Position numbers and translations under genes: made by a program
In this document: piece by piece, positions 1-64,000 of the stretch
How the letters are laid out: every line of letters starts with the position of its first letter
Numbering within the stretch: the stretch's first letter is position 1
Notes under the pieces: generated by a model
Told to the model about the DNA's origin: nothing
The model's database searches: none
The model's input: only the letters and a program-made list of their open reading frames with translations
Source of the DNA: Candidatus Omnitrophota bacterium
Lineage (GTDB): Bacteria; Omnitrophota; Gorgyraeia; Aquiviventales; Aquiviventaceae
Length of the DNA stretch: 64,000 nucleotides
Assembly (NCBI GenBank): GCA_016198905.1
Contig: JACQHR010000011.1
Coordinates: forward strand, 7,427-71,426
Direction: 5' to 3'

Positions 1-2056
1 AGTCGCTCGCCACGCGCATGACCTGCTCCTGGTACACGATGACGCCGTACGTCGTCTTGAGGATGGGCTCCAAGCGCGGATGCTCGTACTTGATCGCGAT
101 CTGTCCGTGCTTGCGCTTCATGAACTCATCGAGCATCCCGGAGCCGATGGGGCCGGGGCGGAAGAGCGCGATCACGGAGATGATGTCCTCGAACTCGGTC
201 GGCTTGATCTTCTTCAACAGGTCGCGCATCCCCGAACTTTCAAGCTGGAACACGCCCATGGTGTCGGCGCGCGCGAGCAACTGGAAGGTCTGCGCGTCAT
301 CCAGCGGCAGCGTCTCGAGATTGATCAGCGTGTTGCGCCGGCGTTCGGCGAGCTTGATCGCCTCATCGATGACGGTCAGCGTCCGCAGGCCGAGCATGTC
401 GATCTTGAGGATGCCGATGTGCTCGAGCGACGTCATGTCAAAGCCGGTGGTGATCTGGTCGTCATTGCTCTTAAAGAGCGGCGTGTAGTTGGTGAGCGGC
501 TTATCGGCGATGGTGATGCCGGCAGCGTGCGTCGAGGCGTGGCGGGTCAATCCCTCAAGGACGAGGGCCGTATCCATGAGCGACTTGACTTGCTCGTTCG
601 TGCGATACAGTTGTGTGAGCTCGGGGACTTCGGCGAGTGCGCGCGTCAGGGTGATATCGAGTTCGTTGGGGATGAGCTTGGCGAGGCGGTCCGCCTCGGC
701 GTAGGATATTTTCATGACGCGGGCGACATCGCGCACGACGGCTTTGGCCTGCATCGTGCCGAACGTGATGATCTGCGCGACGTTGGTCTTGCCGTATTTC
801 TGGATGACGTACTCGATGACTTCGTTGCGCCGCTCATAGCAGAAGTCGATGTCGATATCCGGCTGCGTGACGCGTTGCGGGTTCAAGAAGCGCTCAAAGA
901 GCAGATCATATTTGAGCGGATCGATGTCGGTGATGCCCAGACAATAGCTGACCATACTTCCTGCAGCCGACCCGCGTCCAGGTCCCACCGGAATGTCGCG
1001 CTCCTTCGCGAAGCGCACAAAGTCCCAGACGATCAAGAAGTAACTCGTGTAGCCGGCCTGCTGGATGACCCGCAACTCGTGCTCCAACCGCTCCACGAGC
1101 GGGGCGGCCACTTCCCCATACCGGCCGGCGAGTCCGTGATAGCAGAGCTCCTTGAGGTACTCCTGCTGAGTTTTGTTGGGCGGCGGCTCGTAGTACGGCA
1201 AGTGAATCTTGCCAAACTCGAGTTCAAGGTTGCACTTATCCGCGATTTCCAGCGTCGTCGCAATTGCCTCGGGGCAGTCGCTGAAGAGTCCCTTCATCTG
1301 CTCGGCGGACTTGAGATAAAACTCCGGCTGCTCGTAGCGCAGCCGGTGCGGATCGTCGATCGTCGTCTGCGTTTGGATCGCCATGAGCGCGTCGTGCGCC
1401 TGCGCGTGGGCTTGCTCGATGTAGTGCACGTCGTTGGTCGCGACGCACTTCACTCCCGCATCGCGCGCGAGTTGCTGCAGGATCGGGCGGACCTTGTGCT
1501 CCAGCGGCAGATTGTGATGCTGCAGTTCGACGTAGACGTTGTCCTTACCCATGATCTGAATGAAGTCGTCAAGCTCTTTGCGGGCGAGCTCCGTCTGCTC
1601 TTGCGTGAGATGGACATTCAAGATGCCTTTCAGGCAACTCGTCAGTACGATGAGGCCGTTCTTATGTTGAGCCAGTGTGTCCTTATCGATACGCGGCTTG
1701 TAGTAGAAGCCTTCGAGGTAGCCGATGGAGATGAGGCGCATGAGGTTGGTGTAGCCTTCCTCATCTTTCGCGAGCAGAACCAGATGCGCATTGGAGTCGC
1801 GGATACCGGTGCCGGATTTCTCGAAGCGGCTCTTGGGCGCGATGTAGGTTTCGCAGCCGATGATGGGTTTAATGCCCTGCTTCATGCAGGTTTCGTAAAA
1901 TTCGATCGCCCCAAAGAGATTGCCGTGGTCCGTGACCGCCATCGCGGGAAATTTCAGCTCGATCGCGCGCTTGATCAACGGCGAAATGCGGCAGGCGCCA
2001 TCCAAGAGGGAGTAATTCGTGTGGACGTGCAGGTGGACGAAATCAGCGTGCAACAT
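1..2056 (-). CDS. dnaE: DNA polymerase III alpha subunit, N-terminal part (3' end of gene lies beyond the left window edge)
   Basis: Absent from the ORF track because it is open at the edge. My minus-strand translation from ATG 2056-2054 reads MLHADFVHLHVHTNYSLLDGAC (PHP-domain start typical of DnaE) and stays open to position 1. The plus ORF 80..2062 is its antisense shadow. Confidence 0.9.
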   Translation of the reverse strand, partial: MLHADFVHLHVHTNYSLLDGACRISPLIKRAIELKFPAMAVTDHGNLFGAIEFYETCMKQGIKPIIGCETYIAPKSRFEKSGTGIRDSNAHLVLLAKDEEGYTNLMRLISIGYLEGFYYKPRIDKDTLAQHKNGLIVLTSCLKGILNVHLTQEQTELARKELDDFIQIMGKDNVYVELQHHNLPLEHKVRPILQQLARDAGVKCVATNDVHYIEQAHAQAHDALMAIQTQTTIDDPHRLRYEQPEFYLKSAEQMKGLFSDCPEAIATTLEIADKCNLELEFGKIHLPYYEPPPNKTQQEYLKELCYHGLAGRYGEVAAPLVERLEHELRVIQQAGYTSYFLIVWDFVRFAKERDIPVGPGRGSAAGSMVSYCLGITDIDPLKYDLLFERFLNPQRVTQPDIDIDFCYERRNEVIEYVIQKYGKTNVAQIITFGTMQAKAVVRDVARVMKISYAEADRLAKLIPNELDITLTRALAEVPELTQLYRTNEQVKSLMDTALVLEGLTRHASTHAAGITIADKPLTNYTPLFKSNDDQITTGFDMTSLEHIGILKIDMLGLRTLTVIDEAIKLAERRRNTLINLETLPLDDAQTFQLLARADTMGVFQLESSGMRDLLKKIKPTEFEDIISVIALFRPGPIGSGMLDEFMKRKHGQIAIKYEHPRLEPILKTTYGVIVYQEQVMRVASD

Positions 2057-2058
2057 CG

Positions 2059-3153
2059 TTAGGTTGCGCCTGTCCCGCGCCCCTTGCCCCGCGCCCCAGA
2101 CGGTTGCGTACCCATATCGTTGATGCGGTGAATGAGCCGGTTGAGCCGGCCGTAATTTTGGCGATTGAACGTCAAGATCAGCCGCGACAACCCTTGCAAG
2201 TTTGGCTCATCGCGTTCTTCCGCAAGGACTGGGCCCTGGCGGATCGTACCCGAGCCGAGCAGATCGCGAAACTCCTGCGTCAGGCGAGCGACCGCAGCTT
2301 CCGAGAGCGGATGCTGCAAGCGGATCGCCAGCGCGTCTCCGACGTAGCGCAGCGAGTGATACGTGGAATAAAAGTGCAAGATGTACTGCACCGCCTCTTC
2401 CGCGGAGCGCGTCACATGATAAATGGCACGATCATCCGGCGAGATCATGCCGCCGCGCTCAAGTTGTTCCGTGAAAAACTTCAGCAGCGGGGTCCAGAAG
2501 GAGCCTTTCGGCGTATCGACGAAGACGATCGGCCGCGGATCGGACTTGCCTGTTTGGACGAGGGTCAGCGATTCGAAGCCTTCATCGAGCGTGCCGAAGC
2601 CGCCGGGAAACAACACGGTGGCGTGAGACTCTTTGATGAAGAGCAGTTTCCTCGTGAAGAAATATTTACAGTTGATGAGCTTGGGGTCTTTGGCGATGAC
2701 GTCGTTGGCCTCTTGCTCAAACGGCAGGCGGATGTTCAACCCGAAACTCGCCTCGCGGCCGGCGCCTTTATGGCCGGCGCGCATAATGCCGCTGGCGGCT
2801 CCGGTGATGACCATCCAGCCGGCGCGCACCATCTGCTCGCCGAAGGCCGAGGCCATGGCGTACGCCGGATGATCCATGCCCAATCGTGCGGATCCAAACA
2901 TCGCGACTTTGCGGTTATGCCGATAGGGGCGAAAGATGTTGAACGCGTAGCGCAGCTCCTTGAGCGCCGCGTTGAGAATTTTCAGATCACCCGTCGAGGC
3001 GCGGTCTTCGCCGAGGCGATACGCCGACACGACCATCTCCGCGAGCAGCTTGCGATCAAACGCGTCAGTAAAGGGGGCGACGAGCTTGGCAATCTGCGCA
3101 TCGACCGCGGCGTTGCGCGTGGTGTAGGCCCGAGAGGATCGTTGCGGTTTCAT
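2059..3153 (-). CDS. LOG family protein (TIGR00730-like, long PpnN-like form)
   Basis: 364 aa with a PGGFGTLDEGFE (PGGxGTxxE) motif and a GAASGIM Rossmann segment. The C-terminal tail GARGKGRGTGAT is encoded by a G-rich heptamer array. Confidence 0.8.
   Translation of the reverse strand: MKPQRSSRAYTTRNAAVDAQIAKLVAPFTDAFDRKLLAEMVVSAYRLGEDRASTGDLKILNAALKELRYAFNIFRPYRHNRKVAMFGSARLGMDHPAYAMASAFGEQMVRAGWMVITGAASGIMRAGHKGAGREASFGLNIRLPFEQEANDVIAKDPKLINCKYFFTRKLLFIKESHATVLFPGGFGTLDEGFESLTLVQTGKSDPRPIVFVDTPKGSFWTPLLKFFTEQLERGGMISPDDRAIYHVTRSAEEAVQYILHFYSTYHSLRYVGDALAIRLQHPLSEAAVARLTQEFRDLLGSGTIRQGPVLAEERDEPNLQGLSRLILTFNRQNYGRLNRLIHRINDMGTQPSGARGKGRGTGAT
2066..2097. repeat. G/C heptamer array (GGGGCNN on the minus strand)
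   Basis: The minus strand reads GGGGCGC GGGGCAA GGGGCGC GGGACAG. It encodes the LOG C-terminal tail and ends about 10 nt from the dnaE start codon. Confidence 0.8.
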
Positions 3154-3202
3154 GATCGTGCTAGTCTAACGTGAACCGGAGGAAAAATCATCTAACTTCC
3201 GG

Positions 3203-3658
3203 TTACTGTCCAGAATGTTTGGTGGCGTGGACGCCGAATTCGTGGACAAGACGGCCGCCGAGACGCGCGCCGAGGCTGAGTGTCACCGCCATCGCGAGCA
3301 TCAGGATCAAGCTGACGGCTTGCAGCGACGGGGGGAGCTGGTCGCGCTTGACGAGCCGCAGCGCGCTGGCCAGGGTCGCGAAGATGAGTGTCGCGAACCC
3401 GAACCGCTGATGTTGCTCCATCACCTTCCAAATCTCAAAGGAGTGCTTCGCGACTTCCGCCGCCTCGCGTCCGGTGAGGACCGCCACGCCCGCGCCGACG
3501 GTGCCGAGACACAGATTCCAGAGTGCCACGCGATGCAGCGCAGGCCGCTTCAAGATGATCGCGAGTCCATCCAACAGGACAGCGGTCAGCAGCAACGCGA
3601 TCGGAAAGTGCACGATCAGCGGATGGATGTAATGAATCACCTCAAGATCAACCATCAT
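3203..3658 (-). CDS. DUF2231-type membrane protein
   Basis: 151 aa, several hydrophobic helices, N-terminal HPLIVHFPIALL signature. Paralog at 14708..15178 (HPLVIHFPLAFL). Confidence 0.7.
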   Translation of the reverse strand: MMVDLEVIHYIHPLIVHFPIALLLTAVLLDGLAIILKRPALHRVALWNLCLGTVGAGVAVLTGREAAEVAKHSFEIWKVMEQHQRFGFATLIFATLASALRLVKRDQLPPSLQAVSLILMLAMAVTLSLGARLGGRLVHEFGVHATKHSGQ

Positions 3659-3676
3659 CTCGTGCGCTCCATTTCA

Positions 3677-5980
3677 CTATAACGCCATCTTGCGTAAGCG
3701 CAAGGCGTTGGCAATCACCGACACAGAACTGAAACTCATCGTGGCTGCGGCCAGCATGGGACTCAGGAGAATTCCCAACCAGGGATAGAGGATGCCGGCC
3801 GCTACCGGCACCCCGAGCGCGTTATAGATGAAGGCGAAGAACAAGTTCTGACGGATGTTGCGCATCGTCGCTCGGCTTAACACACGGGCGCGAACGATGC
3901 TGCGCAGATCGCCTTTGACGAGGGTGACGTCTGCGCTCTCCATCGCCACGTCCGTTCCAGTGCCCATCGCGATGCCGACGTTCGCTTGCGCGAGTGCGGG
4001 CGCGTCATTGACGCCATCACCCGCCACCGCGACGACGTGGCCTTGCCGCTGGAGGGTACTGACGATCTCGCCCTTGCGTTCCGGCCGCACGCCGGCATGG
4101 ACGTCGTCGATGCCGAGCGTTGACGCGATGGCGCGGGCCGTGATCTCGTTATCGCCGGTCGCCATGACGATCCGGATGCCGTCCTGCCGCAGCCGCGCGA
4201 TCGCCTCCGGTGTTGAGGGCTTGATGGGATCGGCGACACCGAGCAGCCCGGCGAGCCGTCCGTCGACGCTGACGAACATGACGGTCTGCCCCTCGCGCCG
4301 TAGCGCGTCCGCGCGCGGCGCCATCTCATTGACGGTCACGCCGAGCTCCTGCATGAAGGCCTGGTTCCCGAGGGCCACGCGATGGCCGTCCACGCGTCCG
4401 ACCACCCCCTGGCCTGTGTTCGATTGGAACTCTGACGCCGGCGCGAGCGTTATCTTCCGTGCGTGAGCTTCCGCGACGATCGCCTGCGCGAGCGGATGCT
4501 CGCTGGCGCGCTCGAGGCTCGCGGCGATGCGCAGCAGCGTCGACTCATCGGTCGGCGCGTGCGGCGCGATGGTCACCAGTGCGGGTTTGCCCTCAGTCAG
4601 CGTGCCGGTTTTATCGATGATCAGCGTCTCGACGTGTTCGAAGGTTTCCAGCGCCTCGGCATTCTTGATCAACACGCCGGCCTGCGCGCCGCGGCCGATG
4701 CCGACCATGATCGACATCGGCGTCGCCAACCCCAGCGCGCACGGACACGCGATGATCAGGACGGCCACCGCGTTGACCAGCGCGTACGTCAGGCGCGGCT
4801 GCGGCCCGATGAGCGCCCAGACCACGAAGGTGACGATGGCGATGAGGACGACCGCCGGCACGAAATAACCGGAGATGAGATCAGCCAATCGTTGGATCGG
4901 CGCTTTGCTGCGCTGCGCGTCACAGACCAGGCGGACGATTTGACTCAACAGCGTGTCGGCGCCGACCCGTGTGGCTTCCATGATGAGACTGCCCGTGCCA
5001 TTGATCGTGCCGCCGGTGACGCCGGCACCCGGCGTTTTCTCGACGGGGATCGGCTCTCCGGTGACCATGGACTCATCGACGGCGCTCGTCCCTTCCCGGA
5101 TGACGCCATCAGTGGGCATGCGCTCGCCGGGCCGCACGCGCAGTCGATCACCGACTGTGATGGCCTCAAGCGACACCTCTTCATCGGTGCCGTCCGGTCG
5201 AATCCGTTTCGCGGTCTTCGGTGCCAAGTTCAGGAGTGTTTTGATCGCGTCACTGGTGCGACTGCGAGCGCGTAACTCCAGCACTTGGCCGAGCAGGACC
5301 AGCGTGGTGATGACGGCGGCCGCTTCAAAATACACCGGCACGCTGCCGAGGTGGCTATGAAGCGATGCGGGAAACGTCCCGTGGAAGACGAGCGCAGCGA
5401 CGCTATAGCTGTAGGCGGCTCCCATCCCCAGCGCGATCAGCGTAAACATATTCAGGCTGCGGTGGATAAGTGACGCCCACCCGCGTTTGAAGAACGGCCA
5501 TCCGCCCCACCACACCACGGGAGTCGCCAGCGCGCATTGCAGCCAGGCCAGCAGTCGTGGTGAGAGCGCGCGTTGAAGCGGTTGGCCTGGAAGCATCTCC
5601 GACATCGCAAGCAGGAACACCGGCACGGTCAATGCCAGGCTGCTCCAGAAGCGCCGGGTCATGTCTTGCAACTCACCGTGCGATTCCTTCTGGGCGCTCG
5701 GTGCGAGAAGCTCAAGCGTCATGCCGCAGATCGGGCACGTCCCCGGCCCGCGTTGATGGATTTCAGGATGCATCGGACAAGTGTAGAGCGTCTCGCGTGC
5801 AGGAGTCGCGGTCGGCGATGTCGGCGTGACAGGACGCGCCGGCTGCGCCTGAAACGCCTTCAGACAATGCGCGCTGCAAAAGCGATAGGTCGTTCCGTGT
5901 CGTTCGGCCACGAGTGTCGTGGCAGGATCAACCTCCATCCCACAGATAGGATCTCGAATGGAAAGCGGTGGGACGGTCAT
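3677..5980 (-). CDS. copA: Copper-translocating P1B-type ATPase with N-terminal YHS/TRASH and CPxH..CPICGM metal-binding modules
   Basis: 767 aa with [10 protein letters not shown] (CPC), DKTGTLT and GDGVNDAP motifs. The N-terminus has [15 protein letters not shown] (YHS/TRASH type) and [14 protein letters not shown] instead of a classical HMA fold. Confidence 0.9.
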
Positions 5981-5981
5981 C

Positions 5982-7664
5982 TTAGCGAGTGTAGGCGTTC
6001 ATCACATACTGTTGGAGCATCCGCTGCGTATTGAAGAATGCGCCATTGATGGCGATCGCGTGGCGCATCACATCGATGAACCGGTCTCGGTTGCGATAGA
6101 ACACGGGCGCCACGGTCCGTTCCAGCGCGTCGTACAAGAAGGCGGCATCCTGCGCAGCATCCCTTGGCGTTCCCTCGTTGCCGCCATCTTGGCCAATCGC
6201 CCAGCCTGTGATCCCTTCAATGTGTCCCTCAAGCCACCAGCCATCCAGGATGCTCAGACTCGGCACCCCGTTGAGCGCGGCCTTCATGCCGCTGGTCCCC
6301 GAGGCCTCGAGCGGTGGCTGAGGGGTGTTCAACCATACGTCCACTCCCGCCGTGATGAACTGGCCTAGCTCCATGTCATAGTTTTCCAGGTAAGCCACTT
6401 TGAGGTAGGATTGCAGCGCCTCCTTGGCCTTGATGATGCGTTGAATGAGCGTTTTCCCTTCCTGATCCTGGGGATGCGCCTTGCCGGCATAGATGACCTG
6501 GATCGGGCCGGTGTTCGCCACAATGCGCTTGAGCCGCTCCAGATCGTGAAACAACAAATCGGTTCGCTTGTACGTCGCCGCCCGTCGCGCAAACCCAAGC
6601 GTGAAATGATCGACGTCCATCCCCAGGTTCGTCTGGTCGTTTACGTATTCGAGGAGCCGCTTCTTGGCCTGCAGGTGGGTCGCCCACAACTCCTGCTTGG
6701 GAATGTTGAGCGCATAGCGAAGGCTGAAGTTATCCTGTCGCCAGCCAGGAATATAGCGATCAAACAGCTGCTGAAAGGGTGGTGAAGTCCATGTCACGGC
6801 GTGGACGCCATTGGTGATCGCATCAATCTTGTAGCGGGCGAACATCAACTGAGAGACTTCCCCATGACGCTTGGCGACCCCGTTGACGTAGTGGCTCAGG
6901 TTCAGCGCCAGATAGGTCATATTCAGCAGCCCTTCGCAGCAGAACACCTCGTGCATGTCATATACGTCGCGGCGCCCCAAGACCTGGATCACAAGGTCCA
7001 TTGGGAACTTGTCATGCCCGGCCGGTACCGGGGTGTGGGTGGTGAACACGCACTGCTTGCGGACGACGTCGACATCCTCATGCGTGATGGCGGTTCGTCC
7101 CGCCTGCGTGGCCGCTTCATCGAGCAATTCGAGGGTCAACAGGCTCGCGTGCCCTTCGTTCATGTGGAACCGCGTGAGCTGATCATAGCCCAACGCGCGC
7201 AGCATCCGTACCCCGCCGATTCCGAGGACGGCTTCCTGGCAGAGCCGATAGTGCTGATCCCCGCCGTAGAGGTAGTGGGTCAGCGTCCGATCGCCCTCGG
7301 CATTCTCCGGCAGGTCGGTATCGAGAAGAAAGACCGGCACGGTGAATCCCTCGGCCCCCTGCACGTCGTACTGCCAGGCACGGATGTGGACGGTGCGTCC
7401 CTCAATCATGACCGTGACGCGCTGGGAGCGTTCTCTCAGGTAGTCCTCGACCGCCCACTCCACCGGCTCTTCTCGCTGCCACCCAGTGGCATCCAGCCGC
7501 TGGTAGAAATACCCCTTCCGATGGAGCAACGTAACCGCGACCAGAGAAATGCTAAGATCCGCAGCCGAGCGAATCGTATCGCCCGCCAGCACGCCCAACC
7601 CACCGCTATACGTGGGGATCCCGTGCTCCAAGCAGATCTCCATGGAGAAGTAGGCGATGCTCAT
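5982..7664 (-). CDS. glgP: Alpha-glucan (glycogen/maltodextrin) phosphorylase, short type
   Basis: 560 aa starting [19 protein letters not shown], with the [14 protein letters not shown] pyridoxal-phosphate lysine motif. Confidence 0.85.
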
Positions 7665-8782
7665 GCTGTCACGTTCCTGATGAATCGTTGGGGAGCTGCC
7701 TCAAACTGTTGCCGGCACTTGAGAGAACAGAACCGGTAGAGCGTCCCTCGATCGGTCGCTGAGAAACCAGAGAGCGCAGGGTCCACGTCCATGCCGCAGA
7801 CGACATCGTGGACCCTGCGCGTTTGTGGGGGAGCCGGGGGTGCGGTCGTGACTTCCAAGGATTTGACGATGATTTGGCCCAGCAGCCGTTCGACATCTTC
7901 TCGACGGCAGAGCTGCGTGCCCTCGTGCATGACGGCCGCTGTGCCGGCGGCGGTGCCCAGTCTCATGGCGGATTCCAGCGGTTGACCTTGGGAGAGCGCA
8001 AACACGAACCCGGCCAGGAACGAATCGCCGGCCCCGACTTTGCTTTTGACCTCGACATCAGGACTGGTCACATGGAGCGCCGCATCCTGACTGACGATCA
8101 GCGCCCCCCTGCGTCCTAACGTGATCGCCACGACCTGGACGCCCTCCTGCACGAGTTGCCGGGCTGCGCCGACCATCGCCTGTTCATCGGGCAGCGACCG
8201 ACCCATGAGCCGGGCGAACTCGTGTTCGTTCGGTTTGATCAGGTAGGGCTTGGCTTGCAGGCCGAGCTTCAAGACCTCGTCATCAGCATCCAGCAGACAC
8301 TTCATGCCGCGCTGTTGGAGGGTCGTGATGAGCTTGGCGTAAAAGTCTTCCGGCACCCCTGGCGGGAGGCTCCCTCCGAGCACCCACCACGGGGGCGTCG
8401 GCTGATAGGTCACGATCTTCTGCATGAAGCCTTCAACATCCGCCAGCGTCATCCGGGGACCCGGCGCACTGATGCGCGTCTGGGTCCGATCAGAACGATC
8501 CGTCAGGATGACGTTGATGCGAGTTTCCTCCGGAACCTCGATCGCCTCAAACGGGATGCCATGCTCGGCCATCAGACTCTTGAGCATGTAGCCGGCACAG
8601 CCCCCGGAGACGCCGAAGGCCACCGTTTCGCCGCCAAGTTCTTTCACGACTCGTGAGACGTTGATGCCTTTGCCGCCAGGGTCACGGCGGATCTCGCGTG
8701 CCCGGATGGCATCGTCCTTCATCAGCTTGTCGATCAGGATATGCTGATCGATTGACGGATTGATCGTGACCGTTCCAATCAT
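7661..8782 (-). CDS. PfkB-family (1-phosphofructokinase-like) sugar kinase fused to a C-terminal YHS/TRASH domain
   Basis: 373 aa with DPGGKGINV and [11 protein letters not shown]fkB motifs. The C-terminal ~45 aa read [28 protein letters not shown]. Overlaps glgP by 4 nt. Confidence 0.8.
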
Positions 8783-8981
8783 GGCTTCGAGATCATTTTT
8801 TCCAAGAATTGTCTATGACGAATATCATTTCTGATTGTTAACCCCACCGTCATATCCCTGAAACAGGCGCAGCCTATCCTGCGCCTGTGACGATCGTCGA
8901 TACTGCAGGTTCTGGCGCAGCGCCGCCCAAGACTCTGCCGTTTGAGGCGAACGGCAGGCTGGGCAAACCGGGAGGAACACG

Positions 8982-9737
8982 ATGCGACAAGTTCGGTATC
9001 TGAGTATAGTCGTGATCATGGGGTTGTTGAGTTCGACGCTCGTGGAGCGTGGGTACGCCACCCCCTCCACCCACATCTGGGCGCCGTCCACGGATGTCCA
9101 GCCGTACAAGAAGGTTCACCTCACCTCCGACTTCTATGTCCCCACGGAGCAGAACGGTGATGGCTCGCGCGCCAATACCATCACGAACCTTGGTCTGACC
9201 CTGGGCGTCCTGCCCTGGAAATCCGTCAACGCGGAGCTCGGCTTCGACGTCAAGTCCGGAGGCGGCGGGCTGGACGACTGGCCCGTATACTTCAACGCGA
9301 AGATCGGCACGCCTGAGGACCTACTCGGACCTTGGTTTCCCGCGCTGGCCGTCGGCATCTACGATGTCGGAACGAAGCACAACCGCACCACCAACAATGT
9401 GATCTACGGCAAGGCGGCCAAGACCATCAAGGTCAAGGACCTCTCGTTGGGGCGCGTGTCCGTCGGGTATTTCACAGGCGATCCCAATCTCCTGATCAAC
9501 GGGACCAAGCGGGACAACGATGGGCTGCTGTTCGCCTGGGAACGGGTCATGACCGAACTCTCGGATAAACTCTGGGTGGCGGTCGATTACCAGGGCTCGC
9601 GCAGCGCCTATGGCGCCTTGAACCTGGGATTTTCCTGGAAGTTCTCGGAGAACGTCTCGACCATTTTCGCCTATGACCTCTACAACGATCGGGACTTGGC
9701 CGGGACCTACACGGTCCAGGTAGACATCGACTTCTGA
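8982..9737 (+). CDS. Putative outer-membrane beta-barrel protein
   Basis: 251 aa with a signal-like N-terminus, alternating beta-strand pattern and a C-terminal aromatic residue (..TVQVDIDF). This is the only plus-strand gene in the window. Confidence 0.5.
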   Translation: MRQVRYLSIVVIMGLLSSTLVERGYATPSTHIWAPSTDVQPYKKVHLTSDFYVPTEQNGDGSRANTITNLGLTLGVLPWKSVNAELGFDVKSGGGGLDDWPVYFNAKIGTPEDLLGPWFPALAVGIYDVGTKHNRTTNNVIYGKAAKTIKVKDLSLGRVSVGYFTGDPNLLINGTKRDNDGLLFAWERVMTELSDKLWVAVDYQGSRSAYGALNLGFSWKFSENVSTIFAYDLYNDRDLAGTYTVQVDIDF

Positions 9738-9803
9738 AGCGAGCGACAGGGACCTCATGCGACACACTGGATCAAGGAGCGGCCGGGCATCTGCTGTACC
9801 TGA

Positions 9804-10244
9804 TCAGGAGGCGGATGTTCTCACTGGGTCCGTCTCGACCGTGTCCAACCGATGGATCCATTCAGGAACCCTGAACTGCTTGATCGATTCTCGGTTCGTG
9901 TAGGGCTTGAGATCCAGGATCGGTGTGCCCTCCCACGCATCCAATCCTTCAACCTGCAGCGTGGACCCTCGGCGCTTGAGGAGCCTGACGACGGTCACTC
10001 CCAGCGGATTCGGCCGATGCGGAGTTCGGGTGGACAGGAATCCGAGCTTTGGCAGCGCCTTGATGCCCTTGGGATGAATCCTGAGCGCTGGCTTTCCTGC
10101 CTGATGCAGCCAGAAGAGAGCAAGGATGTGCGAGAAATCCTCAATCCCTTCAAGCCCCTTGGCCCAGCGTCGATGAATTCGAATCGCGCCACCTTCCACA
10201 CGGCCGATTGGCCGGAGAACAAGAGATCCTCTATGACGACTCAT
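9804..10244 (-). CDS. trmO: tRNA (N6-threonylcarbamoyladenosine37-N6)-methyltransferase TrmO (TsaA/YaeB family)
   Basis: 146 aa with RTPHRPNPLGVTVVRL and GTPILDLKPY motifs characteristic of the TsaA-like fold. Confidence 0.8.
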   Translation of the reverse strand: MSRHRGSLVLRPIGRVEGGAIRIHRRWAKGLEGIEDFSHILALFWLHQAGKPALRIHPKGIKALPKLGFLSTRTPHRPNPLGVTVVRLLKRRGSTLQVEGLDAWEGTPILDLKPYTNRESIKQFRVPEWIHRLDTVETDPVRTSAS

Positions 10245-10257
10245 GCGGGTCCTTCTC

Positions 10258-11733
10258 TTACAGGCTCTTCTTGCTTGACGCCAACCACCGGCTCACCCGT
10301 GATCGCTTCGGTGGCTCTTCGTCCGGTTCGATCGGTCCCGCGAGGTTTGACGCGGCCTCGCGCAACGCCTCCTCTCCAACAATCCCCTGTGTGACCAGCA
10401 ACGTGATACTGCTTTCCAGCGCGTGCATCCCTTCATGGACTCCGAGCTCGATGTAGCCGCGCAGCTCATGGAGCGCATTGCGGCGGATGACGTTGCGCAC
10501 TGCCAGCGTGGCTAGAAGCACCTCGGTCGCCGCGACCATCCCGGTTCCGTCCCGGCGCTTGAGGAGCCGTTGGGCGACGATCGCTTGAAGGGATTGAGTC
10601 AGTTGGATACGGATCTGTCCCTGGATCTCAGCCTCGAACACATCCAGGATGCGCGTGATCGCCTGGATCGTCGTTCCGCTGTGCAAAGTCCCCAGGACGA
10701 GATGGCCGGTTTCCGCCGCGGTGATGGCCAGCGCAATGCTTTCCCGATCCCGCAGTTCGCCAACCATGATGATGTCCGGGTGTTCGCGCAGCGCGCTGCG
10801 CAACCCATCGGCAAAGGATCGGGTATGGGCGTCCAGTTCCCGCTGGTGGATCAGCGAGCGCTTGTTGGGAATCACGTACTCAATGGGATCTTCAATGGTG
10901 ATGATGTGCCGCTCATCCCGCTGGTTGATGGCATCGATGAGGGCGGCCAGCGTGGTGGACTTGCCGCTTCCCGCTGGCCCGGTCACCAAAATCAGGCCTC
11001 GTGGGCAGCGGCTGAGTTGCTCGAAGATCGGTGGCAGACCCAATTCAGCCAGGGTTGGGATCCGATGGGGAAGAGGCCGGAACGCGATGGCCTGCCCGTC
11101 TTGTTCCCGGAAGACGTTCACCCGAAAGCGCGATAAGCCCTCGATCCCGATCCCCACGTCCACCTCGCGGCCTTCGAGGAATTGCGTCCGCTTGGCCTCC
11201 GGCAACAACGCTTCGATGATGCAGGAGAGGCGGTCTGCGGTCAGCGGAGCGTTGTTGAGCGGCTTGAACGAGCCGTACACCTTGAGGGTGGGCCGATCGG
11301 CGACGGCCAAGAAGAGGTCTGAGGCATTCTGCCGGACCGCCTGTTCCAACCACGGCAGCAGCCCACAGCGGCTCAGGCGTTCGACGAGATTCGCTGGCTG
11401 CTGGACCCCTGGCATAGGAGCCAGCGCCGGGCGTTCGCCGGATTGACTCAAAAACACCGAGGCGCACGTCGGGCAGCAGAATTGGTACGTGGATCCCCGG
11501 ATCGTGAGCGGTGCCGTCGATTCCCCCTGATGGATCGTCTTGCGGCACAGCTCACAATGTCCTGTGGGCGCCTGCGGCTGCTGCTGAGCGAGAAAGCGCT
11601 CCGGCTCCATGAGGAAGGCGCGCTGGCAGGACTCTGCGCAGAAGAAATGCCGCGTGCCAGCGTGGTCGTCATAGAGTCGCGCCTGCTCGGCCTGTTCGAC
11701 CAGCACCTCCATGCCACACACGGGGTCACGCAT
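10258..11733 (-). CDS. pilT: PilT-family type IV pilus retraction-type ATPase with two N-terminal YHS/TRASH-like zinc/copper modules
   Basis: Walker A GPAGSGKSTTLAA, IITIEDPIEY and MVGELRD motifs. The N-terminus has DPVCGMEV..HFFCAESCQRAF and CELCRKT..YQFCCPTCASVF. I chose the start at ATG 11733, which has AAGGAGG 6 nt upstream; the track start 11883 overlaps the previous gene. Confidence 0.85.
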   Translation of the reverse strand: MRDPVCGMEVLVEQAEQARLYDDHAGTRHFFCAESCQRAFLMEPERFLAQQQPQAPTGHCELCRKTIHQGESTAPLTIRGSTYQFCCPTCASVFLSQSGERPALAPMPGVQQPANLVERLSRCGLLPWLEQAVRQNASDLFLAVADRPTLKVYGSFKPLNNAPLTADRLSCIIEALLPEAKRTQFLEGREVDVGIGIEGLSRFRVNVFREQDGQAIAFRPLPHRIPTLAELGLPPIFEQLSRCPRGLILVTGPAGSGKSTTLAALIDAINQRDERHIITIEDPIEYVIPNKRSLIHQRELDAHTRSFADGLRSALREHPDIIMVGELRDRESIALAITAAETGHLVLGTLHSGTTIQAITRILDVFEAEIQGQIRIQLTQSLQAIVAQRLLKRRDGTGMVAATEVLLATLAVRNVIRRNALHELRGYIELGVHEGMHALESSITLLVTQGIVGEEALREAASNLAGPIEPDEEPPKRSRVSRWLASSKKSL

Positions 11734-11743
11734 TGGACCTCCT

Positions 11744-12382
11744 TCACTCATGCAGGGCATTGAGGAGGCCCTCAATCCCTTGGTCGTCGTACAGCTTCCG
11801 CAGACGTTTTCGCTCAGTGCGAATCGCATCGTCGGCCTCAGAGGCTGGAAGTTCTTGCGGTTCCGGAGGCCAGAGTGTCCCATCTTGGAAGCGCACCATC
11901 TTTACCGTCAGGAGGGCTTTCACTACCTCCTCAGTCTGTGAAACCCGTTGTTCCCAACGCCGCTGGCGCATCTCTCCGAGCGTGAGTGTTTGGTTATCGT
12001 TCACTTCAACTACCCAGCGCGTTTGATCGAACGCATCGAGCAGTTTCCACTGGAACCGGACGGCGCTCACACTCCGTTTGCTGCTGTTGCGATACCGAAG
12101 CTGGCCCTCCCAATGGTCGAACTGTGCGCTGTGGATATTAGCAGACTTCGTCCGAGTATGATGAGCAGCACCGACACGTGAAGGGACCGCCTGATACTCC
12201 AAGAGTTGTCCCGTGGCTTCGAGCACATCGATTGGTGCAGCAGGCACCTTCACCACCTCAACCGGAACCTCCTGATCGGCAAACGTACGTCCCATTATCG
12301 AGCCATACAACACGCTGGCGGCGAACACCCATCTGAGTGCCTGGGGCACGACGTGGCTGGAGGATCGCTCCTCACCGCGCAT
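11744..12382 (-). CDS. Hypothetical secreted protein
   Basis: 212 aa ORF with a hydrophobic signal-like N-terminus (VFAASVLYGSIMG) and a coding-like composition. I recognise no family. Confidence 0.5.
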   Translation of the reverse strand: MRGEERSSSHVVPQALRWVFAASVLYGSIMGRTFADQEVPVEVVKVPAAPIDVLEATGQLLEYQAVPSRVGAAHHTRTKSANIHSAQFDHWEGQLRYRNSSKRSVSAVRFQWKLLDAFDQTRWVVEVNDNQTLTLGEMRQRRWEQRVSQTEEVVKALLTVKMVRFQDGTLWPPEPQELPASEADDAIRTERKRLRKLYDDQGIEGLLNALHE

Positions 12383-12391
12383 CCTACCCTC

Positions 12392-12808
12392 TCACTGACC
12401 TTTCCGCAGCTCTCGGAGCCCTTCGAGCACTTCAACGTGCCCCTCGTGCTCCTCGGCCAATGCGTTGCTGGCTTCGGCTGCCTCTTGGTACTTCTTGACC
12501 AACGCCTCACAGTGAGCCAGCCATACATCCCGTTCCTGCGGTCCGCTCCATGACAGATTTTCGCGTACCTTTTCCGCCATGGTCTGGTGAAACGCCGCTC
12601 GCTTTCTCAACTGCGCCGCCTCTCTGCGGTAGGCGGCCGCCAACCGCTGATGCGCCCTGGGGTTCAACGAGTAGTCAGCCGTCTTTTGATACCACCACAA
12701 TGGTAAGGTGGTCGCACAGCCCTGGAGGAGCAGCGTGAATCCGACGACTCCGGCAATCAAAAATATCGCAGTCCTGACCTTCATCGTGTCCTTCGTCGGA
12801 TGTCTCAC
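12392..12808 (-). CDS. Hypothetical lipoprotein, helical
   Basis: Lipobox-like LLLQGCATT after a signal peptide. An alternative start at MKVRTAIF (12784) is likely. Confidence 0.5.
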   Translation of the reverse strand: MRHPTKDTMKVRTAIFLIAGVVGFTLLLQGCATTLPLWWYQKTADYSLNPRAHQRLAAAYRREAAQLRKRAAFHQTMAEKVRENLSWSGPQERDVWLAHCEALVKKYQEAAEASNALAEEHEGHVEVLEGLRELRKGQ

Positions 12809-13021
12809 CTAACCCTGGGACGAGCGGGTTTGCCTGATCAGGTGTTCGGCCTCCAACCAATTCTCCAGATCTTGCCCTTCGACTCGGCCGTTCTGCTCCC
12901 AAAGCTCATAGGCCTTTTGCGCGACTTGTTGCTGCAAGTCTTGCCCTTGGGCTGGAGCTTGGTTCGTCTGTTTGGTTGCCGCCTTGGGCCTTGCCATTGA
13001 GATTCTCCTTCTGTTGACCAC
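12809..13021 (-). CDS. DUF2934-like small protein
   Basis: The segment AYELWEQNGRVEGQDLENWLEAEHLI matches the DUF2934 signature (A..LWE..G.P.G....W..AE). The true start may be MARPKAA (12997). Confidence 0.6.
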   Translation of the reverse strand: MVNRRRISMARPKAATKQTNQAPAQGQDLQQQVAQKAYELWEQNGRVEGQDLENWLEAEHLIRQTRSSQG

Positions 13022-13027
13022 GGCCTA

Positions 13028-13417
13028 TCAAGTTCCTCTATGACCCATGGGACACCACCCGATCCGATGATGCAGGAGCGGGCAGGCGACGAACGTCCAC
13101 GCCACGGTGGCTACTGCAAAGATCACCACAACCCATGTCAACAGCCGCCGATACCGCCCATGCACCGCATTCAGGATATCCCGAAAGAACGACTGCTCCA
13201 CCAGCCGCAACTCACGGCTGCTTTCTTCTATACTTGAGGCTTTGCCGTCCTCAACCTGTTCCATCGCCTTCCTCCGCGCTAGTGACAGCCTCCTGACTTC
13301 TTCTGGGATCCATCTTTGTCTTCCTGTTTCCCCATCCCGCAACAACCACCTCGGCGCATCAACCACACCGCGACCCCAACCATAATCAGCACAAGCAACA
13401 GTTGTCCCATCGTTCAT
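13028..13417 (-). CDS. Hypothetical membrane-anchored protein with C-terminal Cys/His/Met motif
   Basis: 129 aa with one TM helix (LLTWVVVIFAVATVAWTFVA) followed by CPLLHHRIGWCPMGH. Confidence 0.45.
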   Translation of the reverse strand: MNDGTTVACADYGWGRGVVDAPRWLLRDGETGRQRWIPEEVRRLSLARRKAMEQVEDGKASSIEESSRELRLVEQSFFRDILNAVHGRYRRLLTWVVVIFAVATVAWTFVACPLLHHRIGWCPMGHRGT

Positions 13418-13458
13418 CCTCCTCTCTCAGTGTCCGCCTTATCGTGTTCGCCGTCGCA

Positions 13459-13794
13459 TTACTCGTGACATGTGCACTGGCCTGATGAACACCGGCACGG
13501 CTCTGGAGTATTGGCTCCCAGCTCGGCCTGTGTGTGTTCTGCGGCCGCCACAGCCTGTTTCAAGGTGCTCGCCAGCACCGACAGACCGATGATCTCACCA
13601 CTCAAACCCTGTCCTGCCGCGTCAATGCGCTCCAAGAGCGCGACCCGAGCGCAGGCATTGCACGGCGGCAGCATGCGTAAGGCCTGCTCGAATTGCTCCA
13701 TCAGGCCTCGGGTTCGTACCAGCGCCTGCCGCAGCTCATCGAGTCCCACACGCCGCCACAGATCTTCGCTATTCAATTCCGGTATCGTCGCCAT
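13459..13794 (-). CDS. Hypothetical Cys-rich small protein
   Basis: 111 aa, helical, with PPCNAC and a C-terminal CRCSSGQCTCHE cluster. Confidence 0.45.
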   Translation of the reverse strand: MATIPELNSEDLWRRVGLDELRQALVRTRGLMEQFEQALRMLPPCNACARVALLERIDAAGQGLSGEIIGLSVLASTLKQAVAAAEHTQAELGANTPEPCRCSSGQCTCHE

Positions 13795-13820
13795 TGTTAC
13801 GCCCCTCGGCGCTCCTTCGC

Positions 13821-14288
13821 TTAATGCCGATGCTGAACAGGCGCCTCATCCCCGGATGACGGCTGTGCCTGCTGCAGAAACTGTGCCGGCTCCTTGGCAA
13901 ACGCTCCGAGATGCGCTTCATTGGCAAAAAAGTAGGCGTGCCCATCATAGCTATAGATCAACGCTTGCGCCTTGTCGACCGGCTGGCCGCTGACAGGGTC
14001 CATGGTATGGCTAAACCGTTCTGGATCGCTGGCAAACCGTTTTAGACAACCGGCACAGCAGAGATAGTAGGTCTTACCTTGGTAGGCGTACTCTAGGCCG
14101 GGGGTCTTTTGGAGATTATCGTCGATCATACAGACAAGGCGGCGATCCTCTACGCGTCCCGTCGACATCGGGGCACCCGGTACGCTCTCTGCATTCGTTG
14201 CCGCTGCCAACAATCCAAGGAGTCCGATCGACAGCCATACCCTGTTCAGTCGTTTCATACGTCCTTCCCCCTGTTTTAAGATGGTCAC
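13821..14288 (-). CDS. Secreted YHS-domain protein (two YHS-like repeats)
   Basis: Signal peptide, then KTYYLCCAGCLKRFASDPERF and a second YDGHAYFFANEAHLGAFAKEPAQF repeat. Confidence 0.7.
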   Translation of the reverse strand: MTILKQGEGRMKRLNRVWLSIGLLGLLAAATNAESVPGAPMSTGRVEDRRLVCMIDDNLQKTPGLEYAYQGKTYYLCCAGCLKRFASDPERFSHTMDPVSGQPVDKAQALIYSYDGHAYFFANEAHLGAFAKEPAQFLQQAQPSSGDEAPVQHRH

Positions 14289-14695
14289 GGACGACCCTCC
14301 GGCGATGAGTTGCTGCGGCTGATCGGGCAGGTGGTGATCAACGGTAGCGACTCTTTCCTCCTCGGAACCCAGAAGGTGAAGAGCTCTCCGATGCCTGCTC
14401 CGGTGCGTGTCATCGTGGAACTGATCCCCTTTCCAAAGCCCGCCACCAAACTGCCTCCTGCTTTCACTTCGTCAACGGGTTGGATCAACATTTCCGTCCA
14501 GCCAAACGCGGTGTTTAACGCTCCCCGAACCAACGTTGCCCCAGCGTGTTGGGCGTACGGTGCGTTTGGATCGTTGGCGCTGCGGCAAATCGGACAAGTG
14601 ACCTGCCTCTCTTCGGCCCAAGCAGCCGGCGCTCCACCCAATGCGAATATAGTGCTGATCAGTAATCCGACGAACATTGGCGTGTTGATGCGCAT
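14285..14695 (-). CDS. TIGR04073-like (exosortase-system-associated family) periplasmic protein
   Basis: Signal peptide. RGALNTAFGWTEMLIQP and GAGIGELFTFWVP resemble the RG..N...GW.E / G..E..TF..P pattern of that family. Overlaps the next gene by 4 nt. Confidence 0.55.
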   Translation of the reverse strand: MRINTPMFVGLLISTIFALGGAPAAWAEERQVTCPICRSANDPNAPYAQHAGATLVRGALNTAFGWTEMLIQPVDEVKAGGSLVAGFGKGISSTMTRTGAGIGELFTFWVPRRKESLPLITTCPISRSNSSPEGRP

Positions 14696-14707
14696 GGCGA
14701 TTGCTCG

Positions 14708-15178
14708 TCAATGACTAAACTGAATCGGCTGGCGGCACGCCGAGCCACCGGCATTGTAGTCATACACCATCCGCCCGCCGAAGTCTGCTCCCCCCGTCAT
14801 TACGCCGATCATTACGAGTAACAGCAACAAGAACAACCGTCTCCCTTTCTTTGGAAATGGCCGAGCCAGACTTGCCCATGCGGTGAGCATCGCACATATC
14901 GCTACGGTCGCCAGCATCGCACTCTTATGCGGCCTGAGCAGATGTTCACGGACCGAGAGGGAAAGCATCACTCCCTGCTCGGCATAGAGGCCGGTTGCCA
15001 CGGCAACCATCAGGGAGAGCGTTCCCAGTACCAGCACCACAAACGCCGAGTGCGCGAACCGATCGCTCTTCAAGAGCCATGCCGCTATGTACAGGAGCGC
15101 AGCACCCATCAGAAACGCGAGGGGAAAGTGAATCACGAGTGGATGCAGATTCTGCAGGTGCTGCGCTCCGAGCAACAT
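14708..15178 (-). CDS. DUF2231-type membrane protein (paralog of 3203..3658)
   Basis: The internal ATG at 15178 gives MLLGAQHLQNLHPLVIHFPLAFL. The Arg-rich upstream part of the track ORF (to 15388) overlaps the preceding gene and looks non-coding. Confidence 0.7.
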   Translation of the reverse strand: MLLGAQHLQNLHPLVIHFPLAFLMGAALLYIAAWLLKSDRFAHSAFVVLVLGTLSLMVAVATGLYAEQGVMLSLSVREHLLRPHKSAMLATVAICAMLTAWASLARPFPKKGRRLFLLLLLVMIGVMTGGADFGGRMVYDYNAGGSACRQPIQFSH

Positions 15179-15183
15179 GACGA

Positions 15184-15576
15184 TTACTCCACCGATTCGA
15201 CGGTCACGTAGCGATTGCCCCCTTGTTCGTACAGATCGCCTGTCAGGGTCACTGTCTCCCCCATTCGAGCAATGACGCTCGCGGGATAGCCGGTCTTGTC
15301 TTCTTTGGGCAGCACGGTGTACAGCTTGCCCGTCCCGTCTTCCAGCATGCTGATGGGAATGCCCGCTTTCGCGCAGTCGATCGCGCACTGCTTATGCCCG
15401 GCGCCCTTCGCCGCCATGGCCACATAGCACAGCGAATCCACCAACTCCCCTTTAATCGTGATGGCTTGCACGCCCATACCGTGTGCGTGATCATGCTCAT
15501 GCTTCCCCTGGGCCCACGCCAACACCGGACTCAGGAGCAACATGGCGGCCGCTATCCCTCGCATCACATGCTTCAT
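15184..15576 (-). CDS. Periplasmic His-rich, three-Cys protein (paralog A) immediately downstream of cusA
   Basis: Start MKHVMRG at 15576 with TAAGGAGG upstream, a signal peptide, then GKHEHDHAHGMG, then GELVDSLCY..GHKQCAIDCAKAGIP. Paralog at 22001..22432. Confidence 0.6.
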   Translation of the reverse strand: MKHVMRGIAAAMLLLSPVLAWAQGKHEHDHAHGMGVQAITIKGELVDSLCYVAMAAKGAGHKQCAIDCAKAGIPISMLEDGTGKLYTVLPKEDKTGYPASVIARMGETVTLTGDLYEQGGNRYVTVESVE

Positions 15577-15647
15577 CTTCCCTTCCTCCTTAATTAGACC
15601 GTCGTGGTCTACGGCTGCAGTATCCCTTCGTGGTGCTCCTGCGTGAT

Positions 15648-18600
15648 TCAGGAATTCGAGCTGGCCAACGTCCCTGCGTGATGCTTGAGCACCCAATCAG
15701 CCTGGCCTTCTTTCATCTCGAACTTCCACTTCCAGATGGCATAGATGGTCGGATACACGAGCAGCTCCAGGATGAATGAGGAAAACAAGCCCCCCACCAT
15801 CGGCGCAGCGACTCGCTTCATCATGTCGGCCCCAGCCCCCGTCGACCACATGATCGGCAACAGTCCCATAAACGCGGCCATCACCGTCATCATCTTGGGC
15901 CGCACGCGCTTGACCGCGCCATGGACGATCGCTTCCTCCAGATCCTGCTCGGTGCGCATCCGGCCCTTCTCCACGGCGTCATGGTAGGACAGATCTAGAA
16001 ACAACAGCATGAAGACCCCGGTTTCCGCATCCAGTCCCATCAGGGCGATCATCCCCACCCACACCGCGATCGAGATGTTGTAGCCGAGCAACCACAGCAG
16101 CCAGACCGCCCCAATCAGCGAAAACGGCACGGCCAGCAAAACGATCGCCGTCTTCACCATGGACTTCGTGTTCATGTAGAGCAGGACACAGATGATAAAG
16201 ATGGTCAGCGGCAGCACGACCTTCATCCGCTCCTTTACCCGGATCATATTTTCGTACTGGCCGCTCCACGTCAGCGCGTAGCCTGGCGGGAGCTTGAGCT
16301 CCTTGGCCACGATCTGCTTGGCCTCTGTCACATAGCTGCCGATGTCTCGTCCGGCCATGTCGACGTAGACATAGCCGGCGAGCAGTCCATTCTCATTGCG
16401 GATCATGGCAGGTCCTGAGACCAGACGGATATCGGCCAGCTGCACCAAGGGGATGTGCTGACCCGCCGGGGTCGGCACGAGGACGCGCTTTAATTTCTCG
16501 ATGTCATCCCGAAACTCTCGGGAGTAGCGGACATTGACCGGATACCGCTCGCGACCCTCGATGGTCGTCGTGATGTTTTCGCCGCCAATCGCGGACATGA
16601 TGACCATCTGGACCTCAGCGACGGAGAGGCCGTAGCGTGCCAGCTCATCGCGGTTGAGGTCGAAATCCACGAAGTAGCCGCCGGCCACGCGCTCGGCGTA
16701 GATGCTGCGCGTGCCGGGCACGTTTTTGAGGATCATCTCCAGGTGCGTGCCGAGCTCTTCGATCTTCTTGAGATCGGCGCCGAAGATCTTGATGCCGATC
16801 GGCGTGCGCACGCCCGTCGTCAACATGTCGATGCGGTTTTTGATCGGCATCGTCCAGGCGTTGGTGACCCCGACGATCTTGAGTGAACGGTCCATCTCAT
16901 CGATGAGCTGTTCATACGAGATATGACAAGGCCAGAATGGGCGGAACGGCCCTTCAAGGAAGTCAGGCAGCCACGAGTACCACCGCTTGACTTGGCGCCA
17001 CTCCCGCTCCGGCTTCAGGAGAACCACCGTCTCCATCATGGAAAACGGGGCCGGGTCGGTGGAACTTTCCATTCGGCCAGATTTGCCGAACACTCGCTCC
17101 ACCTCTGGAAAACTCTTGAGCACCTGATCTTGCTTTTGCAGGAGTGCTTGGGCTTCTGTCACGGAAATACCAGGCAGGGTGGTAGGCATGTATAAGAGGC
17201 TGCCTTCCCGAAGCGGCGGCATGAACTCCGAACCCAGCCGCAAATAGATCGGCACGGTGGTGAGGACCAGCCCAAGGGCGGTCAACAGGGTTGCTTTGCG
17301 ATGCTTGAGGACGAACCGGCAGGCCGGCTCGTAGATGCGGAAGAGCACTTTACTGACGGGGTGCTTTTCTTCCGGATAGTAGGTGCCCACCGCGACGGTC
17401 GTCGCCGCTTTGGACGCCATCCCTCGGAGGCGCTCCGGGATCCAGCGGGCTTTCAGGGTGATCGGCTCCATGCGGGTGAAGAGCATCCGCATCGCGGGAT
17501 CGAGTGTGACCGCCAAGATCGCGGCGATCGCCATCGCCAGGTTCTTCGCCCAGGCGAGCGGCTTGAACAGGCGCCCCTCCTGATCGACCAGCGTAAAAAT
17601 CGGCATGAACGCGACGGCGATGACGAGCAGCGAGAAGAAGACCGATGGGCCGACTTCTTTCAGCGCCTTGAGTCGAATCGCATGGTAGTCGCCCTTGCGC
17701 CCGCCCTCGATCCACTGCTCGAGGCGCTTATAGGCGTTCTCTACCTCGACGATGGCGCCGTCCACCAGCACTCCGATGGAAATCGCCATGCCCGACAGCG
17801 ACATGATGTTGGAGGTCAGCCGCATCCCGTAGAGGGGAATGAACGAGAGGATTACGGAAATCGGAATCGTGACGATCGGGATGATCGCCGAGGGGAAGTG
17901 CCACAAGAAGATGAGGATCACGATGCTGACGATGATCATCTCTTCGATGAGCTTTTCCTTCAAGTTCTTGATGGCCTCGAGGATCAGTTCTGAGCGGTCG
18001 TAGGTGATTTCCACCTTCACCCCAGGTGGCAGCGATGGTTCGATGTCTTTCAGTTTCGCTTTGACCCGGTTGATGACGTTCAAAGCGTTTTCTCCAGACC
18101 GCATGATGACGGTGCCCCCGACGACATCCCCTTGGCCGTCGAAGTCGGCCAATCCTCGTCGCAGATCAGGGCCGAGTGCGACCGTGCCGATGTGCTTGAC
18201 TAAGATGGGCGTGCCCTTCTGGTCGGTCGCCACGACGATCTTTTCAATGTCCTCGACGGATTTGAGGTAGCCGCGGCCTCGGACCATGTACTCGGCCCCG
18301 GAGAACTCCAAGAGCCGGCCGCCCACCTCCTGGTTCCCCATCCGGATTGCGTCGACCACCTTCGTCAGCGGAATGTTGTAGGCGAGCAACCGGTTGGGGT
18401 CGATCGTGACTTGATACTGCTTGACGAATCCGCCGATCGAGGCGACTTCCGCCACTCCTGGAACGCTCTGGAGGTAATAGCGCAAATACCAATCCTGGTA
18501 GCTGCGCAACTCTTGAAGATTATGCTTGCCCGAGGTATCGACGAGGGCGTACTGAAACACCCAGCCCACCCCGGTCGCGTCTGGACCCAATTCAGTCCGG

Positions 18601-19064
18601 ACGCCCTCCGGCAAACGAGGGATGATCTTGCTCAGGTACTCCAGCGTCCGCGAGCGGGCCCAGTAGATGTCGGTCCCATCCTTGAAGATCACATAGACGT
18701 AGGAGAAGCCGAAGTCCGAGAAGCCCCGGATGGCCTTGACGCGCGGAGCCCCCAGCATCGCGGTGACGATTGGGTAGGTGACCTGGTCTTCGATGATGTC
18801 CGGGCTGCGATCCCAGCGAGAGTAGATAATGACCTGGGTATCCGACAAGTCGGGAATGGCATCCAAGGGAATGCTCTTGAGCGTCCAGATCGCGGCGATC
18901 ATCGCCACGACGACGAAGGTCAGCACGAGGAACTTGTTATGCGCGGAGAACTCAATGAGCTTTTCGATCACCCCACCCGTGCGCAAGGTCGGGGACTGGC
19001 CGCTCTCAGTCCCACCGACCTCGGGACGAACAGGTTCACTGGCCGCCATGTTGGTGCCCTCCAC
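15648..19064 (-). CDS. cusA: CusA/CzcA-family heavy-metal efflux RND permease
   Basis: 1138 aa with 12-TM RND architecture and typical HME-RND segments (AIPDLSDTQVII, GVGWVFQY, DGAIVEVEN). Confidence 0.95.
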   Translation of the reverse strand: MEGTNMAASEPVRPEVGGTESGQSPTLRTGGVIEKLIEFSAHNKFLVLTFVVVAMIAAIWTLKSIPLDAIPDLSDTQVIIYSRWDRSPDIIEDQVTYPIVTAMLGAPRVKAIRGFSDFGFSYVYVIFKDGTDIYWARSRTLEYLSKIIPRLPEGVRTELGPDATGVGWVFQYALVDTSGKHNLQELRSYQDWYLRYYLQSVPGVAEVASIGGFVKQYQVTIDPNRLLAYNIPLTKVVDAIRMGNQEVGGRLLEFSGAEYMVRGRGYLKSVEDIEKIVVATDQKGTPILVKHIGTVALGPDLRRGLADFDGQGDVVGGTVIMRSGENALNVINRVKAKLKDIEPSLPPGVKVEITYDRSELILEAIKNLKEKLIEEMIIVSIVILIFLWHFPSAIIPIVTIPISVILSFIPLYGMRLTSNIMSLSGMAISIGVLVDGAIVEVENAYKRLEQWIEGGRKGDYHAIRLKALKEVGPSVFFSLLVIAVAFMPIFTLVDQEGRLFKPLAWAKNLAMAIAAILAVTLDPAMRMLFTRMEPITLKARWIPERLRGMASKAATTVAVGTYYPEEKHPVSKVLFRIYEPACRFVLKHRKATLLTALGLVLTTVPIYLRLGSEFMPPLREGSLLYMPTTLPGISVTEAQALLQKQDQVLKSFPEVERVFGKSGRMESSTDPAPFSMMETVVLLKPEREWRQVKRWYSWLPDFLEGPFRPFWPCHISYEQLIDEMDRSLKIVGVTNAWTMPIKNRIDMLTTGVRTPIGIKIFGADLKKIEELGTHLEMILKNVPGTRSIYAERVAGGYFVDFDLNRDELARYGLSVAEVQMVIMSAIGGENITTTIEGRERYPVNVRYSREFRDDIEKLKRVLVPTPAGQHIPLVQLADIRLVSGPAMIRNENGLLAGYVYVDMAGRDIGSYVTEAKQIVAKELKLPPGYALTWSGQYENMIRVKERMKVVLPLTIFIICVLLYMNTKSMVKTAIVLLAVPFSLIGAVWLLWLLGYNISIAVWVGMIALMGLDAETGVFMLLFLDLSYHDAVEKGRMRTEQDLEEAIVHGAVKRVRPKMMTVMAAFMGLLPIMWSTGAGADMMKRVAAPMVGGLFSSFILELLVYPTIYAIWKWKFEMKEGQADWVLKHHAGTLASSNS

Positions 19065-20427
19065 CCGTCATCCCTTCTAAGGCGGCTTTGAGGCGGCTCT
19101 CGGAGTCGATCAGGAAGTTGCCGCTGGTGACGACGAGCTCCCCCTCGGACACGCCGCTCTTGATCTCATAGTAGCCCTCCGCCTTGACCCCAACGGTGAC
19201 ATCACGCGGCTCAAAAAGCCCCTGGCCTTTATCGACGAAGATGACCTGCTTTGTCCCCGTGTCGAACACGGCCTCTTCGGGAACTGCGAGCACCTCGCCC
19301 GCGGCGACGGCGATGGAGGCGTTCACGAACATCTCCGGCTTCAGGATATTCTCAGGATCGGTCAGGATAGCCCGCACGCGGGCTGATCGCGTCGCAGGAT
19401 CCAGCACCGGGTCGATCGAGCGGATCGTGCCTGCCAAGGTCTTGCCGGGAATGGCTTGGATTTCGATCGTGATGATCTGGCCGACGTTGACTAGCGGCAA
19501 TTCATACTCGTAGATCGGCGCATAGAGCCACACCCGACCATTCGGATCGGCCAGCAACAAGCTCTGGTCAGGCCCGGTCCAACCGGCCATCTCATCGATC
19601 AGCTCATTGCTTAACCCCAATCGACGCAGCCGAAAACGGCTGGAGTCAACCAGCCGCTGCGCCCGCTCAGTCACCTCCGGCATGGTGCCGGTCTTGGCTT
19701 GTTCCAACGCTTTCAGAGCCTGAAGGTATTCCTGCTCGGCCTGATACAGCTCCGGATCGTTCGCGATCTGTCCGACCGTTCGGATGATCTTGTTGATCGT
19801 CCGACGCTGCACTGGTGCTGTGGTGACACCGATGAACTGTCGCTTTTGGGACGTAACCAGGATTGGCGCGTACCCTTCAGGTGCAGTGGCTGAAACCTCA
19901 CCAGAGACTCCGTTTTCCTCGTAGACCGGAATCAGATCCATCCCCATCGGCGATTTGCCCGGCTTGTCCGACTTGTAGCCCGGAAGCATCGGATCGGTCC
20001 AGTAGAGGATTGTCTTCTCTTCCCCGGCGGGCGAGACGGAGGAGCTGACCGCAGCCTCCGCCACATGGGTTCCACAGATTGGGCAGACGACCTTTTCCCC
20101 CGCTTTGGCCATGACGAGCATGGGACATTTTTGTCCCGGCTTCATCATCGGGCAATTGTGCATGTAGCAAATATCTTTCGCCGTCTTTGCCGTGTGCTGT
20201 GTGCTTAGTGCCGTGTGCTGTGTGCTTTCTTTCTTGACCAACTTCATGTTGCAGATCGGACAGTCCCCGGGACGATCCGCGGTATAGGTGGGGTGCATCG
20301 GACAATAGTAGACGACCTGTTGGTGCGCGCCGGGACGGACCCGAGAGACGACTCCCACCACAGCCACGCCAAGGAGGCTGGCAATGATCAAGCCTCCAAT
20401 GAGTTGAGGGTTCTTGACGCGCATCAT
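19036..20427 (-). CDS. cusB: Efflux RND periplasmic adaptor (CusB-like) with N-terminal CPMHP..CPIC metal-binding modules
   Basis: 463 aa with YYCPMHPTY..CPICNMKL and CPMLV..CPICGTHV, plus a membrane-fusion-protein core. Contains an in-frame heptamer-repeat insertion (STQHTALSTQHTAKTAK). Confidence 0.9.
   Translation of the reverse strand: MMRVKNPQLIGGLIIASLLGVAVVGVVSRVRPGAHQQVVYYCPMHPTYTADRPGDCPICNMKLVKKESTQHTALSTQHTAKTAKDICYMHNCPMMKPGQKCPMLVMAKAGEKVVCPICGTHVAEAAVSSSVSPAGEEKTILYWTDPMLPGYKSDKPGKSPMGMDLIPVYEENGVSGEVSATAPEGYAPILVTSQKRQFIGVTTAPVQRRTINKIIRTVGQIANDPELYQAEQEYLQALKALEQAKTGTMPEVTERAQRLVDSSRFRLRRLGLSNELIDEMAGWTGPDQSLLLADPNGRVWLYAPIYEYELPLVNVGQIITIEIQAIPGKTLAGTIRSIDPVLDPATRSARVRAILTDPENILKPEMFVNASIAVAAGEVLAVPEEAVFDTGTKQVIFVDKGQGLFEPRDVTVGVKAEGYYEIKSGVSEGELVVTSGNFLIDSESRLKAALEGMTGGGHQHGGQ
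20189..20230. repeat. Two tandem 21-nt units built of GCTGTGT-type heptamers, inside cusB
   Basis: GCCGTGTGCTGTGTGCTTAGT followed by GCCGTGTGCTGTGTGCTTTCT. Confidence 0.9.
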
Positions 20428-21767
20428 CAGCTGCCTCCTGTAAGTTTCAAATCCGTTCCAACCGCCCGTTCGAGCGCTGCGAAACTTTTCAGCGCCTCGG
20501 CCAGCGCCTGATAGTAGGCGACTTGGGCGTTGAGGTAGACTCGTTCGCTATCGATGAGATTCAATACATCCATGCGGCCAGCCTCGTAGCCGGCCTGATC
20601 CGAGCGAAACGCCAGCTCCGCTTCAGGGATCAGGGCATTTTGGTAGACCTCCACCACCTGCTTGGCGGCGGTGAAGCGATAGTAGGCGTCCTTGACTTCA
20701 TACGCTGTGAAGTTCTCGGCCTGTTTGAGCTTGGCTTGGCTGGCGTTGAGATTTCGCTTCGCCTCCAGCACGCTGGGGATCAGGCGGTTTTGCCAGATGG
20801 GCAGGGTGATCTTCAACGGCACCATCCAGGCGTCGCGGCCATCATTGGGCTCGGTCGTCATGCCGGCGCCAATTTGGGTGTACTGGAATCCCACGGTAAG
20901 GTCCGGCACATACTCCAACTTGGCCAGGGTGTTGGCGTGCTGCTTCCGCTTCACCATCGCCGAGGCCTCGCCAAGTTCCGGGCGGCGCTTCTGAGCCGTC
21001 GCCAGGAGCTCTTCAAGCGTCGAGGACAGCGTAGACAACTCGGGTTGCTCCGCGTGTCCCACCGGCGTATGGGGATGACGGTCGAGCAGCGCGTTGAGCA
21101 GGGCGGCCGCCGTCTGACGCTGCTGGCGCAGCACCAACAACCGCTGCAGCACGTCCGAGACTTCAGCCTGGGCCTTGGCCACATCCCGCTGCGATCCGCC
21201 TTGCGCCGCGTACCGGGATTGGGCGATGCCTTCAAATCGTTTCAGCACTTCGTTGATCTCCTCCACGGCTTGCACCACGGCGTCGGTGGCATAAAGGTTA
21301 TAGTACGTGTCGGAAACCTTCAGGATGACGTCGCGCTCTGTGGCGTGGAGTTGGGCCTGAGCCGCTTGCGCCTCAGCCGCCGCCATGCGGTGCTTTTCCC
21401 AGAGCTTGCCGGGAAACGGCACCATCTGTTCGGCCTCATAGACGTTCATCTGGGGCCCGAGGCGGGTTTCCAAATCCGGTCCCATAATGGCGTAGCCAAC
21501 GCTCGGATCCGGAAGCGCCGAGGCTTGCGGGATGCGCAGCTTCGCGGCCCGCCACTGCTCCTTGGCCGCCTTGAGTTCCGGATTTCTCTCGAGCGCCTCG
21601 GTGATGACCTCTGCGAGACGAAGCTCCTCTGCCGGCTGCTCCTTCGCCGCTGCGTTAGGCGGCGACGCCATCTGGAGGACGAGCGCAGCCGTCAACAGAT
21701 CAATTCCTCGCATCCACGACCTCCTTGTTCCAAGACCTTCTCGGATCACGCGCTGACGCACGTGCAC
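20427..21767 (-). CDS. cusC: TolC-family outer-membrane efflux protein (CusC-like)
   Basis: 446 aa with a two-repeat OEP helical pattern. The stop overlaps the cusB start. The true start may be MRGIDLL (21713). Confidence 0.85.
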   Translation of the reverse strand: MHVRQRVIREGLGTRRSWMRGIDLLTAALVLQMASPPNAAAKEQPAEELRLAEVITEALERNPELKAAKEQWRAAKLRIPQASALPDPSVGYAIMGPDLETRLGPQMNVYEAEQMVPFPGKLWEKHRMAAAEAQAAQAQLHATERDVILKVSDTYYNLYATDAVVQAVEEINEVLKRFEGIAQSRYAAQGGSQRDVAKAQAEVSDVLQRLLVLRQQRQTAAALLNALLDRHPHTPVGHAEQPELSTLSSTLEELLATAQKRRPELGEASAMVKRKQHANTLAKLEYVPDLTVGFQYTQIGAGMTTEPNDGRDAWMVPLKITLPIWQNRLIPSVLEAKRNLNASQAKLKQAENFTAYEVKDAYYRFTAAKQVVEVYQNALIPEAELAFRSDQAGYEAGRMDVLNLIDSERVYLNAQVAYYQALAEALKSFAALERAVGTDLKLTGGS

Positions 21768-21819
21768 CTATCCTCGACATAGTGTATCAACATCCATGCG
21801 CCGAGGATAGCGACCGATA

Positions 21820-21872
21820 GATCAGTGTGGCAGGGCCTGCCGCTGCGCGTCACCCGCCACACTGACCATGCC
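21820..21872 (-). repeat. Dispersed repeat copy A, in the cusC leader
   Basis: The minus strand GGCATGGTCAGTGTGGCGGGTGACGCGCAGCGGCAGGCCCTGCCACACTGATC matches 47482-47512 plus 47598-47625 on the plus strand. Confidence 0.8.
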
Positions 21873-22000
21873 CCATCACTCAATTCCATCTGGACGGGAC
21901 ACGAGCCGCCCGCTGACAAATGCCACACCAACGCGTGGGCGGTGGGTCAGGGAGACAACCGCACACGAGACGGCTGCTCCCCAACCCTGCCGCTATCCGC

Positions 22001-22432
22001 TTACTGGGTTTTCTGCACGCTCGAGATCGCGATGAGGCGCTGCCCGTCGAGCTCCATCACTGTCCCGCGCACACTGACTATCTGCCCCGCGAACTCAGCT
22101 AGTTGCTGATTCGCCGGATTGTGGTCATTCATGGTCGCCAAGTAGAGTTGGTTGCCAACCTTGATGGCGACGGGTAAACCGCTCTTGATGCACTTCTTAG
22201 CGCAGCTTGCGTGCTTGGGCCCAATGCCCTCTGCCGGATGGCTGAGGTAGCAGAACACATCCGTGACTTCTCCAGTCAGTGTCTGCTCTTGCGGCGACCC
22301 TGTCATCGCCTGTTGCCCCGTGGCACCCATACCGTGATCATGGCCTCCATGCTCATGTTCGCTCTCGGCCAAGGCTGACGTTGCCCCAATCAACAACACC
22401 ATCCCGATAATTCCCTGCACTACGTGTTTCAT
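22001..22432 (-). CDS. Periplasmic His-rich, three-Cys protein (paralog B) upstream of cusC
   Basis: MKHVVQG start, signal peptide, SEHEHGGHDHGMG, then GEVTDVFCY..GPKHASCAKKCIKSGLP. Colinear with 15184..15576. Confidence 0.6.
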   Translation of the reverse strand: MKHVVQGIIGMVLLIGATSALAESEHEHGGHDHGMGATGQQAMTGSPQEQTLTGEVTDVFCYLSHPAEGIGPKHASCAKKCIKSGLPVAIKVGNQLYLATMNDHNPANQQLAEFAGQIVSVRGTVMELDGQRLIAISSVQKTQ

Positions 22433-22489
22433 TTCACTTCTCCTTATGAGTTGGGCCAGTGAGGCCCACGCGATACAGCAACACTAATG

Positions 22490-22501
22490 ATACCCCGGTA
22501 T
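22490..22501 (-). promoter_or_regulatory. Short CsoR-like palindrome ATACCCCGGTAT
   Basis: 5-bp arms ATACC/GGTAT, about 60 nt upstream of the paralog-B start (22432). Confidence 0.35.
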
Positions 22502-22537
22502 GGAGAAACACGCTGTCATCAAAACCTAAGGGTTTGA

Positions 22538-22954
22538 TTAGGAGAAACAATGAGGAGGCGCGTGGTTCGCGAACGTTGTCCGGTAGAACGGACGCGCTGG
22601 GATTGGTTCGTGTGCCGGAGGACTGAGGTTGTTGGGAATTGCGGAAAGGTCGATGAATCCCACGAGAGGGATTGCCTGCAGCGACATGGCCTGACGCAGC
22701 AGCGGCGACCCGCGAGCCAGGAGGAGCGTGAACTGTGGGATGACCACCGCATGCAGGGTGCTGCAGCAGGAATCGTTCGCTCGGGAGGGAGACTCGTCGT
22801 GATGATCTACGGGAGCATGCTGGTGAGTGTCGTTCACGTGCGCGTGGCCGCCACTGAAAGCCTCATAGGCGCAGTAGTTCGTCGCCATCAACAAGGCTCC
22901 GCCCACGATCCATGCGCTCAGGCGTATCGAGCATTCCATCAGGCGTTTTACCAT
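22538..22954 (-). CDS. Hypothetical His/Cys-containing membrane-anchored protein
   Basis: Start chosen at MVKRLMECS (22954) to avoid overlapping csoR. One TM helix, then GGHAHVNDTHQHAPVDHHDE and a CC pair. I recognise no family. Confidence 0.4.
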   Translation of the reverse strand: MVKRLMECSIRLSAWIVGGALLMATNYCAYEAFSGGHAHVNDTHQHAPVDHHDESPSRANDSCCSTLHAVVIPQFTLLLARGSPLLRQAMSLQAIPLVGFIDLSAIPNNLSPPAHEPIPARPFYRTTFANHAPPHCFS

Positions 22955-22979
22955 GACGCTCTTCCCTTTAGATGTCAGC

Positions 22980-23249
22980 CTATTTGACAAAGCGGTGGAT
23001 TGTTTGCATCAGTTCGGTGATCTTTGCTTTGCTCTCGCGTTTGCGGATCGCTTCGCTAACGCAGCCGTTGATGTGCCCATTCATGACTTTCAGCGAGACC
23101 TGGTCGAGCGCTTTGCGGGCCGCGGTGAGCTGCTGGATGATCTCGATGCAGTAGCGGCGCTGCTCGACCATGCGCGTGATGCCGCGCACCTGGCCTTCGA
23201 TGCGGCGCAGCCGTGGCAAGAGGTTATCGTGTTTCGGATATTCAGCCAT
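22980..23249 (-). CDS. csoR: CsoR-family copper-sensing transcriptional repressor
   Basis: An 89-aa product from ATG 23249 (MAEYPKHDNLLPRLRRIEGQVRGI..). C-H-C ligand pattern (RRYC ... GHINGC). The track start at 23339 (TTG) runs through a repeat hairpin. Confidence 0.85.
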   Translation of the reverse strand: MAEYPKHDNLLPRLRRIEGQVRGITRMVEQRRYCIEIIQQLTAARKALDQVSLKVMNGHINGCVSEAIRKRESKAKITELMQTIHRFVK

Positions 23250-23256
23250 AGGTTGG

Positions 23257-23290
23257 TACTCACCGGGAGTATACATACTCCCCCGTAGTA
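23257..23290 (-). promoter_or_regulatory. Two adjacent CsoR-type operator candidates
   Basis: TACTCACCGGGAGTA (23257-23271) and TACTCCCCCGTAGTA (23276-23290). Both have TAC..GTA arms around a G/C core and lie 8-41 nt upstream of the csoR start. Confidence 0.5.
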
Positions 23291-23305
23291 TGTCAAGTGC
23301 TATAA

Positions 23306-23397
23306 CAGCACAAAGCACTAAGCACACAGCACAAAGCAACTGCGTTCTGTGAAGATCCCACGACCCGCTTTATGCTTTGTGCTGTTTGCTGTGTGCT
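23306..23397. repeat. Heptamer-built inverted repeat (hairpin) between the DUF423 stop and the csoR promoter
   Basis: Left arm CAGCACAAAGCACTAAGCACACAGCACAAAGC, right arm TGCTTTGTGCTGTTTGCTGTGTGCT, loop of about 32 nt. Confidence 0.85.
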
Positions 23398-23399
23398 CA

Positions 23400-23762
23400 T
23401 CAGGGTTTTGCGGAGAGGGCGAGGAGGAGCCAGCCGATGAGCAACGCGAGGCCGCCGAAGGGGGTGATGATGCCGAGTTTCTTGATGCCGGTGACGGAGA
23501 GCAGATAGAGGCTGCCGGAAAAGAGGAGGATCCCGAGGACGAATGCGACGCCGGCGTTGCGAATCAACGGCTCCGAGGGCTTCAGTGTTGCCAGCCAGCC
23601 GACAGCCAGCAGCGCCAGGCCGTGAATGAGATGGTAGAAGACAGCCGTGTGGTAGATCTGCTTTCCTTCCGGCGTCAGCGTGTCCTTGAGCCCGTGCGCG
23701 CCAAAGGCGCCCAGGGCGACGCCCAGCAACATCACCAAACTACCGTAGCGTATCCAGATCAT
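23400..23762 (-). CDS. DUF423 membrane protein
   Basis: 120 aa, 4 TM helices, LGAFGAHGL and HGLALL motifs. Confidence 0.75.
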   Translation of the reverse strand: MIWIRYGSLVMLLGVALGAFGAHGLKDTLTPEGKQIYHTAVFYHLIHGLALLAVGWLATLKPSEPLIRNAGVAFVLGILLFSGSLYLLSVTGIKKLGIITPFGGLALLIGWLLLALSAKP

Positions 23763-23765
23763 CGG

Positions 23766-24812
23766 TTAACGCGTGCGGCGCACGCCGCGGAAGGGCGCGT
23801 GGCGCTCGGTGTACTCAATGATCGTGCGCATCATCCGGACGGTTTCCACGGGATACCGTCCGGCCGCGGTCTCTCCTGACAGCATGACGAAGTCCGAGCC
23901 ATCGATGACCGCATTGGCGACGTCGCTGACTTCGGCGCGCGTCGGCATCGGGTGGTCGATCATGTGTTCGAGCATTTGGGTAGCCGTGATGGCGGGCTTG
24001 TGCATGTGGTTGCACGCCGCGATGATCCATTTCTGCAGGATGGGAATCTCATAGATGGGCACCGAGATGCCCAAATCACCGCGCGCGACCATGATGCCGT
24101 TGGCGGCACGCAGGATGGCGGCGATGTTCGTGATCCCTTCGCGATTTTCGATCTTCGCAATAACCTGGCACGTCGGCAGCGCGTGCATGATGCGCTTCTT
24201 CACTTCGAGCACGTCGGCGGCGTTGCGCACGAATGACTGGGCGACATAATCGACGTGATTGCGCGTGGCGAAGACCAAATCGTGGATATCTTTTTGACTG
24301 ATGGAGGGAAAGTCGAGCGGCGTGCCCGGAATGTTCACGCCCTTGTGTTCGCCGAGCACGCCTTCCTGGATGACCTGCGTCACGAGGCGGTTCTCGGTTG
24401 CGCGAAGGACTTTGAGATGGATCTTCCCATCATCGATGTAGATCATCCGGTTCGGACGAATGCGGTTGAAGCGTCCGGGATAATCCAGCGAGACGCCCTC
24501 CTGATCCCCGGGGATTTGCTCGCGATAGAGCGTGAACCGCTGGCCGGCTTTAAGTGCCAGCAATTTTCCGCCTGCGATCTGGCCGGTTCGAATGCGATGG
24601 CCTTCGAGATCCTGGAGGATGCCCACCCGATGGCCGACCTTGCGTTGCACGTTGCGCACGCGCTCCAGCAGCCGCTCATGGTCGGTGAGCGTGCCATGTG
24701 AAAAATTGAATCGGAAGACGCCGACACCTTCGCGCACCATTTGCTCCAGCGTCTTGGGATGCGCGCAGGCCGGGCCGATCGTGGCAATGATGCGGGTTCT
24801 CGTGCGAAACAT
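23766..24812 (-). CDS. pyk: Pyruvate kinase, short form without C-terminal regulatory domain
   Basis: 348 aa with TRIIATIGPA, FRFNFSHG and MVARGDLG motifs. Confidence 0.85.
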   Translation of the reverse strand: MFRTRTRIIATIGPACAHPKTLEQMVREGVGVFRFNFSHGTLTDHERLLERVRNVQRKVGHRVGILQDLEGHRIRTGQIAGGKLLALKAGQRFTLYREQIPGDQEGVSLDYPGRFNRIRPNRMIYIDDGKIHLKVLRATENRLVTQVIQEGVLGEHKGVNIPGTPLDFPSISQKDIHDLVFATRNHVDYVAQSFVRNAADVLEVKKRIMHALPTCQVIAKIENREGITNIAAILRAANGIMVARGDLGISVPIYEIPILQKWIIAACNHMHKPAITATQMLEHMIDHPMPTRAEVSDVANAVIDGSDFVMLSGETAAGRYPVETVRMMRTIIEYTERHAPFRGVRRTR

Positions 24813-24818
24813 CGTCTC

Positions 24819-25421
24819 CTATTCGGCGATTTGGTCGAACAGCTCGCCATGCGTGGAACGAACAGGGGTCGCAGGACTCACCGGAAGCGTGACGCGCAGC
24901 TGGGCCGAACCGGGCAGACAAATCTGCTTGCACGCAAGCCACTTGACCGTGGCGGTAATGGGAATGCTGTCGGCGCTTGCCCGCGAGGCGATCTTCAGAG
25001 GGCTATACAGCACAAGCACCCCGGTGTAGCCGGACGTGTGAATGTCCCCTGCATCGACGAACTGCTCTGGTGTGGGCCACCACAGCGGGCCAAAGGTCAC
25101 GCCCGCAGGCCCGGACCATGCAATCATCGTCGGCAGCCCGGCGTCGCCGGGATCTTTGGCGTAGATGTGCCAGCCATCTTCAATGTCGAAATGCACACCC
25201 ACCCGAGTGTGTCCGCCTGGCTGAATCGAGGCATGTTCAGTGATCAGTTCCGCGGTGACCGGGTGCATCTTCGTAGGTGTTGATGTGGCTAACTCAGAAG
25301 ATGGAACGTCGGAGGCGCGGCACGCGGTATGAAACATAGCAAGAGATACCGCCAGGCATAGACTACATAGCAGCGGCAGGACCCGCTGCTGATCATCATC
25401 TCGCGAAGGAGCTATTCCCAT
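24819..25421 (-). CDS. DsbD N-terminal-domain-like periplasmic protein
   Basis: Signal peptide. [28 protein letters not shown] resembles the thiol:disulfide interchange DsbD/ScsB N-terminal domain pattern. Confidence 0.55.
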
Positions 25422-26962
25422 TCAATTGTTGCGGGCGGTTTTGAGGAGACATCGTAGACGACGCGGTTGATGCCCTTCACCTCATTAATGATGCGATTCG
25501 AAATCCGCTCCAGCACGTCCGGAGGCAGCTTGGCCCAATCGGCCGTCATCGCGTCCTGGCTGGTGACGGCCCGAATCGCGATCACGTGTTCATACGTGCG
25601 CTCATCGCCCATGACGCCGACGGTCTTCACCGGCAGCAGCACGGCAAATGCTTGCCACAAGTTGCGATACAGCCCGCTGCGCCGGATTTCTTTGACGACC
25701 CGCTCATCCGCTTCGCGCACCATCCGCAGCCGCTCGGTCGTGACCTCGCCGAGGATGCGCACGGCCAGTCCTGGCCCTGGAAACGGATGCCGCCACACGA
25801 GCTCATCGCGCAGGCCAAGCAGCTTGCCCAGCTCGCGGACTTCATCTTTAAATAAATCGCGCAGCGGCTCGACCAACTTCAGCCGCATGCGCTTGGGCAG
25901 TCCTCCGACGTTGTGATGCGTTTTGATCGTCGCGGAGGGCCCGCCCCATGCGGAGACGCTTTCAATGACGTCCGGATACAGTGTGCCCTGCGCAAGGAAC
26001 GCCACATTGGGAATTCGCTTCGCTTCCGCCTCGAAGACGCGCACGAACTCGCGCCCGATGATCTTGCGCTTCTGCTCAGGGTCGGTGATCCCCCGTAGGG
26101 CCTCCAGAAAACGCTTCGACGCATCCACGTAGCGGACGCGCAGATGAAAATGCCGGCCGAAGGTTTCTTGAATCTGGATGCGCTCGCTGCTGCGCAGCAG
26201 GCCGTTATCCACGAAGATGCAGATGAGCTGCGAGCCGAGCGCGCGATGCAACAACAGCGCGGCCACGGACGAATCCACACCACCGCTTAAGCCCAGCACA
26301 ACGCGGCTGCGACCCACCTGCTGCCGGATCCGCGCCGTGGTGTCCTTCACGAACGAGGCCATCGTCCATTCCCCGCGGCAGCCGCACACACGGAAGAGAA
26401 AATTCTTCAGGATGCGCAGCCCTTCTTCGGTGTGCACGACCTCGGGATGAAACTGCAGGCCGTAGAGTCGGCGCTGCGGATCGGCGATCGCAGCGGCGGC
26501 GGTGTTGTACGTCCGCGCGCTGATGGAAAATCCCGGCGGCACCTGCTTGACCGAATCGCCGTGGCTCATCCACGAGACGAACTCGCGCCGCGTGCCCTTA
26601 AAGAGGCCATCGGGTTGTCTGACCGTCAACATCGCCTTGCCGTATTCGCGCTTGCCGGCCCGGCGTACTTTGCCGCCGAGCCGATACGCCATCGCCTGCA
26701 TGCCGTAGCAGATGCCCAGCGTCGGAATGCCCTGCTCGAAGATGTTGCGCTGCGGCAAGGGGGCATTGGTTTGGTAGACGCTGTTCGGGCCGCCGGAAAG
26801 GATGAGGCCCTTGGGACGCTCACGCTGAAGCAGATCGCGCGTCAGCCGCTGCGGCGGGATGATGCGGCAGAACACGTGCTGCTCGCGGATGCGGCGCGCG
26901 ATCAGCTGCGTGTACTGCGAGCCGTAATCGACAATCAGGATGGATTCGTGAGAAGTGCTCAT
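25412..26962 (-). CDS. guaA: GMP synthase (glutamine-hydrolysing)
   Basis: Start [24 protein letters not shown] at 26962. GATase plus ATP-PPase (SGGVDSSV) and a C-terminal ..PPATIEWE. The track N-terminal extension runs through an octamer repeat. Confidence 0.95.
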
Positions 26963-26978
26963 CGACTCAATTGGATTG

Positions 26979-27050
26979 GTGGCCGTGTGGCCTCGTGGCA
27001 GCGTGGCCGTGTCGCGTCGTGGCCACTGGGCCACGTGGTCACCTGGCTGC
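26979..27050. repeat. Octamer array (GTGGCCNN) x9 filling the guaB-like/guaA spacer
   Basis: gtggccgt gtggcctc gtggcagc gtggccgt gtcgcgtc gtggccac tgggccac gtggtcac ctggctgc. Confidence 0.85.
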
Positions 27051-28274
27051 GCGAGTCGTCGGTGTTTTCGTGCGTCCTGCTGCGGGTCGGCCGTTGGGCT
27101 GCTCGGCCGAGCCCTTGCGGGCCATGCCGACGCGCTGGACTTGCTGGAAGATCTTCCCTTCCGTCTGGATCGACGGCGCGATGATGATCTCGGTCATCTG
27201 GAACGCTTTGATGTTCTGCGACCCCACTGTGCCCATGCAGGTCGTCAACGCGCCCATGAGATTCTGCGAGCCATCATCGGTCGCCGCAGGGCCGAACAGA
27301 ATCTGCTCAAGCGTGCCCGTCGTGCCCACGTAGATGCGCGTGCCGCGCGGCAGGCTCGCGTGCGGATACGCCATCCCCCAATGGTGGCCATGACCGGGCG
27401 CTTCCTTAGCCTTGGCGAAGGCCGAGCCCACCATCACCGCATCCGAGCCGCAGGCAAAAGCTTTGCAGATATCGCCGCCGTTGCGCATGCCGCCATCGGT
27501 AATGATCGGCACATACCGCCCGGATTTCTTGTGGTAAAAATCGCGCGCCGAGGCGCAGTCTACGGTGGCCGTGACCTGCGGAACACCGACGCCCAGAACA
27601 CCGCGCGTGGTGCACGCGGCTCCGGGTCCTACTCCGACGAGCAGCGCATCAGCGCCCACGTTCATCAGCTCGAGCGTTTGGTCGTACGTGACGACGTTGC
27701 CGATGATGACGGGAACTTTCATGCTCTTGAGGAACCGGCCGAAATCAAGCGCCTTGTACGATTTGGAAATATGGCGGGCGGTGGTGACGGTCGACTGCAC
27801 GACGAAAATGTCGCAGCCGGCTTCCTGGGCCACGGCGCCGAAGCGCTCGGCATTCTGCGGGATGGTGCTGACCGCGCACGGCACCTTGGCTTTCTTGATC
27901 TGCTCGACGCGCGCGGCGATGAGCTTTTCTTGGATGGGCGTCTTGTAGAGGCGCTGGACGATGCTGGTGGTTTCTTCGACGTCGCCTTGGATGATTTGGG
28001 TGATGGCCTCTTGCGGGTTTTTGTAGCGCGCCTGGACGCCATCGAGGTTGAGGACCGCCAAGCCGCCGAGCTTGCCCATGGCGATCGCGAAGTCCACATC
28101 CACGACGCCATCCATGGCCGAGGCCACGAAGGGCACGCGGAACTTGTGGTCGCGGATCGACCACGCGGTGTCGACTTCGAGCGGGTTCATGCTGACTGCC
28201 CCTGGCACTAACGCGATCTCATCAAAGCCGTAACAGCGCCGCGCGCGCCGCCCAATGCCGATCCACTCAGCCAT
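27039..28274 (-). CDS. IMP dehydrogenase-related protein without CBS pair (GuaB3-like)
   Basis: 411 aa with [11 protein letters not shown] at the N-terminus, a TIM-barrel IMPDH pattern ([11 protein letters not shown]) and no CBS insert. It has a basic C-terminal tail. Confidence 0.8.
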
Positions 28275-28357
28275 TGTGTGCTACTCCTCTCGTGAGAAGA
28301 AACGATGAATGAGCGAGTCCAGCGCTAAGCACAAAGCACAAAGTAAAAACTGGTCTT

Positions 28358-28391
28358 AAAAACACACAAACCACGCCCGCAGGCGTGGTTT
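28358..28391 (-). terminator. Rho-independent terminator
   Basis: The minus strand reads AAACCACGCC-TGCGG-GCGTGGTTT followed by GTGTGTTTTT. It lies about 85 nt upstream of the guaB-like start and about 265 nt downstream of the orphan gene stop. Confidence 0.6.
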
Positions 28392-28655
28392 CTCGGTGGA
28401 GAGAGTCAGGTTGCCTTGAATCACTCACGACCATACTCGATTTTAGCCATCGAACCCCCTCGTGTCAATATCGTAGGCGGGGCCTGTCAGGGGGCTTGGC
28501 TGCGCCGCACCGCTTGGTGCGCCCCGGCGCGGCGCATCCGCCCTGCGACCGAGCCCGGGTACCCAGCGAAGCTGGGTGGGCGACGGAAGTGCCGGAAGCC
28601 GCAGGCTACCGGCCCACCCGCCCAATTCGTCATGTGTCCCAGATTCCCGCTATTC

Positions 28656-29894
28656 TCAGTCTCGAGCCTTGCCGTCCCACGGGATTTCCTTCAGAAACGG
28701 ATAATGCTCCCTTACGAATGTAGTTTGCCGAGGAACACAGGTAATTACAACTTTAGTTATATCAATTTCACCAGAGATCCGATCATCCGCTCTGCTATAG
28801 AATGTGACTGTTTCGACCTCATCTTTGTGTTGTTTCCTCATAAGGGCCGAGAGTAGAGCATCGTTTTTCTTCGATTTCCAGATCTGACCTACCACGAATT
28901 CACCCTTTTTGAGAGTCTTTAGCGTCTTGATGGATGCGTCTGGACTAGTCGAGATCGATTGGCCTTCCGCAAGCCTTCCTAGAAACGAGAAACCTTCTCC
29001 GGCTCCTGAGGTAATTTTAACGTCATCCTCTAGTGCAGTTACCTTGAATTCATATAGTAGCCAAAAATTTATGGCCAACGGAGTCCAAGGAGCGCTCTGG
29101 ACTCGCACGGCTAACTCAACCAGGCTTTTCAAACAATAGGCAACTGTTTGCTCGGTCCAATTTCCCGGATGCCCATATGGGTCTTGTTGCCAATTGACCG
29201 ACAGTTGCCCGGAAGGCTCCTCGGTAATACGGGGTAGAAAATCTTGAAGGCATAGAAAACTATTTGCGTCAACACCGAATGGCATGAGTGCAGTAGCATC
29301 CGTCGCGCGCCCCACACCTACAGGAATGCCACGAATCGACGGGTTGTCAGAAGTCTTGATCAAATAGAACAGAGCACGCGCGAGCAGTTCAAGAGCTTCC
29401 TTATGTCTGCGATCACGATCTGCCTGCTTGGCCTCCGCTATTAGTGTCGCTATCTGTTCATCCTCCAAGAGAGCGGAGTCATCAATGTCGACTAGTGTTC
29501 GACCGAGATGCGCCTTGCATGCGTTCGAGATATGATCGAAGGTATCTCGTCCAACAGTTGCCCACTCATCAACGTTGGGTAATTGGCCCTGATGTTTGAT
29601 CGCAACACGTTGAAGATTGAGCCGCTGAATAAAGGCCGAAGGAGGTAGATCTACTTTAGCTTCGTTATGAAGCGTACCAGAATAATCAATGATGCCGAAA
29701 TTATGGGGCGGCTTCTTAGGCATATTAGGCGTATAACCAAGATGATCGACTATGGCAGATAGGGCCAATTCCGCCGCAGTATGCGCCACAAGGACGTGCC
29801 TGGCTACTTCGTGAGCGTTCTTCGTTTGCACGAAACGGATCTCACCTAAAAACGATTTACAAATAAGGAGCCGCTGAACAACATCTGGTCGCAT
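28656..29894 (-). CDS. Orphan hypothetical protein in an AT-richer island
   Basis: 412-aa ORF with ordinary, coding-like amino-acid composition. 60-nt lines I counted inside it are about 37-45% GC, against clearly GC-rich flanks. I recognise no domain. Confidence 0.6.
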   Translation of the reverse strand: MRPDVVQRLLICKSFLGEIRFVQTKNAHEVARHVLVAHTAAELALSAIVDHLGYTPNMPKKPPHNFGIIDYSGTLHNEAKVDLPPSAFIQRLNLQRVAIKHQGQLPNVDEWATVGRDTFDHISNACKAHLGRTLVDIDDSALLEDEQIATLIAEAKQADRDRRHKEALELLARALFYLIKTSDNPSIRGIPVGVGRATDATALMPFGVDANSFLCLQDFLPRITEEPSGQLSVNWQQDPYGHPGNWTEQTVAYCLKSLVELAVRVQSAPWTPLAINFWLLYEFKVTALEDDVKITSGAGEGFSFLGRLAEGQSISTSPDASIKTLKTLKKGEFVVGQIWKSKKNDALLSALMRKQHKDEVETVTFYSRADDRISGEIDITKVVITCVPRQTTFVREHYPFLKEIPWDGKARD

Positions 29895-29941
29895 GTAAAG
29901 TAATTCTCTAGGCTTGTGAGTTGCGCCACAGAAGCAAATCA

Positions 29942-30043
29942 GTGCCGCTCTAAATAGTGTCGTCTAAGGGCTGGGTCAGCACATGTTAGTCGGGTCTATT
30001 TAGGAAGATCGGTGCCGTCCTAAATAGTGTCGTCTAAGAGCTG
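29942..30043. repeat. Two 32-bp direct repeats (29/32 identical), 70-bp period, upstream of the orphan gene
   Basis: GTGCCGCTCTAAATAGTGTCGTCTAAGGGCTG (29942-29973) and GTGCCGTCCTAAATAGTGTCGTCTAAGAGCTG (30012-30043). The spacer holds CTATTTAGGA, the inverse of TCCTAAATAG. Confidence 0.8.
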
Positions 30044-30236
30044 CATCATCAAGTGGCGGGTGGCAGGGCGGCCACCGAGCCGGACGTCTCGGAGGGCGAG
30101 CGGCCACGGTTCACGCCATCACCATTCCCTAGCGGGAGAGCGAGCCCGAGAGCCGAGCGCCGGCGGCCACGGTGGGGCCGACGAGCGCGTGCCGGCGAGG
30201 GGACGCCCTGACAACACCCACCGCTCTGAAATGCAG

Positions 30237-30291
30237 AACCCCGCCCGGTCATTCGACCGAGCGGGGTTTGCGATCGCGACCGAACGGTCGC
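30237..30291 (-). terminator. Two hairpins downstream of groES2 (terminator candidate)
   Basis: GCGACCGAACGGTCGC (30276-30291) and AACCCCGCCC..GAGCGGGGTT (30237-30268). The U-tract is weak. Confidence 0.4.
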
Positions 30292-30295
30292 AAAC

Positions 30296-30613
30296 TTAGG
30301 TGACGATGGCCAGAATATCGTCCTCGTTAAGGAAGACGTATTCCTTATCGTCGACCTTGATCTCGTTGCCTGAGTACTTGCCGAAGATGATCTTGTCGCC
30401 GGCCTTCACCGCCAACGGGACCACCTTGCCGTTCTTCAAGAGACGGCCGGAGCCCACCGCAATTACTTTGCCTTCTTGCGGCTTCTCCTGCGCGGAATCG
30501 GGAAGGTAGAGCCCGCCTCTGCTCTTTTCAGCGGATCCCAACCGTTGGGCGATCACCCGATCACCGATCGGCTTGAGTTTCAACGAACTCGCTGTTGCTG
30601 TTGCAGTCGCCAT
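30296..30613 (-). CDS. groES: Co-chaperonin GroES, second copy located downstream of groEL
   Basis: 105 aa: [69 protein letters not shown]. Confidence 0.85.
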   Translation of the reverse strand: MATATATASSLKLKPIGDRVIAQRLGSAEKSRGGLYLPDSAQEKPQEGKVIAVGSGRLLKNGKVVPLAVKAGDKIIFGKYSGNEIKVDDKEYVFLNEDDILAIVT

Positions 30614-30651
30614 TTGCGATCTCCTTCAACTCGGAACCCGGAACCGGTTTC

Positions 30652-32310
<1,659 letters not shown>

Positions 32311-32601
32311 TTACGATTGCACAACGGCGAGGATGTCGTCTTCTTTGAGGATGAGATAGTCCTCGCCCTCGACCGACACCTCGGTTCCCGAATACTTCCC
32401 GTATAACACGCGGTCGCCGTTCTTGATCTCGAGGGACTTCACCGTCCCATCATCAAGAAGGCGACCCGTTCCGATCGCAAGCACCTTTCCCTCTTGCGGC
32501 TTTTCCTTCGCGGAATCTGGCAAGACCAGTCCGCTCTTCGTTTTTCCCTGCGCATCGAGGGGTCTGACCACGATGCGATCTGCCAATGGTTTCAGCGCCA
32601 T
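32311..32601 (-). CDS. groES: Co-chaperonin GroES, first copy
   Basis: ATG at 32601 with AGGAGG upstream gives [29 protein letters not shown]. The track start (TTG 32679) runs through the CIRCE element. Confidence 0.95.
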
Positions 32602-32615
32602 GCGCCATCCTCCTG

Positions 32616-32642
32616 TTAGCAATCCACATTTCTGAGTGCTAA
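32616..32642 (-). promoter_or_regulatory. CIRCE operator (HrcA binding site)
   Basis: TTAGCAATC-N9-GAGTGCTAA against the consensus TTAGCACTC-N9-GAGTGCTAA. It lies 15 nt upstream of the groES start. Confidence 0.85.
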
Positions 32643-32751
32643 TTTGAGTTGATTGTAACAGCTCCGAAAGGCATTTCAAGGGTGAAAAACGAGATATTTA
32701 TTGATCTTGTGGCCTGATTATATCAGATAGATGAGTAAGACGCACTATATC

Positions 32752-33648
32752 TTATGATTTAAATGATTTCTTGCTCTGAGGCGGTTTTGGAAGAAGGCTC
32801 AGATGGTAGAGGCCTTCAAGGACAAGGTGGGGTTTGAGCACATCGATGGTCTTGGAATGCTTGACAATCAGCGGGCTGGCTCCGCCGGTGGCAACGACCT
32901 TGGCGTTTGGGGCATATTGCCTCTTCAGTTGGGTCACCAATCCATCGCAGAGCGCCACACAACCAAAGAGCACGCCGGAGCGGATGCTGTTGGCGGTGTC
33001 GCGGCCCAGCAGCTCGGGCGGCTCGCGCAGCTCAACTTTCGGCAAGAGCGCGGTGCGGCTGGCGAGCGCTTCGAGCGAGATATCCAGGCCGGGCGCGATG
33101 ACGCCGCCGAGGTATTCTCCACCCCGCCCCTTGCTCCCGGTTTGGCGGGGGCCAGCTTTCACGATATCAATGGTGATGGCAGTGCCAAAATCGGCGACGA
33201 TGCAATCCTGCCCGCGCCCCCTGCCCCCTGCCCCCTGCCCCTGAGGAGCGCCGAATTCCTTCCATGCAGCGTAAGCTCCAACCAGGCGGTCTTGCCCCAC
33301 CTGCTCCGGATATGCGTAGCGGTTCTTGAGCGGGACGAACACATCTTGGCCGACAATGCGAATGGGAACGGCCTTCAATGAATGTAGAGCCTCGGTCAGC
33401 ACCGAGGCCATGCGCGGCACGACGCTGCAGAGGACGATCTGCTTGGCTTTCGTGAGATGCAGCCGTCGGCTCGTGGCCAGCGCTTTCAGTTGAAGGGTGA
33501 CTTCATCCGGCGTGCGCCAGGGTTGTGTCGCGATGGAAAACTGCGATCTTAGCCGCGCGCCCTCCCCGGCCCGTCCATCACGAGAGCCGGGGCGGGCAAA
33601 GACGCCAAAGCTCGTCGTCGTGTTCCCGATATCAATCGCGATCATCAT
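32752..33648 (-). CDS. coaX: Type III pantothenate kinase
   Basis: MMIAIDIGNTTTSFGVF start and VADFGTAITID. Carries a repeat-encoded insertion PQGQGAGGRGRGQD. Confidence 0.9.
   Translation of the reverse strand: MMIAIDIGNTTTSFGVFARPGSRDGRAGEGARLRSQFSIATQPWRTPDEVTLQLKALATSRRLHLTKAKQIVLCSVVPRMASVLTEALHSLKAVPIRIVGQDVFVPLKNRYAYPEQVGQDRLVGAYAAWKEFGAPQGQGAGGRGRGQDCIVADFGTAITIDIVKAGPRQTGSKGRGGEYLGGVIAPGLDISLEALASRTALLPKVELREPPELLGRDTANSIRSGVLFGCVALCDGLVTQLKRQYAPNAKVVATGGASPLIVKHSKTIDVLKPHLVLEGLYHLSLLPKPPQSKKSFKS
33209..33243. repeat. (GCCCCCT)n heptamer array inside coaX
   Basis: TGCCCGCGCCCCCTGCCCCCTGCCCCCTGCCCCTG. The coding strand is G-rich. Confidence 0.9.
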
Positions 33649-33692
33649 CTGTTGATCTCTTCACCCCCACACCAAAGATTTGGTGTGGGGGT

Positions 33693-34523
33693 TCACCGCA
33701 ACAAGGTCACTTCGCCCATGTCGAAGGCGCGCTGGACGCCGGAGTCAAGACGGACGACGAGCCGGCCTTGCTCATCGAGATCGCTGGCGGTGCCTTCGAA
33801 GCGGCTGGAGCCGGCGGCGATGTGCACGACCTGGCCGAAGAGCCCCATGAACGGTCGCAGCGCTTCACGGATCGGGGCGAATCCTTGCGATGACCAGACA
33901 TCGTACCACGTCTGAAACTGGCGGCACAACGCCGCCGTCAGCTCATACGAGTCTGCGTGCATGGCTCCCGCGGCTTTGAGCGATGTCGCGTGCTCAGGCA
34001 AATCGAGCGGATCGGTGGTGACGTTGAGGCCGACGCCGATGATGACGTAGCTCTGTGTGCTGTGTGCTTGGTGCTGTGTGCTAAAGGGTATTGCGGCTTC
34101 CACCAAAATCCCGCATACCTTTTTACCATCGATGAGGACGTCATTCGGCCAGCGGATCGTGGCAAACAACCCCGCAGATTGTTGAATCGTCTGCACCGCC
34201 GCGAGCCCGGCCACGAGCGACAGCTGCGGGATTTCGGTAGCGGTATGCAGGGGCCAGAGAATCAGCGAGAAGTACGCACCGCCTGCGGGCGACTCCCACA
34301 CGCGGCCAAGCCGGCCACGTCCCTGCTCCTGGCGCTGGGCCCACACGAGTGTCCCGTGCGGCGCGCGTTGTTGGGCCAGCTCATGCGCGACTTCCATCGT
34401 CGAGCCGACGGACGAAAACGCGTACAGCGAGCGGCCCATGGCGGTGCCCTCGAGGTGCTGGCGCAGCCGGGCTTCAAGCGCGCAATCGCGTGCGACTGGG
34501 GCGGCGGCGCTGGGTTGGCTCAT
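33693..34523 (-). CDS. birA: Biotin--[acetyl-CoA-carboxylase] ligase
   Basis: GRGRLGRVWESPAGG (GRGRxGRxW) motif. The start may be internal, since the track start overlaps uvrB by 50 nt. Contains an in-frame heptamer segment STQHQAHSTQS. Confidence 0.85.
   Translation of the reverse strand: MSQPSAAAPVARDCALEARLRQHLEGTAMGRSLYAFSSVGSTMEVAHELAQQRAPHGTLVWAQRQEQGRGRLGRVWESPAGGAYFSLILWPLHTATEIPQLSLVAGLAAVQTIQQSAGLFATIRWPNDVLIDGKKVCGILVEAAIPFSTQHQAHSTQSYVIIGVGLNVTTDPLDLPEHATSLKAAGAMHADSYELTAALCRQFQTWYDVWSSQGFAPIREALRPFMGLFGQVVHIAAGSSRFEGTASDLDEQGRLVVRLDSGVQRAFDMGEVTLLR
34053..34082. repeat. GCTGTGT-type heptamer array inside birA
   Basis: CTGTGTGCTGTGTGCTTGGTGCTGTGTGCT. Confidence 0.9.
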
Positions 34524-36498
34524 CGCTGAGGTGATAGGTGTCTTTCAAGGAACGAATCTGGTCGCGCAGCACGGCGGCGCGCTCAAACTGCAGCCCTTTG
34601 GCGCACAGGAGCATCTCCTCCTCGAGCTCGGAGAGCGTCTGCATGACCTCATGCTGCTCGATCGAAAGGCCGGACTGCTCGACGGTAAACGCTTCGGCCT
34701 GCCGGACCGCTTCGATGCTTTCCCGGATCGCTTTGATGATCGTGGTCGGCGTGATGGCGTTGCGCTGATTGTAGTCGAGCTGCTTCGCGCGCCGGCGGTT
34801 CGTCGTTTCCATCAGTGCTCGCATCGCGCCGGTGAGATGATCGCCATAGAGGATCACTTCGCCGTTGACGTTGCGCGCGGCCCGGCCGGCCACCTGGATG
34901 AGCGATGTCGCTGAACGGAGGAACCCTTCCTTATCCGCATCGAGGACCGCGACGAGCGAGACCTCGGGTAAGTCCAACCCTTCGCGCAGCAGGTTGATCC
35001 CGACGAGGCAGTCGAAATCACCTTTGCGCAGGTCGCGCAGGATTTCCACGCGCTCGATGGCATCGATATCCGAGTGCAGATACTTCACGCGCAAACCCGC
35101 CTCGGTGAGATAGCGCGTGAGATCTTCGGACATGCGTTTCGTCAGCGTCGTCACCAGCACGCGCTCTTTCTTCTCTGCGCGGACCTTGACCTGCTGAATC
35201 AGGTCATCAACTTGACCGGTGGTCGGTTTGACCGTGATGGCTGGGTCGATGAGCCCTGTCGGACGAATGACTTGCTGCACGACCTTGCCTTCGCAGCGCT
35301 CAAGCTCATACGGCCCCGGCGTGGCCGAGACAAAGATCGTTTGGTTGAGTAAGTCTTCGAATTCTTGAAACGTCTGCGGCCGATTCTCGAGCGCCGAGGG
35401 CAGCCGGAAGCCGTACTCGACGAGGACTTCTTTGCGCGCGCGGTCGCCTTCGTACATGCCGCGCACCTGCGGGACGGTGACGTGCGACTCATCGATGATG
35501 AGGAGGTAGTCTTTAGGAAAATAGTCGATGAGGCAATTGGGCCGCGAGCCTGGAGCTCGTCCGGCCAAGTGCCGCGAGTAGTTTTCCATGCCGTGGCAGT
35601 AGCCGAGCTCTTTCAACATTTCGAGGTCGTACTTGGTGCGCGACTCCAATCGCTGCGCTTCGAGGAGCTTGTTCTGCGTTTGGAGATTGCGCACGCACTC
35701 GAGCATCTCGGCGCGAATAGTCTCAAGCCCGACAGCGAGTTTGTCTTTATTGGTGAGGAAGTGCTTGGCCGGATAGATGGCGATCTTCGGCAACTCGCTT
35801 AAGGAGTCGGAGGTCACCGGATCGATCTCGCGAATGCGGCCGATCTGTTCTCCTGAGAGCTCGACGCGGTACGCGGTCTGGCGATACGCCGGGAAGATAT
35901 CGATGATGTCGCCGCGCACGCGGAACGTCCCGCGATGAAAATCGACGTCGTTGCGCGCGTATTGGATGCCCACCAGCCACGAGAGGATCTCATCGCGCCG
36001 CGCGGTCGTGCCGACGGTGAGCCACACCATCTGCTGGCTGTACTCATCAGGGTCGCCGAGATTATAGATGCACGAGACGCTGGCCACGATGATCGTATCG
36101 CGCCGGCTGAGCAGCGAGCTCGTGGCAGAGAGACGCAGCCGATCCAGGTCGTCGTTGATCGCCGCGTCCTTGTCGATGTAGGTGTCGGTCTGCGGGACGT
36201 AGGCTTCGGGCTGGTAGTAGTCGTAGTAGCTCACGAAATATTCGACCGCGTTGTGCGGAAACAGGTTCTTGAATTCACTGTAGAGCTGCGCCGCGAGCGT
36301 CTTGTTGTGCGAGATGACCAGCGTGGGTTTGTTGATGTTAGCGATGACGTGACTGACGCTGAAGGTCTTTCCGCTGCCCGTGACGCCCAGCAGCGTCTGA
36401 AACTTCTTCCCAGTCTGCACCCCTTCGGTGAGCGCCTTGATGGCCTCAGGTTGATCACCTTTAGGCGTGAGGTCTGTGACGAGCTCAAATCGATCCAT
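34474..36498 (-). CDS. uvrB: Excinuclease ABC subunit B
   Basis: 674 aa with GVTGSGKT, helicase motifs and a C-terminal UVR domain (FERAAVLRDQI). Confidence 0.97.
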   Translation of the reverse strand: MDRFELVTDLTPKGDQPEAIKALTEGVQTGKKFQTLLGVTGSGKTFSVSHVIANINKPTLVISHNKTLAAQLYSEFKNLFPHNAVEYFVSYYDYYQPEAYVPQTDTYIDKDAAINDDLDRLRLSATSSLLSRRDTIIVASVSCIYNLGDPDEYSQQMVWLTVGTTARRDEILSWLVGIQYARNDVDFHRGTFRVRGDIIDIFPAYRQTAYRVELSGEQIGRIREIDPVTSDSLSELPKIAIYPAKHFLTNKDKLAVGLETIRAEMLECVRNLQTQNKLLEAQRLESRTKYDLEMLKELGYCHGMENYSRHLAGRAPGSRPNCLIDYFPKDYLLIIDESHVTVPQVRGMYEGDRARKEVLVEYGFRLPSALENRPQTFQEFEDLLNQTIFVSATPGPYELERCEGKVVQQVIRPTGLIDPAITVKPTTGQVDDLIQQVKVRAEKKERVLVTTLTKRMSEDLTRYLTEAGLRVKYLHSDIDAIERVEILRDLRKGDFDCLVGINLLREGLDLPEVSLVAVLDADKEGFLRSATSLIQVAGRAARNVNGEVILYGDHLTGAMRALMETTNRRRAKQLDYNQRNAITPTTIIKAIRESIEAVRQAEAFTVEQSGLSIEQHEVMQTLSELEEEMLLCAKGLQFERAAVLRDQIRSLKDTYHLSDEPTQRRRPSRTRLRA

Positions 36499-36546
36499 AC
36501 GTCCGGCTCTGCAAGCTGCCCGGCCACCCGCGCCGCATCAAATGGC

Positions 36547-37431
36547 TCATTGGATCACTCGCAGCGACATATCCAACGAGGTCGCAGAGTGGGTGAGGCG
36601 GCCGATGGAGATGCGATCGACGCCGGTCTTGGCGATGGCGCGGACGTTGGCCAGCGTCACGCCGCCGGAAACTTCCAGCAAGACAGACCGGAGACCGGAG
36701 ACCGGAGACCGGACCGCCGCCCGAATTTCTTTAAGTGACATGTTGTCTAAGAGAATCGCGTCAGGTCGTGCATGGAGTGCCACTTGGAACTCACGGAGGT
36801 TTGTCACTTCGATTTCCACAGACCGCCTTGGTCTGACACGTTTGGCTGTTGCGACGAGCAGGGGGACGAGGCTTTCACTGTGTGCTGTGTGCTGTGTGCT
36901 GTGTGCTCTCAGGTGGTTCGTCTTGATCAAGATCGCCTCGGCCAGATCGCTGCGATGACTGGAGCCCCCGCCGGCGCGGACCGCGCACTTTTCTAGCGCA
37001 CGCAATCCGGGGGTCGTTTTCCTGGTGTCGAAAATTTTCGCGCGCGTGCCACGGACTCGCTGCACATAGGCCTGTGTCAGTGTGGCGATGCCGGAAAGAT
37101 GTCCAAGGAAATTGAGTGCGACCCGTTCGGCAGCGAAGATCGAGCGCGCTCGTCCCTCGATGGTGAGAATGGGCGTGCCAGGAGAAATCTTGGCACCGGA
37201 ACGCACGTGCAGCCGGCAGCGCAATGATGGATCCAGGGTCTTGAACGTCAGCATCGCCATCTTCACGCCGGCGGCGATACCGGACGACTTCGCGATGATG
37301 CGAGCCGTAATGCGCTGATTTGCCGGGATGATGGCGCGCGAGGTGACGTCGTGGCGGGCGCGATCCTCTGCGAGGGCGTGGCGAATGATCGGCAGCACTG
37401 CGCGGGCGGTCACGTCAGCCATTGCGCTCAC
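36547..37431 (-). CDS. nadC: Nicotinate-nucleotide diphosphorylase (carboxylating)
   Basis: 294 aa with ILIKTNH and LLEVSGGVTL..ISIGRLTHS. Carries two repeat-encoded segments (AHSTQHTAHS; VRSPVSGLRS). Confidence 0.9.
   Translation of the reverse strand: MSAMADVTARAVLPIIRHALAEDRARHDVTSRAIIPANQRITARIIAKSSGIAAGVKMAMLTFKTLDPSLRCRLHVRSGAKISPGTPILTIEGRARSIFAAERVALNFLGHLSGIATLTQAYVQRVRGTRAKIFDTRKTTPGLRALEKCAVRAGGGSSHRSDLAEAILIKTNHLRAHSTQHTAHSESLVPLLVATAKRVRPRRSVEIEVTNLREFQVALHARPDAILLDNMSLKEIRAAVRSPVSGLRSVLLEVSGGVTLANVRAIAKTGVDRISIGRLTHSATSLDMSLRVIQ
36685..36712. repeat. (AGACCGG)x4 heptamer array inside nadC
   Basis: Four perfect tandem AGACCGG units. Confidence 0.95.
36878..36907. repeat. (CTGTGTG)x4 heptamer array inside nadC
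   Basis: CTGTGTGCTGTGTGCTGTGTGCTGTGTGCT. Confidence 0.95.
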
Positions 37432-40307
37432 ATGGCTTGCAGAACAGCGAGGTGCTCGGCGGTTTTCTTGAGCGTCTCTTCGAGCTGAGTCTTGCGATCG
37501 CGGGCTCCCTGAACGACCTCTGCCGGAGCCTTCTCGGTGAAGTGGCGATCCTTGAGGCGCGCTTCAGCCTGCTGCAAATGCTTCGTGAGCTCCTCCACCT
37601 GCTGTTGCTTGCGCGCGCGTTCTTTGTCAACATCGATCAGGCCGGCCAGCGGCAGGATGACTTCGATGCCATCGACGACCGCTGAAGCGGCGTCCTTGGG
37701 CTTCTGCGCCTTCGCGGCTACATGCACCTCACCCACGCCCGCCAGCGTCTTGAGCAGCGACTGCTGCGACTCGAAAAAGCTGCGCAGCGCGGCGTGCTGC
37801 GTGATCAGATGCACCGGCGGTTTGCGATCAGGCGGGACGTTCAATTCCGCGCGCGTCGTACGGATCGCTCCCACCACCGCGGTGAAACGTTCAAACTGCG
37901 ATTCCGCTTCATCATCAATGAGTTTTTTGTCTGGTTTTGGCCAAGCCGCCTTCATGATCGACACGGCTTTGTCAGTGTGCTGTGTGCTGTGTGCTGTGTG
38001 CTGGAGCTGTTGCCAGAGCTCTTCGGTGACAAACGGCATCACCGGATGCAGCAATCGTAGGCCCGTCTCCAACACATGGACAAGAATAGCTTTGGTGGTT
38101 TCTTGTTGCTTGGTGCTTGGTGCTTGGTGCTGAAGTTGGACTTTTGCGATCTCCAGATACCAGTCGCAGAAATCGTGCCAGAGAAAATCGTACAACGCGG
38201 TGGCCGCCTCATTAAAGAGGCACGCATCCAGCGACTTCGTCACGGCCATCACGGTATGCTGCAGCCGCGAGAGAATCCATCGATCGGGTACAGTGATGGC
38301 AGCGGGTCCTGCCGCCTGCGAGACCCCGCCGTCCGTCCTCGCCCGGCGACTATCGCGCCGGCTCTCCGGGCGGGCGGCAGGGGCCTCCCCTCCGGCGTCA
38401 CCCGCTGCAAGCACGAAGCGCGTCGCGTTCCAGAGTTTGTTGGCGAAGTTGCGGCCGGCGGTAAAACGCTCTTCCGAAAGAAAGATATCCTGCCCGATCG
38501 CCGTGGAGGTGATCAGCGTATAGCGCAACGCATCCGTACCGTACTGCTTGATAATGTCCAGCGGATCAATGATATTGCCGAGCGACTTGGACATCTTCTT
38601 GCCGGTGATGTCGCGCACGGTGCCATGGATGTAGACGTTGGAAAACGGCAAGTCCTTCATGCAGAAGTAGCCGGCCATGACCATGCGCGCGACCCAGAAG
38701 AAGATGATCTCTTGCGCGGTCACCAGCGTATCCGTTGGATAGAAATAGTCGAGGTCTTTGGTCTTATTCGGCCATCCCAGCGTCGAGAATGGCCATAACC
38801 ACGAGGAGAACCACGTATCCAGCACATCTTCATCTTGCTTGAGGTCAACGTTTCCACATTGAGGACACGTTGCGGGTTTCGATTTCGAAACGATTACACC
38901 GAGCTCTGGGGCGTGGGGCGCGGGGCGTGGGGCATGGGTTGGGATCTTCCCCTGCCCCCTGTCTCCCGCCCCTTGCCCCTGACTACAGTTATTGCAGTAC
39001 CAGACCGGCAAACGATGGCCCCACCAGATTTGGCGGCTGATGCACCAGTCCTCGATGTTCTCCATCCAATTCAAGTACACCTTGGTCCAACGCTCGGGCG
39101 AAAACTTCAACTTCCCTTTCTTCACCGCTTCGATGGCCGGCTTGGCCAACGGCTTCATCTTCACGAACCATTGCGGACTCAAGCGCGGTTCAACGACGGT
39201 ATGACATCGATAGCAATGACCGACGTTGTGCTGATGCTCATCGATCGCCCCAAGAAATCCTTGCTGCTCCAAGTCGACGATCAACTTGCTGCGGCAGTCG
39301 AGCCGATCCAAGCCCTCATACGCCTTCGGCACGTTGGTCATGTGCGCGTCATCGGTCATCACGTTGATAAACTCCAACCCGTGTTTCTTTCCGAGTTGGA
39401 AGTCGACCGGATCGTGCGCCGGCGTCACTTTGACCGCTCCGGTGCCGAATGCTTTATCGACTTGCTCATCGGCAATGATGGAAATCTTCCGATTCACGAG
39501 CGGCAGGATCGCGTGCTTGCCGATCAACGCCTTATAGCGCTTGTCTTTCGGATGGACGGCAATCGCGGTGTCGCCGAGCATCGTCTCGGGCCTCGTCGTG
39601 GCAACTTCAATAAAGTCAGGGGCGTGGGGCGTGAGGCGTGGGGCGTGGGACTTCTTTTTCCCCTGCCCCCCGTCCCCTGCCCCCTGCCCCTCAATCGGAT
39701 AGCGAATATGATACAGCTTGCCTTGCGTGTCCTTGCGCGGCGCTTCTTCATCGGCGAGTGCGGTTTGACAGCGCGGGCACCAGTTGATGATGTAGTTGCC
39801 GCGATAAATGAGCCCGTCGTTGTAGAGTCGGATAAAGACGTCGAGCACCGCTTCGGAAAGCCCTTCATCCATCGTGAAGCGCGTCCGGCGCCAGTCACAC
39901 GAGGAGCCAAGCCGCTTGAGCTGATACAAAATCGTATTGCCGTACTGCTCCTTCCATTGCCACACGCGCTGGATGAACGCGTCGCGCCCTAAGTCCTGGC
40001 GCGTCTTCCCTTCCTTGGCCAGGGCGCGCTCGACGACGTTTTGCGTGGCGATGCCGGCGTGGTCAGTTCCGGGAACCCACAACGCATTGAAGCCCTGCAT
40101 GCGCTTCCAGCGAATCAGGATGTCCTGAATCGTATTGTTGAGCGCATGGCCCATGTGCAGGATGCCCGTGATATTGGGCGGCGGGATCACGATCGTGTAG
40201 GGCTTGCGTGTGGGATCGACGTCGGCCTGGAACAGGCCCTGAGCCTCCCACCATTGATAGCGGGATTCTTCGACAGTCTGTGGATTGTACTGCGAAGGCA
40301 ACTCCAT
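37428..40307 (-). CDS. valS: Valine--tRNA ligase
   Basis: 959 aa with HMGHALN (HIGH), KMSKSLGN (KMSKS), ATTRPETMLGDTA and a C-terminal coiled coil. Four repeat-derived in-frame insertions. Confidence 0.97.
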   Translation of the reverse strand: MELPSQYNPQTVEESRYQWWEAQGLFQADVDPTRKPYTIVIPPPNITGILHMGHALNNTIQDILIRWKRMQGFNALWVPGTDHAGIATQNVVERALAKEGKTRQDLGRDAFIQRVWQWKEQYGNTILYQLKRLGSSCDWRRTRFTMDEGLSEAVLDVFIRLYNDGLIYRGNYIINWCPRCQTALADEEAPRKDTQGKLYHIRYPIEGQGAGDGGQGKKKSHAPRLTPHAPDFIEVATTRPETMLGDTAIAVHPKDKRYKALIGKHAILPLVNRKISIIADEQVDKAFGTGAVKVTPAHDPVDFQLGKKHGLEFINVMTDDAHMTNVPKAYEGLDRLDCRSKLIVDLEQQGFLGAIDEHQHNVGHCYRCHTVVEPRLSPQWFVKMKPLAKPAIEAVKKGKLKFSPERWTKVYLNWMENIEDWCISRQIWWGHRLPVWYCNNCSQGQGAGDRGQGKIPTHAPRPAPHAPELGVIVSKSKPATCPQCGNVDLKQDEDVLDTWFSSWLWPFSTLGWPNKTKDLDYFYPTDTLVTAQEIIFFWVARMVMAGYFCMKDLPFSNVYIHGTVRDITGKKMSKSLGNIIDPLDIIKQYGTDALRYTLITSTAIGQDIFLSEERFTAGRNFANKLWNATRFVLAAGDAGGEAPAARPESRRDSRRARTDGGVSQAAGPAAITVPDRWILSRLQHTVMAVTKSLDACLFNEAATALYDFLWHDFCDWYLEIAKVQLQHQAPSTKQQETTKAILVHVLETGLRLLHPVMPFVTEELWQQLQHTAHSTQHTDKAVSIMKAAWPKPDKKLIDDEAESQFERFTAVVGAIRTTRAELNVPPDRKPPVHLITQHAALRSFFESQQSLLKTLAGVGEVHVAAKAQKPKDAASAVVDGIEVILPLAGLIDVDKERARKQQQVEELTKHLQQAEARLKDRHFTEKAPAEVVQGARDRKTQLEETLKKTAEHLAVLQAM
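37975..38002. repeat. (GTGTGCT)x4 heptamer array inside valS
   Basis: GTGTGCTGTGTGCTGTGTGCTGTGTGCT. Confidence 0.95.
38103..38132. repeat. (TGGTGCT)-type heptamer array inside valS
   Basis: TTGTTGCTTGGTGCTTGGTGCTTGGTGCTG. Confidence 0.9.
38907..38978. repeat. 72-nt G-arm/C-arm heptamer hairpin module 1 inside valS
   Basis: GGGGCGT GGGGCGC GGGGCGT GGGGCAT .. loop .. CCCCTGCCCCCTGTCTCCCGCCCCTTGCCC. Encodes GQGAGDRGQGKIPTHAPRPAPHAP. Confidence 0.9.
39618..39689. repeat. 72-nt G-arm/C-arm heptamer hairpin module 2 inside valS
   Basis: AGGGGCGTGGGGCGTGAGGCGTGGGGCGTGGGA .. CTTCTTTTT .. CCCCTGCCCCCCGTCCCCTGCCCCCTGCCC. Encodes GQGAGDGGQGKKKSHAPRLTPHAP. Confidence 0.9.
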
Positions 40308-40314
40308 GGCGGAT

Positions 40315-40404
40315 TAGCACAAAGCAGAAAGCACAAAGCACAATGAACGGGTCATGCTGGTTGTTTGCGTTTTCTGTGTGCTGTGTGCTGTGTGCTGTGT
40401 GCTT
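40315..40404. repeat. Heptamer-built inverted repeat spanning the cimA stop codon, 8 nt upstream of the valS start
   Basis: Left arm TAGCACAAAGCAGAAAGCACAAAGCACA, right arm TCTGTGTGCTGTGTGCTGTGTGCTGTGTGCTT. The cimA stop at 40352-40354 lies in the loop. Confidence 0.9.
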
Positions 40405-41956
40405 GATCTTTGAGCAGTTTATACTCGATAGAATCGACGAGCGCTTGCCAGCTCGCCTCGATCACGTTTTCCGAGACGCCGATGGTATCCCATGAGTCCT
40501 GCTCATCCTGCGATTGGATGAGCACGCGCACCTTGGCCGCGGTGCCGGCTTTTTCATCCAGCACGCGCACCTTGAAGTCGCGCAGGTGCATGTGCGCCAG
40601 CGTCGGATAAAACTGGCGCAGCGCTTTGCGGATGGCGTTATCCAGCGCGTTGACCGGCCCATCGCCTTCGGCCGCGGTTTGCTCGGTCACCTGACCGACC
40701 TTGATTTTAATCGTGGCCTCGGAGGTGAGTTTGTGGTCGCGCTTCTCCATGATGACGCGGAAGCCTTCGAGCTTGAAGAATGGTTTTAGGTGTTCGATCT
40801 CGCGCTTGAGCAGCAACTCCAGTGAACCTTGCGCCGCTTCGAAGTGATAGCCCTGATGCTCGAGTTTCTGTAAGAGCTTGAGCAGCTTCTTCGCCTCCGG
40901 CGTTTCCTTCGAAAGGTCCAGCGCCAATCCCTGCGCTTTCAAGACAAGCGCGGAGCGGCCCGAGAGTTCGGAGACCAGGATCTTGCGCTGGTTGCCGACG
41001 ACGGCCGGATCGATGTGCTCGTAGGTGCGCGGATTCTTCATGACCGCGTTGACATGCACGCCGCCTTTGTGCGCAAAAGCCGATGAGCCGACAAACGGTT
41101 GGTTCGCCACCTGGGCGAGGTTGCTCACCTCAGCGACGAAACGCGACGTCTCGGTGAGTTCTTTGAGTCGTCCGGCAGGCAGCACGTCAAGACCCATCTT
41201 GGTCGAAAAGATGCCGGCCAGCGAGACGAGATTGGCGTTGCCGCAGCGCTCCCCGTAGCCATTCATCACGCCCTGCACCTGCTGACAGCCGGCGTGCACC
41301 GCCGCCAGCGCATTGGCGACGGCCAGCTCGCTGTCGTTGTGTGAGTGGATCCCCAACTGCACCGAGAGCGTGCCTTTCAGCTTGCTGATGATGTCGTATA
41401 CCTCATGCGGCAGGCTGCCGCCGTTGGTGTCGCAAAAGATGATGGCATCAGCACCTCCGGCGAGCGAGGCCTCCAGCGCTTTCACCGCGTAGGCCGAGTT
41501 GTCCTTGTAGCCGTCGAAGAAATGCTCGGCATCATACATGACCATCCGTCCGCGGCGCTTGAGGTACGCCACAGACTCTTCGATCATCTTGAGGTTCTCT
41601 TCGGGGGTGACGCGCAGCACTTCGCGGACATGCAGGTCCCAAGTCTTGCCGAAGATCGTGATGACCGGGGTTTCCGCGCGTAGGAGCGCATTGAGATTGG
41701 CGTCTTTGGCGGCACTGCCCGCGTGGCGCGTGCTGCCGAACGCTACGAGCTTGGCGTTCGTCAGACGCAGCGTCTTCGCGCGACGAAAATACTCCGCATC
41801 TTTGGGGTTGGAACCGGGCCAGCCGCCTTCAATATAGGGCAGCCCGAGGGCGTCGAGCTTCTCGGTGATGCGCAGCTTGTCCGGCACCGAGTAGGAGATG
41901 CCCTCGGCCTGGGCGCCGTCGCGCAACGTGGTGTCGTACAGTTCAACGTGAGACAT
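40352..41956 (-). CDS. cimA: (R)-citramalate synthase / 2-isopropylmalate synthase family
   Basis: Start MSHVELYDTTLRDGAQ at 41956. HMGL-like barrel plus a LeuA-dimer-type C-terminus. The last ~17 codons (..AHSTQHTAHRKRKQPA) are heptamer repeat. Confidence 0.85.
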   Translation of the reverse strand: MSHVELYDTTLRDGAQAEGISYSVPDKLRITEKLDALGLPYIEGGWPGSNPKDAEYFRRAKTLRLTNAKLVAFGSTRHAGSAAKDANLNALLRAETPVITIFGKTWDLHVREVLRVTPEENLKMIEESVAYLKRRGRMVMYDAEHFFDGYKDNSAYAVKALEASLAGGADAIIFCDTNGGSLPHEVYDIISKLKGTLSVQLGIHSHNDSELAVANALAAVHAGCQQVQGVMNGYGERCGNANLVSLAGIFSTKMGLDVLPAGRLKELTETSRFVAEVSNLAQVANQPFVGSSAFAHKGGVHVNAVMKNPRTYEHIDPAVVGNQRKILVSELSGRSALVLKAQGLALDLSKETPEAKKLLKLLQKLEHQGYHFEAAQGSLELLLKREIEHLKPFFKLEGFRVIMEKRDHKLTSEATIKIKVGQVTEQTAAEGDGPVNALDNAIRKALRQFYPTLAHMHLRDFKVRVLDEKAGTAAKVRVLIQSQDEQDSWDTIGVSENVIEASWQALVDSIEYKLLKDQAHSTQHTAHRKRKQPA

Positions 41957-42003
41957 GGTTTGTGAGTGTTGTGTTTGGAGATCCGACCACACAATGGTCG
42001 AAA

Positions 42004-43269
42004 TCAGGCGTGGGCGGCGACGGCAGCTCGCTTCTTGCCGGACATGGCCGCGCGGTTCAATCCAAATGCGCGATGGACCGCCTGAACGGCTCGCTCGGCA
42101 TGCGCTTTGCGGATGACGCACGAAATCTTGATTTCTGACGTGGAAATCATCTCGATGTTGATGCGCTCGCGAGCCATGGCCTCGAACATTTTCGCCGCAA
42201 TCCCCGAATGGCTGCGCATGCCGATGCCGACGATCGAGAGCTTCGCGACCCCTTCATCGGTTGTCACTTCTCCGGCGCCAATGCGATGCGAGACGCTGCG
42301 CGCAACTCGTAGGGTCGCCGGTAAATCGGCCTTCACGACGGTAAACGAGAGGTCGGTGGAGCCTTCGCGGCTGACGTTCTGCACGATCATATCGACGTTG
42401 ATGCCCTTAGCCGCCAGCTCGCGGAAAATCTCGGCGGCCATGCCCGGCTTGTCCGGCACGTCGCGGATCGTCACCTTCGCTTCGTCGCGCTGCAACGACA
42501 CGCCGCTGACCACGATGTCTTCCATCGCTTTGCCGGTCTTTTGAATCATCGTGCCCTCCCGTAGTGAAAAGCTGGATCGGACATGGATCGGAATGTCGAA
42601 TCGTTTGGCGACGAAGATCGACCGCGCCTGCATGACTTGCGCGCCGAGCGAGGCCATCTCGAGCATTTCATCATAGCTGATGACGCTGAGCTTTCTGGCT
42701 TGCGGCACGATGCGCGGATCGGCGGTATAGACGCCTTCGACGTCGGTGAAAATTTCGCAGACATCCGCGCCCAAGGCCTTCGCCATGGCGACGGCGGTCA
42801 GATCCGATCCTCCGCGCCCCAGCGTCGTGATGTCCTGATTCAAGTTGACGCCTTGAAACCCGGCGACGATGACGATGCGCCGCTTCGCGAGCTCCTTTTC
42901 AATACGCTGCGTGTTGATGTCGACGATGCGCGCCTTCGTGTGCGTGCCGTCGGTGAGGATGCCCACTTGCGCCCCGGTAAAGGAGACGGCGTCTTCCCCC
43001 AGTTGATGGATGGCCATCGCGAGGAGCGCGACAGAAACCTGCTCGCCGGTCGCCATGAGCATGTCCAACTCGCGCTCGGCGGGGTCCTGCGTGATTTGCG
43101 AGGCCAGCTGCAGCAGCTCATCCGTGGTATCGCCAAGCGCAGAAACCACCACGACGACATTGGCACCGGTGCGTTTGGCATCCACCACGCGCTGGGCGAC
43201 CCGCTTGATGCGCTCGGGATTCGCCACGGAGCTGCCGCCGAATTTTTGGACGATCAAGCGGTGGGCCAT
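42004..43269 (-). CDS. lysC: Aspartate kinase
   Basis: MAHRLIVQKFGGSSV start at 43269, two ACT domains. The track alternative start is 43290. Confidence 0.92.
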   Translation of the reverse strand: MAHRLIVQKFGGSSVANPERIKRVAQRVVDAKRTGANVVVVVSALGDTTDELLQLASQITQDPAERELDMLMATGEQVSVALLAMAIHQLGEDAVSFTGAQVGILTDGTHTKARIVDINTQRIEKELAKRRIVIVAGFQGVNLNQDITTLGRGGSDLTAVAMAKALGADVCEIFTDVEGVYTADPRIVPQARKLSVISYDEMLEMASLGAQVMQARSIFVAKRFDIPIHVRSSFSLREGTMIQKTGKAMEDIVVSGVSLQRDEAKVTIRDVPDKPGMAAEIFRELAAKGINVDMIVQNVSREGSTDLSFTVVKADLPATLRVARSVSHRIGAGEVTTDEGVAKLSIVGIGMRSHSGIAAKMFEAMARERINIEMISTSEIKISCVIRKAHAERAVQAVHRAFGLNRAAMSGKKRAAVAAHA

Positions 43270-44423
43270 GACGAGCCTTGTCGAAACCACACCGCCAACG
43301 CGGCCGCATCCGGGAAGGTCAGCGAGCTCTCAGCTAATTGCGATCCGGCCAGAGAGACGGCGGGGTGCTGGGGTAATCCTGTGCCGATGGCCACGAACGG
43401 AATCGCGTCACTGCCGTGATCGTCGATCGCCACGAGCAAACGCCATGGGTCTCGGCGAGGCAACTCTTGTGTGAGCGGCTTCAGGATCAGCTGATCCAAC
43501 CGTTCCATGGCGCACTGCCGCTCCACGGGATCGGCCGTGTCGACGCGCAGATGAACATAGATCGTCTGGTGGTGCTCGAGCCCTGCGGTGATGGCCTTCC
43601 ACAAGGCGTGCATGGCGCGTTCATCCAACAACGCGGCCGGGCCCTCTTTCCAGTCGAATCCGCGCACGCGCGCCAGCCCGCGCATCGGAAAATACCGCGA
43701 GATGAGCAGGCCTTCGAGTTGCGCTCGTCGCTGATGCGCTGCGGGCACCTCGCCGCTGATCGGCCCCCACAGCCACAGGAAGTTGGCGGGATTTTCTCCT
43801 AAGTCCACGCGGACGCGATTGATCGGATGGTCATCGAGGAGCTTACCGGCCTCATCGATGAGCAGCCGCAGCGCATCTCCGGTTGACGCGCCAGGCAAAT
43901 GTTCATCCCATCGAAGGTTCAGCAATTGTTCGGGGGATGGAATAGCCGGCGGCCGCTCACCGCTCAAGCTTGGATCACGGACGATGAGCACATGGTGCGA
44001 CCCCTCCCCCGCCTCCCACCGGCGCGTGTCGGACCCCAACTGCTCATCAAGCGCATGGAGCAGCACTTCGCTTTCCTTCGTCGTGATGCATCCGGCCATG
44101 GGATCGATGATCTTACCGTCGCGCTGGGTGACGAAATCGCAGCACCAGGCTGTTTCCCCCTCGCCGAGCGCCAGATTCACGCTGGCCGCATACCAGGATC
44201 CGGCGGCGGTCTCGCGCGGCGCCATACCTAGCAGTTCGTGGTGCACGCGCAACCGATCGATGCCAAGACCCCGACGCTGCTGCCGGATGACTCCGGCGGC
44301 ACCCGCCTGCGCCAGCTGCTGCAGTTGAGCCGTCTTCGCCCCTTCCAATAAGGGCGTGACCGGCTGGCCAAGCATGACACCATCTTCACAGCGAATGATC
44401 ACTTCATGCATCGGAAGAACCAT
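43254..44423 (-). CDS. ApgM/alkaline-phosphatase-superfamily-like protein in the position of the 'proposed homoserine kinase' (TIGR02535-type), divergent
   Basis: 389 aa between thrC and lysC. TPLLEGAKTAQLQQLAQAGAAG resembles the TPL..A.TP..D.LA..G..G segment of ApgM-type proteins. I could not see the usual metal-ligand motifs. Confidence 0.5.
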   Translation of the reverse strand: MVLPMHEVIIRCEDGVMLGQPVTPLLEGAKTAQLQQLAQAGAAGVIRQQRRGLGIDRLRVHHELLGMAPRETAAGSWYAASVNLALGEGETAWCCDFVTQRDGKIIDPMAGCITTKESEVLLHALDEQLGSDTRRWEAGEGSHHVLIVRDPSLSGERPPAIPSPEQLLNLRWDEHLPGASTGDALRLLIDEAGKLLDDHPINRVRVDLGENPANFLWLWGPISGEVPAAHQRRAQLEGLLISRYFPMRGLARVRGFDWKEGPAALLDERAMHALWKAITAGLEHHQTIYVHLRVDTADPVERQCAMERLDQLILKPLTQELPRRDPWRLLVAIDDHGSDAIPFVAIGTGLPQHPAVSLAGSQLAESSLTFPDAAALAVWFRQGSSWPTA

Positions 44424-44479
44424 TATACGCTGTCAGGGCACGCAGAGTCTAGGCAGGTGAGGCACGAGGCCCGCGGGTG

Positions 44480-45604
44480 TTAGTGCAGACCGACAGCCTT
44501 GCTGATCGCGGACAGCGAGGGCGGCAGCGGCTTGGGCACCCGAATGCTTTTGATGGCCCGTTCAGGATCCTTCAACCCATGGCCGGTGACGATGCACACG
44601 ATCACCAGACGGCTTCGCCGACGCGCCGCGGCCGACTTGAAGTAGCCGGCGTGCGCCAGCTTCAATAATCCCGCCACGGAGGCGGCGGAGGCGGGCTCGA
44701 CGAACACGCCGTCTTCCGCGGCAAGCAGCCGGTAGGCGTCCAGGATCTCCCGATCGCTGACCGCGCGGATAAAGCCGTGCGACTCCTCGCTGGCGCTGAT
44801 CGCCCCCTGCCAACTGGCGGGATTGCCGATCTTGATCGCCGTCGCAATGGTCTTGGGATTGGCAATGATCTTTCCCTTCACCAGCGGGGCCGCACCTTCC
44901 GCCTGAAAACCCAGCATCGTCGGTAGCGTTCGAGTCTTGCCGTTCGCGCGGTATTCGCGGTAGCCCCTCCACTGCGCGGTGATGTTGCCCGCATTGCCGA
45001 CCGGCGTGATGTGGATGTCCGGCGCGCGGCCCAACGCGTCGCAGATTTCAAACGCGCAGGTCTTTTGCCCCTCGATCCGATACGGGTTGATGGAATTCAC
45101 GATCGTGATCGGATGCATCTGCGCGAGTGATTTGACCAGCGCCAGACACGCGTCGAAATTCGCTTCGACGGAGGCGATGCGCGCCCCATGGATCAAGGCT
45201 TGCGAGAGCTTGCCCAACGCGATGGCCCCGCTGGGAATGAGGACGATCGAGCGCAGCCCTGCGCGCGCCGCATACGCGCTGGCGGAGGCCGACGTGTTTC
45301 CGGTTGAGGCGCACAACACCGCAGCCGATTTCTCCTCGACCGCTTTGGAAATGGCCAGCGTCATGCCACGATCCTTGAACGAGCCGGTCGGATTCATCCC
45401 CTCGTACTTCAGATAGACCTCGGCCGAGGCTCCGACGCGTCGGCTCAGGACACGGCTGCGAATGAGCGGGGTGTTGCCTTCTAAGAGGGTGACGATCGGT
45501 GTTTTCGCAGAGACCGGCAAATACGACCGGTAGGCCTCGATGACGCCGGGCCATGGATACGGATGGCGTGCAGCGGAACGCGCCATGGAGGACTTATTTC
45601 GCAC
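44480..45604 (-). CDS. thrC: Threonine synthase
   Basis: 374 aa with the PLP lysine motif NPTGSFKDRG and GNAGN. Confidence 0.9.
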   Translation of the reverse strand: MRNKSSMARSAARHPYPWPGVIEAYRSYLPVSAKTPIVTLLEGNTPLIRSRVLSRRVGASAEVYLKYEGMNPTGSFKDRGMTLAISKAVEEKSAAVLCASTGNTSASASAYAARAGLRSIVLIPSGAIALGKLSQALIHGARIASVEANFDACLALVKSLAQMHPITIVNSINPYRIEGQKTCAFEICDALGRAPDIHITPVGNAGNITAQWRGYREYRANGKTRTLPTMLGFQAEGAAPLVKGKIIANPKTIATAIKIGNPASWQGAISASEESHGFIRAVSDREILDAYRLLAAEDGVFVEPASAASVAGLLKLAHAGYFKSAAARRRSRLVIVCIVTGHGLKDPERAIKSIRVPKPLPPSLSAISKAVGLH

Positions 45605-46904
45605 GGGGCGCTTCCGTTCGCAGGGCGACGGTTGGATGCTTCACAAATCCCGACCGGTCGATGATCTGCAGAGCCGCGTGCACATGAGACTCCTTCGCCT
45701 CATGTGTCATGATGACGACCGGCACGATGCGGGCGGCCGCACGCTCTTTTTGGTGCACGCTGGCAATCGAGATGTGGTGGCGCCCGAGCACGCCGGCCAG
45801 CCGTGCCAGGACGCCGGGCTTGTCCGTGACCATGAAGCGCAGGTAATAGCGCGTCTCGACATTGCCCATCCGGCGTAACCGTCGCACGCCGTGACTGGCG
45901 TGCCGATCGAGCGGAATGCGCTGGCTCACACCCGCGGCGATGTTGCGGGCCACGTCAGCAATGTCCGACACCACCGAACTGGCCGCCGGATTCTGCCCCG
46001 CCCCCCGGCCGTAGAACAGCTGTGAGCCGACCATGTCTCCGTGCACGTAGATCGCGTTATACACGCCATTGACGTTGGCGAGGAGATGGGTCTTGGCCAA
46101 GAGAGCCGGGTGCACCCGCACCTCGAGTTCGCCGTCCTCTTCCTTGGCGATCGCCAGCGGCTTGATGCAGTAGCCCAACTCATCCGCGTATTGAATATCC
46201 GCTTGCGAAATATTGCTGATGCCTTCCATGTGAATATCCTCGAGGCGGACCTGGACGCCGAATCCTAAGAGCGTGAGGATCGCCAGTTTATGCGCGGCGT
46301 CATTGCCGTTGATGTCGAGCGACGGGTTACGCTCCGCGTAGCCATGATGTTTCGCCTCAAGGAGCGCTTCATGAAAGCTGAGCCGGTGCTCGCGCATTTG
46401 GGTGAGCACGTAGTTGGAGGTCCCGTTGATGATGCCCAGGATGGTGTCGAGCCGGTTGGCGATCAGCCCTTCCCGCAGCGCTTTAATGATCGGAATGCCG
46501 CCTCCGACCGACGCTTCGAAATATAAGTCAGTCTTGGCGCGGGTGCTGGCGCGAAACAGCTCGCTGCCTGCGTGCGCGAGCAGCGCCTTGTTCGCCGTGA
46601 CGACATGTTTGCCGCGCCGCAGCGCCTCAAGAATGAAGGTCTTAGCCGGTTCCAATCCCCCGATGAGCTCGACGACGATATCGATGTCCGGGTCCTGGAG
46701 AATCTTGGAGGGGTCGGTCGTGATCATTCCTGCCGGCAGGCGCACGTCATGCCGGCGGCGGAAGTCCCGATCACAGACGCGCCGCAGCACCACGCGCGCG
46801 CCGATGCGCGCTTCCAGCAGCCGGCCTTTCTCCAGCAGCGCTTTCGCGACACCGGAACCCACGGTGCCGAATCCAATAATCCCGACGTGAATTTTCTCAC
46901 TCAT
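45594..46904 (-). CDS. hom: Homoserine dehydrogenase
   Basis: 436 aa with GIIGFGTVGSG at the N-terminus, a catalytic domain and a C-terminal ACT domain. Confidence 0.92.
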   Translation of the reverse strand: MSEKIHVGIIGFGTVGSGVAKALLEKGRLLEARIGARVVLRRVCDRDFRRRHDVRLPAGMITTDPSKILQDPDIDIVVELIGGLEPAKTFILEALRRGKHVVTANKALLAHAGSELFRASTRAKTDLYFEASVGGGIPIIKALREGLIANRLDTILGIINGTSNYVLTQMREHRLSFHEALLEAKHHGYAERNPSLDINGNDAAHKLAILTLLGFGVQVRLEDIHMEGISNISQADIQYADELGYCIKPLAIAKEEDGELEVRVHPALLAKTHLLANVNGVYNAIYVHGDMVGSQLFYGRGAGQNPAASSVVSDIADVARNIAAGVSQRIPLDRHASHGVRRLRRMGNVETRYYLRFMVTDKPGVLARLAGVLGRHHISIASVHQKERAAARIVPVVIMTHEAKESHVHAALQIIDRSGFVKHPTVALRTEAPRAK

Positions 46905-46947
46905 GACTTGCCTTCCTTCTGTCCCCCTGTGCGTCCATCAAAAAATA

Positions 46948-47021
46948 TCGGGGCGCTGGGATTTGAACCCAGGATCTCGTGAACCCCATTCACGCGCGAT
47001 ACCAAGCTTCGCTACGCCCCG
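46948..47021 (-). tRNA. tRNA-Pro (anticodon GGG)
   Basis: Hand-folded cloverleaf: CGGGGCG acceptor, GCGA/TCGC D-stem, CGTGA-ATGGGGT-TCACG anticodon arm, CTGGG-TTCAAAT-CCCAG T-arm. Confidence 0.9.
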
Positions 47022-47357
47022 ATGATAGGCTCGGCCAGGCCACCCCATTTGCCTCGTTTCGCTTGACATTCCTTCGCTTTCCCCAAAAACACAACCCGAA
47101 CGCTCACAATACGCTCGGAAACATTCGGTGACATGCCGTCAGGGGAGTTCCAGCCTAGCAGGGCGCGTCATACCTGTCAACCGACAGCCTGCATCGATCG
47201 CACGAAGGATCATTCCTTGTGGCGGGCCCTGTCAAGGGATGCCCTCCGCGGACCGCTCGGCGCGTCCCGCCGAGCCGCGCCTTCGTCCCTCGACTCCGCT
47301 CGGGACGAAGCCCTACGCGAACATTGCAGGGCTTCGCTCGGCCTCCGGGGCTCCCTC

Positions 47358-47404
47358 CCCAGCACTAATTTTCTGCCATTAGCTGCTGGAAAATTAGTGC
47401 TGGG
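47358..47404. repeat. Perfect 16-bp-arm AT-rich palindrome
   Basis: CCCAGCACTAATTTTC - 15 nt - GAAAATTAGTGCTGGG. The loop (TGCCATTAGCTGCTG) carries a third, imperfect copy of the arm. Confidence 0.9.
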
Positions 47405-47481
47405 TCCGTGGCCGGTCACCCCTCCGGACGTCCGCTCCGGGTATCCCTTGCCACCCGCCAAGTCGACGACTACGACGCGCT

Positions 47482-47625
47482 GGCATGGTCGGTTTGGCGG
47501 GTGACGCGCAGCCAGGTCCCCTGCGTCCACCCGGAGTTGCCGGTCGCCGCAGGCGGCGGCGGTACAGCCGCCCGGCGACGAGGACGGACGCATGGTGGCG
47601 CAGCGGCAGGCCCCGCCAACTTGAT
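47482..47625 (+). repeat. Dispersed repeat copy B, split by an ~85-nt insert flanked by GCGCAGC
   Basis: GGCATGGTCGGTTTGGCGGGTGACGCGCAGC (47482-47512) and GCGCAGCGGCAGGCCCCGCCAACTTGATC (47598-47625) match the cusC-leader copy in inverse orientation. Confidence 0.8.
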
Positions 47626-47628
47626 CCA

Positions 47629-48657
47629 TCACATCGATACTGACGGAACACTAGAACCGGTTTCCGATTTTCCGGCTCGACGCATGAGCGCCCGGAGCGC
47701 ATGTCTCGGTACGCGACGGTGGAATAAGATCGCGTGAACCTGTTCGATAATCGGCAGCTCGACGCGGTGGCGCCGGCCAAGCACCACAGCCGCTTTGGCG
47801 GTTTCCACCCCTTCGATGACCATGGGCGTTGAACGCAACACGTAAGCCAGCGAACGCCCTCGTCCGAGCTGTTCGCCGAGCCAATGATTCCGTCCGGAAA
47901 GACAGGTCGTGACAAGATCGCCCAGCCCGCTCAGTCCCCAGAACGTGTCTTCCTTCGCTCCCATGGCGACGCCCAGCCGCGCCATTTCCACGATCCCGCG
48001 GGTGACCAGGGCTGCCTTTGCGTTCGATCCGAATCCCAAACCATCCGCAATGCCCGCGGCGATGGCGATGGGATTTTTCAGCGCACCGCCGAGTTGCACA
48101 CCGAGGAGGTCTCGCGAGGTATAGAGCCGAAAGGTCTCGCTCATCAGCGCGCGCTGCACCTCGTGCGCCACGTGGAGGTCTCGCGCGGCGACGACGGAAC
48201 TGGCCGGTTGTCCCTTGGCGATCTCGGAGGAAATATTCGGGCCGGAGAGGATGGCGAGCTTCACCGCGCCGAGCTCTTCGGTGATGACGGTGGACATGAG
48301 TTTGAGGCTGCCCCGCTCGATGCCCTTGGCGACGCTGACGATTCGCGAGGTGCTCCGGGGCAGTCGCGCGACGCGGCGCACCACGGCACGTAAATACTGA
48401 GATGGAACCGCAAGGATTGCGAGATCCGCCCCTGCCCATGCCTCGGCAAGATCAGCCGTGATCCGAATGCGTGCGGGGATGCGGATGCCCGGAAGGAAGC
48501 GAGGATTTTGACGTCGATGATCCAGCACGCGGACGTAATCGGCAAACGCGCCCCAGAGCGTGACGCGATGTCCCAGACGATAGCTGTGAATGGCGAGCGT
48601 CGTGCCCCATCCACCGTCGCCGAGTACGACGATGTGTCGATGCGTCGATGCTCTCAT
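47629..48657 (-). CDS. gpsA: NAD(P)H-dependent glycerol-3-phosphate dehydrogenase
   Basis: Start MRASTHRHIVVLGDGGWGTTLA at 48657. GALKNPIAIAAG motif. Confidence 0.9.
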   Translation of the reverse strand: MRASTHRHIVVLGDGGWGTTLAIHSYRLGHRVTLWGAFADYVRVLDHRRQNPRFLPGIRIPARIRITADLAEAWAGADLAILAVPSQYLRAVVRRVARLPRSTSRIVSVAKGIERGSLKLMSTVITEELGAVKLAILSGPNISSEIAKGQPASSVVAARDLHVAHEVQRALMSETFRLYTSRDLLGVQLGGALKNPIAIAAGIADGLGFGSNAKAALVTRGIVEMARLGVAMGAKEDTFWGLSGLGDLVTTCLSGRNHWLGEQLGRGRSLAYVLRSTPMVIEGVETAKAAVVLGRRHRVELPIIEQVHAILFHRRVPRHALRALMRRAGKSETGSSVPSVSM

Positions 48658-48723
48658 GGCGCCAACTTTAACACAGCGATGGGAGGGCGTCAACGAACCA
48701 TCGGAAGGACGAGCGTGCGTGGG

Positions 48724-49326
48724 TTATTCCGAGGCGGCGTCGTGCTCGTGTTGCTGCAGCACTTGCAGCAACCGTTCCCGCTCGACCGGGTCGGTGAGAC
48801 CGGCGATGTCGGAAACGATCTGATCGCGCGCGCGCAAGTCTTCGACTGTGGCGGCCGACCCGAGATTCAACATCTCAATGCGGCTCTGCAGATCGCCGTT
48901 GGAGCTCTCCGGTTCCGGCGCCAGAGTCATCGACGTACGCGATGGAAGCGGGGCTCCTCCAAGCTGAGCCAGGCGCTCATTCAGCACCTGCTCGAGATGG
49001 GCTTGCTCCTCCTCATCATCGAGCTCCTGGATGGCGAAGGTAATGTCGTTGACCTTGCCTGTCTCGATGGGAACGTGCAACTGCTGAATCAAGCGTTCGA
49101 TGTTCGCGGTAGAAAGCTCCGGGTTATCAGGCATGGCGTCATCCGGCGACGCCATTTGGGGTTCTGCGGGGATGGGAAAGGCTTCCTCCGTCGCTGCGGC
49201 GACTGCGCGATGCCCAACCATAGCGCCGAAGATTAGCGCGACTAACGTCAATCGCTTGAGTGCGTTCATGGCAGTTACGATCATCTGAGGAAGTATGACC
49301 GGCAGCTCCAGCGCTGTCAAGATCAT
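48724..49326 (-). CDS. Hypothetical secreted acidic protein
   Basis: 200 aa with a signal-like LTLVALIFGAMVG and an acidic helical remainder. Confidence 0.45.
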   Translation of the reverse strand: MILTALELPVILPQMIVTAMNALKRLTLVALIFGAMVGHRAVAAATEEAFPIPAEPQMASPDDAMPDNPELSTANIERLIQQLHVPIETGKVNDITFAIQELDDEEEQAHLEQVLNERLAQLGGAPLPSRTSMTLAPEPESSNGDLQSRIEMLNLGSAATVEDLRARDQIVSDIAGLTDPVERERLLQVLQQHEHDAASE

Positions 49327-49330
49327 GCCA

Positions 49331-49789
49331 CTAATGTGCGACGACCTGATACTGATCCGCGCAGTTTGGTGTCACATCATTGGTTATGCGAATGCGCCAG
49401 ACGCCTTTTGGCAACAACTCAGATCTCAAGGAGAACGTGTAGCTTGTGTCTCGGCCGGCTTCAACCCGTGCAGACCACCCACTCTCTGTGGGTGGGATGT
49501 ACTCGGCGACGTGCCAGAAGCACTGTGCTTTCCCTGTTCGATCGCCAACCGCAAGCGCCAGCTGATGCGTGTCCATGTTCACCGTGAAACAGTACGTGTG
49601 GACTTGTCCGTCGCCAATTGGCACGTGGTCACGGCCCCACCAGTCTTCGAAGCCTGCTCGAGCTAGATGCGGCAGCTCCCCCTGTGGACAGGAGCTCGGA
49701 GCGCTCTCAGCGGACGCACGTAACTCCGAGGCGATGAGCCAGTAGAGGAAGGCCATCGCCATGAGCGTGATCCATCGTCTGCCCGACAT
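49331..49789 (-). CDS. Hypothetical secreted beta-rich protein
   Basis: Start MSGRRWITLMAMAFLYWLIA at 49789. The track N-terminal extension (to 49885) is the translated heptamer hairpin. Confidence 0.5.
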   Translation of the reverse strand: MSGRRWITLMAMAFLYWLIASELRASAESAPSSCPQGELPHLARAGFEDWWGRDHVPIGDGQVHTYCFTVNMDTHQLALAVGDRTGKAQCFWHVAEYIPPTESGWSARVEAGRDTSYTFSLRSELLPKGVWRIRITNDVTPNCADQYQVVAH

Positions 49790-49808
49790 GATCGCCCCGC
49801 TATTGTCT

Positions 49809-49876
49809 GGTTCTGGGTTCCGGGTTGTGCGCTCTGGGCGGTCTGGCCCGCAGCCCCGAACCCTGAACCCCGAGCC
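49809..49876. repeat. (GGTTCNG)x3 / (CCNGAAC)x3 heptamer hairpin between two secreted-protein genes
   Basis: GGTTCTGGGTTCCGGGTTGTG .. 24 nt .. CCCCGAACCCTGAACCCCGAGCC. Confidence 0.85.
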
Positions 49877-49884
49877 AACTCTCA

Positions 49885-52017
49885 TTATGGAGCTGTGCCG
49901 AGGTCGTGCATCCAGATCTCAGAGCGCTTGGTGTTCGAATTGTACTCGAACCACACGATCCGTTCGCCGGAGATTTGCCCTGTATAATATTCAGCCATGT
50001 TGGGACGCGTCAGCACTTGCTGTGTCTGTCCGGTGCTGATCCGATACAGGAAGATGCCTGAGCCAGCCGCCCAGATAACTCGATCGCCTGAGATGTCTGC
50101 CCATTTTGCACCACGACTCAAGGGGAGCGGTAAGGCAGGGCGGTTCGGGTTCGAAAAGTCATAGAGCGATACGCTGTTCCCAGCCAGCCAGACCGCGCGG
50201 TTACCGTCAAAGGAAGGCTGCCACGCATTGTTACTGGTCGTCAATGGGATCGGGCTGCATTGGCCCGATCCAGGAATCAGACAGGTAAAGATATTCTTAT
50301 TTGTCGTGCCGCCAATCCTATACGGGAACACTAGGCGGGAGCCCTCCACCTCGACCTCATCGTTGATCGGAAAGCCATCTCTGAAATCCGTCAGTCGTTG
50401 CTCCGGACATTGGTTTGTCCTCGGATCATAGGCGCAGGTGTAGATGTCTTCGGCGGTGTCTTTGTAGCCGTGATCGTTGATGAAAAATGAGTTGCCTAGA
50501 TAAACGATACGGTTCCCCGACATCGTTGGGACGTCCGGGGAACTCCGCGGAGCCGGCAGGATGAGCTGCGGTGGGCAGGTCCCCGCCTCGCGGTTGTAAG
50601 TACAGATATAGAGAGCCTCTACCCCTGTGGGGGCGTTATTGACCCAGACGATGCGGTTGTTGTCGCTGACAAACGGCCGTTCGCCGAAGGCGATTTGGGA
50701 AATCCACATCACGCGTGGCTCGACGGGTCGCTCCGCATCATAGAGGTAGATATCCCCTGGAGTTGCGGGCTGCGAATAGGGTACAAGGTGGCGCGTATCC
50801 CCCCATGCGACGAGTGGGCCATCAATCGACAGGGCTTGCGGGTCGGCACCATCATCGCTGATGCGCTTGGTGCTCGGCGGTCGCGCGACTTGGGGTTGGA
50901 CGGTGACTGTGACGATACGCTGAGCTTTCAGCGCTCCATCGTTGGCCACGATGCGAATCTTATAGAGTCCCGGCGTCGCTGGAAACGTCACCACGGTGTC
51001 ATGGATTCCGGACACGGGAGTGCTCGTGAAGGTTTTCCGTTTGTTCGAAAACGTGACACCCGTGACACCAGCGCACGCAGGACCGCTCTTGCACTTCCAG
51101 ACGCTCACGAGACTAGACTTCGGGTGACCATCATCGGTGATGTTCGCGCTCAGATTGACCGTATTCGTGGGTAACGTGATTGTCTGCTGCCGATATTTTG
51201 GGTTGATCGTCACTGTCGGTGCCGTATTCGGAGGCGTGACGGTGACTTGCACATCATCCTCGGCGTAGAGGCTTCCGTTCGAGGCGCGGATGCGGAACAC
51301 GTAAGTCCCAAGGTCCGTGAAGGTCAGCTGAAGATCCTTTGAAGTTGTGTCTCCTAACTGCACGGAGTTTGGCCCGCTCACCTTGCTCCAGGCGAAAGTG
51401 GTCGCGTTCTGTGCCGTGGCATGCAGGGTGGTGCCGACGGATTGCCCAACTGGCCGTTCCAAGGTCTGGTCCTTCCCCGCGTTCACGGTGGGGGGAGTGG
51501 GAGTCCCGGTGACTGTCACGCTAACGGTCGCAGTCGTTTGCAGCTCTCCATCATTGGCGGTCAGCGCCAAGATATAGGGCTGCGTCCCGGCGGTGGAGAA
51601 TTGAATAGCGTGCGCCCCCCTGGAGTTGGAGAGGGTCTCGAAACACTTGCTGGGATCGTTGGGATAATTGGGATCACAGAAGCGCATAGTCCCCGGCCCA
51701 CTCTGCTTGCTCCAGGTCAAGGTGAAGTTTGCTCCAGGGGGTTTGTCATCACTGACACTGCCATTCAGGTTCACAAATGCGCTTTGCCCGAACGGGATCG
51801 TGGTTTGCTCCACATTCCCGCTGTCCGTTTCGATCCACGCCTTGACGGTGGGAGGCAGGTTTACCGGAACGGGATCATACTGCAGCTCGGCCAGGCCTTG
51901 TCCGTTAAGATCGTCGGCTGCTTGAACAAGAGTGGATCCAGCGGAGAGGCCGATGACGGCGAGACTGATACGAAGAGCGCGAAGAACGTGCGAAGAGTGA
52001 CACGGTCTGCGTCGCAT
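49885..52017 (-). CDS. Secreted protein with PKD/Ig-like repeats and a C-terminal beta-propeller-like repeat region
   Basis: 710 aa with a signal peptide. Repeated W(S)K.SGP..(V/M) Ig/PKD-type units, then recurring G(N/D/E)R(I/V/A)VW blades. Confidence 0.6.
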   Translation of the reverse strand: MRRRPCHSSHVLRALRISLAVIGLSAGSTLVQAADDLNGQGLAELQYDPVPVNLPPTVKAWIETDSGNVEQTTIPFGQSAFVNLNGSVSDDKPPGANFTLTWSKQSGPGTMRFCDPNYPNDPSKCFETLSNSRGAHAIQFSTAGTQPYILALTANDGELQTTATVSVTVTGTPTPPTVNAGKDQTLERPVGQSVGTTLHATAQNATTFAWSKVSGPNSVQLGDTTSKDLQLTFTDLGTYVFRIRASNGSLYAEDDVQVTVTPPNTAPTVTINPKYRQQTITLPTNTVNLSANITDDGHPKSSLVSVWKCKSGPACAGVTGVTFSNKRKTFTSTPVSGIHDTVVTFPATPGLYKIRIVANDGALKAQRIVTVTVQPQVARPPSTKRISDDGADPQALSIDGPLVAWGDTRHLVPYSQPATPGDIYLYDAERPVEPRVMWISQIAFGERPFVSDNNRIVWVNNAPTGVEALYICTYNREAGTCPPQLILPAPRSSPDVPTMSGNRIVYLGNSFFINDHGYKDTAEDIYTCAYDPRTNQCPEQRLTDFRDGFPINDEVEVEGSRLVFPYRIGGTTNKNIFTCLIPGSGQCSPIPLTTSNNAWQPSFDGNRAVWLAGNSVSLYDFSNPNRPALPLPLSRGAKWADISGDRVIWAAGSGIFLYRISTGQTQQVLTRPNMAEYYTGQISGERIVWFEYNSNTKRSEIWMHDLGTAP

Positions 52018-52173
52018 CTATGTGCTTCTCCTCTGATGAATAAAAATGCCGGATTGCTTTTCGGCAACCCGGCGATCCTCAAGGGACCCGTGGCTTTGCG
52101 GCCCTACCTTGCGGTAGGTGTGCCTCCAACCGTTGAAGCGGCTGGGTCCATCGTCGTGCGATGGATTTCTCGT

Positions 52174-52548
52174 CTACCACTGCGTGTCAGAGAGCGCGGC
52201 CTGCCCATCAATATCCATCGAGAGGATATGACGGTAGCCGACGCAAAAGATCGTGCGTTCCCACACGACATAGAAATGTCCGAGCACTTTGTACACGACG
52301 CGTTCCCCTCCGGTATCCGGATTGAGGTCTTTGGTGACGAAGACTTGCCGAGGGGACACGGGGTCGAGGTTCTTGGCCCACGCGATCGAATCGCACATGG
52401 AAGGCAGGACGGTCTGCGATTTCACACGGTAGGTGCAGCGGCGCAGGACCCGGGTGGTGTACTCGCCTTGCTGCACGTGCTCGCTGACGACGCAGTCTCG
52501 TTTGAGCCAATCCGAGGACGTCAAGTTGCGGACGACGATATCTCTCAT
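52174..52548 (-). CDS. Hypothetical protein, second gene of an ATGA-coupled pair
   Basis: 124 aa from ATG 52548 (MRDIVVRNLTSSDW..). The upstream part of the 249-aa track ORF is Arg/Ala-rich and looks like a wrong-frame read-through. Confidence 0.5.
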   Translation of the reverse strand: MRDIVVRNLTSSDWLKRDCVVSEHVQQGEYTTRVLRRCTYRVKSQTVLPSMCDSIAWAKNLDPVSPRQVFVTKDLNPDTGGERVVYKVLGHFYVVWERTIFCVGYRHILSMDIDGQAALSDTQW

Positions 52549-52865
52549 GGGCTCTGATCCTGAAAGGAGAGGTCGCACTGAAAGTCTTCGTTCAACCGGT
52601 GCAGCTCGAAGGCGAGCATCACGAGCCGCAGCTTCAGCGTGGAGGTGTGTGTCTTCTTCCAAGAGGAATAGACATCGAGGAACGCATCCAACGTGCGTTC
52701 GAAGCCCAGCTTTCGTTCGTACACTTCGAGCTCTTTCAAGAAGCGTTTGAACCGCGCTTCGGACACTTCGTACGCGCTGGGTGTGGCTTTGATATGCATC
52801 GGTCGCTGAAACATCGCTGTTGGCTCCACGCTCCACCTCATATGGAAGCGAAATGGCCGAACCAC
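52545..52865 (-). CDS. Hypothetical helical protein, first gene of the ATGA-coupled pair
   Basis: 106 aa from GTG 52865. An alternative ATG at 52814 (MFQRPMHIK) has GGAG upstream. K/E/F-rich coding-like composition. The stop overlaps the next start (ATGA at 52545-52548). Confidence 0.45.
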   Translation of the reverse strand: MVRPFRFHMRWSVEPTAMFQRPMHIKATPSAYEVSEARFKRFLKELEVYERKLGFERTLDAFLDVYSSWKKTHTSTLKLRLVMLAFELHRLNEDFQCDLSFQDQSP

Positions 52866-53025
52866 CTAATATGGCAGCCCGGCCTGCGTTCGTTGCACTA
52901 TCGGGCTGAGGGACCCGCATCAACTATTATCAACTAATATCTTTATATTACGTTTTAAAAGTATCATATATAGTAAGCAGAATACAAGGGTGCCAGAATT
53001 ATTTCCTCAAGGGAAGCTCAACGAC

Positions 53026-55965
53026 TTAGCGGGTCTGGAAGGCGAATGGGCAGATGGTCTGGAACGCGCACCAGTGGCAGGCAAATTCCTGTGGTGTGGC
53101 TTCGAAGGCACGAGCACGAATCCCCTGCCCGGCCTCTTGGAGCACCTGTTTGGCCCGATCAAGATCATCTTCGTCGAACACGGCTCGTCCCGTCACCCCT
53201 GTTTCCAAAAAGCGAAGTTCGACGCGAGCGGGGAGCTCTCCATGAAGCGTGCGCCACGCCAGCGCATAGATGAGCAGCTGAAGGGACTCTTTCGCGCGCC
53301 GATCGGCGGCAGCTTGATCGCGCACCTCTGAGGATTTGTAGTCAATGATCACCACATCGTTGCCTTCGCGGTCGACGCGGTCCCAGCGGCCGACAACCAG
53401 GAGATCGTCGAGCAAGAACCTGAACTTTTCTTCGATGAGCAGCGGCGTTTCAGGAGCCTCCTGCTGTTGCGCATAAAACCGCTCGAGCGTGGCCCGTCCT
53501 TGCGCGCGCCGCAGCGTTTCATGTTCGCGCGTGAGAAATCCCTCCGCGTTCCACGACTGATCGAACACGGCCAGAAGCTCCTCCTTCGTCATCGGCTGGG
53601 CGTGGAGCCGGCGCCGGAAAAACAGCTCGACGGCTTTGTGCAGCGCGGCTCCATACGCGACCAGATGGTGCCGCATCACGGGAATGCGCAGCACATGACT
53701 GTACCGGTACTTGAGGGGACAGGTGCGGTAGTCGTCGATTCCATGCGCGTCGACCCGCAAGACTCTCTTGGACGTGGGCGTCTCTCTGACAGGCAGTGGC
53801 GCCTGGAGCGCCGAGCGGTTGATCAATTCGCGCGCGGTCGCCTTCTTCGCGGGAGGACTTGGCGCGGCAAGATCCAGCGCTTCGAGGACGAATTGGCTGA
53901 CCTTTCGCATGCTCTTGCCGCCATGATCATAGGCGCAGGTCAGGTGCAGCTCGTCTTTTGCGCGCGTCATGCCGACATAAAAGAGGCGGCGCTCTTCTTG
54001 CAAATGGTAGTCGCCCATCGGGAGAATGTCTTTGATGAGCGGTTCGGGCAATTCGATGAGCTCTCGACGCTGCGGGGTGGGAAACCGTCCCTGCACCAAG
54101 CCGACCAGAAAGACCACCGGGAACTCCAAGCCTTTCGCCTTATGGAGGGTCAGCACGCTCACCCGGTCAGCCCAGACGTCATCGTCCTCGAACGGCTCAT
54201 TCCCCAGCGCCTGAAACAGCTCCAGATGCCGGACCACCTCCGGCAGCGAAGAACCCGCAAGCTCTTCGAGCCGCCGCAGATGGTGAAAAAACCTCGCAAT
54301 GGTTTGAAGCCGCGCGCCGTCCCCCAGCTCATCGGCCCGGCTCAGCGCGGCCAGCAGCCCTCGATCCGTCAGCCAACGGTACAGGAGCTGCCCGCTGGAA
54401 TGCGTCCGGGCCAGCTCGAGCAACCGGCCGACGTCGCCCAGGAGGGCCAGCAGGCTCTCCCGACCGGCCGGTGAAAGCGTGTCGAGGAACGCCGGGTCTG
54501 TGGCGAGCTGCTCCAATACCGCGCGCAGACTCTGATGGGTCTTGGCGGCATGGGCCAGCACGCCTGTCAGGTCCTGCATGGGGCACGTGTACAGCGGGGA
54601 GCTGGCCACGTGGTACCAGCTGAGACTGTCATCAGGATCGGCGAGCGTTTTGATGCAGGACAGCAACAGCTTGCTCTCCTCGCGGGCAAACAGGCCGCTC
54701 GCTCCGCTGAACTGCCACGGCACGCCGGCGACGTTGAGCGCGCGCAGGAACAGATCCGCCTCGCGATTGGACCGCACAAGAATGGCATGATCACCCGCTC
54801 GCCGGGCACCGGCTTCAATGGCCTGCCGAATGGTCCGCGCCACCCAATCGGCCTCGCTGGACGCCGTGTCAAACACGTGAAATTGCGGCGGATCCTGCCG
54901 CGCGCTCGCGCGGGCGACGAGGCGCTTATCGATGCCCTGGCGGCACTCCAGGCGGTCAGGATCGTTGAACCGGATGAGCCGGTACGCGCAGTCCAAGAGA
55001 GGCTGCGGCGAGCGGAAGTTTTCCGTCAAGACCACCGTCTGCACCTGCGCGTAGTGCTCGAGGAATTTGACGACGTTGCTGATCGCCGCTCCTCGCCATT
55101 TATAGATGCTTTGATCGTCGTCCGCGACCACGGTCACGTTATCAGTGGGGGCGGCCAACAGTTGCAGCAGGCGAAACTGCGCGTAATTGGTATCCTGGAA
55201 CTCATCCACGAGGACATAGCGGATCTGCGACTTGACGGCGGCAAGAATGTCGGGGTGGCGCTCAAGCAACTGGATGGCCAGCAGCACTTGATCGCCGAAA
55301 TCGACGAGGTCGTGCTGTGCGAGCAGCTCCTCATAGGCCGCATACACCTGAGCCAGCTCCCGTATGCGACTGGCCTGTGTGCGTGTGGCCTCACCGGGTG
55401 CTCCGGCGGCGTCAGCGCGCGCAAGACGCTGCGCGTACGCAAGAAACTCGTCGGGTCCCACCGCCTCATCCTTCGCGCGGGAGAAGACGCTGGTGATGAC
55501 TTCGAGAAAGCGTGTGGGGTCGGTCAGTGGCCGCAACTCCTGCAGGGGCAGCTCGAAGAGATGTTGGCGCAGGAAGACCAGCTGCTCGGCCTTTGAGAGG
55601 ACGCGAAACTGCGAGGAGCGCCCGCTCTTCAACGCATACTCACGCAGCAGCCCATCCCCGAAGGCATGAAACGTCTTGAGGGCCACGTCGACGTAGCCGT
55701 ACGGCAAGAGCAGATCGACGCGCTCCTCCATCTCCGCCGCGGCTTTTTCGGTGAAGGTTAGGGCGAGGATGTCATCCGGGCGGGCGCGCTGTGTCGCAAT
55801 GAGCCATGCGATGCGGCGCGTGATGACGGTGGTTTTCCCCGTTCCCGCCCCCGCGATGATGAGGAGCGGGCCCTGCTCATGCAGGATGGCGTCACGCTGG
55901 GTTGGGGTGAGCTCGTCGAGCAGCAGCTCGCCGGGAGGGACGAGGGTATCAGAACGAGTCGTCAG
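53026..55965 (-). CDS. UvrD/PcrA-type helicase fused to a C-terminal Cas4/AddB-like PD-(D/E)XK nuclease with a Cys cluster
   Basis: The track starts at 55731 (MEERV). The same frame stays open upstream and encodes LDELTPTQRDAILHEQGPLLIIAGAGTGKT (Walker A). No ATG/GTG/TTG is available, so the start is probably CTG 55965, overlapping the upstream stop. The C-terminus has CPLKYRY, IDYK and CHWCAFQTICP. Confidence 0.8.
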   Translation of the reverse strand: MTTRSDTLVPPGELLLDELTPTQRDAILHEQGPLLIIAGAGTGKTTVITRRIAWLIATQRARPDDILALTFTEKAAAEMEERVDLLLPYGYVDVALKTFHAFGDGLLREYALKSGRSSQFRVLSKAEQLVFLRQHLFELPLQELRPLTDPTRFLEVITSVFSRAKDEAVGPDEFLAYAQRLARADAAGAPGEATRTQASRIRELAQVYAAYEELLAQHDLVDFGDQVLLAIQLLERHPDILAAVKSQIRYVLVDEFQDTNYAQFRLLQLLAAPTDNVTVVADDDQSIYKWRGAAISNVVKFLEHYAQVQTVVLTENFRSPQPLLDCAYRLIRFNDPDRLECRQGIDKRLVARASARQDPPQFHVFDTASSEADWVARTIRQAIEAGARRAGDHAILVRSNREADLFLRALNVAGVPWQFSGASGLFAREESKLLLSCIKTLADPDDSLSWYHVASSPLYTCPMQDLTGVLAHAAKTHQSLRAVLEQLATDPAFLDTLSPAGRESLLALLGDVGRLLELARTHSSGQLLYRWLTDRGLLAALSRADELGDGARLQTIARFFHHLRRLEELAGSSLPEVVRHLELFQALGNEPFEDDDVWADRVSVLTLHKAKGLEFPVVFLVGLVQGRFPTPQRRELIELPEPLIKDILPMGDYHLQEERRLFYVGMTRAKDELHLTCAYDHGGKSMRKVSQFVLEALDLAAPSPPAKKATARELINRSALQAPLPVRETPTSKRVLRVDAHGIDDYRTCPLKYRYSHVLRIPVMRHHLVAYGAALHKAVELFFRRRLHAQPMTKEELLAVFDQSWNAEGFLTREHETLRRAQGRATLERFYAQQQEAPETPLLIEEKFRFLLDDLLVVGRWDRVDREGNDVVIIDYKSSEVRDQAAADRRAKESLQLLIYALAWRTLHGELPARVELRFLETGVTGRAVFDEDDLDRAKQVLQEAGQGIRARAFEATPQEFACHWCAFQTICPFAFQTR

Positions 55966-56711
55966 TGAGCCTCAGCGTTGGTGACGTGAAGAGGAAAGAC
56001 AAACTCCAGGTTCTTCTGCGGGAGCTCGTTGGCATCAAACGCCGTTTTCAGGTTGGCGACGTGCAAGCGCATGGACGTCGCCTGCTGATCCGGGCTCCAG
56101 AACGCCACGAGCCCATCATGGATCACGCCGGGATAGAGGTAGCCGGTCTGCAGTGAACATTGTTTGATGAGCGCGAAGCGGCCCTGCGGTTTCTGGGCGA
56201 ACATCCGGCCAATCGGCACGCTCACGCCAAAGTACCCTGGCCGAGCCTCCTCTAAGAGACCTCTCGTGATGGTCTGCGCGGGCCGGCGGGTATCCGCCAA
56301 GGCATCCACGTAATCGACATCGAGCGGGCTGTACTGGTTGCCGCGGTCATCGACGAGCACAAAATCCCATGGGCTGACCCGGACGCGTTGGTCGCTGGTA
56401 TTGGCGACTTTGATGTAGAACACCAAATTCTCAGGAAAATACGGATTTTGCCCTGCGTACTCGCCGAAGAGTTCGCGCTTGCGGAAGAAATCAGTCAGGT
56501 ACTCTTTCGTCGCCACCGTGACGGTGACCGAGATTTTCTCCTTGTCCTGTGTTTGGGTGACAGGCTCCAGCCCCCAGTCGGTTCGCTTGGCAAGCGTGAG
56601 CATCTCGGCCAGCGGGCCGCGGGCTTTGCGTTCCAGGAGCAATGAGGGTTTGCGTGTGGCGCACCCTGCAACGACCACCATTCCCAGCAGACAGATCGCA
56701 ACCCGGCGCAT
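55962..56711 (-). CDS. Hypothetical lipoprotein
   Basis: Start MRRVAICLLGMVVVAGCATRK at 56711 (lipobox). Beta-rich remainder. Confidence 0.5.
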   Translation of the reverse strand: MRRVAICLLGMVVVAGCATRKPSLLLERKARGPLAEMLTLAKRTDWGLEPVTQTQDKEKISVTVTVATKEYLTDFFRKRELFGEYAGQNPYFPENLVFYIKVANTSDQRVRVSPWDFVLVDDRGNQYSPLDVDYVDALADTRRPAQTITRGLLEEARPGYFGVSVPIGRMFAQKPQGRFALIKQCSLQTGYLYPGVIHDGLVAFWSPDQQATSMRLHVANLKTAFDANELPQKNLEFVFPLHVTNAEAH

Positions 56712-56748
56712 CGTTCCTCCGTCGTCGTGGTTCGGCATCGCCAATCCC

Positions 56749-57939
56749 TCAGACCCGTTCAAAGGGATCGAACAGTTTCTTGTACTCTTCCAGGCAGTAC
56801 CGGTCGGTCATCCCCGCGATGTAGTCGCAGACCACGCGATACGGATCGTCCCCTCGCGTAATCCGCGACCGTGTGGTATTGGGCAATTGCTCCGGCTTCT
56901 TCAGGTAAAGGTGGAAGAGCTCGCTGATGAAACGCTTGGCTTTATCGGCCATGCGGGCCACGCGGTAGTGGTGGTAAAACTGCGTCCACAGGAGGCCTTT
57001 CAACGGTGTGCGCAACTGCTGCGTCTGGGCACTGAACGCGACGAGTCGCTCGGTGCAATGCCGCACATCTTCCACAGATCCGATGCGCAGTCGCTTGAGC
57101 CGTTCGATCGTCGCCTCAACCAAATCGGTAACCTCTCGATTAATCAGCATGCGGATGATCTGGTAGCGGCGGATATCCGGATCAAGATGGATCCCGCCCG
57201 CTTCAACAGCCTCGCACGCTTGCTGCCAGAGCGCGATGCCGCCCAGCTCATCCTCCTTCAGGATACCCGATGCGAGTCCATCGTCAAGATCATGATTGTC
57301 GTACGCGATTTCATCCGCGACATCCGCGATCTGGCTCTCCAACAGCGGAGCGACGGTAGGATCCAGGGCCGCCTGGACATCAGGCTGGTTGTACGGCGTG
57401 CGGTGCTTGTTGATGCTCTCGCGGACTTCCCACGTCAGGTTGAGTCCTGGGAATCCGGGGTAGCGCGCCTCGATCAGGTCCACGATGCGCAAGCCTTGAA
57501 TGTTATGGTCAAACCCGCCGTGCCCTTCCATGAGCTCGCGCAACGCGTCCTCCCCGGCATGTCCAAAGGGCGGATGGCCGATGTCGTGCGCCAGCGACAC
57601 CACCTCGACCAAATCCTCATTCAGGCGCAGGATGCGGGCGATCGACACGGCGATTTGGGCGACTTCCAGCGTGTGCGTCAAGCGCGTGCGGTAATGATCG
57701 CCCTCATGATTGACGAACACCTGGGTCTTGTACTCGAGACGGCGAAAGGCCGTGGTGTGGATGATGCGATCGCGGTCCCGGCGATACGCGGTGCGAAACG
57801 CATCCTCCGATTCCGGGTGTTGCCGGCCCTTGCTCTCGCGACTCTTCATCGCGTAGGGCGCTAGCCACTGCGCCTCGCGCGCTTCGAGCTCTTGGCGTGA
57901 CGCCAGGATAGGAGTCGGATCAGCCGCCAGCGCGGTCAT
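56749..57939 (-). CDS. dGTP triphosphohydrolase-like HD-domain protein
   Basis: 396 aa with RLTHTLEVAQIA and HDIGHPPFGH HD motifs. Confidence 0.85.
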   Translation of the reverse strand: MTALAADPTPILASRQELEAREAQWLAPYAMKSRESKGRQHPESEDAFRTAYRRDRDRIIHTTAFRRLEYKTQVFVNHEGDHYRTRLTHTLEVAQIAVSIARILRLNEDLVEVVSLAHDIGHPPFGHAGEDALRELMEGHGGFDHNIQGLRIVDLIEARYPGFPGLNLTWEVRESINKHRTPYNQPDVQAALDPTVAPLLESQIADVADEIAYDNHDLDDGLASGILKEDELGGIALWQQACEAVEAGGIHLDPDIRRYQIIRMLINREVTDLVEATIERLKRLRIGSVEDVRHCTERLVAFSAQTQQLRTPLKGLLWTQFYHHYRVARMADKAKRFISELFHLYLKKPEQLPNTTRSRITRGDDPYRVVCDYIAGMTDRYCLEEYKKLFDPFERV

Positions 57940-58436
57940 CGTCGACGCCGTGACGTCGCAAGCATCGTATAGAGCTCATCCAGCGACTGTGAGATCACTT
58001 TGGTGTGGGCGATGATGGGCATCACGTTCGTGTCTCCCTGCCAGCGCGGCACCACATGCAGGTGCAGATGTCCGGGAATCCCCGCGCCGGCAACGCGGCC
58101 GAGATTCATTCCCACATTGAACCCCTGGGCATGCAGTAGACGGGTGAGTCGCGTCATGATGCGTTGGCTCATCTGCAGCATCTCGCTCCATTCTGCGGGG
58201 GCGAGCGTCGTCAGTGTCCCCACATGGCGGTAGGGGGCGATCATGACGTGCCCGTTGTTGTAGGGGTAGAGATTAAGGAGGGTGAAGACGTGCCGACCTC
58301 GAGCCACGACGTAATGTGCGCGATCCGCCCGGGAGCGTTTCGCCGCACAAAAGATGCAGCGACGCGGCTGCGGATGCGCGATGAAGCAGTTGCGCCAGGG
58401 CGCCCACAATCGCTGGAGGTGCGCCATCGTCGTCAC
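57936..58436 (-). CDS. HIT-family nucleotide hydrolase/transferase
   Basis: PGHLHLHVVPRW histidine triad and NLYPYNNGHVMI. Confidence 0.85.
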   Translation of the reverse strand: MTTMAHLQRLWAPWRNCFIAHPQPRRCIFCAAKRSRADRAHYVVARGRHVFTLLNLYPYNNGHVMIAPYRHVGTLTTLAPAEWSEMLQMSQRIMTRLTRLLHAQGFNVGMNLGRVAGAGIPGHLHLHVVPRWQGDTNVMPIIAHTKVISQSLDELYTMLATSRRRR

Positions 58437-60031
58437 GCGCGTCCGTAGAGTTCAAGCAACAGGCTCAAGTCGTCCGGTCCCCACACCCACATGTTCGCGG
58501 TCTTCGCGAGCAAGCGCGCATTCGCATCCATAGGCGTCTTCGTGATGACGACTTTTCGGGAGGGCTTAGGCGCCTGCGCGCGGCAAAACGCGTCGAACCG
58601 CGCAATCGCCTGCTCATCGACGCCGGTTTCCTGGACCGTCACGCACCAGCGCTTGCCCTCGGCGTCAGCCACGAGGTACGGCTCCATGCTCCGGTCTTCA
58701 ACAGGCTTCGCGCGGTGGATGGTCTGAAAGCGCGGCAGCCGCCCGGTTTTCAGGTCAAGCGACACGGTGTCATCCGAGAACTTTGCGAACAAGCCGGCGA
58801 TCTGCTCGGAAAACGACAGTTGATGCGCGCGAACCCACTCGTTCCAGAGCCCGCGCAGAGCCTGATTGAACCGCTGCCTGGTCGCGGGAGCGTCGGTGCG
58901 CGCATCGCACCACTGCGAGGCCAGCACGGTGGAGAGCCAACAACGCAGTAAGGGGTCGGTCACGATCCAGCACATCCCGTTGCGTTGCGCCAAATCCTGC
59001 TCGACCAACAGTTGCAGCGCGTCGGTGAGGCCGCTGCGGCCGATGCGTTTGCCGATCTCGGTGGCGGTTCGCGCGCCATTGGCCACCTGCAAAAGCGCTT
59101 CCAACGCTCTTGATCCCCCGCGCCCTCGCGTCGCGAGGTGACCGGTCCGCGCAAGACAGGTCTGATGGAGCGCGCCTTCAGCGCTGCCCACCACATCCCA
59201 GGCGGCCTGGAGAAAAAGCGCTTCGTGCAATTCGACGCTGTTGCTCAGGGTCGCCCGCTCTTTGAGCCGATTGACGAAGACGGTGAGATACCACGGATAG
59301 GCGCCAAGCCAGTCCATGAGGAAGTTCGTCATGCCCTTGGGCCGCCTAATCCCGCGCAGCTCCTGCTGCATCCAGGCCATCACGGTCGGCGCATCCAGCG
59401 CCTCGAGCGTCAGCAGCTCGAACTGGCCGAAGAGCAGCTGCAGTCGTTCGCGCAAAATCATCCTGGCCCGGTACAGCGACGAGCTCGACAGGATGAAGAG
59501 CGTGGTCGGCCACGTCATGACGCGCTTGCCCAGCTCATGAAAGGCGTGCGTGAGTCCTAACTCTTCCAAGAGAAGAAACTCGTCCAAGATGAGCACGCAG
59601 GACATGCCCCGCTCCTGGCTGACGATCGGGATGAGATCCAACGTCCGCGTGAACGCCTCCCCATACTGCCGCCTGGTCAGCAGCCCCTCGATCGATCGGA
59701 TCGCCATGGCAAGACGCGGCGATGAGCCCTCGATCTGTTGCGCGAGCGGTTCGAGTGAACGCAAGGCCCCACCTCTGACCGGCGCTGCATCAGGGAGCAT
59801 CGCCTGGAGAATGGCGCACACGAATCGCTGTAGGAAGCTGCCGCACGACTCACGGTACAGCGGACACGAGATGATGAGCACCCCTGAGGGAGGATGCGTA
59901 AGCAGGTGTTGCAGCTGGTACGTCTTGCCGCTGCCTTGGGGACCTAGGAGGGCGAGATTGTGGCGAAACCCTTCTGTGAAGGCTTGGAGGTGCTGCTGCA
60001 GCCGCTGACTCAACTCCGGTCGAAGATTCAT
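58433..60031 (-). CDS. AAA-type ATPase with a C-terminal restriction-endonuclease-like (Mrr/DUF234-like) region
   Basis: 532 aa with Walker A GPQGSGKT and Walker B VLILDEF. The C-terminal ..KVVITKTPMDANARLLAKTANMWVWGPDDLSLLL resembles the tail of Mrr-type nuclease domains (inference). Confidence 0.6.
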   Translation of the reverse strand: MNLRPELSQRLQQHLQAFTEGFRHNLALLGPQGSGKTYQLQHLLTHPPSGVLIISCPLYRESCGSFLQRFVCAILQAMLPDAAPVRGGALRSLEPLAQQIEGSSPRLAMAIRSIEGLLTRRQYGEAFTRTLDLIPIVSQERGMSCVLILDEFLLLEELGLTHAFHELGKRVMTWPTTLFILSSSSLYRARMILRERLQLLFGQFELLTLEALDAPTVMAWMQQELRGIRRPKGMTNFLMDWLGAYPWYLTVFVNRLKERATLSNSVELHEALFLQAAWDVVGSAEGALHQTCLARTGHLATRGRGGSRALEALLQVANGARTATEIGKRIGRSGLTDALQLLVEQDLAQRNGMCWIVTDPLLRCWLSTVLASQWCDARTDAPATRQRFNQALRGLWNEWVRAHQLSFSEQIAGLFAKFSDDTVSLDLKTGRLPRFQTIHRAKPVEDRSMEPYLVADAEGKRWCVTVQETGVDEQAIARFDAFCRAQAPKPSRKVVITKTPMDANARLLAKTANMWVWGPDDLSLLLELYGRA

Positions 60032-60669
60032 TCCACGGGAAGGAGGCTTACGGTGTGACGAGGTTTGCTGCCATACCGGACCTCGAAGTAGATCGGCTGC
60101 ACCCCGACGCTTCCCAAGGGAACGCCCTGGCGCAGCGTCGATCCTGGGGCCACGAGCAGTTGCTCAAGCCTGGCGTAGACGCTCAGGGAGCCATCCCAGT
60201 GATCGACAATCACCGTTTTGCCCCACCCTGAGAGGTCTCGGGCAGCCACTGCGACGCGTCCGCTGCGCGAGGCTCGCACCAACGTGCCGGGGGGTGCTGC
60301 GATTTCAATCCCGTACGGGGCCCCAGCGTTCTTGACGCGGCCCCGCACCGGCCACAAGAACTGCCTGGACTCTTGCGGCAATGGAATGAACAGGCGCTGG
60401 CCAACGGCGAGTGGTATCGCGTGAGACAGTCGGTTGGCTGAGAGAAGCGCTTCGGGGCTTATGCCGTAGGAGCGAGCAATGCGCCACACGGTTTCCCCTC
60501 TGCTGACGATGTGATAGGAACCGGCGAGGCTTGGCAGAGAGGCTCGGGACTGCACGGCAGGAGGTGCGGTCATCGGAGTCATGGAAGAAGCGGCGCAACC
60601 GGCGATGGCAAGACACGCCAGCGAGACGACTCCTCTTTCAGATATCGTTCGCATGAACCTGAACCTCAA
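60028..60669 (-). CDS. LysM-domain M23 peptidase (NlpD-like)
   Basis: Lipoprotein-like signal (LAIAGCAAS), LysM (YHIVSRGETVWRIARSYGISPEALLSANRL) and an M23 core (GIEIAAPPGTLVRASRSGRV). Confidence 0.85.
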   Translation of the reverse strand: MRFRFMRTISERGVVSLACLAIAGCAASSMTPMTAPPAVQSRASLPSLAGSYHIVSRGETVWRIARSYGISPEALLSANRLSHAIPLAVGQRLFIPLPQESRQFLWPVRGRVKNAGAPYGIEIAAPPGTLVRASRSGRVAVAARDLSGWGKTVIVDHWDGSLSVYARLEQLLVAPGSTLRQGVPLGSVGVQPIYFEVRYGSKPRHTVSLLPVE

Positions 60670-60710
60670 AGACGGGGTCAGACCCTATTCGCATCGCTCG
60701 TTCTTGAATC

Positions 60711-60899
60711 GAGAAGTAACGAGCGGGTAGCGGGAATCGGTGCCTCCGCTCGCCTCTGGCTCGCTCCGGTCACCGCCCGCGCCTCCCGTGGTGGTCGCCA
60801 CTCGCTATTCGCTCGCGGCTCCGCTTGATGACCAAAGTCGGCGCTCCCTTCGATTCCCGCTACTACTATTGAGAAGTAATCAGCGGGTAGCGGGAATCG
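60711..60899. repeat. 29-bp direct duplication of the tRNA-Gly 3' end plus flank, bracketing a ~130-bp GC-rich insert
   Basis: GAGAAGTAACGAGCGGGTAGCGGGAATCG (60711-60739) versus GAGAAGTAATCAGCGGGTAGCGGGAATCG (60871-60899). The inverse copy CGATTCCCGCTAC lies at 60851-60863. Confidence 0.85.
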
Positions 60900-60952
60900 A
60901 ACCCGCGTAACTAGCTTGGGAAGCTAGCGCACTACCACTGTGCTATACCCGC
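60882..60952 (-). tRNA. tRNA-Gly (anticodon CCC)
   Basis: Hand-folded cloverleaf: GCGGGTA acceptor, GCAC/GTGC D-stem, CTAGC-TTCCCAA-GCTAG anticodon arm, GCGGG-TTCGATT-CCCGC T-arm. Confidence 0.9.
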
Positions 60953-61038
60953 GGTCTCCTTTTCCTGTGCGCAAGACGCCAAACTGCGTACGGGCTAGTC
61001 TGCGACTGGGATGAACAACACGAAGAAGAACGTTCCTA

Positions 61039-61707
61039 TTATAGGGAGCGCGCGAGGGTCGCGCGATGAAAATGTTCGATCCGCATTTTCAGTTCACGCG
61101 TCGCCACCTCAGGATCATCCGCGCAACAGACGGCGCGGACAACCGCCACACAGGCTCCTCCTGCCCCGAGCACCGGATCCAGATGGTCGCGGTCGATGCC
61201 GCCGATGCACACCCCAGGCACGCGCACGTGAGCCGTCACCTGCCTGACGAGGTCAAGACCCACGCTCGGATACTCGGGCTTCGTCGGTGTGGAAAAAATG
61301 GGGCCGATGCCGATGTAGTCAACGCCTTCGGCTGCAGCGGCAAGCGCCTGATCAAGAGTATGGGTGGATGCGCCGATGATCCGATCAGAACCCAGGAGGG
61401 CTCGAGCGTCGGCGAGCGGAAGGTCGTCTTGTCCGAGATGCACCCCATCGGCGCCGACGGCGCGCGCCACATCGGCGCGATCGTTGATGATCAGCGGGAT
61501 GCCTGCCGGCCGCGTCACGGCCAAGAGACGCTTCGCTTCCTCCATTAATGAGCGCGCTGAAGCCGTCTTATCCCGTAATTGCAGGACATCGGCTCCCCCA
61601 CGAATCGCCGCGGCAGCGAGCTCGGGTAACGCCCGTCCCTGAGCCGCAGCCCGGTCAAGAATGACGTAGAGTCGCCACGCTAAGCAAGAGGTCACGTTCG
61701 ATCTCAT
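61039..61707 (-). CDS. thiE: Thiamine-phosphate synthase
   Basis: 222 aa with LYVILDR, LQLRDK and a C-terminal GA..VAVV pattern. No SD is visible before ATG 61707. Overlaps the upstream ORF by 53 nt. Confidence 0.85.
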   Translation of the reverse strand: MRSNVTSCLAWRLYVILDRAAAQGRALPELAAAAIRGGADVLQLRDKTASARSLMEEAKRLLAVTRPAGIPLIINDRADVARAVGADGVHLGQDDLPLADARALLGSDRIIGASTHTLDQALAAAAEGVDYIGIGPIFSTPTKPEYPSVGLDLVRQVTAHVRVPGVCIGGIDRDHLDPVLGAGGACVAVVRAVCCADDPEVATRELKMRIEHFHRATLARSL

Positions 61708-62101
61708 AGGTCGTAAAGCGCAATCGCTGCAACTGCGACGTATGACGCGGTGCCGTCACGCGCGCGCACTCTTCCAGCACCCGCAGGGCCTCCTTCGTTC
61801 GTTGGAGGTTGATGACAAGCGTTTGCTCAAGCGAGGCGACGCGAGACGCCCGCGCCTGCCGCCCCACATCGAATCGGCTCTCCCGCGCGCGCAAAAGATC
61901 CTCTCGATCGATCGGAAGCTCCCGAATGGCCGCCGCGATCGCATGCCGCAGCCGCCGCAGCCGCCGAAACAGAGGTGCGGCCTCCAGATGGAAGCGCACG
62001 ATCTCTTCGCAGACGCGAAGGCCTTCAAGCGCACGGTTGGCATTGGCATCGATGAGGCGAAGTGTTGACCGCCGAGTGGCGAAACGCCGGAGAGCCGCCA
62101 T
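61655..62101 (-). CDS. Helical protein resembling the N-terminal extension seen on some long ThiE proteins
   Basis: 148 aa: LIDANANRALEGLRVCEEIVRF..TKEALRVLEE. The frame differs by one nt from thiE. Confidence 0.45.
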   Translation of the reverse strand: MAALRRFATRRSTLRLIDANANRALEGLRVCEEIVRFHLEAAPLFRRLRRLRHAIAAAIRELPIDREDLLRARESRFDVGRQARASRVASLEQTLVINLQRTKEALRVLEECARVTAPRHTSQLQRLRFTTYEIERDLLLSVATLRHS

Positions 62102-62610
62102 TACGATCCGCGAATGCGCTCAATGATCCGCGAGGTGGAGGAGCCTTTCAGCAGCGGGACGCGCACGACCCGGCCGCCGTAGCGTTCGACGGTGTCGCGG
62201 CCCACAATCTTTCCGGCTCCCCAATCCGCGCCTTTGACCAGAAGGTTGGGACGCAGCCGCTCGATCACGCGCTGCGGCGTCCGCTCGCTGAAGATCGTCA
62301 CATAGTCCACGCACGCCAACGCGGCAAGCAAGAGCGCGCGATCCTGTTGATTCAAGATCGGCCGCCCCTTACCCTTCAACGCTCGCACCGAACGGTCGCT
62401 GTTCACGCCGACGACGAGCACATCGCCGTAACGTTTGGCGCGTTCGAGCACTGTCACATGGCCGGCATGCACGAGATCGAAGCAGCCGTTCGTGAAGACG
62501 ACGCGTCGGCCTTGGGATTGAAGGCGGCGAACCCGCCGGATGAGGGCTGGCAGCGAAAGAATCTTACGCGCGGCGCGCGGAGAAAGCCGGCTGGAGCGCA
62601 TCTTCAACAA
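62101..62610 (-). CDS. hldC: D-glycero-beta-D-manno-heptose 1-phosphate adenylyltransferase (RfaE domain II type)
   Basis: VVFTNGCFDLVHAGHV cytidylyltransferase motif, about 160 aa. Confidence 0.85.
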   Translation of the reverse strand: MLKMRSSRLSPRAARKILSLPALIRRVRRLQSQGRRVVFTNGCFDLVHAGHVTVLERAKRYGDVLVVGVNSDRSVRALKGKGRPILNQQDRALLLAALACVDYVTIFSERTPQRVIERLRPNLLVKGADWGAGKIVGRDTVERYGGRVVRVPLLKGSSTSRIIERIRGS

Positions 62611-63169
62611 GCCCGCAGAGGATGTGCCCGATGGTGAGATGGACTTCTTGAATCCGCGCCGTCACGGGCGAGGGCACGCAGATGCAGACGTCGCAGAGCC
62701 CGGCCATCGTGCCGCCGGTGCCGCCGGTCAATCCAATGGTCGCCAGCGTGAGCTCCTTGGCCCGCCGCAATCCCTTGAGGACGTTCGGCGAGTTGCCGGA
62801 CGTCGAGAGTCCCACGAGAACGTCTCCGGTCTGTGCGAGTCCTTCAACCTGTCGGGAGAAAATGTCTTCATAGCCGTAATCGTTGCCGATGGCGGTGACA
62901 CTGGCCATGTTCTCGGTCAAGGAAATGGACGGGAGTGAGCGGCGCTCCTGCTGGAATCGCCCGACGAACTCGCCGGCCATATGCTGGCTTTGCGTGGCCG
63001 AGCCGCCGTTGCCGCACCAGATGATCTTGTGTCCCCCGCGGATCGCCTGCGTCATCAGCTGGGCGGCCTTCACCATCAACACGATCTGCGCTTCAGGCAA
63101 TTGCGCGTGAAGGCGCGAGGTCTCTTGCAGCGTCGCGGCAATAGCGTGTGTCAGTGCTGGGGGATTCAT
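62564..63169 (-). CDS. gmhA: D-sedoheptulose 7-phosphate isomerase
   Basis: SIS domain with CGNGGSATQSQH and LVGLSTSGNSPNV. Confidence 0.88.
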   Translation of the reverse strand: MNPPALTHAIAATLQETSRLHAQLPEAQIVLMVKAAQLMTQAIRGGHKIIWCGNGGSATQSQHMAGEFVGRFQQERRSLPSISLTENMASVTAIGNDYGYEDIFSRQVEGLAQTGDVLVGLSTSGNSPNVLKGLRRAKELTLATIGLTGGTGGTMAGLCDVCICVPSPVTARIQEVHLTIGHILCGLVEDALQPAFSARRA

Positions 63170-64000
63170 CCGAAGAAGATTTTCGCCAACTGGTAGAAGT
63201 CTTTATCGACGGTCTTCAAGACGCCGGTCGCTTGCTCGATCGGGACGCCAATCACCTTGTTGCCCTGGAGGCTGGTCATGTAGCCGAATTTCCCTTCGAG
63301 CACCAATTCAACGGCTTTCACGCCAAAGCGCGTGCCCAAGACGCGGTCGAAGGCCGTCGGACTGCCGCCGCGCTGGATGTGGCCGAGCACCGTCACGCGA
63401 GTTTCGTACCCAGTGCGCTCCTCAATGAGCTTGCCGAGCGTGTCCCCGATGCCGCCCAGCCGGACATGGCCGAACTCATCGAGCTTCTCGGTGGTTTTCA
63501 CGAGGTTCTTGTTGGCGAATTGCGCGCCCTCCGCCACGACGACGATGCTGAAATCTTTGCCTCGCGCATGGCGTGTCTTGATGATGCCGCACACCTCGTC
63601 GAGATCGATGGGCTCTTCCGGAATCAGGATGACGTCCGCCCCGCCGGCGATCCCCGCGTACGTCGCAATCCACCCCGCGTGGCGCCCCATCACTTCGGCG
63701 ACCATGATGCGATGGTGGCTCTCCGCGGTCGTGTGCAGCCGATCGATCGCCTCCATCGCAATGTTGACCGCCGTATCGAAGCCAAATGTGACGTCGGTGG
63801 CCGAGAGGTCGTTGTCGATCGTCTTGGGCACACCGACCACGCGGACTCCCTCTTTCACCAGTTTGGTCGCGACACCCAACGTATCTTCGCCGCCAATGGC
63901 GATCAGCGCGTCCAGCTGGAGCTTCTTGATGTTCTCTTTGACGCTCGCGAGGTCTTCGGGTTTCTTGTACGGGTTCGTGCGCGACGTCCCTAGGATGGTG
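63166..64000 (-). CDS. pfkA: 6-phosphofructokinase, C-terminal part (5' end beyond the right window edge)
   Basis: The frame stays open to position 64000. My translation upstream of the track start reads ..LQLDALIAIGGEDTLGVATKL, followed by PKTIDNDL and MGRHAGW. Confidence 0.88.
   Translation of the reverse strand, partial: TILGTSRTNPYKKPEDLASVKENIKKLQLDALIAIGGEDTLGVATKLVKEGVRVVGVPKTIDNDLSATDVTFGFDTAVNIAMEAIDRLHTTAESHHRIMVAEVMGRHAGWIATYAGIAGGADVILIPEEPIDLDEVCGIIKTRHARGKDFSIVVVAEGAQFANKNLVKTTEKLDEFGHVRLGGIGDTLGKLIEERTGYETRVTVLGHIQRGGSPTAFDRVLGTRFGVKAVELVLEGKFGYMTSLQGNKVIGVPIEQATGVLKTVDKDFYQLAKIFFG

Follow-up and report, generated by a model that had tools for sequence, protein, structure and literature searches.

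What are the two 72-nt modules (38907-38978 and 39618-39689) that interrupt the valS gene of an Omnitrophota bacterium, and why are they there? The gene lies in the 64,000-nt stretch of contig DNA analysed here, which we call the window (Table 1). Its product, a valine-tRNA ligase (ValRS), matches the ValRS of a Candidatus Omnitrophica metagenome-assembled genome (MAG) by 100% and that of Thermus thermophilus (1GAX) with E = 1e-233. A preliminary description had reported both modules as in frame and built of paired arms, and sequence and translation agree with this. In each module, a loop of 10 nt separates a G-rich from a C-rich arm, with about 4.4 tandem heptanucleotides per arm, and Tandem Repeats Finder (TRF) found a period of 7 in both arms of both modules. 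In the sense strand of module A, the order is GGGGCAG-type arm, loop and CCCACGC-type arm. The two modules can be aligned without gaps, with ~80% identity over 76 nt, and they encode the peptides GQGAGDRGQGKIPTHAPRPAPHAP (module A, between CNNC and CPQC) and GQGAGDGGQGKKKSHAPRLTPHAP (module B, preceding ATTRPET), which have 18 of 24 residues in common. Folding gave strong hairpins on both strands, with -47 to -57 kcal/mol and z scores of -3.5 to -5.6 relative to dinucleotide shuffles. The sense and antisense strands of module A had -47.1 and -57 kcal/mol (z = -3.5 and -5.0), and the two strands of module B had -51.6 and -51.9 kcal/mol (z = -5.4 and -5.6).

Table 1. Positions of valS, its inserts and other heptamer arrays and hairpins in the window
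Feature	Position	Strand	Details
valS (valine-tRNA ligase, 959 aa), host gene	37428-40307	minus	ORF and translation
Module A, ValRS site 2 (zinc-knuckle loop)	38905-38982		Residues 444-467
Module A arms and loop	38907-38938; 38939-38948; 38949-38979		(TGGGGCG)x4.6; loop; (CCCCTGC)x4.4
Module B, ValRS site 1 (before ATTRPET)	39616-39692		Residues 207-230
Module B arms and loop	39619-39649; 39650-39659; 39660-39690		(GGGGCGT)x4.4; loop; (CCCCTGC)x4.4
ValRS site 3 array, (AGCACCA)x4.3	38102-38131	minus	Encodes QHQAPSTKQQ
ValRS site 4 array, perfect (AGCACAC)x4.1	37975-38003	minus	Encodes QHTAHSTQHT
ValRS site 5 insert	38298-38402	minus	Residues 636-670; translated palindrome of ~105 nt, no heptamer periodicity
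88-nt hairpin across leuA stop codon and leuA-valS spacer	40316-40403		
Arms of the leuA-end hairpin	40316-40343; 40374-40403		(AGCACAA)x4; (CTGTGTG)x4.3, the latter being LeuA tail codons
nadC array, perfect (AGCACAC)x4.3	36878-36907	minus	
nadC array, perfect (AGACCGG)x4.1	36685-36713	minus	Sense CCGGTCT, encodes RSPVSGLRS
birA array, (AGCACAC)x4.3	34053-34082	minus	
Array in HlyD/CusB-family gene, (AGCACAC-like)x5.6	20188-20226	minus	
91-nt hairpin, apparently intergenic	23307-23397		(AGCACAA)x4.6, 34-nt loop, (TGCTGTG)x3.6
Single arm in coaX, (GGGGCAG)x5 in sense	33207-33241	minus	Encodes QGQGAGGRGRGQ; Pfam Pan_kinase
Single arm in LOG/Lysine_decarbox-family gene, GGGGCGC/GGGGCAA x3.4	2066-2097	minus	C-terminal tail SGARGKGRGTGAT-stop

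The reading frame of valS is unbroken through all five inserts. Comparison with orthologues and with the T. thermophilus structure put the inserts at loops, as had been supposed: the T. thermophilus enzyme has gaps at the insert positions, with module B corresponding to a 22-residue gap between G208 and F209 of 1GAX, and in the AlphaFold2 (AF2) model pLDDT falls below 50 exactly at residues 209-228, 445-465, 638-669 (site 5) and 773-778 (site 4), with confident flanks. Hydrophilic peptides of the Gly/Gln/Arg and Pro/His/Ala types are encoded at disordered surface loops, and the modules are thus predicted to be translated passively as such loops. The arrays at sites 3 and 4 and the nonperiodic palindrome at site 5 had been overlooked in the preliminary description. 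The site 3 array adds a net of only 4 aa relative to the closest relative, L088, from which the site 4 array is missing. The palindrome at site 5 folds with -76.1 kcal/mol (z = -3.85), and L089 carries an intact heptamer hairpin (GGCGAGT/CTCATCA) at the orthologous site.

The period of 7 is not peculiar to valS. In the window, TRF found 18 arrays with a period of 7 and no fewer than 2.8 copies versus 4 for periods 5, 6, 8, 9 and 10 combined, and in 202 kb (the window plus nine close relatives) there were 75 period-7 arrays versus at most 9 for any other period. The unit families in the window are GGGGCAG/CCCACGC, AGCACAC and AGACCGG. A search with GGGGCNN x3 + GGGG (up to 3 mismatches) gave 14 matches in the window with 0.05 expected, and the AGCACAC family pattern gave 16 with 0.00 expected. 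Array length is narrow (median, 30 nt; interquartile range, 27 to 31.5 nt; n = 75), and array perfection ranges from 70% to 100%. Twenty inverted array pairs were present in the 202 kb; by TRF, nearly all intragenic pairs measure 71-76 nt regardless of the unit, and pairs at gene ends measure 88-106 nt in total. In 14 of these 20 hairpins the antisense strand folds as stably as the sense strand or more so, that is, there is no bias toward the mRNA strand. It is well supported that a ~30-nt array of ~4.4 heptanucleotides is the building block and that two such arrays, inverted around a ~10-nt loop, make up the ~72-nt palindrome. Neither the periodicity nor the other families, the sharing of sites among orthologues or the literature on dispersed heptamers had been taken up in the preliminary description.

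At least 13 of the 18 arrays in the window (by tally) lie inside Pfam-supported genes, mostly in mid-gene and in frame. Module-type repeats outside valS occur in coaX, the LOG gene, nadC, birA and the leuA tail in the window; relatives have them in nadC, uvrB and coaX. The half-modules reported earlier in coaX and at the C terminus of the LOG protein are indeed present; the LOG tail codons were read by hand and the family was taken from Pfam (PF03641). Units of the AGCACAC family are also found in noncoding spacers (40316-40343 and 23307-23338). The hairpin at 23307-23397 folds with -42.7 kcal/mol (z = -5.6), and the ORF that overlaps it gave no Pfam match. Three heptamers equal seven codons, and therefore each unit comes to be translated in all three frames; the units that persist are only those that are free of sense-strand stops or in which the stops have been mutated away. 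In the GTCGTTA array of L009, an in-frame TAG would be expected, and one mutated unit avoids it. A stop codon lies within an insert in L016, and valS of L088 is split at site 5.

Omnitrophota orthologues have hairpins at the same ValRS loops, with heptamers that are specific to the genome. The same four to five loops keep hairpins in most of 120 orthologues, and elements were found at orthologous sites in eight of the nine close relatives fetched, in independent NCBI, JGI and ENA assemblies. The units at the ValRS sites are GGGGCAG/CCCACGC in the window and in L084, GGCTCGG/GCCCAGA in L085, GAGACAG/TGTCTC in L087 and both GTTCAAG/CCTCGAA and GGCGAGT/CTCATCA in L089. Peptides at the same site differ by lineage (GSGLGARG..RAPSPEP, SEFRV..NSELRT and RQETGD..PVSRP), and the GGGGCAG-family peptide GQGAGD.GQGK...HAPRPxPHAP is recurrent in several orthologues. 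Among 75 ValRS loci, all those outside the Omnitrophota and many within have minimal loops (10-13 aa at site 1 and 27-28 aa at site 2), and all site 1 inserts of at least 31 aa, except that of L031, have a period-7 score of at least 0.8 and fold with a z no higher than -3. No heptamer array was found in 16 kb of L081, whose ValRS is 76% identical, and sites 3 and 4 are missing from L088. L081 and L083 lack the coaX insert; L084 and L085 have this site filled. Hairpins orthologous to that at the end of leuA are present in L088 (AGCACAA/CTGTGTG, the unit seen in the window), L083 (CAGAAGT/CTTCTGA) and L085 (CAGAAGG). The nadC arrays add no residues. The earlier proposal of a translated DNA repeat rather than an ancestral domain is borne out: the element is not confined to valS, it is absent from T. 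thermophilus, the non-Omnitrophota loci and L081, and between lineages the architecture is kept and the peptides are not.

Four-fold degenerate sites are only 34% identical between the window and L088 (n = 664) and thus saturated. Orthologous arms are ~84% identical (132 of 157 positions, an approximate hand count from three alignments), and the loops cannot be aligned. In L085, a 78-nt module is 100% identical at sites 2 and 4 with unrelated flanks, and in L082 the two arms of the site 1 module come from different families. Units seen here turn up in unrelated phyla as well, with GGACCGG and CTTCTGA in Geobacter and AGGTTTC in loci of Bacteroidota and Verrucomicrobiota.

By analogy, the closest known systems appear to be the heptamer repeats of cyanobacteria, which we take to be the STRR sequences, and those of Geobacter and Xanthomonas, with a behavior like that of the Rickettsia palindromic elements (RPEs). 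Three tandem heptanucleotides are known from Calothrix PCC7601, and GGGNATC-type repeats clearly favor four units (PMC4692102); TAACTGA repeats occur in Beggiatoaceae, Cyanobacteria and Bacteroidetes (PMC4679880). The 7-nt unit, the arrays of ~4 units, the many dispersed copies, the common position at or across stop codons and the patchy distribution across phyla are shared with this class. However, the published families are mostly intergenic and underrepresented in ORFs, whereas the arrays studied here lie largely in genes and, in Omnitrophota, are often paired into 72-nt palindromes at orthologous loops across the phylum. Geobacter metallireducens has Gmet_H4, four tandem GGACCGG both intragenic and intergenic, and 'class 3' sites, five tandem MTYCTGA drawn as looping between strands (PMC2700814). 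The AGACCGG array in nadC is one base off the former unit, and (CTTCTGA)x5 of L083 is nearly the same as the latter; the valS modules use other units. Unlike the arrays described here, the Geobacter elements were presented as putative regulatory sites in one genome, and translation, placement, orthology and turnover are outside that description.

RPEs are inserted in frame in unrelated housekeeping genes, translated and compatible with the protein fold (PMC10969869), and the valS palindromes, in frame at structurally permissive positions of ValRS, coexist with coding sequence in the same way. Compared by description, RPEs differ in being ~100-150 bp long, in Rickettsia-specific families with a conserved peptide and no heptamers, whereas the modules here have 72-78 nt, tandem-heptamer arms and genome-specific peptides. 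REP/REPIN sequences are short imperfect palindromes or doublets that form hairpins of ~70-100 nt, with many copies, and their sequence is genome specific and conserved in a lineage. By definition REPs lie outside genes; their head is GTAG or CGTC, and a RAYT (TnpA-REP) transposase gene is linked to them. The modules are also short multicopy palindromes with hairpins in this size range and a genome-specific sequence, but both are intragenic, and as read from the sequence they start with TCWGGGGC and end with GCCCCWGA, without a GTAG/CGTC head. They also differ from MITEs in that no target-site duplication was seen in the flanks of the two valS modules or of the two identical L085 modules; the entire module is an inverted repeat.

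We favor, with a probability of about 0.6, the view that the whole represents a dispersed heptamer-array DNA repeat that is passively translated and is spread or renewed by copying or overwriting. The two valS modules are very probably copies of such a dispersed, nonautonomous element; that arrays are copied or overwritten between sites is a more tentative part of this reading. The elements would be long-standing residents of particular sites, and their likeness within a genome and their renewal would come from sequence-directed copying or overwriting between arrays, by ectopic gene conversion or by transposition with a trans-acting factor, with possible further input from replication slippage inside arrays and template switching between arms. 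Conserved arms, drifting loops, genome-specific families and total loss in a lineage would then be expected, and the peptides inserted in ValRS, like the potential for G-quadruplexes, would be passengers of a process at the DNA level. Overwriting rather than pure insertion is suggested by the small net gain at site 3, the lack of any in nadC and the chimeric arms of L082, and the stop-avoiding unit of L009 would speak for DNA first and protein second. Some points count against the copying view. A Pfam scan of ten host and neighboring ORFs gave no transposase match, and in the 64 kb of this genome covered here neither a transposase nor a target-site duplication or parent element came up. The occupied loops in most of the 120 orthologues and the conservation of arms far above neutral, which includes the arm in the noncoding leuA-valS spacer, could mean that structure is kept by selection. 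Conversion between arrays of 30 nt that have no homology in their flanks would lie at the lower end of what is known of homologous recombination. Neither the 7-nt period nor the length of ~4 units is accounted for by copying, and the recurrence of units in unrelated phyla is a further point against it.

Selection is the core of one alternative, in which the arrays are functional cis-elements held at fixed positions; we consider this unlikely. They could be phased DNA or RNA sites for a heptad-reading protein, with families that coevolve with the binder, or structures in the mRNA at which ribosomes pause where domains meet or which stabilize transcript ends. Candidate readers are ribbon-helix-helix proteins of the omega/pSM19035 type, whose sites are 7-bp heptads, and single-strand binders of the cold-shock or S1 type. 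Arms conserved at synonymous saturation next to free loops, the occupation of the same ValRS loops and of the leuA 3' end in many lineages, a length fixed tightly over unrelated units and the complementarity of the site 5 palindrome despite its lack of periodicity all argue for it, as do published heptamers, which lie by preference no more than 50 bp from a stop or start codon and were proposed as regulator sites (PMC4692102, PMC4679880). But a close relative (L081) does without any array and L088 without two of the sites, folding is not biased toward the sense strand, there was no Rfam match, the housekeeping genes that serve as hosts are unrelated and share no regulation, and single arms, chimeric arms and a variable net insert size are unlike a precise structural requirement. 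Still far less likely is that the modules are G-quadruplex elements in which the four G-runs of an arm fold, as DNA or as mRNA, and control transcription or translation. Indeed, 38908-38932 matches G4N3G4N3G4N3G4, as had been noted, canonical motifs are present at 38908-38932 (plus strand), 38955-38979 and 39666-39690 (both minus) with G4Hunter scores of 2.0-2.8 and also at 33217-33241 and 2074-2097 (both minus; 1.75-2.84 for all five), and heptamer arrays carry six of the seven canonical motifs of the window. The literature has tied the preference for four units to quadruplex formation, and regulation of this kind was proposed for GGGNATC repeats of Xanthomonas and Nostoc (PMC4692102). However, the C arm that complements each G arm is 10 nt away, with a predicted hairpin of -47 to -57 kcal/mol, and G-poor families, AGCACAC (G4Hunter, -0.3), AGACCGG (0.1), GTTCAAG and GGCTCAG, share the sites and the 4.1-4.4 copies; in orthologues, hairpins of GGCTCAG, GTTCAAG and GAGACAG at the same sites are unchanged in length and copy number. 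Thus, the G-quadruplex is the property of one family and not of the element class, and copy number and placement are independent of it. The suggestion that one element serves as hairpin, G-quadruplex and peptide therefore stands for hairpin potential, translation-compatible coding and a quadruplex motif in the sequence, but not for the quadruplex as a general feature.

The remaining possibilities fare poorly. That the arrays are local microsatellites, each made in place by slippage followed by template switching on a fold-back and never copied from site to site, is very improbable: slippage and template switching at quasi-palindromes are well-established sources of mutation and the perfection of the arrays does vary, but identical units at many unlinked sites of one genome, array lengths that are narrow and not geometric, and enrichment for period 7 only all speak against it, and it is contradicted by the L085 module, which is identical at two sites including its nonrepetitive loop. 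We give even less credence to the inserts having a role as protein segments of ValRS, whether as an ancestral domain or as a selected linker, with the DNA regularity secondary. The recurrent GGGGCAG-family peptide would fit such a role; the unrelated peptides at the same site in different lineages contradict it, and the inserts are missing from 1GAX, other phyla and L081, have pLDDT values below 50 and consist of DNA units that are also found in noncoding spacers. An assembly artifact is the least probable of all, since orthologous elements are found in independent assemblies from three sources and the frame is intact through all five valS inserts, even though the source is a MAG and low-complexity repeats can misassemble, as the split valS of L088 and the stop in L016 recall.

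It is well supported that this lineage of Omnitrophota is rich in arrays of a few genome-specific families, which occur at the ends of genes and also in frame, where they encode loops of housekeeping proteins. The heptamer-repeat class as such has already been reported in other bacteria; what differs in Omnitrophota is that the repeats are in frame, paired and placed at orthologous loops.

The window derives from a metagenome-assembled Candidatus Omnitrophica genome. Its valS gene (37428-40307, minus strand) encodes a protein of 959 amino acids that is 100% identical to an annotated Candidatus Omnitrophica MAG ValRS. It indeed contains the two 72-nt hairpin modules that a preliminary description, made from the sequence alone, had placed there. 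The modules are 80% identical over 76 nt, both lie in the valS reading frame, encoding GQGAGDRGQGKIPTHAPRPAPHAP and GQGAGDGGQGKKKSHAPRLTPHAP, and both are predicted to fold on either strand with -47 to -57 kcal/mol (z -3.5 to -5.6). The single arms of the same family previously noted in coaX and in a LOG-family gene were also recovered, the latter as the last 13 codons of the gene, and the window matches the arm pattern 14 times (0.05 expected). The modules are not a protein-conserved peculiarity of valS: other genes carry arms, and the insert peptides are unrelated between lineages. The valS feature is real, lies far beyond chance and is no artefact.

What had been missed is that the arms are heptanucleotide arrays. 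Tandem Repeats Finder resolved each module arm into ~4.4 copies of a 7-nt unit, and the window contains 18 period-7 arrays (≥2.8 copies) versus four for periods 5, 6, 8, 9, and 10 combined. Besides the GGGGCAG/CCCACGC family there is a second one, AGCACAC (16 pattern matches versus 0 expected), which is found in an HlyD-like gene, birA, nadC, the LeuA tail, and the ValRS insert loops designated sites 3 and 4; nadC has a perfect (AGACCGG)x4.1 array. When the window and nine close relatives (L081 to L089) were analyzed together (202 kb), 75 period-7 arrays were found, with a median length of 30 nt (interquartile range, 27 to 31.5), versus at most nine for any other period. Twenty inverted array pairs were present. 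Intragenic pairs nearly all measured 71 to 76 nt, whatever the unit sequence, and pairs at gene ends 88 to 106 nt; in every intragenic pair tabulated, the G-rich arm, as read by eye, was 5′. We also considered that insert sizes step by 7 amino acids, but this idea was dropped since the distribution was bimodal and not quantised.

Hairpins, arrays and palindromes in the window, and array units of four close relatives
Feature	Position	Strand	Size	Remarks
Module, valS site 2	38907-38978		72 nt	
Module, valS site 1	39618-39689		72 nt	before ATTRPET
Canonical G4 motif	38908-38932			
Single arm, coaX	33207-33241			module family
Single arm, LOG-family gene	2066-2097			module family
AGCACAC-family hairpin	40316-40403		88 nt	
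AGCACAC-family hairpin	23307-23397		91 nt	
Site-5 palindrome	38298-38402	(-)	~105 nt	ValRS residues 636-670; -76 kcal/mol, z -3.9
L084 units				GGGGCGG/CCCACGC
L085 units				GGCTCGG/GCCCAGA
L087 units				GAGACAG/TGTCTC
L089 units				GGCTGGA/AGCCTAG, GTTCAAG/CCTCGAA, GGCGAGT/CTCATCA

Of the 18 window arrays, 16 fall within 20188-40403 (20 to 40.4 kb), and the flanks at 0 to 20 kb and 41 to 64 kb have one array each (at 2074 and 49854). Such local clustering would fit short-range copying. The window also contains a c-di-GMP-I riboswitch aptamer (52060-52134, minus strand; Rfam RF01051, 58.9 bits versus a gathering score of 35), two tRNA genes (46948-47021 and 60882-60952, both minus strand), and two apparently intergenic 44-nt direct copies that are 84% identical and 70 nt apart (29938-29981 and 30008-30051). 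The sequence at 21816-21872 forms inverted repeats of 31 to 33 nt (85 to 94% complementary) with 47482-47512 and 47598-47630; these are spaced by ~25.6 kb near gene starts and may be common regulatory or leader sequences or element ends.

To place the modules in the protein, the ValRS was aligned with that of T. thermophilus (1GAX). The site-1 module corresponds to a 22-residue gap at G208/F209, and the site-2 module enlarges the loop separating the zinc knuckle halves. Insertion at loops, as had been proposed, was thus borne out by 1GAX and by the ValRS orthologues, whose loops are minimal outside the Omnitrophota. In an AlphaFold2 model (mean pLDDT, 78.6), values fell below 50 at residues 209-228, 445-465, 638-669, and 773-778. 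These stretches coincide exactly with four of the five inserts and are flanked by confident secondary-structure elements. valS alone contains six heptamer arrays and, at site 5, a third translated palindrome that is disordered in the model and is without heptamer periodicity. L089 has an intact heptamer hairpin at the orthologous position, and the site-5 sequence may be a decayed or a different palindromic element.

The gene order leuA-valS-nadC-uvrB-birA...coaX is syntenic between the window and its relatives. When 70 Omnitrophota ValRS sequences were aligned, most lineages had inserts at shared loops, with unrelated peptides that look palindrome coded (GSGLGARGK..RAPSPEPR, GSRLEAGGK..RASSLEPR, SEFRV..NSELRT). 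At the DNA level, each genome has its own unit families at sites 1, 2, and 4. The hairpin at the leuA stop codon is likewise present in relatives, with a unit that differs from genome to genome. Among 75 ValRS loci, the long inserts had period-7 scores of 0.8 to 1.0 and significant folds, and minimal loops without periodicity or structure were found in all non-Omnitrophota, and in many Omnitrophota; distant orthologues (≤56% identity, among the matches listed) served as negative controls. In L081, whose ValRS is 76% identical, there were no period-7 arrays across 16 kb. The site-2 insert of L016 (valS within 6858-9623) has an in-frame stop (…RAKRSNP*DRDCVV…) and no heptamer periodicity; it is either a different, frame-disrupting sequence or a sequencing error.

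Several period-7 arrays of ~4 to 5 copies were seen near ValRS in two Bacteroidota loci (L076 and L041), one of Verrucomicrobia (L048), and one of Firmicutes (L063), and a unit AGGTTTC/GAAACCT is common to some ValRS neighborhoods of different phyla. (CCCCACG)x3.3 matched >120 metagenome contigs with a GC content of 0.45 to 0.78 and 3 to 39 copies, many of them at contig ends; only three (L162, L165, and L166) were Omnitrophota-like, and this array is too widespread for its family to be traced in this way. A phage vector was considered as well, but viral contigs gave no support: two array families had 5 and 12 matches among 2.9 million contigs, and there was no period-7 enrichment.

The closest relative, L088 (GCA_016180605.1), has a ValRS that is 82 to 84% identical, and its families match those of the window at sites 1 and 2 and at the leuA end. 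Only 34% of the fourfold degenerate sites are identical between the two (n = 664), and the orthologous arms are ~84% identical by hand count, the non-coding arm included; the hairpin loops cannot be aligned. In L085, a 78-nt heptamer hairpin is present at both site 2 and site 4 (11325-11402 and 12224-12301) with 100% identity, including the loop; the flanks are unrelated, and no target-site duplication was found. The site-1 module of L082 has two arms from different families. Arrays may also replace rather than lengthen coding sequence, since the site-3 array makes ValRS just four residues longer than in L088 and there is no gain from the arrays in nadC. In L009, the array unit would create an in-frame TAG, which a point mutation in one of the units averts; the array was there first, and the reading frame was mended afterwards. 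In L088 (7500-7700), a deletion together with a frameshift has broken valS into two ORFs and removed the conserved NKLWNATRF...DRWILS stretch at the position of the site-5 insert; this reflects either genuine damage at a palindrome or an assembly error. Furthermore, the loop at valS site 2 (38939-38948 region) and that of an AGCACAA hairpin of a different arm family (23339-23372) have the 10-mer GAAGATCCCA in common, which may be chance or may reflect the overwriting of arms around an older center. Two AGCACAC arrays are followed by a common flank; together with the shared 10-mer this is suggestive of chimeras but anecdotal.

It is well supported that the modules belong to a class of dispersed elements built from heptanucleotide arrays (often paired here as 72-nt palindromes) and that they are passively translated as disordered surface loops. 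The conserved positions, the genome-specific families, the conservation of arms beyond neutrality, the identical copies at two sites, and one element-free relative point to continuing copying or overwriting. Arrays would then persist by sequence-directed copying or overwriting among each other, countered by loss. The agent may be either ectopic conversion or a trans-acting factor dedicated to this process, and slippage and template switching between arms probably contribute. The main rival is a functional cis element under selection, such as a protein binding site phased by heptads or a structure in the mRNA, and the conservation data are equally compatible with this view. It fits less well with the element-free relative, with chimeric and single arms, and with the absence of a strand bias: the antisense fold was at least as stable as the sense fold in 14 of 20 hairpins, which indicates no preference for the mRNA strand. 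Rfam had no match at the modules. RNAalifold, applied to nine site-2 modules, gave 13 consensus pairs (-8.6 kcal/mol), 10 of them with compensatory changes, but this is not proof of covariation because the family registers do not align. The G-quadruplex role proposed in the preliminary description holds only as sequence potential: the motif in valS is real, and of just seven G4 motifs across the 64 kb, six coincide with heptamer arrays. Since G-poor families have the same copy number and sites, a quadruplex explains neither.

More speculatively, with a probability of roughly one in five, the arrays serve as substrate for a so far undescribed system of copying or overwriting with a 7-nt register. 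Its agent, a trans-acting enzyme or perhaps an RNA-templated process, would write ~30-nt arrays, often as inverted pairs, into the chromosome, even within loops of essential genes, and would also keep them homogeneous. If true, this would account at once for a period and a length that stay constant whatever the unit or phylum, for genome-specific families at conserved sites, for arm conservation beyond synonymous saturation, and for wholesale loss in some lineages.

Dispersed heptamer repeats are on record for cyanobacteria, Xanthomonas, Geobacter, Beggiatoaceae, and Bacteroidetes, without an established origin, spreading mechanism, or function, and among bacterial SSRs, heptameric repeats are reported to be over-represented, with "no detailed literature." In Xanthomonas and Nostoc, GGGNATC repeats show a preference for four units and gather at the ends of ORFs (PMC4692102); Geobacter metallireducens has elements of four tandem GGACCGG units and also sites with five tandem MTYCTGA units (PMC2700814), and units nearly identical to these are AGACCGG in the window and CTTCTGA in L083; and TAACTGA repeats are common to Beggiatoaceae, Cyanobacteria, and Bacteroidetes, with "no mechanism evident" (PMC4679880). 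The modules are a variant of this known yet unexplained kind. Unlike the published repeats, the Omnitrophota arrays are mainly intragenic and palindromic, and their positions are conserved phylum-wide; our literature search turned up no account of such arrays in Omnitrophota. In functional terms, the Rickettsia palindromic element (RPE) is the nearest analogue; it is inserted in frame in housekeeping genes (PMC10969869) but differs in size, substructure, and taxon. The modules lack the extragenic location and the GTAG/CGTC head of REPs, and the target-site duplication expected of MITEs.

We consider the finding of moderate-to-high interest because the coding context makes a long-standing puzzle tractable. 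Conserved, alignable host genes allow orthologous sites to be compared base by base, and this comparison revealed persistent positions, family turnover, arms conserved at synonymous saturation, and whole-module copying. An old descriptive problem thereby becomes testable by phyletic profiling of partner genes and by insertion or replacement polymorphisms in populations. The finding also cautions annotators that low-complexity inserts in MAG proteins can be real. If arrays are indeed written in a 7-nt register, Omnitrophota would be a system for dissecting array writing, with arrays inside alignable housekeeping genes. After RPEs, they are the second clear case of palindromic repeats routinely translated in essential enzymes, which is relevant to the origin of disordered protein loops.

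Follow-up and report, generated by a model that had tools for sequence, protein, structure and literature searches.

A hairpin between cimA and valS in an Omnitrophota bacterium is one member of a dispersed heptad-repeat family

Is the repeat hairpin that spans the end of cimA and reaches almost to the start of valS a structure made for this gene junction, or one copy of something that occurs elsewhere as well? A first-pass annotation of the window, which is the whole 64,000-nucleotide stretch of DNA analysed here, had proposed that this hairpin and a second one upstream of csoR had been recruited to act between cistrons, as terminators, attenuators, insulators or RNA-processing sites. We found that the flagged hairpin is an ordinary member of a dispersed heptad-repeat family.

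The junction hairpin and its twin

The junction hairpin was recovered where the annotation had placed it. Its inverted arms, 40316-40347 and 40372-40403, are each 32 nt long, 81% complementary and spaced by 24 nt, and TRF called (AGCACAA)x4.0 at 40316-40343 and (CTGTGTG)x4.3 at 40374-40403. The cimA ORF occupies 40352..42121 and valS 37428..40307, both on the minus strand. As had been claimed, the cimA stop codon (40352-40354) lies in the loop between the arms, and 8 nt separate the left arm from the valS ATG. The parts of the junction are as follows.

40374..40403, minus strand: junction arm 1, (AGCACAC)x4+AG on the cimA sense strand, within the cimA ORF, encoding AHSTQHTAH(R)
40344..40373, minus strand: junction spacer (loop), with the last cimA codons RKRKQPA, the stop codon at 40352-40354 and 8 nt of intergenic DNA
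40316..40343, minus strand: junction arm 2, (TTGTGCT)x4 on the sense strand, intergenic, 8 nt upstream of the valS ATG (40305-40307)

The statement that the right arm supplies the last ~17 cimA codons held for about 10 of them (AHSTQHTAH-R); the other ~7 and the stop codon belong to the spacer, which is the counterpart of the short basic tail and stop in orthologues without the hairpin. Complementarity had been put at about 6 of 7 positions per unit. Over the arms it amounts to 81%, and in each unit the mismatch falls on one fixed position of the heptad, as AGCACAC and TTGTGCT show when both are read in sense. The sense-strand stem of the junction was computed at -32.3 kcal/mol, and both the junction hairpin and its twin folded better than 200 of 200 shuffles on either strand (z -3.5 to -5.4).

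Pfam matches fitted the gene names already given, i.e. ValRS, DUF423, CsoR (PF02583) and the cimA product. The last matched HMGL-like and LeuA_dimer and hence belongs to the CimA/LeuA family, in which citramalate and isopropylmalate synthase were not separable. The mechanically called cimA ORF begins at a GTG that precedes the conserved MSHVELYDTTLRDG start (41956) by 55 codons; the ATG of the latter, not the GTG, is probably the true start.

The twin was also found at its expected place, with arms of 31 nt (23307-23337 and 23367-23397) that are 81% complementary and 29 nt apart. In agreement with the annotation, the two hairpins have equivalent structures, and both are copies from a single repeat family.

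23307..23397, minus strand: twin doublet of the same heptamer family as the junction, lying wholly in the intergenic DNA that separates the DUF423 stop (23400-23402) from the csoR promoter
23268..23296, minus strand: csoR promoter, TTGACA-17-TATACT with 11/12 matches, overlapping the C-tract/G-tract palindromic operator

The twin begins 2 nt past the DUF423 stop and ends 11 nt before the csoR promoter. It was compared with four relatives obtained by a DUF423 homologue search (76-87% DUF423 identity). In 4/4 of them the DUF423 stop is followed, 8 to ~330 nt on, by the TTGACA promoter and the CsoR operator, both kept, and there is no heptad hairpin. By sequence comparison the twin is a lineage-specific insertion, so a conserved insulating role is not required for it.

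Heptad arrays in the window and in related loci

A 14-mer search allowing at most 2 mismatches gave 27 occurrences in the window versus 0.33 expected. Raw array calls numbered 19 at period 7, compared with 0-3 across periods 4-12, and only period 7 was enriched. Curation left 16 arrays, 12 of them inside ORFs, at a coding density of 92.5%. The array-bearing ORFs (valS, nadC, birA, coaX, cusB and cimA) all remain open in frame, and the peptide AHSTQHTAH recurs in CimA, ValRS and NadC. The arrays beyond the two hairpins described above include the following.

39619..39690, minus strand: valS doublet at hot spot 1, (GGGGCAG)x4, a 10-nt spacer and (CCCACGC)x4, in frame, encoding GQGAGDGGQGKKKSHAPRLTPHAP
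38907..38979, minus strand: valS doublet at hot spot 2, (GGGGCAG)x4 and (CCCACGC)x4 arms, in frame, encoding GQGAGDRGQGKIPTHAPRPAPHAP
38102..38131, minus strand: valS single array, (AGCACCA)x4, encoding QHQAPSTKQQ
37975..38003, minus strand: valS single array, (AGCACAC)x4, encoding QHTAHSTQHT
36878..36907, minus strand: nadC single array, (AGCACAC)x4+AG, encoding AHSTQHTAH
36685..36713, minus strand: nadC single array, (CCGGTCT)x4 in sense, which is (AGACCGG)x4 on the plus strand
34053..34082, minus strand: birA single array of the AGCACAC family, encoding STQHQAHSTQ, an insertion relative to five orthologues
33207..33241, minus strand: coaX single array, (GGGGCAG)x4-5, encoding QGQGAGGRGRG, an insertion relative to three orthologues
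28321..28349, plus strand: intergenic single array of the AGCACAA family
20188..20227, minus strand: cusB array, AGCACAC family, encoding STQHTALSTQHTA and containing a perfect higher-order repeat of 21 nt (3x7)

The array-coded segments are insertions relative to orthologues and to the ValRS structure 1GAX. Hot spot 1 of valS corresponds to a loop of the editing domain, where T. thermophilus ValRS (1GAX) shows a gap of 22 residues and the closest relative of the window, L001, is insert-free. Likewise, the nadC loop of 36878-36907 carries GQGAG-type arrays in L002 and L005 and is empty in L001. The 21-nt repeat of cusB resembles the product of an in-frame gain of three units, and a step of three is the only slippage tolerable in an ORF.

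Two further observations concern the same genes. At ValRS residues ~640-665 (window ~38300-38400) there is a non-periodic low-complexity insert, GEAPAARPESRRDSRRARTDGG; L001 has an insert at the same position, and this segment may be a decayed array. The (GGGGCAG)x4 arms at 39660-39690, 38949-38979 and 33207-33241 match the canonical G-quadruplex motif on the mRNA-sense strand, with four G-tracts and 3-nt loops.

A homologue search with the DUF423 protein gave a match of 100% identity in a 'Candidatus Omnitrophica bacterium' MAG, and this search and a genome scan placed the window in Candidatus Omnitrophota. A census was then made by CimA-centred scans, which yielded 160 syntenic loci, nearly all from Omnitrophota; the sample covers one locus neighbourhood, 2.08 Mb in total, in metagenome-assembled genomes. 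The 2.08 Mb of related loci contained 217 period-7 runs, 15 of period 8, 4 of period 6 and 0-1 of any other period. Run length at period 7 was unimodal, with a mode of 32 nt (~4.4 units) and almost no runs above 39 nt. The units comprised 124 distinct, mutually unrelated heptamers, among which no shared trinucleotide motif was found. A CAG or RSS-like heptamer motif was considered and rejected, CAG/CTG enrichment being merely 1.23-fold. The most depleted trinucleotide was TAA/TTA, which is what stop-codon avoidance would predict. Of the pairs of neighbouring arrays, 43 were same-family inversions, 4 were direct repeats and 6 fell into neither class.

Long ORFs held 197 of 216 period-7 runs and 89% of the bases, and therefore the arrays do not avoid coding DNA. 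Their sense strand is T-poor (16% T) and, within ORFs, open in frame, so that the encoded peptides are hydrophilic and of low complexity. Only 3 arrays lay in opposite-strand genes. Some Nitrospirota/Thermodesulfovibrionales loci (L068, L073, L075 and L077) bore heptad arrays of equal size; the phenomenon is thus not limited to Omnitrophota.

Gain, loss and copying of the arrays

After the conserved KLLKD, the CimA protein of the window ends in QAHSTQHTAHRKRKQPA, and those of the closest relatives L001 and L002 end in RKSGNGPKKKR and RTKTR, each followed directly by the stop codon. From this comparison, the array adds ~10 residues ahead of an ancestral basic tail, and the earlier suggestion that insertion had remodelled the CimA C-terminus was upheld. 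Both sister genomes have the gene order of the window and no hairpin between cimA and valS.

We surveyed 33 distinct cimA-valS junctions of the high-GC clade. Two clear arrays were present in 10 of them and one clear array in 5, about a dozen were long but degenerate, and 6, including those of L001 and L002, were short and hairpin-free. In the two-array junctions the stop codon lay between the arms in 9 of 10 and at the arm-2 boundary in the tenth, and the distance from arm 2 to the valS ATG was 1-20 nt. The unit varied by species (AGCACAC, CAGAAGG, AGCAGTA, AGCGTAT, AGCAACA, GGAAGCT). Hairpin-free cimA tails were basic, ending in KKKR, RTKTR or RARR before the stop. Because the spacer encodes a basic tail and stop like those of hairpin-free genomes, the junction arms bracket host sequence. 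In L085 and L098 cimA reads through both arms, and in L011 the stop falls within arm 1. No Shine-Dalgarno motif was evident upstream of valS. The cimA stop overlaps or abuts the valS ATG in the low-GC clade, and cimA and valS are tightly coupled across the phylum.

A second type of mini-palindrome, 33 nt long and GC-rich (GCCCGCCCCGG...GGGCGGGCCGGG), was seen nested in junction arm 1 at L086:3252-3284 and at the L092 junction. It is missing in L091, a close relative of L086 (~94% identity over blastn-matched segments).

L001 (91% CimA identity) has 0 period-7 arrays in 13 kb, and its alignment with the window is interrupted at every array checked. Genomes of 87-91% mutual identity differ by the clean presence or absence of arrays (27-39 nt) or of a complete doublet (81 nt). 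Seven such clean array indels between close genomes showed microhomology of 0-2 nt and no target-site duplication. L005 and L008 differ by a single arm, and a few copy-number differences of 12-15 nt were seen between close genomes. A metagenome scan returned no strains of the same species, the best match having 88% CimA identity; a plasmid search with cimA gave no matches.

Array families belong to genomes, not to sites. For 138 of 348 arrays, a same-family copy was found in the own locus more than 200 nt away, compared with 28 +/- 6.6 when the arrays of a random other locus served as control. The two valS hot spots of L002 hold elements that are identical at 73 of 74 positions, spacer included, in unrelated flanks, whereas orthologous copies of the window and L002 are 77-82% identical. 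Hence, whole elements are copied or converted within a genome. Insertion also recurs at the same places: across many of 46 species, six or more loops of ValRS contain inserts that are coded by heptamers and have unrelated sequences, and the same two nadC loops are occupied in the window, L002 and L005.

A third small palindrome occurs as GGGGACTGTCCC copies in low-GC Omnitrophota, at valS hot spot 1 of L013 and at L036:13367-13396 as compared with L144. In two genomes of 99.8% identity it shows indel polymorphism.

Function of the hairpin and origin of the arrays

In our opinion the hairpin is probably one copy of a dispersed, fast-turnover repeat family of ~4.4x7-nt arrays and not a purpose-built terminator. 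The element is an array of ~30 nt, its usual form being an inverted doublet of array, spacer and complementary array, 70-110 nt in total. Arrays and doublets are gained and lost as blocks without target-site duplication, and copies are pasted or converted between sites of one genome. They persist where the host tolerates them, both in the DNA between genes and, in frame, in probable surface loops of housekeeping proteins. At cimA-valS the arms flank the ancestral basic cimA tail and stop, giving a CimA ~10 residues longer and a stem of -32 kcal/mol in the mRNA. The effect on expression is most likely small. Ribosomes ending cimA would melt arm 1 and free arm 2 by the valS start, and cimA-valS translational coupling would be kept rather than transcription terminated.

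By analogy, the arrays might be written or copied by a transposase of the single-strand HUH/RAYT type, or through break repair that uses another copy as template. No transposase, RAYT, reverse transcriptase or candidate mobilising enzyme was found among the 40 of 56 window ORFs that were scanned. The 124 unrelated units with a fixed ~4.4 copies are unlike a classical REP/RAYT or MITE family and call for a process able to build arrays out of arbitrary heptamers. The spacers at cimA-valS, and perhaps at DUF423-csoR, look like host sequence and not element cargo; a simple cut-and-paste hairpin therefore does not account for them. A bolder proposal, possible but doubtful, is that dedicated sequence-indifferent machinery writes and renews ~4.4 copies of any 7-mer, usually as an inverted pair around short host DNA. 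The sites would recur, and loops in essential proteins would be among them. As array-free relatives such as L001 stand beside array-rich genomes, the process is searchable by phylogenetic profiling.

Heptanucleotide tandem repeats have a precedent in the cyanobacterial STRR sequences. The Omnitrophota arrays share the hallmark of this class, about four tandem 7-nt units at many dispersed sites. Predominantly intergenic location, typical of STRR and of the Xanthomonas/Nostoc repeats, is not seen here, 12/16 arrays of the window and 197/216 of the related loci being in ORFs. G-rich heptamer repeats in Xanthomonas and Nostoc are found in excess in non-coding DNA and are depleted in ORFs, and G-quadruplex formation was given as the reason for their four-unit rule (PMC4692102). 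In contrast to STRR and the Xanthomonas/Nostoc repeats, units that are not G-rich follow the four-unit rule too, and array frequency in ORFs equals that elsewhere. In Geobacter metallireducens, Gmet_H4## denotes four tandem heptanucleotides of consensus GGACCGG that occur within and between genes (PMC2700814). The likeness extends to four 7-nt units and intragenic location, and (AGACCGG)x4 of the window (36685-36713) is one base off that consensus. However, the Geobacter repeat was described as a single sequence family and proposed to be a regulatory RNA, and the report contains no inverted doublets, orthologous-site reuse or many unit families (PMC2700814).

REPINs are REP doublets that form hairpins and are mobilised by RAYT transposases (PMC3116915). 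Like them, the Omnitrophota elements are inverted doublets of a ~25-30-nt unit with a spacer (43 inverted versus 4 direct adjacent pairs), also occur as singlets, have no target-site duplication and form genome-specific families. REPs, on the other hand, are extragenic, have no internal periodicity and fall into few conserved families, and two large REP superfamilies have been reported to carry a GTAG or CGTC end tag. Here we found 124 unrelated heptamers with no enriched motif, in copies that are mostly intragenic. The target-site duplication of a MITE is likewise not seen at the seven clean array indels, with their 0-2 nt of microhomology. The palindromic elements of Rickettsia were reportedly described by Ogata et al. 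in 2000 as selfish sequences lying in frame in housekeeping genes and translated as extra surface peptides. They differ in being 100-150 nt long, not tandem-periodic, in few conserved families and restricted to Rickettsia. A literature search found no account of such repeats in Omnitrophota, and no description of heptad arrays as inverted doublets, at equal density in ORFs and elsewhere, reusing orthologous sites, or with more than 100 unit families under one length rule.

Might the repeat nonetheless have given rise here to an RNA or DNA structure that is conserved for a function, for instance one that couples translation by masking valS initiation until cimA has been read? The same junction position in many high-GC species, with arms kept complementary through unrelated units (AGCACAC, CAGAAGG, AGCGTAT, GGAAGCT), could, at the level of sequence, point to function. 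So could the frequency of the arrangement (two clear arrays in 10/33 junctions, one in 5 more, and many others long and degenerate), the stop between the arms in 9/10, arm 2 at 1-20 nt from the valS ATG, and the valS start with no evident Shine-Dalgarno motif. Nevertheless, the junction is occupied no more often than the hot spots inside valS, six junctions are short and lack a hairpin, both arms are read through in L085 and L098, and the stop of L011 is in arm 1. Moreover, the complementarity arrives with the element, with selection not needed. Mismatches between the arms also bear on this point. On the sense strand in ORFs, A.C outnumbers G.U by 69 to 19 (18 to 4 counted by hairpins), and in hairpins not wholly inside an ORF by 17 to 6. 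Selection for an mRNA stem was rejected on these counts, which are the opposite of its prediction: the mRNA-sense stem is not the optimised one, and it is the weaker of the two strands. We consider a functional structure at this junction unlikely.

Co-option of the hairpins as intercistronic terminators, attenuators, insulators or RNA-processing sites fares worse and appears very unlikely. Both stems are stable (z -3.5 to -5.4), both hairpins stand at gene boundaries, one of them just upstream of a strong promoter, and the junction position recurs in many species. Like a Rho-independent terminator, the junction hairpin is a stem-loop near a stop codon. Unlike one, it lacks a U-tract, has a coding 5' arm and recurs inside ORFs: the sense strand runs on as ...GCUAAUCCGCCAUG and ...GCUGUUAUAGCACUUGACA, and a terminator scan of the sense (minus) strand returned nothing at either the junction or the twin. 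A Rho-independent terminator was also rejected on location, since it would be untranslated and here arm 1 is within cimA and sister hairpins are wholly within the essential valS ORF. Hairpins of the same architecture in frame in valS must therefore be transcribed and translated through. Further counter-evidence is that the twin is missing in four relatives with the same promoter and the junction copy in the sister genomes L001 and L002, that A.C mismatches prevail over G.U on the sense strand, and that in most of the phylum cimA either overlaps valS or adjoins it, an arrangement that speaks for co-expression and not insulation. A search of the window with Rfam at the gathering threshold gave no family at the hairpins, only 2 tRNAs and a c-di-GMP-I riboswitch.

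That the arrays are slippage microsatellites, phase-variation contingency loci or protein repeats selected for their peptide is extremely improbable: they are tandem short repeats, cusB has its 21-nt (3-unit) in-frame duplication and close genomes show a few 12-15-nt copy-number differences, but length is capped at ~4.4 units instead of being broadly distributed, period 7 alone is enriched, one unit occurs at many unlinked coding and non-coding sites in both orientations, and the hosts are essential housekeeping genes such as valS, nadC, birA and coaX, whose frames are intact and in which a 7-nt slip would be lethal.

Reading the hairpin as a copy of a dispersed repeat family has consequences for annotation. 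Such hairpins should not be labelled terminators or regulatory RNAs, and the unusual low-complexity segments in Omnitrophota housekeeping proteins should be taken as repeat insertions, not as sequencing errors or functional motifs. A phylum of mostly ultra-small, uncultured bacteria tolerates several selfish insertions per essential gene, with 4-6 in one valS. These insertions turn over fast and reuse the same protein loops, and they provide a natural map of insertion-tolerant sites in conserved enzymes. The strict rule of 7 nt x ~4.4 across more than 100 unrelated units points to a molecular process. If the dedicated machinery were real, it would represent a new class of self-renewing bacterial DNA element and would explain the long-noted excess of four-unit heptanucleotides in Geobacter, Xanthomonas, cyanobacteria and other bacteria.

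Several other features of the window were recorded. A copper/metal island at 3677-23249 codes for a P-type ATPase that carries YHS and HMBD domains, and in it YHS domains are also joined to a PfkB kinase and to a T2SSE ATPase. The island further comprises efflux genes (CusA/CusB/OEP), two proteins of the DUF2231 type, and csoR together with its palindromic C-tract/G-tract operator. On the minus strand, a groES-groEL-groES arrangement lies at 30296-32679, where Cpn10 genes (32311-32679 and 30296-30613) flank Cpn60 (30652-32304). The c-di-GMP-I riboswitch aptamer is at 52060-52134 on the minus strand, upstream of an ORF ending at 52017, and scored 58.9 bits against a gathering score of 35.

What the first reader, a model, noticed from the sequence alone, without database searches (positions are those of the whole stretch)
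53026..60669. Six tightly coupled genes: M23 peptidase, ATPase-nuclease-like, HIT, dGTPase-like, lipoprotein, UvrD-Cas4-like helicase-nuclease
The junctions are ATGA (60028-60031), GTGA or a 6-nt gap (58433-58436), ATGA (57936-57939), a short gap or overlap (56711-56762) and CTGA (55962-55965). This indicates a single translationally coupled operon.

Three members have nucleic-acid or nucleotide-attacking potential:
- an AAA ATPase whose C-terminus resembles an Mrr/DUF234-type nuclease tail
- an HD dGTPase-like enzyme; dNTP depletion is an established anti-phage strategy
- a 980-aa UvrD helicase fused to a Cas4/AddB-type nuclease (CPLKYRY, IDYK, CHWCAFQTICP)

Each gene alone can be housekeeping. 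Their strict coupling with envelope proteins is not a described system, and it might represent a DNA-surveillance or defence operon.
Basis: partly seen in the sequence, partly recalled or inferred. Interest (0 to 1): 0.55.

Follow-up and report, generated by a model that had tools for sequence, protein, structure and literature searches.

The report
Conserved Omnitrophota housekeeping operon, not defence
The six tightly packed genes are real and keep this order in many Omnitrophota bacteria, but they sit at a fixed place among housekeeping genes, so they look like an ordinary mixed operon (cell wall, nucleotide clean-up, DNA repair, one unknown ATPase) rather than a new anti-phage system.

Summary
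Six minus-strand genes (53026-60669) abut or overlap as described, and all domain calls are correct.

The window comes from a Candidatus Omnitrophota MAG. The order tRNA-Gly(CCC), LysM/M23, ATPase, HIT, dGTPase, lipoprotein, UvrD-Cas4 recurs in about 90 other loci. It always lies inside a longer housekeeping block (pfk, gmhA-like, thiD2, thiE upstream; a conserved unknown gene downstream).

In deeper Omnitrophota lineages (ATPase 25-30% identical) only M23-ATPase-HIT-dGTPase persists. The lipoprotein and helicase-nuclease are absent from the locus there.

- **dGTPase:** passes NCBIfam's housekeeping equivalog and fails both anti-phage dGTPase models.
- **ATPase:** matches no PADLOC or PHROG model and nothing on plasmids or phages.
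- **ATPase architecture:** a PF01637/Orc1-Cdc6-like AAA+ domain, a winged helix, and a C-terminal domain with a weak PD-(D/E)XK fold match whose catalytic positions are not conserved.
- **M23 domain:** lacks its zinc ligands, like NlpD, EnvC and DipM.
- **Overlaps:** common across the window (18 of 45 other junctions).

Verdict: a core, probably co-transcribed housekeeping operon of mixed function, with defence unsupported. The residual interest is the uncharacterised ATPase, found here only in MAGs labelled Omnitrophota (a few labelled Planctomycetales). A probable CTG start on the helicase-nuclease is also notable.

The parts
60882..60952 (-). tRNA-Gly(CCC). It lies immediately upstream of the LysM/M23 gene, and here and in 22 of 25 related loci checked it is CCC on the same strand (UCC in two, opposite strand in one). 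It marks the 5' boundary of the unit and separates it from thiE.
   Evidence: ARAGORN; Rfam tRNA 74.8 bits.
60708..60739 (-). 32-nt direct repeat of the 3' end of tRNA-Gly (91% identical to 60868-60899, spacing 160 nt). It lies in the spacer between the tRNA and the M23 gene and may be a remnant of an integration event.
   Evidence: the repeat finder; sequence.
60028..60654 (-). NlpD/DipM/EnvC-like lipoprotein. It has a signal peptide with lipobox (LAIAGC), a LysM domain and a degenerate M23 (LytM) domain that lacks the zinc ligands. It is predicted to activate cell-wall hydrolases rather than act as a peptidase. An upstream TTG at 60669 is the alternative start.
   Evidence: Pfam LysM 2.2e-12 and Peptidase_M23 5.8e-16. 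NCBIfam best hits are ActS, DipM, NlpD and EnvC, all below cut-off. Closest solved M23 domains are DipM and EnvC. The HxxxD, HxH and third-His positions read PYGIEI, IYFEV and YARL.
58433..60031 (-). ATPase family found only in MAGs labelled Omnitrophota (532 aa). It has an AAA+ domain (Walker A GPQGSGKT, Walker B LILDEF), a helical lid, a winged helix (about aa 303-356) and a C-terminal alpha/beta domain (aa 405-532). The C-terminal domain has a PD-(D/E)XK-like fold without a conserved catalytic triad.
   Evidence: Pfam AAA_16/AAA_22, weak. AF2 model pLDDT 88.5. Foldseek best hits 2qen and 2fna (PF01637 archaeal ATPases), then Orc1/Cdc6. C-terminal model pLDDT 89.6, with top hits VC1899, EndoMS, AF1548, Cdn1, MspJI and Can2 at E 3e-3 to 0.1. 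Family of 526 50%-identity clusters, nearly all full length. Residue conservation.
57936..58436 (-). HIT-family nucleotide hydrolase or transferase (166 aa) with an intact histidine triad (GHLHLHVVPR). It is closest to the Ap4A phosphorylase / ATP adenylyltransferase branch.
   Evidence: Pfam HIT 9e-14. NCBIfam NF052622 scores 157 bits, below its cut-off of 290. Motif seen in the translation.
56749..57939 (-). Housekeeping-type dGTP (dNTP) triphosphohydrolase (396 aa, HD plus HD_assoc). It is the most conserved gene of the cluster: 61-94% identity within the clade holding the six-gene block and 49-68% in deeper lineages.
   Evidence: NCBIfam NF002326 equivalog 484 bits, above its cut-off of 390. 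Anti-phage models NF041026 (248, below 400) and NF003701 (209, below 383) fail. Identities.
55962..56711 (-). Lipoprotein of unknown function (249 aa from ATG 56711). The lipobox Cys and the following SSLLLER.ARGP motif are conserved, as are the DDRGNQY, ARPGYFG and DGLIAFW motifs. It always precedes the helicase-nuclease in the lineages that carry both.
   Evidence: No Pfam, NCBIfam, PADLOC, PHROG or PDB match. Lipobox conservation. Alignment A4. Remote homologues sit next to lptF/lptG.
53026..55965 (-). UvrD/PcrA-type SF1 helicase fused to a Cas4/AddB-type PD-(D/E)XK nuclease with four Fe-S cysteines (979 aa if translation starts at CTG 55965). All catalytic motifs are intact.
   Evidence: Pfam UvrD-helicase 3e-72, UvrD_C 3.5e-46, PDDEXK_1 1e-36. 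The motor is closest to PcrA and UvrD, then AdnB. Walker A and B, D862, D875-Y-K877, Q896..Y900 and C749/C963/C966/C972 are invariant in 24 orthologues. Start-codon analysis.
52855..52884 (-). G+C-rich hairpin (12 pairs) followed by a T-rich tail. It lies about 140 nt downstream of the helicase stop, after a 100-nt A+T-rich spacer (52924-53025). It is a candidate terminator or 3' boundary of the unit.
   Evidence: Consensus scan (the count of such sites is not above shuffles). Sequence.

Best explanation
This is a core-genome housekeeping operon of an Omnitrophota bacterium, not a dedicated multi-protein system.

Transcription probably starts at or just downstream of the conserved tRNA-Gly(CCC) and runs through six genes with separate jobs:
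1. An NlpD/DipM-like lipoprotein with a catalytically dead LytM domain, which activates septal cell-wall hydrolases.
2. An AAA+ ATPase seen here only in Omnitrophota-labelled MAGs. It has an Orc1/Cdc6- or PF01637-like core, a winged helix and a degenerate Mrr-type domain. It most likely acts as an ATP-dependent DNA-binding switch; its target is unknown.
3. A HIT enzyme that clears dinucleoside polyphosphates or adenylylated nucleotides.
4. A housekeeping dGTPase/dNTPase that trims dNTP pools.
5. An envelope lipoprotein.
6. A UvrD-Cas4 helicase-nuclease that unwinds and resects DNA ends or stalled intermediates for repair or recombination.

The stop/start overlaps reflect the compact gene packing of this genome, together with co-expression of the old four-gene core (M23, ATPase, HIT, dGTPase).

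Shown here: gene content, domain identities, intact or degenerate active sites, and synteny. Inferred: co-transcription, the individual biochemical roles, and the absence of a joint mechanism.
For: **Fixed locus in a conserved housekeeping block**
- In 28 species-level genomes the order SIS, cytidylyltransferase, ThiD2, ThiE, M23, ATPase, HIT, dGTPase, lipoprotein, HelNuc, g52174 is kept wherever the contig is long enough.
- The flanks are PFK, GmhA-like, thiamine genes, GpsA, homoserine dehydrogenase and threonine synthase.
- Another 59 metagenome loci show dGTPase-lipoprotein-HelNuc.

**Deep lineages**
- Lineages whose ATPase is 24-32% identical keep pfk..thiE(-thiC)-tRNA-Gly-M23-ATPase-(Metallophos_2)-HIT-dGTPase. 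The block then continues into GAF/HD_5, SPOR, SH3_3 and M50 genes, or into mur/ftsW genes.
- They have no lipoprotein or helicase at the locus.
- Three divergent lineages (L032, L037, L039) do have all six genes.

**Individual genes**
- dGTPase: housekeeping equivalog passed, anti-phage models failed; 61-94% identity across species.
- ATPase: no PADLOC or PHROG hit and no plasmid or phage hit.
- ATPase motifs: Walker A and B are conserved in 159 family representatives, but the nuclease-like positions are not.
- M23 domain: closest to the inactive DipM and EnvC, with zinc ligands replaced.
- Lipoprotein: the lipobox is conserved, and remote homologues lie by lptF/lptG without a helicase.

**Genome-wide features**
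- Overlapping junctions are common across the window, including between unrelated genes such as pfk and the SIS gene.
- GC content is uniform.
Against: - Conservation of the M23-ATPase-HIT-dGTPase order, with estimated stop/start overlaps at many junctions, holds between lineages whose ATPases share only about 25-30% identity. One locus whose flanks changed still kept ATPase-HIT (P0277). This could mean selection for co-expression because of a shared function, which 'mixed housekeeping operon' does not explain.
- The PADLOC dGTPase HMM scores 338 bits over its full length, so an automated defence finder might flag that gene.
- UvrD-Cas4 fusions have been linked by context to defence systems in other phyla (PMC5704561).
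- The function of the ATPase is not established.
- No transcript data exist.
- All comparisons rest on MAGs.
Confidence: 0.7

Rival explanations
1. A functionally integrated but non-defence module. In this reading the AAA+/winged-helix ATPase works together with the adjacent nucleotide hydrolases: HIT, dGTPase, and in other lineages Metallophos_2 and GAF-HD_5. In this clade it would also work with the UvrD-Cas4 enzyme. The module would couple DNA replication or repair, or dNTP and alarmone levels, to cell division (NlpD-like, SPOR and mur/ftsW neighbours).
For: - M23-ATPase-HIT-dGTPase is kept with tight junctions across the deepest divergences sampled. M23 to ATPase is 15 nt or less in 28 of 37 loci. 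ATPase to HIT is 15 nt or less in 24 of 34. HIT to dGTPase overlaps in 27 of 32.
- ATPase-HIT adjacency survives where the flanks differ.
- Up to four different nucleotide phosphohydrolase families line up behind the ATPase in other lineages.
- The fold is Orc1/Cdc6-like with a winged helix.
Against: - The whole region, including unrelated genes (pfk, the heptose gene, thi genes), is equally syntenic, so slow genome rearrangement explains the conservation just as well.
- Only one rearranged context was found.
- There is no evidence of physical interaction.
- The lipoprotein and the M23 protein are exported and cannot contact cytoplasmic partners.
Confidence: 0.2
2. A chromosomally fixed anti-phage or DNA-surveillance system. 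The dGTPase would deplete dNTPs, the UvrD-Cas4 enzyme would degrade invading DNA, and the ATPase with its nuclease-like tail would act as sensor or effector.
For: - PADLOC dGTPase HMM scores 338 bits. There are generic GajB-type and ThsC-type hits for the helicase and HIT.
- UvrD-Cas4 fusions are associated with type III RM and Dcm/Vsr contexts elsewhere (PMC5704561).
- The ATPase tail has a PD-(D/E)XK-like fold, and STAND/NLR-type ATPases appear among the weaker fold matches.
Against: - The locus is fixed and was found in every related genome locus examined, flanked by housekeeping genes. It shows no island features and has uniform GC.
- The anti-phage dGTPase models are below cut-off while the housekeeping equivalog passes.
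- The ATPase, M23 protein and lipoprotein have no PADLOC hit.
- No GajA-like partner and no RM, Dcm or Vsr genes appear among the neighbours whose domains were scanned. g52174 and two small ORFs have no family match.
- Nuclease catalytic residues are not conserved in the ATPase tail.
- The dGTPase is under strong purifying selection (61-94% identity), which is unlike fast-evolving defence genes.
- The helicase is absent from the locus in deeper lineages.
Confidence: 0.07
3. The apparent operon is partly an annotation or assembly artefact. The helicase-nuclease would be a 5'-truncated pseudogene or carry a sequencing error (it has no canonical start), so the cluster would really have five genes.
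For: - There is no ATG, GTG or TTG between the in-frame stop (55972-55974) and the Walker A motif.
- The first ATG, at 55731, lies after Walker A.
- Most orthologues start with ATG.
Against: - The frame is open from 55971 through the Q motif and Walker A.
- A CTG with a GAGG 4 nt upstream sits where orthologues start.
- L022 also lacks any canonical start.
- All catalytic motifs are intact.
- Identity to orthologues runs from residue 1-15 to the end.
Confidence: 0.03

Closest known systems
UvrD-Cas4-like (pfam12705) helicase-nuclease fusion family described by Hudaiberdiev et al. 2017 (PMC5704561)
   Same: - N-terminal UvrD/PcrA-type SF1 helicase.
- C-terminal PF12705 RecB/Cas4-type nuclease with four cysteines.
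- All motifs are intact.
   Different: - That family's recurrent contexts are type III RM or Dcm/Vsr. Here the gene sits after a lipoprotein and a housekeeping dGTPase at a fixed core locus.
- Membership of the same monophyletic branch was not tested by phylogeny.
AdnAB / AddAB / RecBCD end-resection helicase-nucleases
   Same: - A UvrD-like motor followed by a RecB-type nuclease on one polypeptide.
- AdnB is the closest solved helicase-nuclease (171 bits).
   Different: - There is a single subunit at the locus with no second helicase-nuclease gene beside it.
- The motor is closer to PcrA/UvrD (287 bits) than to AdnB or AddA.
- NCBIfam AddA and RecB models score far below cut-off.
NlpD / EnvC / DipM LytM-factor activators of cell-wall hydrolases
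   Same: - Lipoprotein signal.
- LysM domain.
- M23 domain with the zinc ligands lost.
- DipM and EnvC are the closest solved M23 domains.
   Different: - It scores below every NCBIfam equivalog cut-off.
- At 208 aa it is shorter than NlpD or DipM.
- Its cognate hydrolase is unknown.
Archaeal-type PF01637 (ATPase_2) Walker ATPases such as PAB2304 (2qen) and SSO1545 (2fna), and Orc1/Cdc6
   Same: - AAA+ core, lid and winged helix.
- These are the best Foldseek matches (E about 5e-8).
- 16 of 29 family members hit PF01637.
   Different: - The window protein itself does not reach PF01637 at E below 0.01.
- It carries an extra 130-aa C-terminal PD-(D/E)XK-like domain not covered by those structures.
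- It was seen only in Omnitrophota-labelled MAGs.
Housekeeping dGTPase-like dNTP triphosphohydrolases (NCBIfam NF002326 / PRK01286), as opposed to anti-phage dGTPases (NF041026, NF003701)
   Same: HD plus HD_assoc architecture; it passes the NF002326 equivalog cut-off (484 against 390).
   Different: It fails both anti-phage models. Its distribution is not patchy like that of a defence island.
Gabija (GajA-GajB)
   Same: The helicase hits GajB-type UvrD HMMs.
   Different: - The hits cover only the generic helicase core.
- There is no GajA (OLD-family ATPase-TOPRIM). The adjacent ATPase matches no PADLOC model.

Membership tests
Anti-phage dGTPase (NCBIfam NF041026 / NF003701) | Scores above the curated cut-off of the anti-phage dGTPase model | tested here: not met
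   NF041026 scores 247.8 bits against a cut-off of 400. NF003701 scores 209.2 against 383. The housekeeping equivalog NF002326 scores 484.3 against 390 and passes.
Anti-phage dGTPase (NCBIfam NF041026 / NF003701) | Patchy distribution in variable defence-island contexts | tested here: not met
   The gene is present at the same position, between HIT (or the ATPase) and the next gene, in all loci long enough to show it, among about 100 examined. Flanks are housekeeping genes.
Anti-phage dGTPase (NCBIfam NF041026 / NF003701) | Match to the PADLOC dGTPase HMM | tested here: inconclusive
   PDLC02374 scores 338 bits at full length. The model has no curated cut-off here, and it is not known whether it separates housekeeping paralogues.
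Gabija | GajA (OLD-family ATPase plus TOPRIM nuclease) encoded next to a GajB UvrD-like helicase | tested here: not met
   The ATPase and the other four proteins have no GajA hit. The ATPase has no PADLOC hit at E 0.01 or better. GajB hits cover only the generic helicase core.
UvrD-Cas4-like fusion (pfam12705 branch, PMC5704561) | UvrD SF1 helicase fused N-terminally to a PF12705 Cas4-like nuclease with RecB motifs and four Cys | tested here: met
   PF00580, PF13361 and PF12705 hits. D862, DYK 875-877, Q896..Y900 and C749/963/966/972 are invariant in 24 orthologues.
UvrD-Cas4-like fusion (pfam12705 branch, PMC5704561) | Typical neighbourhood of type III RM (Mod/Res) or Dcm/Vsr genes | tested here: not met
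   Neighbours are a dGTPase, a lipoprotein, an unknown 249-aa ORF and a PKD-domain protein.
UvrD-Cas4-like fusion (pfam12705 branch, PMC5704561) | Falls inside the monophyletic helicase clade of the fusions | not tested
   No reference sequences of that clade were available for a tree.
AddAB / AdnAB / RecBCD | Two (or three) cognate subunits encoded together; scores above the AddA, RecB or AdnB family thresholds | tested here: not met
   There is no second helicase-nuclease gene in the locus. AddA scores 161 bits against a cut-off of 708. RecB scores 144 against 696. The rest of the genome could not be searched.
LytM-factor activators (NlpD/EnvC/DipM) | M23 fold with the catalytic zinc ligands (HxxxD, HxH) replaced, plus an envelope targeting signal and a PG-binding domain | tested here: met
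   Lipobox IAGC, LysM and M23. Alignment to DipM shows PYGIEI at the HxxxD position and IYFEV at the HxH position. The motif definitions come from established knowledge of the M23 family.
PF01637 ATPase_2 / Orc1-Cdc6-like AAA+ | AAA+ core with Walker A and B, followed by a lid and a winged helix; significant match to the family model | tested here: inconclusive
   Fold: 2qen and 2fna are the best matches at E about 5e-8. Walker A and B are conserved. Sequence: the window protein hits only AAA_16, at 24.8 bits against a cut-off of 32.6. 16 of 29 relatives hit PF01637 at E 0.01 or better.
Mrr-type / PD-(D/E)XK nuclease (ATPase C-terminal domain) | Restriction-endonuclease-like alpha/beta fold | tested here: inconclusive
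Mrr-type / PD-(D/E)XK nuclease (ATPase C-terminal domain) | Conserved catalytic D...(D/E)xK residues | tested here: not met
   Candidate position 456 is D, E, Q or G among close relatives. Across 159 representatives it is R, K, Q, E or H. Positions 467 and 468 are variable and no ExK motif is present.
STAND/Avs-type defence NTPases | STAND NTPase with sensor repeats and an effector domain; match to defence HMMs | tested here: not met
   No PADLOC hit. There is no repeat or sensor domain in the 532-aa model. NLR-type structures are only weaker matches to the core.
HIT superfamily | Histidine triad HxHxHxx | tested here: met
   Pfam HIT 9e-14. GHLHLHVV is present in the translation.

The most novel reading that the evidence does not exclude
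The old core M23-ATPase-HIT-dGTPase may be a true functional unit. It is kept with estimated stop/start overlaps at many junctions between Omnitrophota lineages whose ATPases are only about 25-30% identical. In this reading an Omnitrophota-restricted DNA-binding AAA+ switch with a dead Mrr-type domain acts together with nucleotide hydrolases. In this clade it would also act with the UvrD-Cas4 helicase-nuclease. The unit would be a chromosomally fixed DNA-surveillance or dNTP-control system, possibly tied to cell division.
Probability: 0.12. Interest if true: 0.6.

Novelty: new member of a known kind. Interest (0 to 1): 0.25.

Why it matters
The result removes a false lead. A plausible-looking 'ATPase-nuclease plus dGTPase plus helicase-nuclease' operon is not a new defence system, and automated defence finders may flag its dGTPase wrongly.

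It also leaves three modest, testable items:
- A well-conserved, uncharacterised ATPase family found only in MAGs labelled Omnitrophota. It combines an Orc1/Cdc6-like core, a winged helix and a degenerate nuclease fold, and is always encoded between an NlpD-like gene and nucleotide hydrolases.
- A housekeeping context for the UvrD-Cas4 fusion family, which had so far been discussed mainly as defence-associated.
- A probable CTG-initiated, translationally coupled helicase gene.

Tried and rejected
**Unavailable or failed tools**
- The look-up of the window's own ATPase returned only a 2.6-kb Logan contig, not the NCBI annotation. How PGAP called the helicase start therefore remains unknown.

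**Searches that found nothing useful**
- A profile search of PDB sequences with the ATPase alignment gave only P-loop noise.
- A PDB sequence search for the lipoprotein gave nothing.
- PHROGs gave nothing for the ATPase, lipoprotein or g52174.
- tblastn of the ATPase against plasmids and phages found no match.
- Literature searches on Omnitrophota gene clusters and on PF01637/DUF234 returned nothing relevant. One query was rejected for syntax.
- The promoter and terminator consensus scan found no more sites than shuffled sequence, so it cannot define the transcript.

**Ideas considered and rejected**
- An origin-of-replication role for the Orc1/Cdc6-like ATPase. Nearly all genes of the window are on one strand and there is no skew inversion.
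- An FtsEX-EnvC-like ATPase control of the LytM factor. The ATPase family search found no transmembrane partner domain, and no membrane-protein gene lies between the ATPase and M23 genes.

Full report
**What is in the sequence**

Six ORFs lie head to tail on the minus strand:
- 60028-60669: LysM plus M23.
- 58433-60031: ATPase, 532 aa.
- 57936-58436: HIT.
- 56749-57939: HD plus HD_assoc dGTPase.
- 55962-56762: no family match.
- 53026-55731 and upstream: UvrD helicase plus PDDEXK_1 nuclease.

The ATGA, GTGA and ATGA overlaps at 60028-60031, 58433-58436 and 57936-57939 are exact. The fourth junction is probably a 37-nt gap. The lipoprotein's signal peptide and lipobox (MRRVAICLLGMVVVAGC) begin at ATG 56711, and orthologues never overlap here (median gap 27 nt).

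The fifth junction (CTGA, 55962-55965) is real but depends on a non-canonical start. The helicase frame opens at 55971. It contains no ATG, GTG or TTG before its Q motif (LTPTQRDA) and Walker A (GAGTGKT). It does have a CTG at 55965 with GAGG 4 nt upstream. Most orthologues use an ATG at the equivalent place. L022 also has only CTG.

**Is the tight packing special?**

It is not. With longest-ORF starts, 18 of the 45 other same-strand junctions in the window overlap and 24 are 15 nt or less. These include junctions between unrelated genes such as pfk and the SIS-domain gene. Nearly the whole window is coded on the minus strand. The overlaps support co-transcription but say little about shared function.

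**Organism and conservation**

The ATPase is 100% identical to a hypothetical protein (HY352_02380) of a Candidatus Omnitrophica MAG. It has about 200 full-length homologues at 56-65% identity in the word-indexed search.

A scan of species-representative genomes gave 28 loci. All are Omnitrophota MAGs, though a few are labelled 'uncultured Planctomycetales'. tblastn shows this order wherever the contig is long enough: SIS, cytidylyltransferase, ThiD2, ThiE, M23, ATPase, HIT, dGTPase, lipoprotein, helicase-nuclease, g52174. HIT is missing in three loci.

A tRNA-Gly gene (anticodon CCC in 23 of 25 loci, UCC in two) sits directly upstream of the M23 gene in all 25 loci checked, including distant ones.

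A metagenome scan with a lipoprotein alignment added 59 loci, all showing dGTPase-lipoprotein-helicase.

The conserved block therefore extends well beyond the six genes on both sides. The flanks are housekeeping genes: PFK, GmhA-like SIS, thiamine genes, GpsA, homoserine dehydrogenase, threonine synthase. GC content is uniform. This is core-genome synteny, not a mobile or variable island.

**Deeper lineages**

A profile search of 1.84 billion representatives found 526 clusters (227 at E below 1e-30). Nearly all are about 540 aa and cover the full profile. The named ones are again Omnitrophota, and many hit PF01637.

The contexts of eleven such distant members fall into two patterns:

| Pattern | Gene order | Loci |
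|---|---|---|
| All six genes | M23, ATPase, HIT, dGTPase, lipoprotein, UvrD-PDDEXK_1 | L032 (ATPase 32% identical), L037 (46%), L039 |
| Core only | pfk..thiE-thiC-tRNA-Gly-M23-ATPase-(Metallophos_2)-(HIT)-dGTPase, then GAF/HD_5-SPOR-SH3_3-M50, or mur ligases and ftsW; no lipoprotein or helicase at the locus | L029, L030, L031, L033, L035, L036 and the P0277 contig |

L034 and L040 end too early to be assigned to either pattern.

In the P0277 contig the flanks differ, but ATPase-HIT is kept.

Estimated junctions over 40 loci show that the first four genes are usually coupled:
- M23 to ATPase is 15 nt or less in 28 of 37 loci.
- ATPase to HIT is 15 nt or less in 24 of 34.
- HIT to dGTPase overlaps in 27 of 32.
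- The lipoprotein and helicase usually have 15-60-nt spacers.

The six genes thus split in two. One part is an old core (M23, ATPase, HIT, dGTPase). The other is a lipoprotein-helicase pair seen at this locus only in the window's clade and in the L032, L037 and L039 lineages.

**The individual proteins**

*M23 protein.* Its closest solved M23 domains are DipM and EnvC, both catalytically inactive activators. Its HxxxD, HxH and third-His positions read PYGIEI, IYFEV and YARL. With a lipobox and LysM it is an NlpD-like LytM factor, not a peptidase.

*ATPase.*
- The AF2 model is confident (pLDDT 88.5).
- Residues 1 to about 395 match the archaeal Walker ATPases 2qen and 2fna, then Orc1/Cdc6.
- The separately modelled C-terminal domain (pLDDT 89.6) finds only PD-(D/E)XK proteins at the top: VC1899, EndoMS, AF1548, Cdn1, MspJI and Can2. 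These matches are weak (E 3e-3 to 0.1, TMq 0.40-0.57).
- Two of 29 relatives touch Pfam Mrr_cat.
- The positions where D and (D/E)xK should lie are not conserved. Position 456 is mostly R or K across 159 representatives. Walker A GK[ST] is invariant and Walker B D/E-E is nearly so.
It is most likely catalytically dead and serves as a binding or oligomerisation module.
- The protein has no PADLOC or PHROG hit and no tblastn match on plasmids or phages.

*HIT.* The triad is intact (GHLHLHVV). It is nearest the Ap4A phosphorylase / ATP adenylyltransferase branch.

*dGTPase.*
- It passes the NCBIfam housekeeping equivalog NF002326 (484 bits against a cut-off of 390).
- It fails both anti-phage models (248 against 400; 209 against 383).
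- It is the most conserved gene of the cluster (61-94% identity).
- The PADLOC dGTPase HMM does score 338 bits, so automated tools may flag it.

*Lipoprotein.* The lipidated Cys and an SSLLLER.ARGP motif are conserved (alignment A4). Remote homologues in unrelated marine contigs are also lipoproteins. They lie beside lptF/lptG-like permease genes, with no helicase nearby.

*Helicase-nuclease.*
- The motor is closest to PcrA/UvrD (287 bits), then AdnB.
- Walker A and B, nuclease D862, D875-Y-K877, Q896..Y900 and four cysteines are invariant in 24 orthologues. It should therefore be an active Fe-S Cas4/AddB-type helicase-nuclease.
- This fusion is a described, monophyletic but uncharacterised family. 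Its known contexts are type III RM or Dcm/Vsr, and otherwise it is stand-alone (PMC5704561). None of those partners is present here.

**Interpretation**

The most economical reading (confidence 0.7) is a core, probably co-transcribed operon of mixed housekeeping functions in a compact genome. Its jobs are:
- septal cell-wall hydrolase activation;
- an uncharacterised DNA-binding AAA+ switch;
- nucleotide clean-up (HIT, dGTPase);
- an envelope lipoprotein;
- a repair or recombination helicase-nuclease.

A non-defence functional module centred on the ATPase and the nucleotide hydrolases remains possible (0.2). The four-gene core and its couplings survive deep divergence. However, the equally strong synteny of unrelated neighbours weakens that argument.

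The defence reading (0.07) is contradicted by the fixed core locus, the dGTPase family assignment, the lack of any defence-model hit for the ATPase, the degenerate nuclease site, and the dispensability of the helicase at this locus in other lineages.

An artefact reading for the helicase start (0.03) cannot be excluded without the reads.

**Limits**

- All comparisons rest on MAG and metagenome contigs.
- Start codons in the junction survey are estimates.
- No transcript or biochemical data exist.
- Whole-genome presence or absence of other UvrD- or RecB-type enzymes could not be checked.

Noticed in passing
window 55923-55974 (-): The helicase-nuclease has no ATG, GTG or TTG between the in-frame TGA (55972-55974) and its Q motif and Walker A. 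The only plausible start is CTG 55965, which overlaps the lipoprotein stop (CTGA) and has GAGG 4 nt upstream. Most orthologues use ATG, and L022 also has only CTG. The explanation is either CTG initiation or reinitiation, or a MAG base error.
   Followed up: partly
window 60708-60739 and 60868-60899 (-): A 32-nt direct repeat (91% identical, 160 nt apart) duplicates the 3' end of tRNA-Gly(CCC) in the spacer before the M23 gene. This looks like a leftover attachment-site duplication from an integrated element. In L014 the same spacer holds a 1.7-kb insertion (7620-9314) with ORFs of no obvious function.
   Followed up: partly
window 52060-52134 (-): A c-di-GMP-I riboswitch (Rfam RF01051, 58.9 bits against a gathering score of 35) lies directly upstream of the 710-aa PKD-domain protein gene (49885-52017). 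A terminator-like hairpin at 52048-52073 overlaps its 3' end.
   Followed up: no
window 52174-52923 (-), especially 52174-52550: A conserved ORF of unknown function follows the helicase in most loci long enough to show it. Only its C-terminal 125 aa or so (from MRDIVVRNL) are well conserved (54-76% identity), so the real gene is probably much shorter than the 249-aa ORF. It has no Pfam, NCBIfam or PHROG hit.
   Followed up: partly
window 52924-53025: A 100-nt strongly A+T-rich spacer (TATATATGATACTTTTAAAACGTAATATAAAGATATTAGTTGATAATAG) lies right after the helicase stop in a genome of about 60% GC. It may be a promoter or UP-element region for the downstream gene.
   Followed up: no
L029 11629-12111, L033 6975-7457, L036 2571-3083, L031 11634-12119, L040 4950-5438: In deeper Omnitrophota lineages a Metallophos_2 phosphoesterase gene is inserted between the ATPase and HIT, and overlaps the ATPase stop in L029, L033, L036 and L040 (not L031). 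A GAF-HD_5 (HD-GYP-like) gene follows the dGTPase. Up to four different nucleotide phosphohydrolase families therefore line up behind the ATPase.
   Followed up: partly
L029 18096-19366 (-), L031 18876-20203 (-), L033 13491-14734 (-), L036 8656-10010 (-): A second, small AAA_16/AAA_22 ATPase (266-278 aa, with weak nSTAND1, TniB and SLFN-helicase-like hits) lies on the opposite strand a few kb downstream in these lineages. It has a 148-176-aa partner of unknown function, and the pair is conserved.
   Followed up: no
window 28001-30000: GC drops to 0.526 here, against 0.58-0.65 elsewhere in the window. There is also a gap in the crude gene calls around 28.9-30.0 kb. No Rfam family matched there.
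   Followed up: no
L010, L013, L018, L023, L025, L028 (record titles): Several TPA MAGs labelled 'uncultured Planctomycetales bacterium' carry the same syntenic block, at 45-62% ATPase identity, as MAGs labelled Omnitrophota. Their taxonomic labels are probably outdated or wrong.
   Followed up: no
L100 4393-5208, L103 9956-10714: Remote homologues (25-29% identity) of the cluster's lipoprotein occur in low-GC marine contigs. They share the LIDDRGNQY motif and a lipobox. They are encoded after lptF/lptG-like permease genes and a methyltransferase-like membrane protein, which suggests an outer-envelope role for the family.
   Followed up: partly
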